Assembly (NCBI RefSeq): GCF_035084215.1
Contig: NW_027138407.1
Span: 868,001-932,000, forward strand
Length of the DNA stretch: 64,000 nucleotides
From: Heptranchias perlo
Lineage: Eukaryota
Direction of reading: 5' to 3'
In this document: piece by piece, positions 1-64,000 of the stretch
Layout of the letters: each line of letters begins with the position of its first letter
How positions within the stretch are numbered: position 1 is the stretch's first letter
Notes under the pieces: generated by a model
Seen by the model: the letters and a program-made list of their open reading frames with translations, nothing else
Database searches by the model: none
What the model was told of the DNA's origin: nothing
Position numbers and translations under genes: made by a program

Positions 1-300
1 TAGAATAGCAGCAATCTGTACAATAACACAGAGCAGGCAAAGTGGGTCAGAGCGAAAGCAGCAAACGGAAGCTGTGGGCGGGGCTGCCGCAGACTCAAAA
101 ATGAGCGAACTCAAAACTCTTTGTACTGGCAGAAAGTCCGTGGCGCCACTCAGCTGCACTTGGAGCTGATGGAACGGAAAGTGCAATGGTTGGGTCTTAA
201 GAAGTCTGTGGCCAAACTGCTCCTGCTCACTGTTCAAGTGACTGGGTGCAAATCGAGTGGGAGGGTGATGAAGAGTTTCGTGACAGCCATAAAAGGAGCT
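1..300 (-). pseudogene. Leader/promoter remnant of a minus-strand TCR V gene whose V exon lies left of the window; paralog of 20798-21060
   Basis: 1-300 aligns by eye with 20821-21060. The reverse strand reads gtg TTA TTG TAC AGA TTG CTG CTA TTC, versus ATG TTA TTA GAG AGA TTG CTG TTG CTC at 20840, so the start appears changed to GTG. Confidence 0.55.
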
Positions 301-304
301 GATT

Positions 305-850
305 TCATCAACCGCGCCTGTGCTGGCTCATTGAATGACCTATCCGATTATTCCCACTCCCCTGCTCTATCACTAAATTTTCTTTTACAGGTATATTTCG
401 AATTCCCTTGTGAAGCTTGCCATTGAATCTGCTTCCACCAGCCTTTAACGCAATGCATTCCAGATCATAACAACTCTCTGCATAAAAATATTTCACCTCA
501 TCTCCCCCCGGCTTTTTTGCCAATTATCTTAAATCCGTGACCTTTGCTTACCGACACTTCTGGCAGTGCAAATGGTTTCTCCCTTTCTACTCCACCAAAA
601 CCCTCATAATTTTTAACGCTTCTATCAAATCTCTCCTTAGACTTCTCTGCTCTATTGAGAAAAATCCGAGTTTCTCTAGTCTCTCCATATAACTGAAATC
701 CCTCAATCCTGGTACCATTCTGATAAATATCCTATGCACTCTCCCCAAGGTCTTGACGTCCTTTCTAAAGTGTAGTGCCAGTATTGGGCACTATAAGCTA
801 GCTGTTCACTAACCAGTGATTTGTATATGTTTACCAGAACTTCCTTGCTT
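305..850 (-). mobile_element. CR1-like LINE 3' fragment
   Basis: Reverse strand carries the gagttgttatgatctggaatgca...gaagcagattc CR1 ORF2 C-terminal sequence that recurs throughout the window. Confidence 0.8.
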
Positions 851-995
851 ATACAACATCAAAAATGACGACCAGATTTAGTCAACTCTAATTTAGATTT
901 TTGAGAGACTATATCTGGCTCTCGTATTTTTATATATGATGCATAAACACCAAACACACTCATTGACCTCGTCCTAAAGCAGATATAACAGAATC

Positions 996-1089
996 CGCCG
1001 GCAGGTGGCGCCAAACGCAAGCATGGTAATTAGAAAGTCGTGTGGTGCAAAAACCAGAGCGAAAAGCGATCGTAACCTCTGTGACGTCA
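996..1089 (+). promoter_or_regulatory. V promoter: CTCF-like site (996-1013) and CRE TGACGTCA (1082-1089)
   Basis: cgccggcaggtggcgcca and a perfect TGACGTCA lie about 200 and 120 bp upstream of ATG 1207. CRE motifs are known features of TCR V promoters. Confidence 0.6.
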
Positions 1090-1206
1090 CCATCCGGCAC
1101 GCCCCTGCAGTGTGTGGATGGAACAATGAGCTGAACAGGGTTGCCTCTCTCCTTCTCAACGTCTGGCTTATTTAATTCCCAGTCACTCTGAGGGATTCAG
1201 TCAGAC

Positions 1207-1736
1207 ATGTTTCTAATAATACTGGCGGCCGTGTTGAACAGTAAGTACTGGATTGTATTAAAGAACACGGGTTAGCAGATTGATGCAAAGAGCTTGTGCG
1301 GGGATTTAGTGCAATTACCGATCAGAGATGTCCATATGATGGACAGCTGGGTGGATGGAAGGTTACGCACACTCTCACAGATAGACAGAAGTTAAGATCG
1401 ATCCTGTCTAACCTCCTGTTCTTTTGTTCCCCTATATTCACAGGCGGACAATGTGCAGATCTAGTCACACAGTCTCCGGTGACAATAGACGTGTCAGAAG
1501 GGGGTTCGGTACAGTTACATTGCGAATATATGGATCCAGGTATTTACTCCATGCAATGGTATCGGCAGAACCCGACACAGCCTCCAAGCTGGTTAATTAG
1601 CAAAGTAGTAGCACTGAAGGGAGACGAAATCTCAGGACCACATCTGGCTGCTGCTGATGAGTCTAAAAAGTACGGGTATCTCAATATAAGCGGCCTGAGT
1701 ATGGAGGACGGGGCGGTCTATTACTGTGCAGTGAGG
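1207..1736 (+). CDS. TCR alpha/delta-type V segment, family A, intact (leader 1207-1240, V exon 1444-1736)
   Basis: Leader MFLIILAAVLN|gtaagt; acceptor cacag; exon ADLVTQSP..VQLHC..MQWYRQ..EDGAVYYCAVR with canonical Cys-Trp-Cys. Confidence 0.93.
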
Positions 1737-1775
1737 CACAGCGTCAGATAAAAGCAAAGGCCCCGTACAAAATCC
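1737..1775 (+). other. 23-RSS
   Basis: CACAGCG + 23 nt + ACAAAATCC directly after YYCAVR. Confidence 0.9.
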
Positions 1776-2424
1776 TCAGCGAGTATTTACAGCTTCATTA
1801 ACTGTTACTTGGTGCTTTTATCTGTGGGGTTAGTTTAATCCCAAACCCACGAATCCCAAAGGCTGTCAGGTTTCTAAATCAAAGAGTTTTATTCTTTTCT
1901 TTGACCAAATCAGCAGAGGAACAGTTTTTGAAATCTGGACAATTGTCTCCTCAGTAAATATGTCGGAGCTCCCCTAGGATACTGGACGTATCAGAAGACA
2001 GTCGATTAACTATGGTTCAGTATTATGGTCTATGCTTCCTGAACTGGTAATTCAAACGGATCCTGGGCAATTGAGACTTTGCCATTTGTTCCTCTTACAA
2101 AATACAGAATGTGCCAAAAGACTGGGAGTAAATATAATCCATGAAACACACACTGACCATTTAAAAATAGACTCATCGGGCAGCACGACCATTATTATCA
2201 ACAAGGAACATTGTGTTTGGTTTAGAATTCGACATAAAATAGCAGAATGTTTGAATATGTTGACCATGCTTGTCTGATATTAAAGAGTAAACTCAGACCA
2301 GGGGCAGATATTACTAATTGGGAGACTGAGGTGTGTTTCCCAAGGGCGGTGTTGTAAAACACCCAGCACTTTGATAACGGCGCAGAACACAAGCGGGCAA
2401 CCCCTCCACTCCCGCACCCCGACA

Positions 2425-2740
2425 AATCTTTGCACGGTCTCCATCAGTTTTCCACTGATCTTTGCCGCATTTTGTCTCCATCGCACAGAAATAGGTGGCA
2501 GTGTCTGTCACTCGAGCGCCGCTAAATTTCGAGCACTGCTGTTCTCTGCTAACCCGAACCGAGCCGGGATCCAGTGCTGATCGCTTGTACCGGTCGCTAG
2601 GTTCTGCACGGTTCGGTCCGGGTTTTGTCTGTACCATTGCAGGAGCTCTCCTCCGACTGTTGTGGAACAATTCAACGATGCAGTCTCTCCCTCATTGAAT
2701 CGAGAAACTGCGACACCTCTTCACTGCCAGTGGCATCTGA
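2425..2740 (-). pseudogene. TCR V pseudogene (frameshifted, degenerate RSS)
   Basis: Reverse strand gives acceptor ttctcag, then SLNCSTTVGGELLQWYRQNPDR and, in another frame, VTDTATYFCAMET. A CR1 fragment sits in the upstream intron position. Confidence 0.8.
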
Positions 2741-2834
2741 GAAGCAATAATATAATAATATATAATATAAATAATGTACGGTAATATAATATAATATAAT
2801 ATTAAATAATATACTTTAAATAATGTAACACACC

Positions 2835-3085
2835 TGGGGATGCAATATAAACGGAATAGTCCAATTTTAAAGTGGGTGCAGGAAAAGAGAGACCTGGGGG
2901 TGTGTGTACACAAATCTTTGAAGGTAGCAGGACAACTTGAGAAGGCTGTTAAAAATGCATATGAAATCCTGAGCTTTATTATTAGAGGCATAGATTGCAA
3001 AAATATTGAAGTTATGCTAAACCTTTATAAAACACTTGTTGGGCCTCAGTTGGAGTATTGTGTTCAATTCTGGGCAGCACACGTT
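2835..3085 (+). mobile_element. CR1-like LINE ORF2 fragment
   Basis: RDLGVCVHKSLK...LYKTLVGPQLEYCVQFW, the typical CR1 RT C-terminal region. Confidence 0.85.
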
Positions 3086-4296
3086 TGGTGCCGCTGACAG
3101 GCCGCTGTTTCCCGCTGTCACGTTACACCAATAAATACTGACTGACACTTTCTCAATATAATTTAACGTGACATTGTTTATTGTGCAATAATTTCATTAG
3201 TTAGTTAAGTGTAAATGAGCTGAGCACCTCAAGAACCTTCGGATCGGCTGCAGTTTTGTTCTATTTCCCAGCGCTACTTTCAGTCCCTGGTTTCAACCCA
3301 CTTCAATGACGACGATTTTGCTAACTATCGAATAACATAATAATTCTGCAATTCCTTTCGCGAGCCTGGTTGCCCCGAATTTGTAACGGTTGTGAAAGTA
3401 ACGCAGCACCTTACAGAGATACAATGCTCTATAATTTCCGAAGGGGACATTATTATTGAATTCAGTTCCTTGCAGATGGATCCTACGTCTGCCATTCAAT
3501 CCTTTTGACCCTGTCAATGTGACCATCCTCTGTAAAGTGAATCCAATCGCTGGCGGGCATCCCACGTGTTCTCCACTGCATTCCATGCACATGTTGTTGG
3601 ACTCCCAGTATTCTTTCAAATTCATCTGTAACTATTCCAACACTATTCATGAATATGTACAATACTTTACAATATTCGATTAAATTTCATGAGCCATAAT
3701 CGTCTTTTATATTTTTCTCTCTCGGGCCGGGGAGTGTACTCACCAGGACAGTTAGTGTTGATTTTCTCCACATTTGGTAGCCTCAGGTGCCTTATAAGGT
3801 AACCTGTCTGACACACTGCGCATCCTATTTCCCAAACAGAAAAGGAGGGGCCTCCATCCCTTTCGCCTGGGGCTGAATTTGAACACAGAATCCCAGAGGG
3901 TGAAACGATCGTTTCGGACCCATTGCAAGGACCCGATTCTCCACCAGAATGAACAGACACCAATCGCTTTTGCCGTTTACAAAGTCAAACGAGGCCGAAT
4001 ATTCTTCATGTCAGCGAGAAGCACGTCAGTCCTCTGATTATTGGATGCTGGAGAACAAAGATGGCTGCCTTTGCCAGTCGCTGGCAAATTAAATCATCGA
4101 TTACCGAATCAAACAAAGTTATATACAGATTTTCAGTCAATCCCTGTCGCAGGCATTTCAAAACCAATATCCTGAAATGCGATGCATCGAATTGGGAAAT
4201 TGACCATTTTATTTTCATGTAACTCTTCTGACTTAAGAAGACAGGATTAGAAAGCATACCTATTGACGGTGTTGCATGTCTCTCTTTTATTAACAG

Positions 4297-4606
4297 GGGC
4301 CAGAGGTGATGATGGGATATCACGAACCGAGCAGTTGAGGGCGGTGGAGGGACAATTGGTTGAAATCCGGTGCGACCACCTTTAACACTGAAAGGATTAT
4401 GTGATAATGGAAATTACTGGGCTGGGCACCGGAATTTAAAATCTTCGCCTTCCAGGATAATACAACCGACGGAAGCGGACTGTTCGAGGCATTTGTTGAC
4501 AGAAAGAAAGGTTGTAACATTTGTACGAGCAGCTCCAGACTCCAGCATAAATTACCGTGGGATGCAATACATTGGAACAAATGTGGAGACATCATGTACA
4601 ATAGTT
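4297..4606 (+). pseudogene. Degenerate TCR V relic with 23-RSS (related to family C)
   Basis: Acceptor taacag, ARGDDGISRTEQLRAVEGQLVEIRC, W.LLGWAPEFKIF, DSSINYRGMQ (decayed DS.IYYC); TACATTG (4568) + 23 + ACAATAGTT (4598). Confidence 0.7.
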
Positions 4607-5439
4607 CTCGTCCTTCTCAATCATCGAGTTCAGGACATTCAGCCTTACCGCCTTGAGTGTCCCTTTACAAAAAAACGTTCAGAATTGCAGCATTGTCATT
4701 TAGTGACATTGGACTAAGATCTAAAGGACTGAAGAAAGGTTAATTGTGTCGCCACTTTAAGTGGACACACTTGTAGAAATCACAGAGGGGCTGGGGCTAC
4801 TCAGTAACCGTGATTTCACTGGGATACATCAAATATGATCGTTTCATATCATTACAAAACTCACTTAGGGAGGTCCAGAGGGTCGTCAAGGCAACAAGGG
4901 ATGTGGAATAAATTCAGGCCTTGACACCGACGTCCTCATCCACAGAATGAATCTTAACAATGTGTATAACGTTTTATGGCATTTTCATTTTTATTATTTA
5001 ATGTCACTTCAAATGAAATAAATACAAATGGAAGTTGTCACAACATTTACATCCGTGATGGGTTAATTTCTCCCCGCAGTTAACATCCACTCCACAGTAT
5101 AATAAATAGAAAAGAAATTACAAATATTTCAAGGTCTGAAAACTCAGTTTGACAAATTCGACGGGCAAACATTTACTAGGATCCGCCACAAGGTGGCGCG
5201 CCGACCCGCCAGGTATTTTCACCCTGACACACGACTTAAAGGACAATCAGAAATTGCCAAGTGGAGAATACGGATACAGGGTCTAAAGGGAAATCATAAA
5301 TTACCGTTTCTGATCTTCTTATACAACGGAAGCAGAGAGACCACAGACCATACGGACTTCACAGTAAATATAATGTAGACGAAACCGAAATGAAATATAA
5401 AGTAAATATTCATTTAAAGGAGCAAAGGAGGAAAATGTT

Positions 5440-6185
5440 TAGGGGTTCAGATCCAGGAAGTAGGGAACAAGCTGATGATGCTACAAAAGGCATTAAAGGA
5501 TCCGAGGTTTATAAACGGGGCACGGTTTGCAATATACACAAAGATTTAATGCTGAACCTCCACACATCATTGGTGAGGCCACAGTTAGAATATATGGGTC
5601 AGTTTTGGGTTCTCTTCATTAGGATGATATTAGAGCCAGGGGCAGGGTGCAGGAAAGATTGGGAAAGATGAACAGGGATGAGAGACCAGTTCTGAACGTA
5701 GATTTGAGCAACGGGAGATCAGAACAGAGAAGTTCAAGAAGTGGTCTGACAGAGGGGCTCGTAATTAGGAAAGGTTATAAAAAGACGTAGTTAATCTGAC
5801 TGGTCATAGAGTGCGTAACTAGATGGCATCATTTCAGAACAACACTAACTTAACGGAGAGAGAGGTTAGAAGATTCTATTACTTTTCCGCCGAGGATTGT
5901 TAGGGGATGGGATGGCCGAAGAGCAGCGATGGAAGCAGAATCTGTAATCAAGTTTAAGAGCCAAGTGGATAAATGTTCGAAAAAGAGAAATGAAACAAAA
6001 AAAGTTATTGGAAAAAGGCAGGGGATTGGGATAAGTGGTTACATATTTGAAAAAGAGAAATTAGATATGAATTATATGGGAAAACGTGAGAGGATTCAGA
6101 CTAAGTGGAGAGCTCTTTTGGTGAGTCAGCACAGAGGTGGTGGGCCGAATGGCCTCTCCCTCTGCTGTATAATTCTTCGGTTCTA
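5440..6185 (+). mobile_element. Old CR1-like LINE 3' fragment
   Basis: LHTSLVRPQLEYMGQFW, and a gggccgaatggcct tail. Confidence 0.75.
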
Positions 6186-6321
6186 AGAGCGCGATGACTA
6201 TTTCGCTTAGAAATGCAACAGAAAGCAAATCTTCCTGACCCATTTAATCTGACCTTACATACAGCGACCAGACAACTCCGTTCACAGCGACGGTTCAAGA
6301 ATTCCTTGGTTTGAGAATCAG

Positions 6322-6353
6322 CCAATCCCTGGGCGGGACTCTGAATGACGTCA
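6322..6353 (+). promoter_or_regulatory. V promoter: CCAAT, GC box and CRE
   Basis: CCAAT at 6322, GGGCGG at 6331 and TGACGTCA at 6346-6353, about 180 bp upstream of ATG 6532. Confidence 0.6.
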
Positions 6354-6531
6354 GGCGCATCATCCCATATTAGGCCGCTTGGTGAGACTGTCGCCCATCA
6401 GACTTAATCTGCACGGGAGAATGTAAAGCTCTCCCCTCTCCTCCTCCTCCCCACCATTGCAAGTCTTGGCAGCAAGTTCTACTCTGGAAATCAGGCCCTT
6501 ATTGATCCGCCTTTTGTCGAACTTCCTCGTC

Positions 6532-6957
6532 ATGAACAGAACTCTCCGCAAAGTCCTATTTCCAGTTGGAGCCCTGGTGCTACTGATGTTGTGTGAGTTT
6601 ATGTAACTGGTTCGTCGCCTTGTTTTACCAATCTCTTAATGCCTTGTTTGTTGAGTGACTTTGTTTTGTTCACAGCCATTCGGTGCGAGGATCGGAGCTC
6701 AAACCCGGAGCAGGTGATGTTTCGGGAAGGGGAACGGGCTGAACTGGACTGCCTGCTCTCCGTTGGTACTGGTGATAGGGTATTCTGGTACAGACAACCG
6801 CTGACAGGGGCGCCGACATTTATCGGTTCCATATATCAGGGGAGTGAAACTACAGGACGTTACAAACTGTCCTTTGACCGAACAAGTCAGTCCAACACCA
6901 TCTCTATAGATGGCATCGCGGCCAGAGACGCCGGGGTGTATTACTGTGCGATGGGGA
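6532..6957 (+). CDS. TCR alpha/delta-type V segment, family B, intact (leader 6532-6592, V exon 6676-6957)
   Basis: MNRTLRKVLFPVGALVLLML|gtgagt; cacag acceptor; AELDC..VFWYRQ..RDAGVYYCAMG. Confidence 0.92.
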
Positions 6958-6996
6958 CACACTGAGGCAAATAGCGGATGCAGCTGCACAATATCT
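6958..6996 (+). other. 23-RSS
   Basis: CACACTG + 23 + ACAATATCT. Confidence 0.85.
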
Positions 6997-7349
6997 TGCT
7001 TGCTGGCGTGTCTCCACTGCACCGTTAAACGCTCCTCAAATCAAGACATTTAGAAGTGCTAGTGATATTAAAAAGGCTACTGACAGAGGGATAAAGCTCG
7101 AACATCCTATGGCTAAAATCATAATTACAGTGCAACGAAACATATTAACTGAGATTTTCTATGTTTGGTTGTAGTACATAGAGAGTAAATAGGCGAACAG
7201 TCTTTGATCTGTGCCTCACACACTTGATAGATGGATATATATATATATAGATGTATAGATAGACAGACAGACAGATGTTCATTCTGCCTGTATCCGCCAC
7301 TTTATTTAATTCTCCTTGCACATATCAGTCTGTTAATTTTTTGTTCTTA

Positions 7350-7630
7350 CATTGGCTGCTGATCCTGGTCTTTCGGAAACATTCCAAATATTGAGTATCG
7401 AAGAACCAACTCTAGTTTCGCTATAAATGAACTTGGAACCTGGTACCGGCAGTTCTCCCATCAAGCTCCCCGGCATCTCATCACACTCAGAGAAGGAGTT
7501 CAGAGAAGGTTCAGAGTATCTGTGGACCGTGAGAAAAGCTGTTAACAAGGCCCAACTGTCAGACGCTGCGGTGAATTACAGTGCCGTGAGACGCGGTGAA
7601 GCAAAAGAGCGAGGATCCGAAACACGATCT
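7350..7630 (+). pseudogene. Degenerate TCR V relic
   Basis: TWYRQFSHQAPRHLI..RFRVSVDREK, a frameshift, then AQLSDAAVNYSAVR; CGCGGTG (7592) + 23 + ACACGATCT. Confidence 0.75.
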
Positions 7631-8098
7631 CACTCAGCCCATGTATTTCAGAAGCGAGTGCCGTGCAAGCGACATACTCGCATTCGTATAAAGTAAAAAA
7701 AAAGAAGTTTAAAACAAAGTATGTTTGAGCTGTTCTAGTTACAAATACACACCAGAGAAACTGTGGCTCTTATTGGAACAAATTAGGTTCAGAGGAGATC
7801 TGATAGATATGGTCAACATTGTAACAGTTTGCGAGAAAGGAATTTGTGGAAAACCTGCCATTGGGCGTTGCGTCGGTCACAAAAGTGAGTAAAACTCAGA
7901 TCATCACAGTAATAGTTTTCACATTGGAAGTGGATAAGTATATATATGAAGAAACAAATAACAGAATGTGCTGAAAAGGCGGGGCAATGAGACTGAGTGG
8001 ATGGGTACTTCAGCCGCGAGGGGCTGATGCTCCCAATGGTCCAAGGACAGGGGAAGGGAGCGAGTATGTGGCTCATTCAGAGAGAAGCCGCTGAACCG

Positions 8099-8554
8099 AT
8101 GCAGCCAATAGCCTTCTGCAATGTGCTCCCTGTATTGTGTGCCTGCATATTAAATGATGTTGATTTGCAGGTTGTTTGAGCGATTAGATCCAATCTATTG
8201 GTTTTCACTCTCTATCAATAACCATTAAGCCATTATTGACCATATTTACCATGTTTTCTCAGACGGTTGCCGTGCAGATGAAGTGCTGCAGTCGCCGGTT
8301 TCCAAAACGGTCCGGCCGGGAGATCCGGCGCAGTTCGATTGCAGCTACACATCCTCGGAGATATTTGCCTTCCACTGGTACAAGGACAGCCTGAGTGGAC
8401 GACTGGAGCGTGTCATGTCCAGCACAAGGAGCGGCAAAGATGTGGTTGGACGATTGGAGATCATGCTTGAAACTACCGAACGGCGAGGCTATTTCGCTTT
8501 CAGAAGGGTGGAGACGCCGGACTCCGCGGTGTATTACTGTGTAATCCAGGCACT
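8099..8554 (+). CDS. TCR V segment, family D; open V exon 8263-8554, leader donor apparently mutated (ORF/pseudogene)
   Basis: Exon DEVLQSP..AQFDCSY..FHWYKD..DSAVYYCVIQA. The putative leader MQPIAFCNVLPVLCACILN is followed by g|atgttg where a phase-1 GT donor is expected. Confidence 0.8.
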
Positions 8555-8593
8555 CACTGTGACAGCAATTAGCAACACTGCTGTACAAAAACC
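8555..8593 (+). other. 23-RSS with consensus nonamer
   Basis: CACTGTG + 23 + ACAAAAACC. Confidence 0.92.
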
Positions 8594-8764
8594 TGGCCTC
8601 GGGAGGACTCGCCCTGCTTTACAAATACTCTAAAAAGATCTTCTGTGTCATTTTTCTTTGGGAAACACCTGCCCATTCCTAAGAGAAAAGAACATGCCCG
8701 TTAGGTTAGATGCTAAGAATTTACTTATATTGCTGCCTCTGACTGCTCATTGTTTTAACGATAT

Positions 8765-9266
8765 TACATAGAATTACATAGGTTGTACAACACAGATACA
8801 GGCTAATCGCCCCATCTGGTCTGTGCCGGTGTTTATGCTCCACACGAACATCCTCCCACCTTGCTTCATCTCACCCGATCAACATATCCTTCGACTCCGT
8901 TCTCCCTCACGTGTTTAATTAGCTCCCCCTTAAATGTATCTATGCTATTCACGTCAACTACTCCATATGGTAGCGAGTTCCACATTCTCACCACTCGCTG
9001 GGTAAAGAAGTTCCTCCTGAATTCCATATTGGATTTATTAGTGAATACCTTACTTTAATGGCCCCTAGTTTTGGACTCCCCCACATGTAGAAGCATCTTC
9101 TCTACGTCTACCCTGTCAAATCCCTTCATAATTTTATAGGCCTCTATTAGGTCACCTCTCTGCCGTCTCTTTTCCAGAGTAAAGAATCCCAACCTGTTCA
9201 GTCTTTCCTGTTATTTATAACTTCTCAGGTATGTAACATCCTTGTCATTTTTTTGCACCTTCTCCA
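8765..9266 (-). mobile_element. CR1-like LINE 3' fragment
   Basis: Antisense of the RNFFTQRVVRMWNSLP region and CR1 tail. Confidence 0.85.
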
Positions 9267-9451
9267 GTGGTGGCGCCATATTGATGGTGATCCGATGGGA
9301 AACAATATCAATGAGACATTTTTCTTAGTAATTTATCCCGTTGTTATCCAGCGGGTCTCCCTCTGGACAAGTTTTGTGTGCTTTGTTACCACCTATACCG
9401 CCGCTGGCGTGTGTGTCCATTGCTTTGAAATTTCTTCTACGTTTTATTATG

Positions 9452-9908
9452 ATTGAGCCAGTTGGCTCAGTTGGTTGCATTCCTGCATGTGAGTCAGAAA
9501 GTCGTGGGTTTAAATCCTGCTCCAGAGACTTGAGCACAAAGATCTAGGGTCGCCACTCCCAGTGAAGTACTGATGGAGTGCTGCACTGTCGGAGGTGTGG
9601 TCTTTAGGATGAGACATTAAACGGAGCCCTCTCAAGTGAATGTACAGGATCTCACGGCCATTATTTCCAAAAAGCGCAGGGGAGACCTGCTCGGTAGCTT
9701 GGCCAATATTTATGCCTCATTCAACATCACCAAAACACATTATCAGATCATTATCACGTTGCTGTTTGTGGGATCTTGCTGTGCGCAAATTGGCTGCAAA
9801 GTTTGCTAGATTACAACAGTGACTACACTTCAAAAGTGCACAATTGGCTGTAAAGCGTTTTGGGACTTCCTGAGGTGAAAGGCGCGAATTAAATCCAAGT
9901 CTTTCTTT
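9452..9908 (+). mobile_element. tRNA-derived Deu-domain SINE (SacSINE1/AmnSINE-like)
   Basis: A/B-box head (tggctcagttgg...gggtttaaatcc), Deu core agtactgatggagtgctgcactgtcggaggt..gatgagacattaaac, and tail ...gtgaaaggcgc..aagtctttcttt. Recognised from memory of the consensus. Confidence 0.8.
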
Positions 9909-10774
9909 GATTATTATGATTATTGCTATTATTTATAATTATTTTATTATTATCCTTGTTAGAATCTTGTGCTTTGCTGGTGCAGACTTTTCCCCCTTGC
10001 CGACCCTTCCACTGACAGCCGTTGGACGGTGGTTGGAAACTCACTCCTGGTACTGTATATAGGCTGTATTTCGGGGCCGTGCAGCTGTGCACAGAGCAGA
10101 AAAGCGAAGGCCGCGCCTGTTACACTGCACATCCGCGGGCTCACGCTGTGTCTGCTCCGCTCGCGTAGCCCGAGTACAGCTAAGGGGTTCCTGGAAGCAT
10201 CTGCACTGTTACACCGAGTGAACTCAATGACAGCAACAAGTTAAAGTTTGAGTACAGCCGCGATATATGTTTGCCTACACTTATTAACGTGAACAAAAAC
10301 CATGAGTCTGTTATGTGTCCTTAGTGCAAAGATTAATGTATATTATTCCCACGGTGGTTCTCCCAATCTCCCGTCGTAACGTCGTTGGAAGGTCGGCGTA
10401 AACCCCGCGTTAATTCTACCCCGTAAAGCTCCAATATTTCTTGGTGTTCCAATGGAATGTTTGTCTTTTGAATTAACCTTCAAGTTACTCCGAGTGCCAC
10501 TGAATGTTCTTTTGTGCGGACTCTAATCTAGGAACATAGGAACAAGAGTAGGCCATTCAGCCCCTCGAGCCTGTTCCTACAAGGCAAACGTGTTCCTTTG
10601 CTCCCCACCCCAAGGAACACTTTTATTCTCAAATGAAACTTATTTTGTCTCAATATTCTTCTACAAATCCTGAAATACTTCACTGAAACGCACTACCAAT
10701 TCTGTCTCTTTGTATATCCCGGTGCATTAAGGCTACAAAGCATTTCACCATCATACCTGAAATTAAACGATTAA

Positions 10775-11900
10775 TTACATAAGAATGTACAGTACAGAAA
10801 CAGGCCATTCGACCCAACTTGTCTATGCCGGTGTTTCTGCTCCATATGAGCTTCTTCCCTCCCTACTTCATCTAACTCCATCAACATAATCTTCCATTCC
10901 TTTCTCTCCCATGTGTTTATCTAGATTCCTCTTAAATGCATATATGCTATTCGCCTAAACTACTCCATGCGGTAGCGAGTTCCACATTTATCTGGGCCTC
11001 TTGTTAGAAAATGTTGGGCTGCATGTGACGACTGGTGGGAATACATTGCAAGCCAAGAAATCGTCCGGTACCTGTATGGGGAATCGCTGAAGCAACAAAG
11101 ACCATAAGACCATAAGAGATAGGAGCAGGAGTAGGCCATTCGGCCCCTCGATACTGCTCCGCCATTTAATGAGATCAAGGCTGAACTGATTTATACCTCA
11201 ACTCCACTTTCCTGCCCTTTCCCCATATCCTTTGACTCCCTTGCTGATCAAAAATGTGTCTAACTCAGCATTGAGTGTATTCAATGACTTAGTCTCCACA
11301 GCTTTTTGGGGTAAAGAATTCCAAAAATTCACGAAACTCTGGGAGAAGAAATTCCTCCTCATTTCCGTCTTAAACGGGCGACCCCTTATTCTGAGACTAT
11401 GCCCCCTAGTTTTAGATTCCCCCATGAGGATAACATCCCCTCAGCATCTAACCTATCGAGTTCCCTCAGAATCTTGTATGTTTCAATAAGATCCCTTCTC
11501 ATTCTTCTAAACTCCAATGAGTATGGACACAACCTGTTCAATCTTTCCTCATAAGACAACCCTTCCATACCCGGAATCAACCTAATGAACCTTCTCTGAA
11601 CTGCCTCCAATGCAAGTATGTCCTTCCTTAAATAAGGGCACCAGAACTGTACGCAGTACTCCAGGTGTGGTCTCACCAGCACCCTGTACAGTCGTAGCAC
11701 GACTTCCCTGCTTTTATACTACATCCCCCGAGAAATAAATGTCAATATTCCGTTTGCCTTCCGGATTACCTGCTGCACCTTTATGTTGACTTATTGTGTT
11801 TCTTGTACGAGGACACCCAGATCCCCCTATACCGCAGCATTTTGTAGAATTTCTCCATTCAAATAATATTTTGCTTTTTTATTTTTCCTCTCAAAGTGGA
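10775..11900 (-). mobile_element. CR1-like LINE fragments (at least two pieces)
   Basis: Minus ORFs LYRVLVRPHLEYCVQFWCPYLRKD and TRGHSLRIRGRPFKTEMRRNFFSQ. Confidence 0.9.
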
Positions 11901-11994
11901 AGCTTAACTACCGTGGGGAAAGTGTTATGGGGAAATTAACACAGATGTTGTGAATTATTGGTTCTGGAAATGCTTGTGCACAAAAATAGATTTG

Positions 11995-12260
11995 TGTTCA
12001 ATTTGTTCACCGGATATGGGCATCGCCGGCAAGGCGACAGTTATTGCCCAATGCCTCGTTTTCCTGAGGAGAAGGTGGTGGGCCTTCTTCTTGAATCGAT
12101 TCAGTTCTTGTATGATGGCGCTCCACGATAGTTATGTGGAATTCCAGGGTTTTGATCCAGAGTTGGTGAAAGAACCATGGCAAATGTCCACATCAGGATA
12201 GTGCGTGACTTGCCGACTGACTTGGAAGTGATGATGCTCCAATGATACTGCAGCTCTAGT
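11995..12260 (-). mobile_element. Non-LTR retroelement 3' end (same family as 32935-33303)
   Basis: Reverse-complement similarity to 32935-33303. Confidence 0.65.
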
Positions 12261-13394
12261 CAAATAACGGTGATTAAAATAAGTTGTAAACTCCGTTAAT
12301 ACTAATATTTATCAAACGAATCCTAGACAACTTTAGCTCCTAGGTTAAATGGTAGTTCAACAATAAAATTCATTACTGACTTTCAGAACAAAGATCAACA
12401 AAAACAGTTTTCATTTAAACTGTTAAATCTCTAACTCCTTCCAGATCTGAAACGTTAATTCTTGTTCCTCCTTCCACAGATACTGCCTGACCTGCTGAGA
12501 ATTTCCAGCATTCTCTGTTTTCATTTCAGGTTTCCAGTATTTTGCTTTTTAAAAAAATGCCCTTTGTGTTTTCGAGATTGAAGATTACAGGGTCAGAATT
12601 GAGAAGAAGTAACGTGGATATTTGAATATCATAGCTTGCTAGTCATCTAAAAATGAAATCAGAACGTCAATGACAGGAATATGTTTTGAGATCACGCACC
12701 AAAATGTCAAAGGAAAATCGAGCGCTTTTATTCTAATTGTGGTTCAAAGTACATTGGATGCAATTTTTAGATTATTTGTAGTGAAATGAAGCAGTTCCCA
12801 CATCCGTAACCATAAACAAGCATGTGCATATACACTCGAATCAATGTAAATTCTTACACTTGACTGGCAATAATTCAACCTCATATGTTTCCATACTTAA
12901 AATCCCACCATGGCCTCGCTCGCCCCTATCTCTGTAACCTCCTCCAACCCTACAACCCTTCGTGTTGCGCAACAGAATTTGTGTCGATTTTTGTTTAAAT
13001 TATTCCATCATCCCTTACCAACCTGAATCACTCAAATTTAATTTTGCTATAACGTTTTTCTAAGCTGGAAAGCTTATATTTTTCATTTGTGCAACACAAA
13101 CGATAAAATCTGAAATGAATCTCTTTCCAGCCAATGTCCCTCAATATGTATGTCTGTTTATTACGTTAAACGGACTGAAAATGATCACTGTCATAAAATT
13201 AATACATCTGATTAAAAGTTACATTGGAAGCTGCGCAACATGCATCAGTGAAAAAACAAATACAACCCTGTTAAAACCCTGTTAAATTCGTAATGGTCCC
13301 GAAGAACAGGGGAACGAAAAATAGGTCAGCTTAAGTGATTGACAAGGGTAACCAGAAAAAACATGGTCTCAAAATACAAATTCATTATATTAAT

Positions 13395-15180
13395 GAGGTG
13401 CATAAGGTGCAGCAAGCAGTTAGGAAAGCAAATGTTATGTTGGCTTTCTTGTAAGAGGATTTGAGTACAGGAGCAAGGATGTGTTACTGCAGTTATACGG
13501 GGCCTTGGTGAGACCACACCTGGAGGATTATATGCAGTTCTGGTCTCCTTAATTAAAACTGGGTCTACTTGCCATAGAAGGAATGCAGCGAAGGTTCACC
13601 AGACTGATTCCTGGGATAGCAAGACTGTCGTATGAGGAGAGCTTGGGTCGACTCGGACTGTATTCACTTGAGTTTAGAAGAATGAGAGCGGATCTCATTG
13701 AAACATATAAAATTCTGACAGGGCTAGACAGATTGGATGCAGGGAGGATGTTTCCCCTGGCTTGGGGGTCCAGAACGACGGGTCATAGTCTCACGATACT
13801 GGGTAAGATATTTAGGACTGAAATGAGGAGAAATCTCTTCACTCAGAGGGTGGTGAACCTGTGGAATTCTCCACCACAGAAGGCTGTGGAGGCCAAGTCA
13901 CTGAATATATTTAAGAAGGAGCTGGATAGATTTCTAGAAACAAAAGGCATCAAGGGGTATGGGGAGAGAGAGGGAATATGGTATTGCGATAGAGGATCAG
14001 CCATGATCATATTTAACGGCAGAGCAGGCTCGAAGGGCCGAATGGCCTAATCCTGCTCCTATTTTCTATGTTTCTATTAATGGGATTGGGTGTAATATAT
14101 TAGCACAGATTGAGTATCGGTTAACGGGCAGAAAACAGGGAGTAGGAATAAACGGGTCATTTTCGGGTTGGCAGGTTGTAACTAGTGGGGTGCCGCAAGG
14201 ATCAGTGGTTGGTCCTCAGCTGCTAACAATACATATATCAATGACTTAGATGAAGGGACCGAGTGTCAAGTATCCAAGTTTGCTGAAGATACGAAGCTAG
14301 GTGGGAAAATAAGCTGTGAGGAGTATGCAAAGATGCTGCAAAGGGATATAGACAGGTTAATTGAATGGGCGAGAAGGTGGCAGATGGAGTATAATGTGGG
14401 GAAATGTGGAATTATCCACTTTGATTAGAAGAATAGAAAAGCCGAATATTTTTTGAAAGGTGAGAGACTGAGACATTTTGGTATTCAGAGTAAATTGGGT
14501 GTCCTTGTACACGAATCACAGAAAGTTAACCTGCAGGTACAACAAACAATTAGGAAGGTAAATGGTATGTTGGACTTTATGACAAGCGGGTTGGAGTATA
14601 CGAGTAAGGAAGTCTCGCTGCAATTATATAGGGTTCTGATGAGACATACCTGGAGTGCTGTGTACATTTTTGCTCTCCTTACCAAAGGAAGGATGTACTT
14701 GCCGTCCAACGAAGATTCACTAGATTGATTCCTGGGATGAGAGGGTTATCTGTTGAGGAGAGGTTGAGCAGAATGGGCCTATATTCTCCGGAGTTCTGAA
14801 GAATGAAAGGTGACCATATTGAAACGTATAAAATTCTTACAGGGCTCGACAGGGTAGATACTGAGATGTTTCCTCTGGCTGGACAGTCTCGAACTAAGAG
14901 TCATAGTTTCAAGATAAGGGGTCGGCTATTTCGAACCGAGATCAGGACCATTTCTTCACTCAGACGGTTGTGAATCTTTGGAATTCTACACCACAGAGGT
15001 CTGTGGATGCTCAGTCGTTGAGTATATTCAAGGCAGAGATCGATCGATTTTTGAACCCTAAGGGAATCAAGGAATACGGGGATATGGCAGTAAAGTGGAA
15101 TTGATTTAGAAGAACTGCCATGATCTTAATGAATGGCGGAGCAGGCTCGATGGGCCATATTTCTTATGTTCTTGTGTTCT
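13395..15180 (+). mobile_element. Two tandem CR1-like LINE fragments (13395-14075, 14080-15180)
   Basis: QRRFTRLIPG..FFTQRVVNLWNS; the second piece includes the RT core SGVPQGSV.GP and SKFA.DTKL. Confidence 0.9.
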
Positions 15181-15289
15181 TAATCAAACAAAGGAGCAGG
15201 CAGATATTATAGAACGATTACATTTTCCCAAGGGTGGCAGTGTAAAATTTATAATATCGATTTTAAAATACTTACTTTGTTTTCAAATC

Positions 15290-15590
15290 CCTCTATGTCT
15301 TTGCCCGTCCCTATCTCTGTAACCTCCTCCAGACCTACAACCCTCTCTGCGCTCTTCCAATTCAGGCCTCTTGCGCACCCCCGAATTGAATCGCCCCACC
15401 ATTGACGGCCGTGTGTTCAGCTGCCTTGTCCCTAAGTTCTTGAATACCCTCCCTAAACCTCTTCGCCGCTCCACCTCACTCTCTTGTTCTAACATCTCTT
15501 TATGTGTTACATTGTCTATTTGTTTGCTAATCGCTCTTGTGAAGCGCCTTGGGGCATTTTACGACATTAAAGGCGCTTTATAAACGTTGT
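15290..15590 (+). mobile_element. L2-like LINE 3' end (smaller piece also at 12905-12960)
   Basis: PTIDGRVFSCLVPKFLNTLP (decayed GRAFS..P.LWNSLP); tail gtgaagcgccttggg..ttaaaggcgct. Confidence 0.7.
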
Positions 15591-16224
15591 TCTGGTTGTC
15601 ATATGGTGTTTAAATGAACAGTTAGTACCTGCAACATCATGCTTCAAAACTTGATTCAAACGATGAGGTTTTAGAGAAGCAACTGACACTGAATTGGGGT
15701 TTGTGCTTTTTCAAGTTGCAACCCGCCTCCTTGCGGTGTAACTGAATTGCGGTTATGTCGTGCAGCTTATGAGTGATCTTAGTGTTTGAAACTCAGTGAA
15801 TATATAGACGAGATACTATCTTGGAGGTGGACGCATTTTAAAACTTTCCATTTCCCCCTGGGTGTCAATAACACCTGTAACTCCACCTTCTATCTGACTG
15901 ACCTAGTTTTACTGTCGGCACAAAACACAATTGCACCTGAGTTTCCATTGTTACCACCCCACGCTTCCCCCCGCCCCCATCCCCTCCACTCCCCACTTCT
16001 TGGAAACATGTGTTTATGTGGGTCGAAGTGAAATCAATCCCAAAAGCAAGTTACAAATTGTGTGTCCAATTTGAAATAAATGAAGTGTTCATGAACATCA
16101 TTAGAAGCAATAGAAATTAATGGACTTTTGGAAGTTTGCAGTGGACCCATTTCGTCCTCGGGAAATAGTTAATAATCGTGCGATTTATAATCGATTAGAT
16201 TTATAACACTATTTTTCTAACAAT

Positions 16225-17015
16225 TGGTGAAATGGGCAGGCACATAAGGCAGATGAAATTTAACGCAGAGAAATGTGCAGTGATTCATTTTGGTAGGAAG
16301 AATAACGAGAGGCAATACAAACCAAATGGTATAATTTTAAAGGTGGTACAGGAACAGTGGGACCCGGTGGTGTACGTACAGAAGTCTTTGAAGGTGGCAG
16401 GATAAGTTGAGAGGGTATACAGGATCCTTGGTTTTACTAATTGAGGTATACAGTACAAAGGAACGGAAGTTATGCTCAACATTTATAAAACACTGGTTAG
16501 GCTCCAGCTGGAGAATTGTCCCAATTCTGGCACTATTCTTTCGGAAGGATGTCAAATCCTTCGAGAGGGTGCAGATGAGATTTACTGGAATGGTACCAGG
16601 AAGGCGGGACTTTAGTTACGTGGAGAGACTGGAGAAATTGGGGTTGTTCTCCTTAGAGCAGAGAATGTTAAGGGGAGATTTGACAAAGCTGTTAAAAATC
16701 ATGAAGGGTTTTGATAGAGTAAATAAGGAGAAATTGTTTACAGTGGCAGAAGGGTCAGTAACCAAAGGTCACAGTCTGAAGGTTTTTTGGCTCTGGCGAG
16801 TTGTTATGATCTGGAATGCAGTATAGGTAGTGGAAGCAGATTAAATAGTAACTTTCCAAAGGCAATTGGATAAATACTTGAGAGGACACATTTGCAGGGC
16901 TATGCGGCAGGAGCAGGGGAGTGGGGCTAATTGCATTGATCTTACAAAGAGAGGGCACTGTCACGATGGGCCGAATTGCCACCTTCTGTGCTGTATCATT
17001 CCATGATTCTATGAT
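16225..17015 (+). mobile_element. CR1-like LINE fragment
   Basis: WQMKFNAEKC; ERVQMRFTGMVPG..ERLEKLGLFSLEQR. Confidence 0.88.
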
Positions 17016-17254
17016 ATGAAAATAAAACATTACATAATTAATAACAGTAGTAATAATGATATCCACCCCAATACCTCTTAGTCTGTAGGATGGCATTGAT
17101 TTACCCCGTGATGTAATCGAACAACCAAATGTCAATTAGTGAACATTTTCCATGGTGTGATTGGGACTAAACGTGGCTTGAGAGGTTTGTGGATTTTTCA
17201 GTTTTGTCCCATTATTGATTCGTTATGTAATACCTGGAATATCATCGTATTTAT

Positions 17255-17808
17255 TTGATGCTGATGATGGTGGTGATGAAGATGGTGACGATAATAATGA
17301 TGATGGTGGTGGCAATGATGATGATGGTGATGACGATGGTGGTGATGATAAAGATGATGGCGATGATGTTGATAACGGTAATGATGATGATAATGGTGTT
17401 GATGACATTGATAATGATGATGAAGATGGTGATGATGATGATAATGATGATGATTGGTATAATAATGATGATGATGGGGAAGAAGATGTGATGATGATGG
17501 TGATGATGATGATGCAATGATGATGATGGGGAAGAAGATGATATGATGATGGTGATGCTGATGTTGTTAATGATTATGATGGGCATTTTGATAATGATGA
17601 TGATGATGATTATGATGTGGTGATGATGATGGGGATGATGGTGATGATCGCGATGATGACAATGGCGATGATGATGATGGAGATGATGATGATGAAGATG
17701 GGGATGATGATTGCGATGGTGATGACAGTGACGATGGCGACGATGACGATCGCGATGATGACGATGGGGTGATGAAGATGATGGTGATGATGATAATGAT
17801 GATGATGA
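17255..17808 (+). repeat. Degenerate (GAT)n microsatellite, about 550 bp
   Basis: Continuous gat/ggt/aat triplets; source of the spurious poly-D/M/H/S ORFs. Confidence 0.95.
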
Positions 17809-17964
17809 GCCGCTCACTCACTCCCTTCCCCCGACCTTAGACCATAGTGACCATCAGTCCCTCGTGGCCAGCTGAAAGACCTTACTCTCATTCCCCCGTC
17901 TTTGCAGCACAATCGGTTATTAGTTTCTTCTTTTACGTCTATATGTATCCTTTTCCATTTCGGA

Positions 17965-18065
17965 AACGAGTAAGAAAATAAAGCGAGAAAGAAAGAGTGA
18001 AATAAAGAGAGAAAAAAGAGACAACGAACGAAAGAGAAAGAAGGAAAGAAAGACAGAAAGAATAA
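17965..18065 (+). repeat. GA-rich low-complexity tract
   Basis: gaaa/gaga runs. Confidence 0.8.
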
Positions 18066-18173
18066 GCGGCGGTAATTTGCAGTAATTTGATCCTATGTTT
18101 TTTTCTTTCTTGTGTTGTTTTCGGGGTAGCAGTTTGATTGTAATGGAATCTACCAAGGTGTTGCTCAGAGAGG

Positions 18174-18212
18174 AGATATTGTACGAGAGCTGCGCCTTTC
18201 CCCCACACCGTG
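18174..18212 (-). other. 23-RSS
   Basis: CACGGTG + 23 + ACAATATCT on the minus strand. Confidence 0.88.
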
Positions 18213-18603
18213 GCTCAAGGCACAGTAATAGATTCCTTTATCCGACAACTCTGCCTGGTCGATGCCGAGTGTGCTCAGTCTTTGATCCCTGTCGGTGTAG
18301 ATCTTAAACCGGCCTTGCTGGTCCTCTCCTTTGAATCCACAATGAATGAATCCCGGGGCCACGCTCAACAGTCGGCTGTACCAACAGATGCTATTGGTCG
18401 TGTTGAACTCGCACGGAATCCTGACGGGATTTCCTTCCACTGCGAACTCTTCGGCAGGCTGAGAAATCTGGGCGAAACTCGGAGCATCTTTGAACACAAT
18501 TTGAGAATTGTTAGATTCAGAATATTTATAAAGTACGGTGATTGGAATCATATGTGAAATACTCACAGGACACAAACAGCAGGAACACTTTTATTACGCC
18601 CAT
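18213..18603 (-). CDS. TCR V segment, family C with extra Cys pair, intact (leader 18603-18567, V exon 18487-18213)
   Basis: MGVIKVFLLFVS|gtgagt; aaag acceptor; VRIPCEFNTTNSICWYSR..FIHCGF..GRF..SDKGIYYCALS. Confidence 0.9.
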
Positions 18604-19039
18604 GGCTGTCTTTCTTTTCTCCGATCGGTGATGACAGGTTTATAATTCTCGAGTTCAGCTGATTGTGGTTATTTTGGAGACTGCAACTCGTCAATGCGCA
18701 TGCGCAGAATCATGCCGCAGACTCCGCCTCTTTACAGCTTCAATGGGTCCGAAGCATCTCTTTCGCCCGCTGGGATTCTCTGTTCAAATAGGGGCAATGG
18801 TTCCTGCTTTTGGAGACCGGGGGTGGGAATGAAACCCGTATCTGGTTATTATAACCGGGAAGCACAGGATTGTTAATGGTGACAGAAAACTTCCCAGCAT
18901 TAAAGAGTATTTCTGATGGATGGATATTGGGGGAACTCTGTACTCGGAGATTATTTTAAAGAGCACGGTCACCGCGTTGTGAAATCTGTTCATTGTGTCA
19001 ACACTTTTTATGACACGGCAAAATACTCTGATCAAATTA

Positions 19040-19184
19040 ACCTTGTGTACAGGCCGCGATCAAACATTCCTTAAAACTGACAGGGTTTACCCATCTCGGG
19101 GCCTCAGCGGACCGACACAGCAGTTTATTACTGTGCCCGGAGAAATACAGTGCGGGAATGCAGTTAAACCCTCGTACAGCAACT
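19040..19184 (+). pseudogene. 3' relic of a TCR V (family F-like) with RSS
   Basis: QTFLKTDRVY/ISGPQRTDTAVYYCARR; TACAGTG (19146) + 23 + ACAGCAACT. Confidence 0.8.
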
Positions 19185-19811
19185 GCCGCCCTTGTGCAGA
19201 TTAAAGGTAGTCCGAGTCCAAAGGGAGCAGCGAGAAACATGTGACTGTGGGAATTTTGAGACTGTTCGGATACTGGATGAAAACAACCAGTTAGTGTATC
19301 TATGGAACAGTTTCCACCGCTCATTCATGTGTTGCAGCGATACTGATCGCAGATGTTGCTGAACATAAGACCAACTTCATGTTAAATCCTGCTTATTCCG
19401 TTTTATTTAATTGCTCAACCAAAACTGTTGAATGAAGCTAGTGGTTATTAGTATAATATAAACCACAGAGATGCCGATGAGATGCCGACTATTAATTACT
19501 ATGTCACATGGAGAAGATGCAGATCTGTCTCATGATTCCCACATATCTGATATAGAATGTGAATTAAATCAACTGCTGATATTCTAAACTTGTCTCTGAG
19601 CTCCCGTTATTTTCTTTTATCTATAATAAATGCGAGTTCAAATCACCAACTAATATAATTCCGCAAGTGGACCTCGCCTGATCTTGAAGAGTGTTATGTT
19701 TTGTTTTCCCTTTTAAGAACGTCCCCTGTGACTCTCACTGTGGATGCGGAATTATTGCTTTTGTTTATCGGTGTGCGAGCGCCCTCTAGTGAGCACGAAT
19801 TTGAACTCCTT

Positions 19812-20840
19812 TTTTTTGGCACGGCATGCGCAATATTGCTGCATCAGTGTGGTGTTCATGACACAGAAATACACGGCGGTTTCGGAGATCGTGTCATTGC
19901 CGATGATTAGCTCGGAAATCTTATTAGTTTTATTAAACATGGAAGAGAACCGATTAGTTATGCTGGTGTTCCTGTATCCGTTCAGCCGATAATATGAAGC
20001 ATGTTCTGTGGAGGCAGCCCGGGGTGCTGACTATACCAGTACACATAAGGGGTACTGACTCCTGTTCACAAGGTGCAGGTTAGTGTGACGTTACTTCTTT
20101 CTTCAATCATCATTTCAGGCACCGATTTCATTGTGTCTTTGGTGGCTCTACTCTAACATAAAATGAAAATAAAGGCAACTTCAACAACATCTTCATTATC
20201 ACCGTCACCAGCAGCAGCAGCATCACCATCATCATTATCATCATCGGCGTCATCACCATCATCATTATTATCACCATGGCAATTGTCACCATCATCATCA
20301 GTATCACGATCATCATCATTATCATCATCATCATTACCACCTTCACCATCCGCACCGTCATTATCGTCATCACCATTACCCACATCATCACCATCATCAT
20401 TATTATCATCCTCATCGTCATCAACATGATCACCACCAACACCATCATAACCAACATCACCATCATCATCATTATCGCCATGATTATCATCATCAGCATC
20501 ACGATCATCACCATTATTAACACCATCATCACAATCATAATCATCACCATCAACAGCGGCATCATCATCATCACCAACATCATGATCATTTTACCAATAA
20601 TAACATCTGGGTCACACCAGTCAGGTGTCGAATGGATTTTTACAGGGAAGGAAGTCCTTACTCAGAAGTGATACCATCATGAGGAGCCGGGCCAGACAGT
20701 TCCGCATCATGTTCCCGGAGTCTATAATTATGCACTCCGGGAAATCCTCTGTCGGAGGAGAAATACAGACACCGCCCCACTACACAGCTGATCCAACCAA
20801 TGCCAAACACGGAGAGCAACAGCAATCTCTCTAATAACAT
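19812..20840 (-). pseudogene. TCR V pseudogene, family G (leader 20840-20798, microsatellite-filled intron, V exon about 20150-19852)
   Basis: MLLERLLLLSVFGI G|gt; NVTLTCTL*..YVYWYSQHPG, a frameshift, then NRFSSMF..SETAVYFCVMN; CACACTG at 19851-19845 with a 24-nt spacer. Confidence 0.85.
20180..20600 (+). repeat. Degenerate (CAT/ATC)n microsatellite inside the V intron
   Basis: Continuous cat/cac/tat triplets. Confidence 0.95.
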
Positions 20841-21434
20841 AGAGCAGGCAAGGCGGGTAAGAGCGAGAGCATCAAATGGAAGGTAAATGGAGGGATTCAA
20901 CTGACTCAAATTGGAACGAATTCAAGACTCTGTGTAACCGCAGAAAGTGCGCGGCGCTGATCAGTTGCGCTCGGAGCTGATGGAGCGGAACTGACGCTGC
21001 TTGGGTCTTACGAAGTTAGTGTCCAAACTGCCTCTGCTGACCGATCAAGAGACTGGGAGTGAAATGAAGGGAAGAGACAGATCAGAAATAATGAGCGGGT
21101 TTAATCAGTTCTAATTTAGATCGTTGACAGACAATATCCGGGCACACGTCCTTTTATACATGATCCAAAGACGCTCAATCCCCTCAATTACCTCATTCCA
21201 AACCGGTTTAAAAAGAATGCACAGCAGAGGGCGCCAACCGCACACATGCTAATTAAGAGTCACGTAGTGCAATCACTAAACCAATTGCGGTCGTAGCCGG
21301 AGTTACGTCACAATCAGGCCGGCCCCCTGCAGTGTGTGGGTGGAACAATGAGCTGAAGAGCCACCAGGTTTCCTCTCTCCATCTCAATCTCCGGCTCATT
21401 CAATTCCCAGTCACTGTGAGGGATTCAGCCAGAC

Positions 21435-21952
21435 ATGTTTCTAATAATACTGGCGGCAGTGTTGGACAGTAAGTACCGGATTAAAGAACACATGTTTGCA
21501 GATTGATTCACAGAGCTTGTCGGAGTTAGTGCAATTACCGATCAGAAATATCTCTATGATAGACAGCTGGGTAGATGGAAGGTTACACACTCACACAGAT
21601 AGACACACATTTAGTTCGATTCTGTTTAAACTTTACTGTTTTTTGCCCTATCTTCATAGACGGACTATGTGCAGATCGAGTAACTCAGTCTCCGTGGGCA
21701 AGAGAAGTGTCGGAAGGAGGATCGGTGCAGTTAGATTGCGAATATACAATCTCGGCTATTAACGCCATGCAATGGTATCGGCAAAAACCGACACAGCCTC
21801 CAAGATGGATAATTAGCAAAGTAGCAGGACTGAAGGAAGACGAAATCTCAGGACGATATCTGGCGGCTCTTAACGAGTCTAAAAAGTACGGTTACCTCAA
21901 TATAAGCAGCCTGAGTGTGGAGGACGGGGCGGTCTATTACTGTGCAGTAAGG
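21435..21952 (+). CDS. TCR V segment, family A, intact (leader 21435-21468, V exon 21660-21952)
   Basis: MFLIILAAVLD|gtaagt; ADRVTQSP..QLDC..MQWYRQ..EDGAVYYCAVR; RSS CACAGCG (21953) + 23 + ACAAAAACT (21983-21991). Confidence 0.93.
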
Positions 21953-23151
21953 CACAGCGTCCGATAAAAGCAAAGGCCCCGTACAAAAACTTCAGCGAGT
22001 ATTTACAGCTCCATTAGGGTCTGGATGGTAACAGATAACCGGTGTTTGGTGAGCTGTGATCAGGTTCGCGAGGTACTTGTGTCCGCCTCTTTACCAGTAA
22101 TCATCTGATGGTTTTTAGCACGAAAACTTCAAAACGGATCTCAAACGGAATTATTAATTCTGTTTAAAACAGCCCGCGTGAGGCGAGGTTACCGGGAGCG
22201 CCTTCAACCGCTCAATGCTAATAGCTATTTTCAGGTATTAAAAGATTAACTTTGCATCCTCCTTCTTTCTTTCTTTTATTAATTTTCTATGTAATGATCT
22301 CTCCTACATATGATTAAGAGATAGATAGGCAACCACACCGAGGCGCGCACATACATGCAGAATACTCTGAGCCATTTCCGAGGACCAGGGAGCTGTTTTA
22401 TCTATGTTATCACCAATATTGTGTGGAGCGCACGCTCCCTGTCTGACAAGGGATTCCCAGAAGGGAATTGGATACATACCAGAAGAGGAAAAAGTTGCAC
22501 GGCAATGTGGTTGTGGAACTAATTGGTAGCTCTTTCAAAGAGCCGGCATAGGCATGATTGGCCGAATGACCTCATTCTGTGCTGCACGATTCTCCGATTG
22601 CATCGAAAGAGGACAGAAGAAAAATCAAAGAGACACTAGGGGGCGACATTGGCCCAGGAGAACGATCACCATGTCGTTTCAGGTTGTGGCCATTTGTTGG
22701 CTCCGTGGAACGAATTTCCGTAGTCTCTCGGTCGCTGTTTGCTACATGTAAAATATCACCAACTGTTCCCCGGTAACACTAAAAACAGCTCAGTACGGTC
22801 TATATAAAATGGCACTGCTACTTGCAGTGAACGAAAACATGAGGGGTGGGAATAATTCCTCTGTTCACAGAGTGCAGCGAATCGTAAATCCTTCCGCGGA
22901 GATTTCCTCAGGTCTCCATCTCTAAATGAACCCAAAATACGTTCTTTGTGAAATTAAGTTTTACACACACGCAGCGAACAAAGCAATCTCCCCCACGCCT
23001 ACCCCGCCCCTCCCTGACGGCGTGACATCGTCACAAACGAATGTGACGTGGTTATGCCAGTCATAGGTTTAATAGTTCAGTCTGGCACTGGTGGCAGTGT
23101 TTGCGACTGCAGAGAAGTGGTAAATGCTCACATTGTGAACCCCTGAGAGTG

Positions 23152-23595
23152 ATGTGTTTCCCTGTTTATTTCAGTGGGGTTTTGGCCTTGTTTACGTTGT
23201 GTAAGTACACGAGGGATCCGAGTACAAAAAACATCAATAGGTCCGGTTAGTGGGTCGGATATCTGTAAATGTTCAATTTCTCTTGCAGCCGACAGCGTTG
23301 GTGGCGATTCCGTTCATCAAGACTATTCGGCCAGGACGGTGCGGGAAGGAGATATGGTGACGCTGAATTGTAGTTTTACAACAACAAATACCGACCCTAA
23401 TATTTTCTGGTACCGGCAGTTTCCCGGTCGGGCGCCGGTAAATGTGTTGCTTATTACCAAATATGACACGTTCCCAGCCGACTTCGCCAGGGAACGTTTC
23501 ACGGCAAAGCTGAACGCAGAGGAGAGCGCGGTTTGGCTGAGAATTTCCGTGGTGGAGCGGTCAGACAGTGCTGTGTATTACTGCGCTCTGAGACC
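23152..23595 (+). CDS. TCR alpha/delta V segment, family E, intact (leader 23152-23200, V exon 23289-23595)
   Basis: MCFPVYFSGVLALFTL|gtaagt; DSVHQ..VTLNCSF..IFWYRQFPG..SDSAVYYCALR; RSS CACAGCT (23596) + 23 + ACAAAAACT (23626-23634). Confidence 0.93.
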
Positions 23596-23994
23596 CACAG
23601 CTGCACAGCTCCGAGCCCGTCCTGTACAAAAACTGCAGCACTGTGTGTAAACCAAACAGTGTGTATGGCCGGACTACGCGTCTGTAATGGTCCGAATAGG
23701 ACAGTTACTTTCAGCACACAATATCCCCACAGGGCAGCTCCCATCGGGTCTGAATAGAGGAGTCCGAATTTAGATTTAATTTATTCTTCAGTGAGGGACG
23801 AACAGGAGAAACCTCGCACACGTTTAATAGACCAACCGACCGTGTAATGTGTTCAAGTTTCCCCGCTTCACTGCATTTTTCATCTTTTTCACACCACATA
23901 AACCAACACAAAATATGCAGCTTTGCTGAGATTTGGGGTTTAATCAGCGGGCTCTAACCCATCACATTGCTGAGTGTTTGTTTCATTTCTGCCG

Positions 23995-24230
23995 GTGTGT
24001 GACGGCTCGCCGAGAGCATTAAGTTCATTGTCCTCCAACATTTGCGTTTACACCGAGGAGTCCGCTCTCTGGGGTGGATTTCCTCTGGTCGCTATTTCTA
24101 GCGACGCAGTGAACGCATTCTAAAAGAAGGAGTAACGATTCCACTAACCGAGCGATCACAGGAGATCTCCCGCTCTGTTTGCGATGTCGCTAACACACCG
24201 AGACCAGAGGGAATCATCCCCTTGTGAGTC
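23995..24230 (-). pseudogene. Possible heavily deleted V relic (paralogs at about 39410-39630, 45880-46100, 61160-61380)
   Basis: Minus-strand fragments VLATSQTE.. and NAFTASLEIATRGN..ADSSV*, then gacaatg and a weak nonamer. Confidence 0.35.
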
Positions 24231-24361
24231 CACAGCAGAAGGCTAAACAAACCCGACCCCTGTCAACCTCCTCAGTCTGATTAGTGACAACGAATGAAAT
24301 AAACTGAACATCTTCATCTGCATTCAAACAATATTTTTTCTCACTTTGGGTCGACTATCCT

Positions 24362-24458
24362 CACATCAGAGATCAGCTTTCTCTCTGATCATACTCTCTC
24401 TCAGGTCAATTCGAGATTAAACTGTCTCTCTGGTCAATTAGAGATCAAGCTGTCTCTT
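24362..24458 (+). repeat. 28-bp minisatellite (about 3 units) upstream of family F V
   Basis: tcaattagagatcaaactgtctctcagg-like units. Confidence 0.75.
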
Positions 24459-24645
24459 TTTATTCGTGTTGCTCCCTCTGCTCTGCAGGATGTGACGTTA
24501 TAATCCCAATTCTCTGAAATCAACACATGCTTGTGGTTAAGGAAGTGACATCAGTCCAGCCCCAGCCGGCGCTCTCAGCTCCTTCCGTTTGATTTTCTGC
24601 AGGTTTCTGAGGCACAAAAAGCCCCTCGAATCCGAAGCAGCAGCA

Positions 24646-25732
24646 ATGCGGCTCCCTGTTCTCAGTGTGGTGTGTGTGACATTCATTTTCGGTAAGAAGG
24701 TTGAAACTTTTAAAAGGGGTTAATTGCTGGAGGAAAAGAATTGAAAAGCATAGAAGTTAGGTTAAACTTGTATAGAACCTTGCTTCGACCTCACTTGGTG
24801 TACCGTGCATAGTTCTGGTCTCCATTTTACACAAAAACAATAGATGCACTGGAGAAGGTGAAAAAACTTACTCGGCTGATGCCAGAACTGAATGGTTACA
24901 ACTATCAGCAAAGATAGAACTGGCTGGGCTTCATTTCTTTAAAAGGGGAAGGCTGAGGGGTGACCTGAAAGAGGGCTTTAAAAATGATGAAGGAAATTGT
25001 TAGGGTAGACAAAGAGAAAATGTTTCCGCTGGTGGGAGAATTCAAAATTAGTGGTGATAAATATCAGATAATCACTAATACATCCAGTAAGGAATTCAGA
25101 AGGAATTTCTTTCCCCAAAGAGTGGTTAGAATGTGGAACTCGCCGCCACATTGAGTGGTTGAGGCGAATAGCGCAGATGCATTTAAGCGGACGCTAGATA
25201 AGTACGTGAGGGACAAAGGAATAGAAGGTAAAATGAAGTGGGATGGGAGGAGGCTTGTCTGGAGCACAAACATCGGCATGGACCATTTGGGCCGAATGGC
25301 CTGTTTCTGTGCTCTAAAGTCTATGTAATTCTATGTAAAACTCACTCCGCATTTAGATACATTTTCACCGTCAGTTCAGTTTGAACTTTTAATCGATGAT
25401 TTCCGCTTTCTTTTACCGTGTGTTCCAGATTTGAGCGATGGCGTTTCTGTTACTCAGCGGGAGTCCTCGGTCACACAGACAGAGGGTGAGGCTGCCACTT
25501 TAAACTGCACCTATACCAACGATGGTGATTACTTATTCTGGTACCGCCAATACCCAGGCAGAGAACCCGAGTTTGCAGTCCGGAGGCACACGAACGGCGG
25601 TAATGAATATCAGGCAGATTTCGCCAAAAGCCGTTTTTCTGATACAGTCCTGAAGTCGGACAAGTTGTACCGTTTGAGGATCTCGGACCTGCAGCTGTCT
25701 GACACCGCGGTGTATTACTGTGCACTGAGTCT
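24646..25732 (+). CDS. TCR alpha/delta V segment, family F, intact (leader 24646-24691, V exon 25429-25732)
   Basis: MRLPVLSVVCVTFIF G|gtaaga; VSVTQ..ATLNCTY..LFWYRQYPG..SDTAVYYCALS; RSS CACAGTG (25733) + 23 + ACAATAACT (25763-25771). Confidence 0.93.
24725..25335 (+). mobile_element. CR1-like fragment in the family F leader intron
   Basis: LYRTLLRPHL.Y..FWSP; RRNFFPQRVVRMWNSP; gggccgaatggcctg tail. Confidence 0.88.
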
Positions 25733-28700
25733 CACAGTGATGGGAACGAACGAAAGCCTCGTACAATAACTGTCGCAGGTTTCTGGGTCACAGACTCTGT
25801 CTGTTGCGGGCTATTTATGACTGCGTGTCATTCACTTACTCGTGAATGTATTCCTGTGCGTGGAGACCCCGAGCAGAAACCTCACTTAAACCGTTCACAT
25901 CGAATACCAATTCCTTCGGATTATTGTGTTAAATGTGTGAGGGCAGAATGTGGTTCTGTTTATTTGTGTGGATCAGGGAACTCGCCAGTCCCATTGAGAA
26001 TACCGACACCCACAGGTGGATTGGAATTGGTTATAACGGTGCACTCTTGCTTCGGATGTAACACATGGCAACGGCCAAAAAATGATTGGTTTAAAATATC
26101 AATCTGCAGTGTAGGCAGAGGTCGGCCAGGTGGAGAAAACCCCAATAATTCCAATCACTTCATTAAACGTTTCTCAATATTAAAGACACTTACATATTAA
26201 AACTAAGAAGCTCCAATATATGCAGTTTCTTAGTGGTCATATTCAGGGGAAGATTATAAGCTGATGAACAAGCAATAATGGACTAATAATCTATAAGAAC
26301 AGACATGGCATGTTCTCGGCACTGGGCCACATAGTCAGAGGACGGACTGAATGCAAGAGACTAATAGAGAACGCATCAGAAAAGATGCAGTAGCGAGATA
26401 AAAACCGTGAAAAGAACAATGTACAAAGACGAGAGAGCGTCGCGCAAGATGACTTAATGGATTGAAGTGTTAGGTATTAATTAAAACTAACCAGAGCATG
26501 TTGACATGTTACGATCACGGCAGCAAGACGTTACTAAAACTATGGAAGGTAAAACACAACAAAGTTGAGGGGACTTAAAGGATAGGAGCTTGAGGCAGTC
26601 AAGGAAGGACATGAAATCAATACTGCTCTTCATTGGAACGGGCAATATCGCTTCTGTTATATCTATTGCCTTAGCTGGTAAGATTGTTAGCAATCTGACG
26701 TATTAACTGTGCTTTGTCTTGAAATAAAAACAACTATTTAATGACCTCAACAGTTGGGTATAGTCTCCTTCTGAATTTCTGACAACAGCAGCGCGGAAAC
26801 AGTCGTTCACCGAAATGAAGACAAAATTCTCAGGCAGAAATTCTAAATTATTCCACTGGATGGCACCAAATCCATAGGAAACACACGGGTGCGTCTGCAT
26901 GCAAACCCCAATCTGTGCCCGTGTCACAAAGGAGTTCGCTCACACGCAGAGTCGGCCATTAACTGCTGAACTGCTGAACTTAGGTTGCTTCATATAACGT
27001 CACCCTTTGGTTGGTCTGGGACTTGTCTGCCAGCAACTCCATGTTTTTAAATCTTTTTGTGATCCCAGAAAGCACTCGGGTTAAATTGGTGAGTTCACCT
27101 GCCCTCAGAGGAGTGGATTCGCCATCCTGCCTCTATCACACTCGATGAACCCTGCGTAAAAAATACAGAGTCCGGTCACTTCTACAAGGTCGAAAACCCA
27201 TTCGGTAAATAACTTCACAATCGGGTTTAAGATGATCTGATGAGAAATGTGCAAATCCATTGGTAAAAATGGTCCTTGTATCTGATTGGAGCAGCTTAGT
27301 CTGACTGACGAACTCCTCGAGTGAGGAAGCTTCACCGGTGAAGAAGCAGACTTGGAGACCATTGAAAATCCGAGTAAACCATGGAAGGGCCCAGGAATGG
27401 CTCAGGAATCGTGTGTCACGAGGAATGACTCACAGAAAGTATTAAAAAAAATATTCTCGGGATGTGGATGTCACTGGCAAGGCCGGCATTTATTGACCAT
27501 TCCTATTTGCCCTGAGAAGGTGATGGTGGGACTTTTTCTTGACGCGCTGCAGTCTTACGGTTTGATACACTGATTCACTTCAGGAGGCAGTTAAGGGTCA
27601 CCCAGGTTTATTGTGAGACTGGAGTCGCAAGAGATAAGGCCGGATAAGGACGGCAGGTTTCCTTCCCCGAAAGGGACATTAGAGAACAAGTTGGATTTTT
27701 TAGAACACTCTGACAGTTTCACGGCCACTTTTACTGATACCAGTTTTTTATGTCCAGATATTTATACGCTGAACTCACGTTCTCTGGATTACGCGTCTCG
27801 GAACACACCCACTGCACTGACATACTCTGTGAGAAAGTTACAAGCAACTCACATTGGAACAGGAAAGGAAAATCGCGTCTGTTTTAATCACATTCCATTA
27901 CATTTCGATTGATTTGTTTGTTAGTCGATTGTGGCTTTCGTCTTATGTCCATGTAAACTTTCTGTGCAATGAATATAGCGTGGGTTTGTCGGCCAGGACA
28001 CCGGGAGAATTAATTTGCGACGTTTTTACGCTTTTGCAAAATATGCAGGATAAAAGACATTCTTCACAAATTCATTCTCAATGATCCTTCGTACCTTAGA
28101 ATACAAAAAAGGTGATTCAGCCGCTCAAATCTGCACTTTCGTTCTCGCTCCTCACACCCTTCAACAAACCTCTAAATCCCCAATGTGCTTCATTTTTGAT
28201 ACAATTCACGCATAGTGAGTCACTTAACACGTTCTGGCAAAATATTCGACATTCTTACCTCCTCTGTAAATAATGTTTTCTGACCATTAAAATGTCTCTT
28301 TCTCGGAGTGATATTTCCCTCTGGAGTTAATTTTATTCGTCCGTCTGTTTCCACAGGGACCAGTAAAGTTTCTTCTTTCCTTTACTTTGATTCAATCTGC
28401 GATTCACCGGTTGGGTTGATGACCGGTCACCTCCTGCTGTGATTTCCTGGATTAGGTGTCCAATCTGCTCAGAGATTCTCTCCGCTCAAAACGACGCCCT
28501 CAGTCTGTCGGCAACGACAATAGCGGCAGCTCTGGGCTGGAAAGAGGTTGGGAATTTGACTCAGTTAATGACTCGGCAATGGAGGACCGCGGCTCCCACA
28601 ATCCACAGCGGCAGAGAAAAGTCAATATCTGTGACACCAGGCGCGCGGCACTCTGGGGAACTGTTCGCACATGCGCACCTCACCAATTTTTTTTAACCCA

Positions 28701-28979
28701 ACGCTTTTTTTAATTCTCTCGCATGTGAGACTTTCACTTTTATCGAACAAGATGGGGCAGTTATTTTGATGGAAACTGAAGGCACTTTTCGTTTCTATCG
28801 ACCCGTTTTATGTAAATTAACGGCAGACATGCGCAGTGTATTACAACATACAAACATGGTCGACTGCACGTGGAGAAAACATGGCCCACTGCACGTCACA
28901 CAAAGAAGGCCGACGGTTGGTCAAATAAACATTAACGATTATTCATGTAGCTGTGCAGGTGAATGATTTATTCCTGCGG

Positions 28980-29180
28980 GATAATTAGCAAAGTAGCAAC
29001 ACTGAAAGGAGACGAAATTTCAGGAGAATATCTGAAGACTGTAGACGTGCCTAAATTTTATGGTTACCTCAATATAAACGACCTTCGTGTGGAGGAGGGG
29101 AGTTGGTTGAGAGGGTGGAGGTGGGTTGGTGTCTATTATTGTGCAGTGAGGTACAGCGTCAGCTCAAAGAAAAAACGTCA
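28980..29180 (+). pseudogene. 5'-truncated family A V relic
   Basis: IISKVATLKGDEISG..YGYLNINDLRVEE, a G-rich insert, then VYYCAVR and TACAGCG with a collapsed spacer. Confidence 0.85.
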
Positions 29181-29899
29181 GCGAGTATTTACAGCTTGAT
29201 TGGGTTCTGGATGGGAACAGTTAACTGGTCCCTGGTTAGCTGTCTTCAGGTTAGCGAACCAGTGGTGTCCGTCTCTTTACCTGCAACCGACTGATGGTCT
29301 GTAGCACACACAATTCACAACAGCACTCAAAAGGCAATTTTAGTTCTATTTTAAACAGCCCGCGTGAGGCCAGGTTGCAAGGAACAACCACAACGGGGCA
29401 ATTTATAATTATTTTCAAATATTTCAGCGTAACTTTACATCCTCCTGCTCGCTCTCTTTTATTCATCTTTTCTATATAGTTAACTCTCATATATATGTAT
29501 TATTGAGAGGTAGAGACGATCAAACTGAGGCGCACAATCACAAGCAGAACACGCCGAGCCACTTCCGAGGACCAGACAGCTGCATTGTCTCTCTTCACAA
29601 TATTCCAAATCTTTTATGGAATGCAGCCTTCCTATCAAGTAAGTAATTCCCAAAGTGAAATTAGATACATACCAGAAAAGGAAAAAGAAGTGCAGGGCTG
29701 TGGGTAAAGAGCGGAGGAGTGGGAATAATTAGGTAGCTCATTTAAAAAGTCGACGAAGGCAAGATGGACTGCACCACGTCCTTCTGCGCTGTAGAACTCT
29801 ACGATTCTATGGAATGATCGCAGAAGAAAAGTTAAATCGACGAGTGGTAACATTGACTCAGCAGAAAAGTCACCGCATCATTCTAAGCTTTGCCCATTT

Positions 29900-30002
29900 G
29901 GAGGCTGAGAGTTTGCGTGGCGGAGCTGTCAGACAGCGCCGTGTATTACTGCGCTCTGGGACCATCAGCTGCACACCTCCGTGCCCGTCCTGTACAAAAA
30001 TT
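29900..30002 (+). pseudogene. 3' fragment of a family E V
   Basis: LRVCVAELSDSAVYYCALG, mutated heptamer atcagct + 23 + ACAAAAATT. Confidence 0.82.
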
Positions 30003-30128
30003 GTAGCATTGTGTGTAAATAAAAGTGTGTGGCCGGACACCTCAGTCTCATTCGTGACAGTGAGATAAATCAACTGAATACCTTCATCTATGTTCAAGCA
30101 ATAGTTTTGTCATTTTCCTTCCCTCACA

Positions 30129-30427
30129 TCAATTAGAGATTAAACTGTCCCTCAGATCAATTGGAGAGCAAATTGTCTCTCATATTAATTAGAGATCAAA
30201 ATGTCTCTCAGGTCAATTAGAGATCAAACTGTCTCTCAGATCAATTAGAGATCAAACTGTCGCTCAATTGAATTTGAAATGGAGCAGTCTGTCAGATCAA
30301 ATACAGATGAAATTGTCGCTCCATCAAATATCGATTAAACTTTCTCTAAGATCAATTAGATTTCAAACTCTCTCTCAGGTAAATTAGACATCATGCTTCC
30401 TTTCAGGTCAATTAGAGATCAAGCTGT
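30129..30427 (+). repeat. 28-bp minisatellite, about 11 units
   Basis: Unit starts at 30129, 30157, 30185, 30213, 30241, 30269, 30297, 30324, 30352, 30380 and 30408; consensus TCAATTAGAGATCAAACTGTCTCTCAGR. Confidence 0.92.
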
Positions 30428-30619
30428 GCTTTTATGACGCTCGCTCCCCCTGCTCAACAGGATGTGACGTTCTAATCTCAGTTCTCTGAAATCAACACAG
30501 ACTTCCGGTTAAGGAAGTGACATCAGACCAGCACGAGGTGGCGCTTGTCCCCCCTTCCGTTTGATGTTCCGCAGTTTTACCGCGACACAAGCAGTGCCTC
30601 GAATTCCGGAGCAGCAGCA

Positions 30620-31715
30620 ATGCGGCTCTCCGTTCTCGGTGTGGTGTGTGTGACATTAACTTTCGGTAACTAGGTTAAAACTTTTAAAAGGGGTTCATTT
30701 TTGATGGGATATCATTAAAAAGCAGAAGAATTCTATTGTACTTGTTTCGAACCTTGGTTCGACCTTCTTGGAGTAATGTGCACAGTTCTGGTCTCCATAT
30801 TATAGAAAGGCAATAGAGTCACCGGGGAATGTGCAAAAAAGATTTACAGTAATGATACCAGAAGTGAAAGGATATATCTATCAACAAAGATTGAACAGGC
30901 TTGGTTTATTTTCTCTCGAAAAGAGGAGGCTGAGGGGGGACCTCATGGAGGGCTTGAACATTATGAATGGATTTGATAGGGTAGATGTAGAGAAAAGGAT
31001 TCCGCTCATGGGAGCACCTATAACGAGGCGTGATGAATAAAGTAGTCGCTAATAGAACCAGTACGGAATTGAGAAGAAACTTCTTTGTTCAGAAAGTGGC
31101 TAGAATGTGGAACTCGCTACAACACGGAGTGTTTGAGTGGACGAGCATCGGTGTATTTAAGAGGAAGCAAGATAATACACGAGGGAGAAAGGAACAGAAG
31201 GATATACTGACATGGCGAAATGAAGTAGGAAGGGGGGAGGCTCGTTTGGAGCATAAAAACCGGCATAGAGCAGTTGGGCAGAATGGAATTGTGTCTCTGC
31301 AGAAAATTCGATGTAAAACTCACTCCGCATTTAGGTAGATTTACACTTCCATTTCAGTCTAGCTTGAACGTTTAATGATCGATTTTCGTCTGTTTTAACC
31401 GTGTGTTCCAGATCTGAGCGATGGAGTTTCTGTTACTCAGCGGGAGCCCTCGGTCACAAAATCAGAGGGAGAAGCTGCCACTTTAACCTGCACCTATTCC
31501 ACCGATGGTTATTACTTATACTGGTACCGTCAATACCCAGGCAAACAGCTCGAGTTTGCCGTCCGGAGGCACACGAACGGCCGTGATGAATATCAGGCGG
31601 ATTTTGCTAAAAGCCGATTTTCTGATACAGTCCGGCAGTCAGACAAGATGTACCGATTGACCATCTCGGAGCTGCTGCTGTCTGACACGGCGGTTTATTA
31701 CTGTGCAGTGAGTCT
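30620..31715 (+). CDS. TCR alpha/delta V segment, family F2, intact (leader 30620-30665, V exon 31412-31715); not in the ORF track
   Basis: Manual translation DLSDGVSVTQREPSVTKSEGEAATLTCTYSTDGYYLYWYRQYPGKQLEFAVRRHTNGRDEYQADFAKSRFSDTVRQSDKMYRLTISELLLSDTAVYYCAVS; RSS CACAGTG (31716) + 23 + ACAAAAACT (31746-31754). Confidence 0.92.
30700..31315 (+). mobile_element. CR1-like fragment in the family F2 leader intron
   Basis: QKRFTVMIPE..RLNRLGLFSLEKRRLRGD; same position as the insertion at 24725. Confidence 0.88.
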
Positions 31716-32049
31716 CACAGTGATGGGAACGAACTAAAGCCTCGTACAAAAACTGCCGCAGGTTTCTGGGTCACAGACTCTCTCTGGTGCAGACTTATTT
31801 TTTTTACAGCGGGCCAGACACTGTCACGTGAATGCATTCCTGTGCGCGCACAGCCCGAGCAGACACCACATCACCCTCATATGAAACGTTTCACATCGAA
31901 TATTGAATCCATCTTATTATTACATTAACTGTGTCAGGGCAGAATTTTCTGCTGCTTATTTGTGATTCTCAGGAAAGCCGCTAATCCTTTTGGGAATAAA
32001 GGCACCTGCAGCTGGTGTGGGGCTGGTTATCATAAAATCTTACAGCACA

Positions 32050-34505
32050 TAACATAGGGACAGGAAGAGGCCATTCAGCCCCTCGAGCGTCTTCCGCCAT
32101 TCAATGAGATCATGGCTGATTTGTATCCTCACTCCATCCAACCACCTTGGCTCCATATCCTCATGCACTTGGCGAAAGAAATCTAAGGATCTCAGATTTA
32201 AATGTATCATTTGGGATAGAATCTACTGCATTTTGTGGGAGAGAGTTCCACATTTCCACCATCCGTTGTGTGAAGAAGTGTTTGCTAACTTGCTTCCCGA
32301 ATGGCAAGGCTCTGATTTTAAGGTTATTTCCCCTTCTAGGCTCACCCATCATCGGAAAAAATCTCCCTATCTACCCTATCAATTCATTCAAATTCCTAAA
32401 AACTTCAATCAAATCGCCTCTTAACCTTCTATATTCCAGGGCATAAAAGCCGAGCCAATGTAATCGCAGACGGAGGCCTGTGCCAGCACTCAGCAAGAGC
32501 TAACAATTAGTCCCATTCCCCCTGCTCTTTCCCCAGAGCCCTGCACATTTTTTTCTATTTGAGTAGAAATTCAATTTTCTTCTGAAAGTTACAATTGAAT
32601 CTAATTCCAATGCCCTTTCATACAATGCATTCCAGATTATAAGAACGTACATAATATTCTCCTCTTCTCCCCCCAGTTTGTTTGCCAATTATTTTAAATC
32701 TCTATCATCTATTTACCGACTCCCTTGCCATTGGAAACAGTTTCTCCCTAACAAATCTATCAAACCCCCATATAATTTGAAAATCTTTATTAAATATCCC
32801 TTTAACCTTCTCTGCTCTGAGGATCAAAATCCCAGCTTCTCCAGCCGCGACACATAATTGAAGTCCCTCATCCCTGTTACCATTCATGTAAATATCCTCT
32901 GTACTCCTTCTAAGGCCTTGACATCCTTCCTAAAGTGTGAAGCACATCCACAGGATGCACTGCAGCTACTCGCCAAGGCTTCTTCGACAGCACTTCCCAA
33001 ACCCGCGACGTCTACCACCTAGAAGGAAAAGAGCAGCAGGCTCATGGGAACAACACCACCTGCACGTTCCCCTTCAAGTCACACACCATCCCGACTTGGA
33101 AATATATCGCCGTTCCTTCATCATCGCTGGGTCAAAATCCTGGAACTCCCTTCCGAACAGTACTGTGGGAGAACCTTCACCACACGGACTGCAGCGGTTC
33201 AAGAAGGTGGTTCACCACCACCTTCTCAAAGGCAATTGGGGATGGGCAATGAATGCCGGCATCGCCAGCGACGCCCACATCCCATGAACGAATGAAAAAA
33301 AAAGCCCAGAATTGGACACAATACTCCAGCTGAAGCCTCATCAGTGGTTAATAACAGTTTACCATAACTTCCTTGCGCTTGGACTCTGTGCCTCGAGTTA
33401 TGAAGCCAATGACTGCTTGGGATTTTTTCAACAGCTTTATCAACATGCCGGTATAATGCTGCTTCAGATGTACGACAACCAGACAAATGATGATTGGTTT
33501 AAAATATTATTGTACAGTAACTCATAAACAGGCGTTCACCGAGTTTTGGACTGAATGCAAATTTCTCGTTGAAAAATTCGAACCTATTCCATTAGATGGC
33601 AGCAAACCCTCAAGAATCACACCGCACCATCTGCCTGGAACGCCGATCTCTGCCCGTGGAAAAGAATCATCGAATCTGACAGCTCAGAAAGAGGCTAATC
33701 GGCCCATCGCATCTGTACCGACTCCTTGAAGGAGCTATAAAATTAGTCCCACTCGCCTGCTCTTTCCACATAACATTGTAAATATTCCACCTTCAAGTTT
33801 TTATACAATTTCCTTTTCAAAGGCTACGATTGAGTTTGATTCCAACACCCTTTCAGGCAGTGCATTCCACACTTAAGGAAGGATGTCAAGGCCTTAGAGA
33901 GGGTGCAGAGAAGATTTGCTAGAGTGGTATCAGGAATGAGGGATTTATGTGGAGGTACTAGAGAAGCGATGAATGTTCTCCTTAGAACAAAGAAGGTTGA
34001 GAAAAGATTTAATCTCGATGTTCAAAATTATGAGAGTGTTTGATAGAGTGGTTGGGGAGAAACTATTTCCAGTAGCAGAAGAGTCGACACCCAAGAGGAC
34101 ACCGATGTTAGATAACTGGCAAAAACCGAGAGGGGAGACGAGGAGAAATTTGTTTACGCAGCGAGTTGTGATGATCTGGAATGAATTGCCTGAAAGGGTG
34201 TTGGAAGCAGATTCAACAGCAACTTGCAAAAGGGAATTGGATATATACTGGAAAAGGAAAAAAAAAGCATGTCTATGCGGAATGAGCAGTTGAGTGGGAC
34301 TAATTGGATAGAACATAAGAACATGAGAAACAGGAGCAAGAGTAGGCCTTCCGGCCCTGCAAGCCTGCTCCGCCATTCAATAAGATCATGGCTGATTTCC
34401 TTGCTCAACTCCACTTTCCGGCCCTATCCCCATATCCCTTCATTCCCTCTTTCACGGAGTCAGCAGAGGCATGATGAGCCGATTGGGCTTCTTCTGTGCT
34501 GTATG
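32050..34505. mobile_element. Cluster of nested CR1-like fragments on both strands, with a + strand non-LTR 3' end and poly(A) at 32935-33303
   Basis: HFFTQRMVEMWNSLP (-), SKSWNSLP..A9 (+), NLFTQRVVMIWNELP (+). Confidence 0.85.
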
Positions 34506-34627
34506 ATTCAGCCCACAGGAATTGCACTCTGCGCTGCAGCTGCATCTGACCCTGTTGAAACTGATACGCGCCAAAACAGACCGCAGGCAGTTTTTGTACG
34601 AGAGGAGAACTGGATTATAACACTGTG

Positions 34628-35094
34628 TCGCACTGAAAGAGCGAATGCACAGATATACACCGCCGTGTCACTCAGCTGGAGATCAGTGACGCTTAAAATA
34701 GACACTTTTGCCGATGTGCTTAACTCAGAAGTGAAGCGATTCCCAATATTTTTCGCTTTTCCCCGACTGCTGCGGGCACTGCTCCACAAGATCATCTCCG
34801 GGGAAGTATCAGGATACTTTCGGTACCAGTACAGATCATACCAGCTTGCTGTCGTCGAATAGCTACATTGCGTTCTGAACGTCTGGCCCATTTTCAGGAC
34901 TACAGCCGACCAATTCTGAGACACAGAATCTTCCTGACTCAGATCTGGTGGAAAGATTGAAAGTATTAATTGGAGCTTATTCGTTGGTTTAACAAGAACC
35001 TTTGTTTAACGAAGCTTTCTGCTGTAACATCCTTTAAGTATTTACAAAATGCTAAGCAGCTGAGGGTAGTCAGTACGGCGAATTTGAAATGCAT
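34628..35094 (-). CDS. TCR alpha/delta V segment, family H, intact (leader 35094-35046, V exon 34944-34628)
   Basis: MHFKFAVLTTLSCLAF|gtaaat; DSVSQ..RTQCSY..LYWYRKYP..SDTAVYICAFALSVR; RSS CACAGTG (34627-34621) + 23 + ACAAAAACT (34597-34589). Confidence 0.92.
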
Positions 35095-36020
35095 GATGTC
35101 TGACAATCCCAACCAGCGTGGGTCTCTCGGTGTCGAGCTGACTTCCAATACTCTCCACTTTGCTGGGAAGTTGATTCGGTGTGAGCATTGAGCAGCTCGC
35201 GGCATTATTGTGCAATCACAAATCACGTGCTCCAGGTTGAGCCATTTGCGAACGTACGCTAAACAGCTCTTGAGATGATTGGGTATATGAGCGAGAGACC
35301 TAGTCTGATTGGATAAGCAGCAGTGGCATGTTAATTCATTCTTGGACTGTAGGTGTCGCTGGCGAGACCGTATTTAGTGTCCATCTCCAGTTGCACTGAG
35401 GGAGTGGCTCTCGTTCCATACCATGTGGTTGAATCTTAACTGCCTTGTGAAGTGGCGCAGCAAGAAACTCAGTTGTATCGGGGCAACTTGAGATGGGCAA
35501 TAAATGCTTGTCTTGCCAGCGAAACCCACATCCAGAGAATGAATTTAAAATAGTTCCTGACACAACTCAGCATGTGACTGACCTCACCTCACACTGCTCA
35601 TTGCATCCCCTCTCCTTCCTTCAGCGTCAGTGGTCGGTTTAATCAGTTATATAATATTCTCGGTGTCATCATCTTGCTTTATAAACAATTATTGTGCCAA
35701 TTTGGTGACTTGACGCCTCCTCTATTGTTTCCGATCTTCACATCAGGTCTTTGTCTTTCATTTTCGCCCATTTCCACGGCAGGAACGCCCGGCAGACAAC
35801 TGGTTTCCCCATATTCAGTTGTCTTATGTGCAATGACTTGATGCAGCAAACGAAGCCTGATCAGACAGGAACTTCACTGAGGAGAAAGGATGGTGTCCAT
35901 CGCCCCCTGGCAGGCGGTTCAGACATTTTGCGCAGTGCTCAGGGACAGAGTCTTCTCAAGAAAACGCCAGATCAAAATAAGAAAGGTGAATTTCTTCGTA
36001 TGTTTGCGATGAGAGGTTAA

Positions 36021-37135
36021 ATAGACTATTCCAAACTTGATGCCAGCAATCCTGAAAGACTTCTTTCGGTAACCAAGAAAGGTAAGACGTTAATGATGGC
36101 TTTTATTGTGTCTGGGAAACCTACTGGGAAGGACACCGAGGAGTCTTTGGCAGGGCGATCTGCACAATGCAAAGGATAATGTAGAAAGATTTGTTGTTGG
36201 TTCTGATCGTGCTCGATTCATGCTGCATGATCGAAGCGACGCTTGGGAGATTGAAGACTTCCTGATAGATCAGGAACGCTGTGCAGATGTTACTGTGGAA
36301 GGGCAGGCATATCTTTGAAAAGGAACAGGGAAAAAAATGAAACCAAGACTGATAAGAAGAAAAAAGATGCAGCAGCTTCACAAAAAGCAAACAAAAACGA
36401 ACTGTGATCCAATTGAGTTAGGTGGTGGTCAAGTGGCTACATGAATTGAATTCTTCTTTTGTATTAGATAGCTTGCTTTTCGATGTTGAGATTTTCTATT
36501 TTGGAACGAGTACTGAATCCGTGATGCTGATTTAAAGAGCTCATTTTAAAAGTTTTGGAGTTGAAACTGCTGTGTAAACTCTCAACGTGCATTCCTAATA
36601 AGAAGGTACTGCATCGTGTTTTCTAGTGACTTGCCAGCGTTTAAAAAAGTGATTAAAATGGAAGCCACTAAAGGGGCAGTTAGTAGACTTTATAAATCAT
36701 GTTTACTGCCTGTACCTTGCACCTCCACACTGAATGGGATTTCTCTTCATTTGTTCTATTTTAGACTTCAATATAAATGCAAATTCCTTTGTGATTTAAG
36801 TACTATTTTGATACACAAAAAACATTATTTTCTATTGATGCTTTTTGTGAGCAGTGACTAACTCAACAGACATACGGTTTCTAACTTCAACGTGAAATGA
36901 TTGAAAATGCAACGATTTTATTGTTCATTCAGCAGTGTTATGTATTAAATTGATTATAAAATGTTTGAGGACTCTGCTACATTCGGTACTGCATTCATGT
37001 CGGCAATTCTAATGTCTTCACTCTTCTTCAGCCTTCGTATTGAATTAGCCGAATCTGTTATGGTCTGATCAGCACTGTAGCCATGATACATTTGTCAGTC
37101 TAGCTGTTGTGTATTTTTCATGTATGAAAAAAAAA
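36021..37135 (+). pseudogene. MESD: Processed pseudogene of the LRP chaperone MESD (5'-truncated CDS 36021-36407 plus probable 3' UTR)
   Basis: IDYSKLDASNPERLLSVTKKGKTLMM..VSG.PT.KDTEE / SLWQGDLHNA..VERFVVGSDRA.FML.D.S.AWEIEDFLIDQERCADVTVEGQAY, a Lys-rich tail and terminal KNEL*. Matches the MESD C-terminal half from memory. Contains a frameshift and a premature stop, with no intron. Confidence 0.9.
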
Positions 37136-38238
37136 CAATTCAGTTGTCAGTAACTGCAGATTTTTCAAAGAAAATTGCTCCAAAAATGTGCACACAGTTT
37201 TCCTGAGCTGTTAAAATATGTAGTTAATAATCTCTGGTTTTTATACAATGAAGGAAGATTGGGAACTCCTGTATGTTAAATATACAATCGGAACAAGCTG
37301 ACGTCATGCACTTGCTGCTGAAGGTTCCCCAGCACTCTCGCTGTCGTAACCGCGATGATGCTTTTAAAATTGCTGGAAGTATCACTGTACTGAAATTTAC
37401 TGATAAAACCTCATTCATTCAAACGAGGCAGTATTGATGCGGGTATTTTATTGTGGTGCAGCAATTAGATAAAAGTATCCTGATATGTTTTCAGATTTCT
37501 ATGTTGTAAGCATAGGGCCGAATGGCCTCCTCCTGTACTGTACCTACTGTGGTACAATCGCAGGACAATAGAACCAAATAGATGGCTATTTCAAAGAGCC
37601 GGTACAGGCACGATGGGTCGAATGGCCTCTTCCTGTGCTCTACCTACTATGATACAAAAGTGCAATAAACGGCGATTGATAGAAAGGATAATTCTAGTTT
37701 CACGAAATCAACAAGTTGCAAAATTTAAGTGAATCCATATTAGCATGATAGGTCCTTTGTTCATATACAAATTCAGTCTAAATGTGCAACTGATTTACTT
37801 AACTAGATTCCAGCAACGCTTTGAGGAAATCTGAATAAACTGGACAAGGCTTTATGTAAACACACGGTTTATGTTCCTGGTTCCTGCACACAATAAGCGC
37901 GTTCGATTACTGTGATATACGAGCTGCTGCCTTTGTCTGGTGTGTGCAGCTCCTTGAACGGCTGGAACTCAATGTCAAACTCGGGCAAAATTTCTGCCGC
38001 ATTATTTTGCAGTTGCAAACTGGTCTAAATGACTTAAACACATCTTTGCACTCTGTTGAGGAAGTATCCATCCCAAACGGACCAGAGGAAACCTTCCCCC
38101 GACGCCCTATCTGTTGCTATCGGCTTGTTGTATCTTTGGATGTATTTTAATTCAACACCTTCTGGTGACATGTTTAGAAGGTTCCTATTTCTCGCCACAC
38201 TGCCCGCTATCCCGTTGACCATGTCACATTCCAGCATT

Positions 38239-38800
38239 GTTTTTTGTACGAGGCTCCCTCCGGTTGCTGTTACCGTGGATATCAGCCCGCAGTAATACAC
38301 ACGCTGTCAGACAGCCACAGGACGCGGACCGTGCATTTCCCCTAACTTTTCAAAGTGTCGAGAGAGGCTGAAAATCGAGTCCCTGCGTCCACTGTTCGGA
38401 AAACATCTCCGAAGGACGTGCAGTTGACGAGGAATGTGGGGAATTTGCCCCAGCCCTGATGGTACAGTTGTAAGTATTATGAAGCATCTGTGATCGAATA
38501 GCTGCAACTAATGGTCCCCGTGTCTCTTTCAAAGTGCAGCGCTGCCACCGACCTTTGTGAGACCGAGTCTGCACAACTAACACCTGAGAAATTTTGCTGT
38601 ACATAACGTTAAGCTTTCATCATCATTTTATTATAATTAACATCACAAGGATAGTGGAGTAAATTGCAAATAGGGAGAAAACTTCAGTGAAAGGAAGATT
38701 ATCTGTGTCAATAACACGCGCAAGAGGGAGATTGTGGAACGGTTAACTTTACCAGTTAAGAGAGCCACAGCTCTGACCAATACATAAAAAGTAACATCCT
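38239..38800 (-). pseudogene. TCR V pseudogene, family I (V exon 38583-38278, frameshifted leader about 38800-38754)
   Basis: ADSVSQ..GTISCSYSITDAS*..RFSASLDTLKS*..SDS/VYYCGLI; CACGGTA + 23 + ACAAAAAAC. Confidence 0.87.
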
Positions 38801-38905
38801 ACATGTTTGCAGCGAGTTGATGGCAGATTTGAACAGAACGGGTTGAACGTGGAATTCTTTTGAGTCAAGAGTTGGGAAGATGTTGAGCAATATCCGGCCT
38901 CTCTG

Positions 38906-39083
38906 CCAATTGGCTTGTTCCTGACAGAGTCAGCAGGGAAACATCCAATCAGCTCACAGGGTTTTTTTCTCCAATTCATCCAATCAGCTGATAGCTCCTT
39001 TGTTCTCCTATGCAGCCAATCAGCTTACCCGCCGTTTGTTCACCAATTCATGACGGGCAGATGTGAGGAAGACGTGGGCGGGG
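38906..39083. promoter_or_regulatory. CCAAT-box array plus GC box
   Basis: CCAAT at 38906, 38945, 38971, 38980, 39016 and 39043; GGGCGGGG at about 39076. Confidence 0.5.
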
Positions 39084-40002
39084 CATTGTTACCGCAAGGT
39101 TTGTCTCGAGAATGTGCTGTCGATAACGGGTTTGATCAGAGACACCGTCAGTCAGGATGCAGTCAGCCGCCGAATGAGCGCAATTTACGGTTCATAAAGT
39201 CCTACATCACAGAAGGAGCCCATTCGGCCCATCTTGAATGTTCCCGAACTATCCATTTAGTTCCCACTTCCCTGCTCTTTCCCCATATCCCTGCAAATGT
39301 TACCTTTGAAGGAAAGTTTCAAAAATAGTTAGGTTCTAGACATGTTCAATGAACCTTTATCGGTCACGTTCATGAATGTTTGTTTAATTTATGGCAGTGA
39401 AGAGGGTGATAGATCACCGAGAACATTCAGTTCATTCTCGAGAAACAATTGTGTTTACACGGCGATGGCAGCTCTGTTGGGTAGATTTCATCTGGTCTTC
39501 ATTTTTCGTGTAATCGGTAAAGCATTCAAAAAGAATCTGTTTACCATTTGGCTGGAATCGTTTTGAGAGGAGATTTCCCTTCTGTTTGCGATGTCGCTAA
39601 CACAAAGAGACCAGAGCACATCTTCCCCACGTATGCTCCTGTCCATCTTGTCGTTATTTTCGATAAGGATTATAGACGATGACATTTAACCTCTGCCCAG
39701 ATCAACGTCGTCGAGACAGAGAACTGGAAAATGTTCTCCTTAACCATTGCAAAACAACCGCCGACATAAATTACTTCAAGCTGCTTTATTAAACGCTATA
39801 TCGTTGATAAAAGTGCAATGAATTGGAAAGTGACATCTTTAAATCAGCGTAAAGAAAACGGGTTACACAAATTACCTAAATTTGTTCTATTAAACTGAGC
39901 CCATCTGTAAATGAGGGAACTGCAGTAAGTAGTTTCGTGTGACGCGACCTGAAAGGCGAGGGAGGTTTTTATACAGCGGCTGCCGCGTTTCCACTCAGCG
40001 TG

Positions 40003-40431
40003 CGGCTCTATCGCACAGTAATAGACTGCGGTATCTGCAAACTCCGTGCTGTTAATGACCAATTGGCCGCGTTTGTCCGCAGTGGAAAGGTACAATTCAA
40101 AACGGCCTCCGCTCTCTTTGCCAGACGAGATTCGCCTTATTAGCCACTCCAGTCCCTGACTGGTTTTCTGCTTGTACCAATGCATGGCGTTAAAGCTGGA
40201 TATGTCATAACTACAGTTTATCTGCACCGAATCCCCGATCCGGACTGTTTTCGAAGCGGGAGATTGCAGCACTCGGTCCGCGAGACATCCACCTGTGAAA
40301 ACATTCAGACAATGAAACACTGGAACACAGTGAATAAAACATATTCCCGGTTATTGAGTCCAAATCCTGAACCTACTTGTTAGCAGCACCACAATGGCGG
40401 GTAATACATTCGCTTGTATCGAGTAGCACAT
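40003..40431 (-). CDS. TCR V segment, family D, intact (leader 40431-40377, V exon 40292-40003)
   Basis: MCYSIQANVLPAIVVLLT|gtaggt; DRVLQSP..QINCSY..MHWYKQ..ADTAVYYCAIEP; RSS CACGCTG (40002-39996) + 23 + ATAAAAACC. Confidence 0.92.
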
Positions 40432-40902
40432 CCTCGCAATTAAGATGTAAATAAGAAAACGGCACACAGCTCACATCAGATGATCTCGAACCGAGTGAAC
40501 ACAGTGAACAGTCGGAGAAACAAAGTCAGCGCCGCTCAGTTAAAGTCTCAGTCACGTGTGTCTGCTGCTTTTCGATTGGCTGGTAATAGCTATTATTCAC
40601 ACAAGATGTGCGTAGGCAGTTTGTTGATCTGCTCTCACTTCTCCTGGGTTCACATCTGGACCTATCAATTGTCCAATGGGCAACTCACTCGTCTTGAGGT
40701 GGGACGTGAGTTGAGTCCCATCCCTTTGTGTTAGTCTCTCTCTAAAGAGAGATGCCTGGCGCTGAATGATTGGAAACAAGTCAAACTCTTTCACCGGACT
40801 CGACCGTCCAATAGATGAGCCGGGGTGATTGTAACGGAATCTACCAAAGTGTTGCTCAGAGAGGAGATATTGTACGAGAGCTGCGCCATTTCCCTCACCG
40901 TG

Positions 40903-41294
40903 GCTCAAGGCACAGTAATAGATTGCGGTATCCGCCAACTCTGCCTGGTCGATGCCGAGAGTGCTCAGTCTTTGATCCCTGTCGGTGTAGATCTTAAACC
41001 GGCCTTGCTGGTCCTCTCCTTTGAATCCACAATGAATGAATACCGGGGCCTCGCTCACCAGTCGGCTGTACCAACAGATGCTATTGGTCGTGTTGAACTC
41101 GCACGGAATCCTGACGGGATTTCCTTCCACTGCGAACTCTTCGGCAGGCTGAGAAATCTGGGCGAAACTCGGAGCATCTTTGGACACAATTTGAGAATTG
41201 TTAGATTCAAACAGTTTTATAAAGTACGGTGATTGGAATGATATGTGAAATACTCACAGGTCACGAACAACAGGAACACTTTTATTACGCCCAT
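40903..41294 (-). CDS. TCR V segment, family C, intact (leader 41294-41258, V exon 41177-40903)
   Basis: SICWYSRLVSEAPVFIHCG..ADTAIYYCALS; RSS CACGGTG (40902-40896) + 22 + ACAATATCT. Confidence 0.9.
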
Positions 41295-41739
41295 GGCTGT
41301 CTTTCTTTTCTCCGATCGTTGACGACAGGTTTATAATTCTCGAGTTCAGCTGATTGTGGTTATTTTGGAGACTGCAACTCATCAATGCGCACGCGCAGAA
41401 TCATGCCGCAGACTCCGCCTCTTCACAGCTGCAATGGGTCCGAAGCATCTCTTTCGCCTTCTGGGATTCCATGTTCAAATCGGGGCAATGATTCCCGCCT
41501 TTGGAGACCGGGGGTGGGAATGAATCCCGTATCTGGTTATTATAACCGGGAAGCACAGGATTGTTAATGGTGACAGAAAACTTCCCAGCATTAAAGGGTA
41601 TTTCTGATGGACAATGGACATTGGGGGAACTCTGTGCTCGGAAGTTTTTTTTAAAGAGCACAGTCACCGCGTTGTGAAATCTGTTCATTGTGTATAAACT
41701 TTTTCTAACACGGCAAAATACTGTGATCAAATTAACCTT

Positions 41740-41879
41740 GTGTACAGGCCGCGATCAAACATTCCTAAAAACTGACATGGTTTACCCATCTCGGGGCGTC
41801 AGCTGACCGACGCAGCAGTTTATTACTGTGCGCGGAGACTTACAGTGCGGGAAAGCAGTTGTACCCTCGTAAAACAACT
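41740..41879 (+). pseudogene. V 3' relic (copy of 19040-19184)
   Basis: ISGRQLTDAAVYYCARR; TACAGTG at 41841. Confidence 0.8.
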
Positions 41880-42513
41880 GCCGCCCTTGTGCAGATTAAA
41901 GGTAGAGTGAGTCCAGAGGGAGCAGCAAGAAACATGTGACTGTGGGAATTTTGACACTGTTCGGATACTGGATGAAAACAACCAGTTAGTGTATCTATGG
42001 GACAGTTTCCACCGCTCATTCATGTGTTGCAGCGATACTGATCGCAGATGTTGCTGAACATAAGACCAACTTCATGTTAAATCCTGCTTATTCCGTTTTA
42101 TTTAATCGCTCAACCAAAACTGTTGAATGAAGTTAGTGGTTATTAGTATAATATAAACCACAGAGATGCCGATGAGATGCCGACTATTAATTACTATGTC
42201 ACATGGAGAAGATGCAGATCTGTCTCATGATTCCCACATATCCGATATGGGATGTGAATTAAATCAACTGCTGATATTCTAAACTTGTCTCTGAGCTCCC
42301 GTTATTATCTTTTATCTATAATAAATGCGAGTTCAACTCACCGACGAATATAATTCCGCAAGTGGACCTCACCTGTTCTCCTTGAGTGTTATGTTTTATT
42401 TCCATTTGCAGAACGTCCCCTGTGACTCTCACTGTGGATGCGGAATTATTCGTTTTGTTTATCTGTGTGCGAGCGCCCTCTAGTGAGCACTAATTTGAAC
42501 TTTCAGTGTTGTT

Positions 42514-42844
42514 TTTTTTTGCACGGGATGCGCAAAATTGCTGCATCAGTGTGGTGTTCATGAAACAGAAATACACGGCGGTTTTGGAGATCGTGGCATT
42601 GCCGATGATTAGCTCGGAAATCTTATTCGTTTTATTAAACATGGAAGAGAACCGATTAGTTATGCTGGTGTTCCTGTATCCGTTCAACCGATAATATGAA
42701 GCATGTACTGTGGAGGAAGCCCGGGGTGCTGACTGTACCAGTAAATGTAAGGGGTACTGTCTCCTGTTCACAAGGTGCACGTTAGTGTGACGTTACTTCC
42801 ATCTTCAACCATCATTTCAGGAACCGGTTTCATTGTGTCTTTGG
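42514..42844 (-). pseudogene. Family G V pseudogene with leader and intron deleted
   Basis: Copy of 19812-20142; SKTAVYFCFMN, CACACTG at 42553-42547; joins directly to the sequence homologous to 20952. Confidence 0.85.
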
Positions 42845-43315
42845 CGGCGCTGATCAGTTGCGCTCGGAGCTGATGGAGCGGAAATGACGATGCTTGGGTC
42901 TTACGAAGTAAGCACGCAAACTGCCTCTGCTGACCGATCAAGAGACTGGGAGTGAAATGAAGGGAATCGACAGATCAGAAATAATGAGCGGGTTTCATCA
43001 GTTCTAATTTAGATCGTTGACAGACAATATCCGGGCACACGTGCTTTTATATATGATCCAAAGACCCTCAATCCCCTCAATTACCTCATTCCAAACCGGA
43101 TTAAAAAGAATGCACAGCAGAGGGCGCCAACCGCACGCATGCTAATTAAGAGTCACATCGTGCAAACACTAAACCAATTGCGGTCGTAGCAGGAGTTACG
43201 TCACAATCAGGCCGGCCCCCTGCAGTGTGTGGGTGGAACAATGAGCTGAAGAGGCACCAGGTTTCCTCTCTCCATCTCAATCTCCGGCTCATTCAATTCC
43301 CAGTCACTGTGAGAC

Positions 43316-43838
43316 ATGTTTCTAATAATACTGGCGGCAGTGTTGGACAGTAAGTACCGGATTGTATTAAAGAACACATGTTTGCAGATTGATTCACAGA
43401 GCTTGTCGGAGTTAGTTCAATTACCGATCAGAAATATCTCTATGATAGACAGCTGGGTAGATGGAAGGTTACACACTCACACAGATAGACACACATTTAG
43501 TTCGATTCTGTTTAAACTTGACTGTTTTTTGCCCTATCTTCATAGACGGACTATGTGCAGATCGAGTAACTCAGTCTCCGTGGGCAAGAGAAGTGTCGGA
43601 AGGAGGATCGGTGCAGTTAGATTGCGAATATACAATCTCGGCTATTAACGCCATGCAATGGTATCGGCAAAAACCGACACAGACTCCAAGATGGATAATT
43701 AGCAAAGTAGCAGGACTGAAGGAAGACGAAATCTCAGGACGATATCTGGCGGCTCTTAACGAGTCCAAAAAGTACGGTTACCTCAATATAAGCAGCCTGA
43801 GTGTGGAGGACGGGGCGGTCTATTACTGTGCAGTAAGG
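43316..43838 (+). CDS. TCR V segment, family A, intact (leader 43316-43349, V exon 43546-43838)
   Basis: Copy of the 21435 gene (P>T in FR2); RSS 43839-43877. Confidence 0.92.
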
Positions 43839-45036
43839 CACAGCGTCCGATAAAAGCAAAGGCCCCGTACAAAAACTTCAGCGAGTATTTACAGCTCCAT
43901 TAGGGTCTGGATGGTAACAGATAACCGGTGTTTGGTGAGCTGTGATCAGGTTCGCGAGGTACTTGTGTCCGCCTCTTTACCAGTAATCATCTGATGGTTT
44001 GTAGCACGAAAACTTCAAACGGATCTCAAACGGAATTATTAATTCTGTTTAAAACAGCCCGCGTGAGGCGAGGTTACCGTGAGCGCCTTCAACCGCTCAA
44101 TGCTAATAGCTATTTTCAGGTATTAAAAGATTAACTTTGCATCCTCCTTCTTTCTTTCTTTTATTAATTTTCTATGTAATGATCTCTCCTACATATGATT
44201 AAGAGAGAGATAGGCAACCACACCGAGGCGCGCACATACATGCAGAATACTCTGAGCCATTTCCGAGGACCAGGGAGCTGTTTTATCTATGTTATCACCA
44301 ATATTGTGTGGAGCGCACGCTCCCTGTCTGACAAGGGATTCCCAGAAGGGAATTGGATACATACCAGAAGAGGAAAAAGTTGCACGGCAATGTGGTTGTG
44401 GAACTAATTGGTAGCTCTTTCAAAGAGCCGGCATAGGCATGATTGGCCGAATGACCTCATTCTGTGCTGCACGATTCTCCGATTCCATCGAAAGAGGACA
44501 GAAGAAAAATCAAAGAGACACTAGGGGGCGACATTGGCCCAGGCGAACGATCACCATGTCGTTCCAGGTTGTGGCCATTTGTTGGCTCCGTGGAACGAAT
44601 TTCCTTAGTCTCTCGGTCGCTGTTTGCTACATGTAAAATATCACCAACTGTTCCCCGGTAACACTAAAAACAGCTCAGTACGGTCTATATAAAATGGCAC
44701 TGCTACTTGCAGTGAACGAAAACATGAGGGGTGGGAATAATTCCTCTGTTCACAGAGTGCAGCGAATCGTAAATCCTTCCGCGGAGATTTCCTCAGGTCT
44801 CCATCTCTAAATGAACCCAAAATACGTTCTTTGTGAAATTAAGTTTTACACACACGCAGAGACCAAAGCAATCTCCCCCACGCCTACCCCGCCCCTCCCT
44901 GACGGCGTGACATCGTCACAAACGAATGTGACGAGGTTATGCCAGTCACAGGTTTAATAGTTCAGTCTGGCACTGGTGGCAGTGTTTGCGACTGCAGAGA
45001 AGTGGTAAATGCTCACATTGTGAACCCCTGAGAGTG

Positions 45037-45480
45037 CTGTGTTTCCCTGTTTATTTCAGTGGGGTTTTGGCCTTGTTTACGTTGTGTAAGTACACGTGGA
45101 ATCCGAGTACAAAAAACACCAAAAGGTCCGGTTAGTGGGGCGGATATCTGTAAATGTTCAATTTCTCTTGCAGCCGACAGCGTTGGTGGCGATTCCGTTC
45201 ATCAAGACTATTCGGCCAGGACGGTGCGGGAAGGAGATATGGTGACGCTGAATTGTAGTTTTACAACAACAAATACCGACCCTAATATTTTCTGGTACCG
45301 GCAGTTTCCCGGTCGGGCGCCGGTAAATGTGTTGCTTATTACCAAATATGACACGTTCCCAACCGACTTCGCCAAGGAACGTTTTACGGCAAAGCTGAAC
45401 GCAGAGGAGAGCGCGGTTTGGCTGAGAATTTCCGAGGTGGAGCAGTCAGACAGTGCTGTGTATTACTGCGCTCTGAGACC
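45037..45480 (+). pseudogene. Family E V with open exon (45174-45480) but start codon ATG>CTG
   Basis: gtgCTGtgtttc versus gtgATGtgtttc at 23152; RSS 45481-45519 intact. Confidence 0.82.
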
Positions 45481-46496
45481 CACAGCTGCAGAGCTCCGAG
45501 CTCGTCCTGTACAAAAACTGCAGCACTGTGTGTAAACCAAGCAGTGTGTAAGGCCGGACTACGCGTCTGTAATGGTCCGAATAGGACAGTTACTATCAGC
45601 ACACAATATCCCCACAGGGCAGCTCCCATCGGGTCTGAATAGAGGAGTCCGAATTTAGATTTAATTTATTCTTCAGTGAGGGACGAACAGGAGAAACCTC
45701 GCACACGTTTAATAGACCAACCGACCGTGTAATGTGTTCAAGTTTCCCCGCTTCACTGCATTTTTCATCTTTTTCACACCACATAAACCAACACAAAATA
45801 TGCAGCTTTGCTGAGATTTGGGGTTTAATCAGCGGGCTCTAACCCATCACATTGCTGAGTGTTTGTTTAATTTCTGCCGGTGTGTGACGGCTCACCGCGA
45901 GCATAAAGTTCATTGTCCTCCAACATTTGCGTTTACACCGAGGTGTCCGCTCTCTGGGGGAGATTTCCTCTGGTCGCTATTTCTAGCGACACAGTGAACG
46001 CATTCGAAAAGAACGCGTAACGATTCCACCAACCTCGCTCTGTTTGCGATGTCGCTAACACACAGAGACCAGAGGGAATCATCCTCTTGTGAGTCCACAG
46101 GAGAAGGCTCAACAAACCCGACCCCTGTCAACCTCCTCAGTCTGATTAGTGACAGCGAATGAAATAAACTGAACATCTTCATCTGCATTCAAACAATATT
46201 TTTGTCACTTTGGGGCGGCTATCCTTGCATCAGAGATCAGCTTTCTCTCTGAGCAAACTCTCTCTCAGATCAATTAGAGATTGAACTGTCTCTCGAGTCA
46301 ATTAGAGATCAAGCTGTCTCTTTTTATTCGTGTTGCAGGATGTGACGTCATTATCTCAATTCTCTGAAATCAACACATGCTTGTGGTTCAAGCAGTGACA
46401 TCAGACCAGCCCCAGCCGGCGCTCTCAGCTCCTTCCGTTTGATTTTCTGCAGGCTTCTGAGGCACAAAAAGCCCCTCGAATTCCGAAGCAGCAGCA

Positions 46497-47582
46497 ATGC
46501 GGCTCCCTGTTCTCAGTGTGGTGTGTGTGACATTCATTTTCGGTAAGAAGGTTGAATCTTTTAAAAGGGGTTCATTGCTGGAGGAAAAGAGTTGAAAAGC
46601 ATAGAAGTTAGGTTAAACTTGTATAGAACCTTGCTTCGACCTCACTTGGTATATCGTGCATAGTTCTGGTCTCCATTTTACAAAAAGGCAATAGATGGAC
46701 TGGAGAAGGTGAAAAAACTTACTCGGCTGATGCCAGAACTGAATGGTTACAACTATCAGCAAAGATTGAACTGGCTGGGCTTCATTTCTTTAAAAGGGGA
46801 AGGCTGAGGGGTGACCGAACAGAGGGCTTTAAAAAGTATGAAGGAAATGGATAGGGTAGACATGGAGAAAATGTTTCCGCTGGTGGGAGTATTCAAAATT
46901 AGTGGTGATAAATATCAGATAGTCACTAATATATACAGTAAGGAATTCAGAAGGAACTTCTTTCCCCAAAGAGTGGTTAGAATGTGGAACTCGCCGCCAC
47001 ATTGAGTGGTTGAGGCGAATAGCGCAGATGCATTTAAGCGGACGCTGGATAAGTACGTGAGGGAGACAGGAATAGAAGGTTAGATGAAGTGGGACGGGAG
47101 GAGGCTTGTCTGGAGCACAAACATCGGCATAGACCAGTTGGGCCGAATGGCCTGTTTCTGTGCTCTAAAGTCTATGTAATTCTATGTAAAACTCACTCCG
47201 CATTTAGATACATTTTCACCGTCAGTTCAGTTTGAACTTTTAATCGATGATTTCCGCTTTCTTTTACCGTGTGTTCCAGATTTGAGCGATGGCGTTTCTG
47301 TTACTCAGCGGGAGTCCTCGGTCACACAGACAGAGGGTGAGGCTGCCACTTTAAACTGCACCTATACCAACGATGGTGATTACTTATTCTGGTACCGCCA
47401 ATACCCAGGCAGAGAACCCGAGTTTGCAGTCCGGAGGCACACGAACGGCGGTAATGAATATCAGGCAGATTTCGCCAAAAGCCGTTTTTCTGATACAGTC
47501 CTGAAGTCGGACAAGTTGTACCGTTTGAGGATCTCGGAGCTGCAGCTGTCTGACACCGCGGTGTATTATGTGCACTGAGTCT
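46497..47582 (+). pseudogene. Family F V with a 1-nt deletion at YYC (leader 46497-46542, exon 47280-47582; CR1 in intron)
   Basis: tattatgtgcactga versus tattactgtgcactg at 25713; the second canonical Cys is lost; RSS 47583-47621. Confidence 0.88.
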
Positions 47583-50500
47583 CACAGTGATGGGAACGAA
47601 CGAAAGCCTCGTACAATAACTGTCGCAGGTTTCTGGGTCACAGACTCTGTCTGTTGCGGGCTATTTATGACTGCGTGTCAGGCACTTACACGTGAATGTA
47701 TTCCTGTGCGCGGAGTCCCCGAGCAGACAGCTCACTTAAACCGTTCACATCGAAACAAATTCCTTCGGATTATTGTGTTAACTGTGTGAGGGCAGAATGT
47801 GGTTCCGTTTATTGGTGTATACCAGGGAACTCGCCATTCCCATTGAGAATACCCACACCCACAGGTGGATTTGAATTGGTTATAACGGTGCACTCTTGCT
47901 TCGGATGTAACACATGGCAACGGCCAAAAAATGATTGGTTTAAAATATCAATCTGCAGTGTCGGCAGAGGTCGGCCAGGTGGAGAAAACCCCAATAATTC
48001 CAATCACTTCATTAAACGTTTCTCAATATTAAAGACACTTACATATTAAAACTAAGAAGCTCCAATATATGCAGTTTCTTAGTGGTCATATTCAGGGGAA
48101 GATTAGAAGCTGATGAACAAACAATAATGGACTAATAATCTATAAGAACAGACATGGCATGTTCTCGGCACTGGGCCACATAGTCAGAGGACGGACTGAA
48201 TGCAAAAGACTAATAGAGAACGCATCAGAAAAGATGCGGTAGCGAGATAAAAACCGTGAAAAGAACAATGTACAAAGACGAGAGAGCGTCGCGCAAGATG
48301 ACTTAATGGATTGAAGTGTTAGGTATTAATTAAAACTAACCAGAGCATGTTGGCATGTTACGATCACGTTAGCAAGACGTTACTAAAACTATGGAAGGTA
48401 CAACACACCAAAGTTGAGGGGACTTAAAGGATAGGAGCTTGAGGCAGTCAAGGAAGAACATGAAATCAACGCTGCTCTTCATAGGAAACGGGTAATATCG
48501 CTTCGATTATATCTATTGCCTCAGCTGGTAAGATTGTTAGCAATCTGACGTATTAACTGTGCTCTGTCTTGTAATAAAAAAATACAACTATTTAATTTCC
48601 ACAACAGTTTGGTATAGTCTCCTTCTGAATATCTTACAACAGTTGCGCGGAAACAGTCGTTCGCCGAATTGAAGCCAAAATTCTAAGGGAGAAATTCTAA
48701 ATTATTCCACTGGATGGCACCAAATCCATAGGAAACACACGGGTGCATCTGCATGCTCACTCCGATCTGTGCCCGTGGCACGCAGGAGCTCGCTCACATG
48801 CAGAGTCGGCCATTAACTGCTGAACTAAGGTTGCTGCAGATAACGTCACCCTTTGGTTGGTCTGGAACTTGTCTACCAGTAACTCCATGTTTTTAAATCT
48901 TTTTGTGTTCCCAGAAAGCACTCGGGTTAAATTGGTGAGTTCACCTGCCCTCAGAGGAGTGGATTCGCCATCCTGCCTCTATCTCAATCGACGAACCCTG
49001 CGTAAAAAATACAGAGTCTGGTCACTTCTACAAGGTCAAAAACCGGTTCTGTAAATAACTTCACAATCGGGTTTAAGATGATCTGATGAGATATGTGCAA
49101 ATCCATTGGTAAAAATGGTCCATGTATCTGATTGGAGCAGCTTAGTCTGACTGACGAACTCCTCGAGTGAGGACGCTTCACCGGTGAAAATGCAGGTTTG
49201 AAGACCATTGAAAATCCGAGTAAACAATGGAAGGGCCCAGGAATGGCTCAGGAATTGTGTGTCACGAGGAGTGACTCACAGAAAGTATTTCAAAAAAATA
49301 TTCTCGGGATGTGGATGTCACTGGCAAGGCCGGCATTTATTGACCATTCCTAGTTGCCCTGAGAAGGTGATGGTGGGACTTTTTCTTGACGCGCTGCAGT
49401 CTTACGGTTTGATACACTGATTCACTTCAGGAGGCAGTTAAGGGTCACCCAGGTTTATTGTGAGACTGGAGTCGCAAGAGATAAGGCCGGATAAGGACGG
49501 CAGGTTTCCTTCCCCTAAAGGGACATTCGAGAACAAGTTGGATTTTTTAGAACACTCTGACAGTTTCACGGCCACTTTTACTGATACCAGTTTTTTATGT
49601 CCAGATATTTATACGCTGAACTCACGTTCTCTGGATTACGAGTCTCGGAACACACCCACTGCATTGACATACTCTGTGAGAAAGTTACAAGCAACTCACA
49701 TTGGAACAGGAAAGGAAAATCGCGTCTGTTTTAATCACATTCCATTACATTTCGATGGATTTGTTTGTTAGTCGATTGTGGCTTTCGTCTTATGTACATG
49801 TAAACTTTCTGTGGAATGAATATAGCGTGGGTTTGTCGGCCAGGACACCGAGAGAATTAATTTGCGACGTTTTTACGCTTTTGCAAAATGTGCAGGATAA
49901 ACGACATTCTTCACAAATTCATTCTCAATGATCCTTCGTACCTTAGAATACAAAAAAGGTGATTCAGCCGCTCAAATCTGCACTTTCGTTCTCGCTCCTC
50001 ACACCCTTCAACAAACCTCTAAATCCCCAATGTGCTTCATTTTTGATACAATTCACGCAGAGTGAGTCACTTAACACGTTCTGGCAAAACATTCGACATT
50101 CTTACCTCCTCTGTAAATAATGTTTTCTGACCATTAAAATGTCTCTTTCTCGGAGTGATATTTCCCTCTGGATTTAATTTTATTCGTCCGTCTGTTTCCA
50201 CAGGGACCAGTAAAGTTTCTTCTTTCCTTTCCTTTGGTTCAATCTGCGATTCACCTGTTGGGTTGATGACCGGTCACCTCCTGCTGTGATTTCCTGGATT
50301 AGGTGTCCAATCTGCTCAGAGATTCTCTCCGCTCAAAACGACGCCCTCAGTCTGTCGGCAACGACAATAGCGGCAGCTCTGGGCTGGAAAGAGGTTGGGA
50401 ATTTGACTCAGTTAATGACTCGGCAATGGAGGACCGCGGCTCCCACAATCCACAGCGGCAGAGAAAAGTCAATATCTGTGACACCAGGCGCGCGGCACTC

Positions 50501-50828
50501 TGGGGAACTGTTCGCACATGCGCACCTCACCAATTTTTTTTAACCCAACGCTTTTTAAAATTCTCTCGCATGTGAGACTTTCACTTTTATCGAACAAGAT
50601 GGGGCAGTTATTTTGATGGAAACTGAAGGCACTTTTCGTTTCGATCGACCCGTTTTATGTAAATTAACGGCAGACATGCGCAGTGTATTACAACATACAA
50701 ACATGGTCGACTGCACGTGGAGAAAACATGGCCCACTGCACGTCACACAAAGAAGGCCGACGGTTGGTCAAACAAACATTAACGATTATTCATGTAGCTG
50801 TGCAGGTGAATGATTTATTCCTGCGGGA

Positions 50829-51030
50829 TAATTAGTAAAGTAGCAACACTGAAAGGAGACGAAATTTCAGGACAATATCTGAAGACTGTAGACGTGCCTA
50901 AATTTTATGGTTACCTCAATATAAACGACCTTCGTGTGGAGGAGGGGAGTTGGTTGAGAGGGTGGAGGTGGGTTGGTGTCTATTATTGTGCAGTGAGGTA
51001 CAGCGTCAGCTCAAAGAAAAAACGTCAGCG
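50829..51030 (+). pseudogene. Truncated family A relic (copy of 28980)
   Basis: IISKVATLKGDEISGQY..VYYCAVR. Confidence 0.85.
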
Positions 51031-51749
51031 AGTATTTACAGCTTGATTGGGTTCTGGATGGGAACAGTTAACTGGTCCCTGGTTAGCTGTCTTCAGGTTA
51101 GCGAACCAGTGGTGTCCGTCTCTTTACCTGCAACCGACTGATGGTCTGTAGCACACACAATTCACAACAGCACTCAAAAGGCAATTTTAGTTCTATTTTA
51201 AACAGCCCGCGTGAGGCCAGGTTGCAAGGAACAACCACAACGGGGCAATTTAGAATTATTTTCAAATATTTCAGCGTAACTTTACATCCTCCTTCTCGCT
51301 CTCTTTTATTCATCTTTTCTATATAGTTAACTCTCATATATATGTATTATTGAGAGATAGAGACGACCACACTGAGGCGCACAATCACAAGCAGAACACG
51401 CCGAGCCACTTCCGAGGACCAGACAGCTGCATTGTCTCTCTTCACAATATTCCAAATCTTTTATGGAATGCAGCCTTCCTATCAAGTAAATAATTCCCAA
51501 AGTGAAATTAGATACATACCAGAAAAGTAAAAAGATGTGCAGGGCTTTGGGTAAAGAGCGGAGGAGTGGGAATAATTCGGTAGCTCATTCAAAACGTCGA
51601 CGAAGGCAAGATGGACTGCACCACGTCCTTCTGCGCTGTAGAACTCTCCGATTCTATGGAATGATCGCAGAAGAAAAGTTAAATAGACGAGTGGTAACAT
51701 TGACTCAGCAGAAAAGTCACCGCATCATTCTAAGCTTTGCCCATTTGGT

Positions 51750-51849
51750 GGCTGAGAGTTTGCGTGGCGGAGTTGTCAGACAGCACCGTGTATTACTGCG
51801 CTCTGGGACCATCAGCTGCACACCTCCGTGCCCGTCCTGTACAAAAATT
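51750..51849 (+). pseudogene. Family E 3' fragment (copy of 29900)
   Basis: ELSDSTVYYCALG + ACAAAAATT. Confidence 0.8.
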
Positions 51850-51977
51850 GTAGCATTGTGTGTAAATAAAACAGTGTGTGGCCGGACACCTCAGTCTCAT
51901 TCGTGACAGTGAGATAAATCAACTGAATACCTTCATCTATGTTCAAGCAATAGTTTTGTCATTTTCCTTCCCTCACA

Positions 51978-52192
51978 TCAATTAGAGATTAAACTGCCCC
52001 TCAGATCAATTGGAGAGGAAAGTGTCGCTCAATTGAATTTGAAATGGAGCAGTCTGTCAGATCAAATACAGATGAAATTGTCTCTCAATCAAATATCGAT
52101 TAAGCTTTCTCTAAGATCAATTAGATTTCAAACTCTCTCTCAGGCAAATTAGGCATCATGCTTCCTTTCAGGTCAATTAGAGATCAAGCTGT
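51978..52192 (+). repeat. 28-bp minisatellite, about 8 units
   Basis: Copy of the 30129 array, lacking three units. Confidence 0.88.
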
Positions 52193-52384
52193 GTTTTTTA
52201 TTACGCTCGCTCCCCCTGCTCAACAGGATTTGACGTTATAATCTCAGTTCTCTGAAATCAACACAGACTTCCGGTTAAGGAAGTGACATCAGACCAGCAC
52301 GAGGTGGGGCTCGTAGCCCCTTCCGTTTGATGTTCCGCAGGTTTCCGCGACACAAGCAGTCCCTCGAATTCCGGAGCAGCAGCA

Positions 52385-53479
52385 ATGCGGCTCTCCGTTC
52401 TCGGTGTGGTGTGTGTGACATTAACTTTCGGTAACTAGGTTAAAACTTTTAAAAGGGGTTCATTTTTGAAGGGATATAATTAAAAAGCAGAGGAATTCTA
52501 TTGTACTTGTTTCGAACCTTGGTTCGACCTTCTTGGAGTAATGTGCACAGTTCTGGTCTCCATATTATAGTAAGGCAATAGAGTCACCGGGGAATGTGCA
52601 AAAAAGATTTACAGTGATGATACCAGAAGTGAAAGGTTATATCTATCAACAAAGATTGAACAGGCTTGGTTTATTTTCTCTCGAAAAGAGGAGGCTGAGG
52701 GGGGACCTCATGGAGGGCTTGAAAATGATGAATGGATTTGATAGGGTAGATGTAGAGAAAAGGATTCCGCTCATGGGAGTACCTATAACGAGGTGTGATG
52801 AATAAAGTAGTCGCTAATAGAACCAGAACGGAATTGGGAAGAAACTTCTTTATTCAGAAAATGGTGAGAATGTGGAACTCGCGACAACACGGAGTGTTTG
52901 AGGGGACGAGCATCGATGTATTTAAGAGGAAGCAAGATAATACACGAGGGAGAAAGGAATAGAAGGATATACTGATATGGCGAAATGAAATAGGGAGGGA
53001 GGAGGCTCGTTTGGAGCATAAAAACCGGCATCGAGCAGTTGGGCCGAATGGCCTGTTTCTCTGCAGAAAATTCGATGTAAAACTCACTCCGCATTTCGGT
53101 AGATTTGCACCTTCATTTCAGTTCAGTTTGAACGTTTAATGATCGATTTTCGTCTTTTTTAACCGTGTGTTCCAGATCTGAGCGATGGAGTTTCTGTTAC
53201 TCAGCGGGAGCCCTCGGTCACAAAATCAGAGGGAGAAGCTGCCACTTTAACCTGCACCTATTCCACCGATGGTTATTACTTATACTGGTACCGTCAATAC
53301 CCAGGCAAACAGCTCGAGTTTGCCGTCCGGAGGCACACGAACGGCCGTGTTGAATATCAGGCGGAATTCGCTAAAAGCCGATTTTCTGATACAGTCCGGC
53401 AGTCAGACAAGATGTACCGATTGACCATCTCGGAGCTGCTGCTGTCTGACACGGCGGTTTATTATTGTGCAGTGAGTCT
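52385..53479 (+). CDS. TCR V segment, family F2, intact (leader 52385-52430, V exon 53176-53479; CR1 in intron)
   Basis: Copy of the 30620 gene (NGRVEYQAEF); RSS CACAGTG (53480) + 23 + ACAAAAACT (53510-53518). Confidence 0.92.
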
Positions 53480-53814
53480 CACAGTGATGGGAACGAACTA
53501 AAGCCTCGTACAAAAACTGCCGCAGGTTTCTGGGTCACAGACTCTCTCTGGTGCAGACTTATTTTTTTTTACAGCGGGCCAGACACTGTCACGTGAATGC
53601 ATTCCTGTGCGCGCACAGCCCGAGCAGAAACCACATCAACCTCATATGAAACCTTTCACATCGAATACTGTTTCCATCTCATTATTGCATTAACTGTGTC
53701 AGGGCAGAATTTTCTGCTGCTTATTTGTGATTCTCAGGAAAGCCGCTAATCCTTTTGGGAATACAAGCACCTGCAGCTGGTGTGGGGCTGGTTGTCATAA
53801 AATCTTACAGCACA

Positions 53815-56265
53815 TAACATAGGGACAGGAATCGGCCATTCAGCCCCTCGAGCGTCTTCCGCCATTCAATGAGATCATGGCTGATTTGTATCCTCACTCC
53901 ATCCAACCACCTTGGCTCCATATCCTCATGCACTTGGCGAAAGAAATTTAAGGATCTCAGATTTAAATGTATCATTTGAGATAGAATCTACTGCATTTGG
54001 TGGGAGAGAGTTCCACATTTCCACCATCCTTTGTGTGAAGAAGTGTTTGCTAACTTGCTTCCCGAATGGCAAGGCTCTGATTTTAAGGTTATTTCCCCTT
54101 CCAGGCTCACCCATCATCGGAAAAAATCTCCCTATCTACCCTATCAATTCATTCAAATTCCTAAAAACTTCAATCAAATCGCCTCTTAACCTTCTATATT
54201 CCAGGGCATAAAAGCCGAGCCAATGTAATCGCAGACGGAGGCCTGTGCCAGCACTCAGCAAGAGCTAACAATTAGTCCCATTCCCCCTGCTCTTTCCCCA
54301 GAGCCCTGCACATTTTTTTCTATTTGAGTAGAAATTCAATTTTCTTCTGAAAGTTACAATTGCATCTACTTCCAATGCCCTTTCACACAATACATTCTAG
54401 ATCATAAGAACGTACATAATAGTCTCCTGTTCTCCCCCCAGCTTGTTTGCCAATTATTTTAAATCTCTATCATCTATTTACCGACTCCCTTGCCATTGGA
54501 AACAGTTTCTCCCTAACAAATCTATCAAACCCCCATATAATTTGAAAATCTTTATTAAACATCCCCTTAACCTTCTCTGCTCTAAGGATAAAAATCGCAG
54601 CTTCTCCAGCCGCTACACATAACTGAAGTCCCTCATCCCTGTTACCATTCATGTAAATATCCTCTGTACTCCTTCTAAGGCCTTGACATCCTTCCTAAAG
54701 TGTGAAGCACATCCACAGGATGCACTGCAGCTACTCGCCAAGGCTTCTTCGACAGCACCTCCTAAACCCGCTCCCTCTACCACCTAGAAGGACAAGCGCA
54801 GCAGGCTCATGGGAACAACACCACCTGCACGTTCCCCTTCAAGTCACACACCATCCCGACTTGGAAATATATCGCCATTCCTTCATCATCGCTGGGTCAA
54901 AATCCTGGAACTCCCTTCCTGACAGCACTGTGGGAGAACCTTCACCACACGGACTGCAGCGGTTCAAGAAGGCGGCTCACCACCACCTTCTCAAAGGCAA
55001 TTGGGGATGGGCAATGAATGCCGGCATCGCCAGCGACGCCCACATCCCATGAACGAATGAAAAAAAAGCCCAGAATTGGACACAATACTCCAGCTGAAGC
55101 CTCATCAGTGGTTAATAAGAGTTTACCATAACTTCCTTGCTCTTGGACTCTGTGCCTCGAGTTATGAAGCCAATGACTGCTTGCGATTTTTTCAACAGCT
55201 TTATCAACATGCCGGTATAATGCTGCTTCAGATGTACGACAACCAGACAAATGATGATTGGTTTAAAATATTATTGTACAGTAACTCATATACAGGCGTT
55301 CACCGAGTTTGGACTGAATGCAAATTTCTCGTTGAAAAATTCGAACCTATTCCATTAGATGGCAGCAAACTCTCAAGAATCACACCGCACCATCTGCCTG
55401 GAACGCCGATCTCTGCCCGTGCAAAAGAATCATCGAATCTGACAGCTCAGAAAGAGGATAATCGGCCCATCGCATCTGTACCGACTCCTTGAAGGAGCTA
55501 TAAAATTAGTCCCACTCGCCTGCTCTTTCCACATAACATTGTAAATATTCCCCTTCAAGTTTTTATACAATTTCCTTTTCAAAGGCTACGATTGAGTTTG
55601 ATTCCAACACCCTTTCAGGCAGTGCATTCCACACTTAAGGAAGGATGTCAAGGCCTGAAAGAGGGTGCAGAGAAGATTTGCTAGAGTGGTATCAGGAATG
55701 AGGGATTTATGTGGAGGTACTGGAGAAGCGATGAATGTTCTCCTTAGAACAAAGAAGGCTGAGAAAAAAATTAATCTCGATGTTCAAAATTATGAGAGTG
55801 TTTGATAGAGTGGTTGGGGAGAAACTATTTCCAGTAGCAGAAGAGTCGACACCCAAGAGGACACCGATGTAAGATAACTGGCAAAAACCGAGAGGGGAGA
55901 CGAGAAATTTGTTTACGCAGCGAGTTGTGATGATCTGGAATGAATTGCCTGAAAGGGTGTTGGAAGCAGTTTCAACAGCAACTTGCAAAAGGGAATTGGA
56001 TATATACTGGAAAAGGAAAAAAAAAAGCATGTCTATGCGGAATGAGCAGTTGAGTGGGACTAATTGGATAGAACATAAGAACATGAGAAACAGGAGCAAG
56101 AGTAGGCCTTCCGGCCCTGCAAGCCTGCTCCGCCATTCAATAAGATCATGGCTGATTTCCTTGCTCAACTCCACTTTCCGGCCCTATCCCCATATCCCTT
56201 CATTCTCTCTTTCACGGAGTCAGCAGAGGCATGATGAGCCGATTGGGCTTCTTCTGTGCTGTATG
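53815..56265. mobile_element. Nested LINE cluster (copy of 32050-34505)
   Basis: Same fragments and junctions as in unit 1. Confidence 0.85.
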
Positions 56266-56387
56266 ATTCAGCCCACAGGAATTGCACTCTGCGCTGCAGC
56301 TGCATCTGACCCTGTTGAAACTGATACGAGCCAAAACAGACCGCAGGCAGTTTTTGTACGAGAGGAGAACTGGATTATAACACTGTG

Positions 56388-56854
56388 TCGCACTGAAAGA
56401 GCGAATGCACAGATATACACCGCCGTGTCACTCAGCTGGAGATCAGTGACGCTTAAAATAGACACTTTTGCCGATGTGCTTAACTCAGAAGTGAAGCGAT
56501 TCCCAATATTTTTCGCTTTTCCCCGACTGCTGCGGGCACTGCTCCACAAGATCATCTCCGGGGAAGGATCAGGATACTTTCGGTACCAGTGCAGATCATA
56601 CCAGCTTGCTGTCGTCGAATAGCTACATTGCGTTCTGAACGTCTGGCCCATTTTCAGGACGACAGCCGACCAATTCTGAGACACAGAATCTTCCTGACTC
56701 AGATCTGGTGGAAAGATTGAAAGTATTAATTGGAGCTTATTCGTTGGTTTAACAAGAACCTTTGTTTAACGAAGCTTTCTGCTGTAACATCCTTTAAGTA
56801 TTTACCAAATGCTAAGCAGCTGAGGGTAGTCAGAACGGCGAATTTGAAATGCAT
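56388..56854 (-). CDS. TCR V segment, family H, intact (leader 56854-56806, V exon 56704-56388)
   Basis: Copy of the 35094 gene (LHWYRKYPDP); RSS 56387-56349. Confidence 0.92.
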
Positions 56855-57780
56855 GATGTCTGACAATCCCAACCAGCGTGGGTCTCTCGGTGTCGAGCTG
56901 ATTTCCAATACTCTCCACTTTGCTGGGAAGTTGATTCGGTGTGAGCATTGAGCAGCTCGCGGCATTATTGTGCAATCACAAATCACGTGCTCCAGGTTGA
57001 GCCATTTGCGAACGTACGCTAAACAGCTCTTGAGATGATTGGGTATATGAGCGAGAGACCTAGTCTGATTGGATAAACAGCAGTGGCATGTTAATTCATT
57101 CTTGGACTGTAGGTGTCGCTGGCGAGACCGTATTTAGTGGCCGTCTCCAGTTGCATTGAGGGAGTGGCTCTCGTTCCATACCATGTGGTTGAATCTTAAC
57201 TGCCTTGTGAAGTGGCGCATCAAGAAACTCAGTTGTATCGGGGCAACTTGAGATGGGCACTAAATGCTTGTCTTGCCAGCGAAACCCACATCCAGAGAAT
57301 GAATTTAAAATAGTTCCTGACACAACTCAGCATGTGACTGACCTCACCTCACACTGCTCATTGCATCCCCTCTCCTTCCTTCAGCGTCAGTGGTCGGTTT
57401 AATCAGTTATATAATATTCTCGGTGTCATCATCTTGCTTTATAAACAATTATTGTGCCAATTTGGTGACTTGACGCCTCCTCTGTTGTTTCCGATCTTCA
57501 CATCAGGTCTTTGTCTTTCATTTTCGCCCATTTCCACGGCAGGAACGCCCGGCAGACAACTGGTTTCCCCATATTCAGTTGTCTTATGTGCAATGACTTG
57601 ATGCAGCAAACGAAGCCTGATCAGACAGGAACTTCACTGAGGAGAAAGGATGGTGTCCATCGCCCCCTGGCAGGTGGTTCAGACATTTTGCGCAGTGCTC
57701 AGGGACAGAGTCTTCTCAAGAAAACGCCAGGTCAAAATAAGAAAGGTGAATTTCTTCGTATGTTTGCGATGAGAGGTTAA

Positions 57781-58893
57781 ATTGACTATTCCAAACTTGA
57801 TGCCAGCAATCCTGAAAGACTTCTTTCGGTAACCAAGAAAGGTAAGACGTTAATGATGGCTTTTATTGTGTCTGGGAAACCTACTGGGAAGGACACCGAG
57901 GAGTCTTTGGCAGGGCGATCTGCACAATGCAAACGATAATGTAGAAAGATTTGTTGTTGGTTCTGATCGTGCTCGATTCATGCTGCGTGATCTAAGCGAC
58001 GCTTGGGAGATTGAAGACTTCCTGATAGATCAATAACGCTGTGCAGATGTTACTCTGGAAGGGCAGGCATATCTTTGAAAAGGAACAGGGAAAAAAATGA
58101 AACCAAGACTGATGAGAAGAAAAAAGATGCAGCAGCTTCACAAAAAGCAAACAAAAACGAACTGTGATCCAATTGAGTTAGGTGGTGGTCAAGTGGCGAC
58201 ATGAATTGAATTCTTCTTTTGTATTAGATAACTTGCTTTTCGATGTTGAGATTTTCTATTTTGGAACTAGTACTGAATCCGTGATGCTGAGTTAAAGAGC
58301 TCATTTTAAAAGTTTTGGAGTTGAAACAGCAGTGGAAACTCTCAACGTGCATTCCTAATAAGAAGGTACTGCATCGTGTTTTCTTGTGACTTGCCAGCGT
58401 TTAAAAAAGTGATTAAAATGGAAGCCACTAAAGGGGCAGTTAGTAGACTTTATAAATCATGTTTACTGCCTGTACCTTGCACCTCCACACTGAATGGGAT
58501 TTCTCTTCATTTGTTCTATTTTAGACTTCAATATAAATGCTAATTCCTTTGTGATTTAAGTACTATTTTGATACACAAAGACCATTATTTTCTATTGATG
58601 CCTTTTATGAGCAGTGACTAACTCAACAGACATACGGTTTCTAACTTCAACGTGAAATGATTGAAAATGCAACGATTTTATTGTTCATTCAGCAGTGTTA
58701 TGTATTAAATTGATTATAAGATATTTGAGTACTCTGCTACATTCGGTACTGCATTCATGTCGGCAATTCTAATGTCTTCACTCTTCTTCAGCCTTCATAT
58801 TGAATTAGCCGAATCTGTTATGGTCTGATCAGCACTGTAGCCATGATACATTTGTCAGTCTAGCTGCTGTGTATTTTTCATGTATGAAAAAAA
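57781..58893 (+). pseudogene. MESD: MESD processed pseudogene, second copy (CDS remnant 57781-58167)
   Basis: Copy of 36021, with additional stops (taa in place of the GAA of ERC; cta/taa changes). Confidence 0.88.
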
Positions 58894-59997
58894 ACAATTC
58901 AATTGTCAGTAACTGCAGATTTTTCAAAGAAAATTGCTCTAAAAATGTGCACTCAGTTTTCCAGAGCTGTTAAAATATGTAGTTAATAATCTCTGGTTTT
59001 TATACAATGAAGGAAGATTGGGAACTCCTGTATGTTAAATATACAATCAGAACAAGCTGACGTCATGCACTTGCTGCTGAAGGTTCCCCAGCACTCTCGC
59101 TGTAGTAACCGCGATGATGCTTTTAAAATTGCTGGAAGTATCACTGTACTGAAATTTACTGATTAAACCTCACTCATTCAAACGAGGCAGTGTTTATGCG
59201 GGTATTTTATTGTGGTGCAGTAATTAGATAAAAGTATCCTGATATGTTTTCAGATTTCTATGTTGTAAGCATAGGGCCGAATGGCCTCCTCCTGTGCTGT
59301 ACCTACTATGGTACAATCGCAGGAGAATAGAACTGAATAGATGGCTATTTCAAAGAGCCGGTACAGGCACGATGGGTCGAATGGCCTCTTCCTGTGCTCT
59401 CCCTACCATGACACAAAAGCGCAATAAACGGCGATTGATAGAAAGGATAATTCTAGTTTCACGAAATCAACAAGTTGCAAAATTTAAGTGAATCCAATTG
59501 ACCATGTTAGGTGCTTTGTTCATATACAAATTCAGTCTAAATGTGCATATGGTTTCCTTAACGACATACCAGCAACGCTTTGAGGAAATCTGAATAAACT
59601 GGACAAGGCTTTATGTAAACACACGGTTTATGTTCCTGGTTCCTGCACACAATAAGCGCGTTCGATTACTGTGATATACGAGCTGCTGCCTTTGTCTGGT
59701 GTGTGCAGCTCCTTGAACGGCGAGAACTCAATGTCAAACTCGGGCAAAGTTTCTGCCGCATTATTTTGCAGTTGCAAACTGGTCTAAATGACTTAAACAC
59801 ATCTTTGCACTCTGTTCAGGAAGTATACACCCCAAAGGGACCAGAGGAAACCTTCCCCCGACGCCCTATCTGTTGCTATCGGCTTGTTGTATATTTGGAT
59901 GTATTTTAATTCAACACCTTCTGGTGACATGTTTAGAAGGTTCCTATTTCTCGCCACACTGCCCGCTATCCCGTTAACCATGTCACATTCCAGCATT

Positions 59998-60552
59998 GTT
60001 TTTTGTACGAGGCTCCCTCGGGTTGCTGTTACCGTGGATATCAGCCCGCAGTAATACACCACGCTGTCAGACAGCCACAGGACGCGGACCGTGCATTTCC
60101 CCATACTTTTCAAAGTGTCGAGAGAGGCTGAAAATCGAGTCCCTGCGTCCACTGTTCGGAAAACATCTCCGAAGGACGTGCAGTTGACCAGGAATGTGGG
60201 GAATTTGCCCCAGCCCTGATGGTAAGTATTATGAAGCATCTGTGATCGAATAGCTGCAACTAATGGTCTCCGTGTCTCTTTCAAAGTGCAGCGCTGCCAC
60301 CGACCTTTGTGAGACCGAGTCTGCACAACTAACACCTGAGAAATTTTGCTGTACATAACGTTAAGCTTTCATCATCATTTTATTATAATTAACATCACAA
60401 GGATAGTGGAGTAAATTGCAAATAGGGAGAAAACTTCAGTGAAAGGAAGATTATCTGTGTCAATAACACGCGCAAGAGGGAGATTGTGGAACGGTTAACT
60501 TTACCAGTTAAGAGAGCCACAGCTCTGACCAATACATAAAAAGTAACATCCT
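59998..60552 (-). pseudogene. Family I V pseudogene, copy 2 (V exon 60335-60037)
   Basis: Shares the TAA in CDR1, has an 8-nt deletion at the Trp region, then SDSVVYYCGLI; CACGGTA + 23 + ACAAAAAAC. Confidence 0.87.
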
Positions 60553-61754
60553 ACATGTTTGCAGCGAGTTGATGGCAGATTTGAACAGAACGGGTTGAAC
60601 GTGGAATTCTTTTTCGTCAAGAGTTGGGAAGATGTTGAGCAATATCCGGCCTCTCTGCCAATTGGCTTGTTCCTGACAGAGTCAGCAGGGAAACATCCAA
60701 TCAGCTCACAGGGTTTTTTTCTCCAATTCATCCAATCAGCTGATAGCTCCTTTGTTCTCCTATGCAGCCAATCAGCTTACCCGCCGTTTGTTCACCAATT
60801 CATGACGGGCAGATGTGAGGAAGGCGTGGGCGGGGCAGTGTTACCGCAAGGTTTGTCTCGAGAATGTGCTGTCGATAACGGGTTTGATCAGAGACACCGT
60901 CAGTCAGGATGCAGTCAGCCGCCGAATGAGCGCAATTTACGGTTCATAAAGTCCTCCATCACAGAAGGAGCCCATTCGGCCCATCTTGAATGTTCTCGAA
61001 CTATCCATTTAGTTCCCACTTCCCTGCTCTTTCCCCATAGCCCTGCAAATGTTACCTTTGAAGGAAAGTTTCAAAAATAGTTAGGTTCTGGACATGTTCA
61101 ATGAACCTTTATCGGTCACGTTCATGAATGCTTGTTTAATTTATGGCAGTGAAGAGGGTGATAGATCACCGAGAACATTCAGTTCATTCTCGAGAAATAA
61201 TTGTGTTTACACGGCGATGGCAGCTCTGTTGGGTAGATTTCATCTGGTCTTCATTTTTCGTGTAATCGGTAAAGCATTCAAAAATAATCTGTTTACCATT
61301 TGGCTGGAATCGTTTTGAGAGGAGATTTCCCTTCTGTTTGCGATGTCGCTAACACAAAGAGACCAGAGCACATCTTCCCCACGTATGCTCCTGTCCTTCT
61401 TGTCGTTATTTTCGATAAGGATTATAGACGATGACATTTAACCTCTGCCCAGATCAACGTCGTCGAGACAGAGAACTGGAAAATGTTCTCCTTAACCATT
61501 GCAAAACAACCGCCGACATAAATTACTTAAAGCTGCTTTATTAAACGCTATATCGTTGATAAAAGTGCAATGAATTGGAAAGTGACATCTTTAAATCAGC
61601 GTAAAGAAAACGGGTTACACAAATTACCTAAATTTCTTCTATTAAACTGAGCCCATCTGTAAATGATGGAAGTGCAGTAAGTAGTTTCGTGTGACGCGAC
61701 TTTAAAGGCGAGGGAGGTTTTTATACAGCGGCTGCCGCGTTTCCACTCAGCGTG

Positions 61755-62183
61755 CGGCTCTATCGCACAGTAATAGACTGCGGTATCTGCAAACTCCGTG
61801 CTGTTAATGACCAATTGGCCGCGTTTGTCCGCAGTGGAAAGGTACAATTCAAAACGGCCTCCGCTCTCTTTGCCAGAAGAGATTCGCCTTATTAGCCACT
61901 CCAGTCCCTGACTGGTTTTCTGCTTGTACCAATGCATGGCGTTAAAGCTGGATATGTCATAACTACAGTTTATCTGCACCGAATCCCCGATCCGGACTGT
62001 TTTCGAAGCGGGAGATTCAAGCACTCGGTCCGCGAGACATCCATCTGTGAAAACATTCAGACAATGAAACACTGGAACACAGTGAATAAAACATATTCCC
62101 GGTTATTGAGTCCAAATCCTGAACCTACTTGTTAGCAGCACCACAATGGCGGGTAATACATTAGCTTGTATCGAGTAGCACAT
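61755..62183 (-). CDS. TCR V segment, family D, intact (leader 62183-62129, V exon 62044-61755)
   Basis: Copy of the 40431 gene (VLESP); RSS 61754-61716. Confidence 0.9.
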
Positions 62184-62654
62184 CCTCGCAATTAAGATGT
62201 AAATAAGAAAACGGCACACAGCTCACATCAGATGATCTCGAACCGAGTGAACACAGTGAACAGTCGGAGAAACAAAGTCAGCGCCGCTCAGTTAAAGTCT
62301 CAGTCACGTGTGTCTGCTGCTTTTCGATTGGCTGGTAATAGCTATTATTCACACAAGATGTGCGTAGGCAGTTTGTTGATCTGCTCTCACTTCTCCTGGG
62401 TTCACATCTGGACCTATCAATTGTCCAATGGGCAACTCACTCGTCTTGAGGTGGGACGTGAGTTGAGTCCCATCCCTTTGTGTTAGTCTCCCTCTAAAGA
62501 GAGATGCCTGGCGCTGAATGATTGGAAACAAGTCAAACTCTTTCACCGGACTCGACCGTCCAATAGATGAGCCGGGGTGATTGTAACGGAATCTACCAAA
62601 GTGTTGCTCAGAGAGGAGATATTGTACGAGAGCTGCGCCATTTCCCTCACCGTG

Positions 62655-63046
62655 GCTCAAGGCACAGTAATAGATTGCGGTATCCGCCAACTCTGCCTGG
62701 TCGATGCCGAGAGTGCTCAGTCTTTGATCCCTGTCGGTGTAGATCTTAAACCGGCCTTGCTGGTCCTCTCCTTTGAATCCACAATGAATGAATACCGGGG
62801 CCTCGCTCACCAGTCGGCTGTACCAACAGATGCTATTGGTCGTGTTGAACTCGCACGGAATCCTGACGGGATTTCCTTCCACTGCGAACTCTTCGGCAGG
62901 CTGAGAAATCTGGGCGAAACTCGGAGCATCTTTGGACACAATTTGAGAATTGTTAGATTCAAACAGTTTTATAAAGTACGGTGATTGGAATGATATGTGA
63001 AATACTCACAGGTCACGAACAACAGGAACACTTTTATTACGCCCAT
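62655..63046 (-). CDS. TCR V segment, family C, intact (leader 63046-63010, V exon 62929-62655)
   Basis: V protein identical to the 41294 gene; RSS 62654-62617 with a 22-nt spacer. Confidence 0.9.
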
Positions 63047-63489
63047 GGCTGTCTTTCTTTTCTCCGATCGTTGACGACAGGTTTATAATTCTCGAGTTCA
63101 GCTGATTGTGGTTATTTTGGAGACTGCAACTCATCAATGCGCACGCGCAGAATCATGCCGCAGACTCCGCCTCTTCACAGCTGCAATGGGTCCGAAGCAT
63201 CTCTTTCGCCTTCTGGGATTCCATGTTCAAATAGGGGCAATGATTCCCGCCTTTGGAGACCGGGGGTGGGAATGAATCCCGTATCTGGTTATTATAACCG
63301 GGAAGCACAGGATTGTTAATGGTGACAGAAAACTTCCCAGCATTAAAGGGTATTTCTGATGGACAATGGACATTGGGGGAACTCTGTGCTCGGAAGTTTT
63401 TTTTAAAGAGCACAGTCACCGCGTTGTGAAATCTGTTCATTGTGTATAAACTTTTTCTAACACGGCAAAATACTGTGATCAAATTAACC

Positions 63490-63631
63490 TTGTGTACAGG
63501 CCGCGATCAAACATTCCTAAAAATTGACATGGTTTACCCATCTCGGGGCGTCAGCTGACCGACGCAGCAGTTTATTACTGTGCGCGGAGACTTACAGTGC
63601 GGGAAAGCAGTTGTACCCTCGTAAAACAACT
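63490..63631 (+). pseudogene. V 3' relic (third copy)
   Basis: TDAAVYYCARR; TACAGTG at 63593. Confidence 0.8.
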
Positions 63632-64000
63632 GCCGCCCTTGTGCAGATTAAAGGTAGAGTGAGTCCAGAGGGAGCAGCAAGAAACATGTGACTGTGGGAA
63701 TTTTGACACTGTTCGGATACTGGATGAAAACAACCAGTTAGTGTATCTATGGGACAGTTTCCACCGCTCATTCATGTGTTGCAGCGATACTGATCGCAGA
63801 TGTTGCTGAACATAAGACCAACTTCATGTTAAATCCTGCTTATTCCGTTTTATTTAATCGCTCAACCAAAACTGTTGAATGAAGTTAGTGGTTATTAGTA
63901 TAATATAAACCATAGAGATGCCGATGAGATGCCGACTATTAATTACTATGTCACATGGAGAAGATGCAGATCTGTCTCATGATTCCCACATATCCGATAT

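Follow-up and report, generated by a model that had tools for sequence, protein, structure and literature searches.

The 64,000-nt stretch of Heptranchias perlo DNA analysed here (the window, C240:868001-932000, C240 being contig NW_027138407.1) carries three copies of a V gene family, referred to as family C, with V exons at 18213, 40903 and 62655 (copies 1, 2 and 3). Copy 1 is encoded on the minus strand by a leader exon (18567..18603; 12 hydrophobic codons plus 1 nt, followed by a GT donor), a 79-nt GT..AG intron (18488..18566) and an open V exon (18213..18487) with Cys23, Trp41 and Cys104, beyond which lies an RSS (18174..18212) made up of the heptamer CACGGTG, a 23-nt spacer and the nonamer ACAATATCT. 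The other two copies, also on the minus strand, share this anatomy apart from a 22-nt spacer: copy 2 has its leader exon at 41258..41294, its V exon at 40903..41177 and its RSS at 40865..40902, and copy 3, with a coding sequence identical to that of copy 2, has them at 63010..63046, 62655..62929 and 62617..62654. Heptamer, splice sites, leader and open frame are intact in every full copy, while the nonamer has three mismatches to the consensus. A V-set exon, a spliced leader, an RSS with a 23-nt spacer (in copy 1) and a position in a translocon identify family C as a TCR alpha/delta V family.

What sets the exon apart is a pair of additional cysteines, one immediately before the core tryptophan (W-1; 18384..18386, minus strand) and one 14 residues after it (W+14; 18339..18341, minus strand), both also present in copy 2. 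As FR2 aligns without gaps to human TRAV4, these residues are IMGT 40, in the C strand, and IMGT 55, in the C' strand; in a structure model they fall in strands E30-36 and E42-47, respectively. The sequence-only reading of this DNA had pointed out this pair, and its description of the rest of the exon also held up: there are 64 residues from Cys to Cys when both are counted, WYSR (Ser43-Arg44) replaces WYxQ, and an NTT sequon sits at the border of FR1 with a very short CDR1 of four residues.

To map the surrounding locus, C240:468001-1652000 and the whole of contig C383 were read. Downstream of the V genes, all on the minus strand, we found a D segment at C240:804590, a J array at 804-793 kb with its C exon at 792 kb, a set of 51 J segments at 767-723 kb with a C exon at 718 kb, and 27 further J segments, behind which a C exon at 635 kb resembles that at 718 kb; the alpha and delta labels of these C exons come from position and the presence of the D, not from a named database match. 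The two J arrays of C240:767217-635080 (minus strand), of 51 and 27 segments and each with a similar C exon on its 3' side, are apparently a duplicated J-alpha/C-alpha unit. Family C lies about 82 kb from the D and, because its orientation is that of D-J-C, it would be expected to join a J-alpha or a D-J-delta by deletion. This arrangement of V and D-J-C on C240 is that of a cartilaginous-fish TCR alpha/delta locus. Elasmobranch IgH is described as linked to TCR alpha/delta in the accessible text of PMC12227049, and two IgH-type V-D-D-J-C clusters do lie in the V array here (C240:1051449-1062250 and 1092167-1105300, plus strand), on the strand opposite to the TCR D-J-C. NAR-TCR cassettes in both orientations occupy C240:1160-1477 kb; each of their supporting V segments has its own C-delta-like exon about 3 kb further on (six such exons), and in both of two cassettes examined a J-like frame lies between the two.

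A search of the whole assembly placed family C at five sites: the three window copies, a fourth copy on C383 whose V-exon protein is the same as that of copies 2 and 3, and a 3' remnant at C240:1011364. Copies 2 and 3 stem from a tandem segmental duplication (20951..64000; unit about 21.8 kb, 96-98% identity), and their coding sequences do not differ at any of 312 nt. Copy 1 is 96.5% identical to them, with 11 changes in 312 nt that fall in seven non-synonymous and three synonymous codons, and its DxAxYYC motif is altered. C383 itself is composite: over positions 1-43218, an inverted piece resembling C240:900-940 kb directly abuts one that shares 99.7% identity with C240:804.6-827.8 kb, and the two meet at the D segment near 804583. 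This could reflect a different haplotype, somatic rearrangement or a product of assembly.

To see how unusual these features are, we took a census of the locus, counting open V exons with both canonical cysteines, Trp41 and an RSS (n = 135) and setting aside broken genes, NAR-TCR V segments and V genes lacking the canonical cysteines. Cys40 and Cys55 occur together in 3 of the 135 exons and neither occurs alone in any; the background is set by 8 fixed extra cysteines among the 3629 positions of 41 families. A spacing of 10 between Cys23 and Trp41, corresponding to a four-residue CDR1, was found in 6/135. The rare features of family C are thus the Cys pair and this CDR1. The remainder are not rare: a sequon between Cys23 and Trp41 occurs in 15 exons, Gln44 is absent from 14 (with Arg44 in 6), and the distance of 53 residues from Trp41 to Cys104 is found in 12, with two more being shorter still. 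A lone V gene at C240:839028 (minus strand; L018:1028-1303) carries extra cysteines at W-3 and W+16 (IMGT 38 and 57), together with a good RSS and Glu44; a leader for it was not found within 600 nt by our heuristic.

Among solved structures, the best sequence matches to family C are TCR alpha chains of human, with TRAV4 at the top (E 1e-9) and TRAV1-2 and TRAV26 next. In our trees it groups with the short-CDR2 V genes of the locus and with bamboo shark, turtle, wombat and TRAV4-like rows; support for this wider clade is moderate and below the star threshold (89/91 with 85 rows, 90/90 with 32 rows; 88-95 columns). Together with the 53-residue distance, this grouping places family C in an old, compact TRAV4/TRAV26-like lineage. 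The V exon model, built from a 60-row alignment, has a mean pLDDT of 93 and a V-set fold, with both extra cysteines in adjacent strands, and it matches TRAV1-2 chains with a TM of 0.88-0.92. The likeness to human TRAV4, TRAV26 and TRAV1-2 structures (PDB 7rk7_D, 6uln_D and 6puj_D) thus extends to the V-set fold and the short CDR2 (TM about 0.9). TRAV4 chains align without gaps from Trp41 to Cys104, over 53 residues in both, whereas the CDR1 of family C is three residues shorter, Cys40 and Cys55 stand where TRAV4 has Thr and Gln, and Ser43-Arg44 stands where it has Gln-Gln. Because of the tree grouping and this gap-free alignment, the compactness of family C is taken as inherited, and conventional receptors share it. 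It had earlier been described as a peculiarity of a short domain with a truncated CDR2: short it is, but peculiar it is not, given the other exons of the same length and the match to TRAV4.

V genes of the compact clade, at 6958, 18212, 40902 and 62654 in the window and at 846, 856, 954 and 969 kb on C240, have in common a deviant nonamer like ACAATATCT, which marks the clade outside its coding sequence. When the V exon was used to search for homologues of near or greater length, no close relative turned up, and the best identity in a search of 50% clusters was 42%. A profile of the clade retrieved seven proteins, none of them an orthologue of family C; germline V segments being poorly annotated, these negative results do not amount to absence. 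Matches in the ESM Atlas were to generic V-set clusters only. An assignment to TAILV or IgH-like V was rejected, as the IgH-like clade (817691, 820087, 823055, 1051449 and 1092167) is separate in the tree.

Is family C in use? In run X1, whose label as RNA is a guess, one contig has a joint at 18487/18567 that skips exactly the predicted 79-nt intron (depth 4), and a contig matching the copy 2/3 type continues unrearranged through the RSS; spliced leader and unrearranged sequence together are consistent with germline transcription. No V-J loose end was seen among the contigs examined, which has no bearing on use since contigs drop rare junctions. From the related organism B (run X2) came a 174-nt contig with 12 differences, 11 of them listed: both Cys codons are unchanged, eight other residues are changed, one of these being the Asn of the NTT sequon, and the 57 codons covered contain no stop. 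An assembly artefact was ruled out as the origin of the family, X1 supporting the copy 2/3 type and organism B having an orthologue-like piece.

Family C is probably a functional TCR alpha/delta V family. The opposite reading, in which it is rarely or never used productively, is transcribed only in the germline and carries its cysteines through recent duplication without selection, strikes us as unlikely. There is indeed no excess of synonymous change between copies and no sign of purifying selection in the comparison of copy 1 with copy 2; the X1 contig is unrearranged, and one 3' remnant exists. The weak nonamer and the 22-nt spacer of two copies would also fit disuse, but the clade has four to five further V genes with this nonamer type, and the D segments of the Ig-type clusters of this locus are likewise flanked by 22-nt spacers. 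Disuse is likewise at odds with the intact parts of all full copies, with the leader splicing seen in X1 and with the uninterrupted frame in organism B. As for the cysteines, it had been noted earlier that the pair is kept across three copies, and so it is; as a sign of selection, however, this fails, because copies 2 and 3 are identical and neutral retention of both codons within the genome is expected with p ~0.84. Retention in organism B has a chance probability of ~0.70 and by itself would be weak support for a disulfide.

The closest precedent for the pair is in antibodies. Positions 35a and 50 (Kabat) of rabbit VH are, as we number them, W-1 and W+14, and family C has its cysteines at exactly these places in an FR2 of standard length. 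The rabbit C35a-C50 bond is documented in a 2.3 A crystal structure; according to that report, it links adjacent strands turned towards the light chain, away from antigen, CDRH3 packs on it, and its removal lowers affinity a few fold (PMC10877986). The equivalence with this bond, proposed from the window alone, is therefore borne out on both counts, the positions agreeing by numbering and the rabbit bond being seen in the crystal (PMC10877986). The two systems share the register and the adjacent strands facing the partner domain; they differ in that the rabbit domain is an antibody VH whose bond was established by crystallography, whereas we infer the bond in family C, a TCR domain.

Outside the locus, both cysteines occurred in 1 of 249 V-like domains from 155 matched proteins, namely in P0107. 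Cys at W+14 alone was found in four domains, three of which have a further Cys at W+17, and Cys at W-1 alone in none. P0009 (Phrynosoma platyrhinos) and P0052 are light-chain-like V domains in which Cys at W+14 and W+17 form a CxxC at the start of CDR2. P0107 nests in a different V family (support 100/99) whose other members lack the pair, and a forced clade of P0107 with family C, a group named before the tree was built, was rejected (p-AU 0.003). Since P0107 belongs to another family and the joint clade is rejected, the trees suggest that Cys40 and Cys55 were gained together twice independently; P0107 is a single sequence and may be a pseudogene. The extra cysteines at W-3 and W+16 of the lone V gene at C240:839028 would presumably, from hairpin geometry, form the next rung on the same face. 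The rabbit match, the pair in P0107, this second rung in a setting where extra cysteines are rare, and the retention in organism B favour a disulfide, and a second intradomain bond between Cys40 and Cys55 in family C is likely. We hold with reasonable confidence that family C is an intact germline V family of the shark TCR alpha/delta locus, compact and TRAV4/TRAV26-like, in which Cys40 and Cys55 probably form a second disulfide across the C and C' strands.

Tyr42, Pro50, Phe52 and Tyr103, residues that act in V-V packing, are all kept in family C, and part of the pairing face is built by the J-encoded G strand, which is absent from a germline V. The sequence-only reading had proposed an altered pairing face. 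This did not survive: in addition to the four retained residues, the rabbit bond occurs in VH domains paired with light chains, and the missing Gln44 is shared with 14 of the 135 census exons. An atypical pairing of family C is unsupported, and it is not needed, because the packing residues are kept, the rabbit bond is found in normally paired Fabs and loss of Gln44 is common. One could still imagine a pairing face reshaped by Arg44 and the cysteine pair, with a bond to the partner or to a CDR3 cysteine, or with a domain that has no normal partner. In rabbit VH both positions do face the partner domain (PMC10877986), Arg does replace Gln44, and unusual TCR forms, the NAR-TCR cassettes, do occur in the same shark locus. 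Two cysteines in cross-strand register would satisfy each other, however, and family C, besides its conserved packing residues and the commonness of Gln44 loss, carries a leader and lacks an upstream NAR-TCR V; we regard such remodelling as highly improbable.

With an intradomain bond, the product of family C would contain two disulfides when folded, and its partner would be an ordinary beta or gamma chain. Located beneath CDR3, on the sheet that faces the partner, the extra bond would anchor the very short CDR1 and CDR2 at their bases and would influence how CDR3 packs, like C35a-C50 in rabbit VH.

A more specialized role was also considered, in which the TCR alpha chain encoded by family C is innate-like and invariant or semi-invariant, of the MAIT or NKT kind, its stapled minimal surface reading a non-polymorphic ligand. 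The top fold matches are indeed TRAV1-2 MAIT alpha chains, but such matches follow from loop lengths and the many MAIT entries in the PDB, and the top-ranking sequence match is TRAV4, which serves in conventional peptide-MHC receptors. CDR1 and CDR2 are very short and copy number is low, and TRAV26 has been reported from a public type II NKT population (PMC13736892). Against this, the CDR1 of organism B differs at three residues, the sequon included, which would suit a fixed ligand contact poorly, and invariance, which belongs to the V-J junction, is not legible in the germline. Invariant-like use, as proposed from the germline exon, is therefore unsupported, and we consider this role quite unlikely.

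A relation to the V-delta segments that support NAR-TCR can be set aside. These segments are described as leaderless and as carrying a CDR1 cysteine (PMC1845163). With family C they have in common a place among the V genes of a shark delta locus and a non-canonical cysteine near CDR1, but theirs is single (at W-6 here), while family C has a leader and cysteines at 40 and 55. A leader was found for 3/3 copies of family C and 0/5 of the CDR1-Cys V segments of this locus, by the same heuristic that finds leaders for 109 of the 135 V exons; the one CDR1-Cys segment checked sits behind a NAR-TCR V, whereas family C is flanked by ordinary V genes and a true NAR-TCR cassette lies at C240:1202.7-1209.9 kb (plus strand). 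The leader, the cysteine positions and the missing upstream NAR-TCR V rule out membership in this group, and the earlier view that family C is distinct by virtue of its own leader proved correct.

A germline TCR V with Cys40-Cys55 is not described in the literature or protein sets searched, in so far as the sources were accessible, although the family may already be named in nurse shark papers. The available text of PMC5931798 contains no extra Cys pair and four of its supplementary files no CWY motif; a motif search of 11 of the 19 supplementary files of PMC10322711 gave no match, and the remainder may include shark V sequences. In the accessible portions of PMC4272287 and PMC5382564 there is nothing on a 40-55 bond, and those of PMC8656973 and PMC12698447 mention canonical cysteines only. 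The nurse shark families lie in the same kind of locus, and their V segments combine with alpha as well as delta constant regions; CDR1 has 5-8 residues in the nurse shark alpha clones analysed versus 4 in family C (PMC5931798). When the nurse shark delta-V12 primers given in the accessible part of PMC5931798 were compared with our locus, the reverse primer had 4/19 mismatches and the forward primer 9/19. The reverse primer encodes AIYYCA, an ending confined to family C within the locus; with these mismatches, an assignment to delta-V12 was dropped.

On present evidence, then, family C is one of about 41 V families in the locus and is predicted to have an ordinary role. It extends the structural range of TCRs a little and offers a natural test case for the rabbit-antibody bond. 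A far bolder account would have the C-C' disulfide gained repeatedly in the compact lineage, as an extra bond in family C and as a substitute for the canonical one in a sister family that lacks Cys23 and Cys104, with family C encoding a stapled, innate-like alpha chain; we consider this a long shot. If the repeated paired gain were true, above all if the Cys-less family is expressed, this would show that an antigen receptor V domain can drop or replace its defining Ig disulfide.

That Cys-less family is a stranger lead than family C. Both of its canonical cysteines are replaced, by His23 and Ser104, and it is open in two copies (C240:968404-968733 and 845678-845992, both on the minus strand), with a broken copy in the window at 7408-7606 (plus strand). 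No leader exon was located for it. The second domain of the Heterodontus francisci (horn shark) annotation P0008 belongs to the same family, with the same gene order and 65-68% identity, and P0107, the protein that carries Cys40 and Cys55, is a relative. The copy at 845 kb has a damaged heptamer; the copy at 968 kb has the heptamer CACGGTG, a 23-nt spacer and a plausible nonamer.
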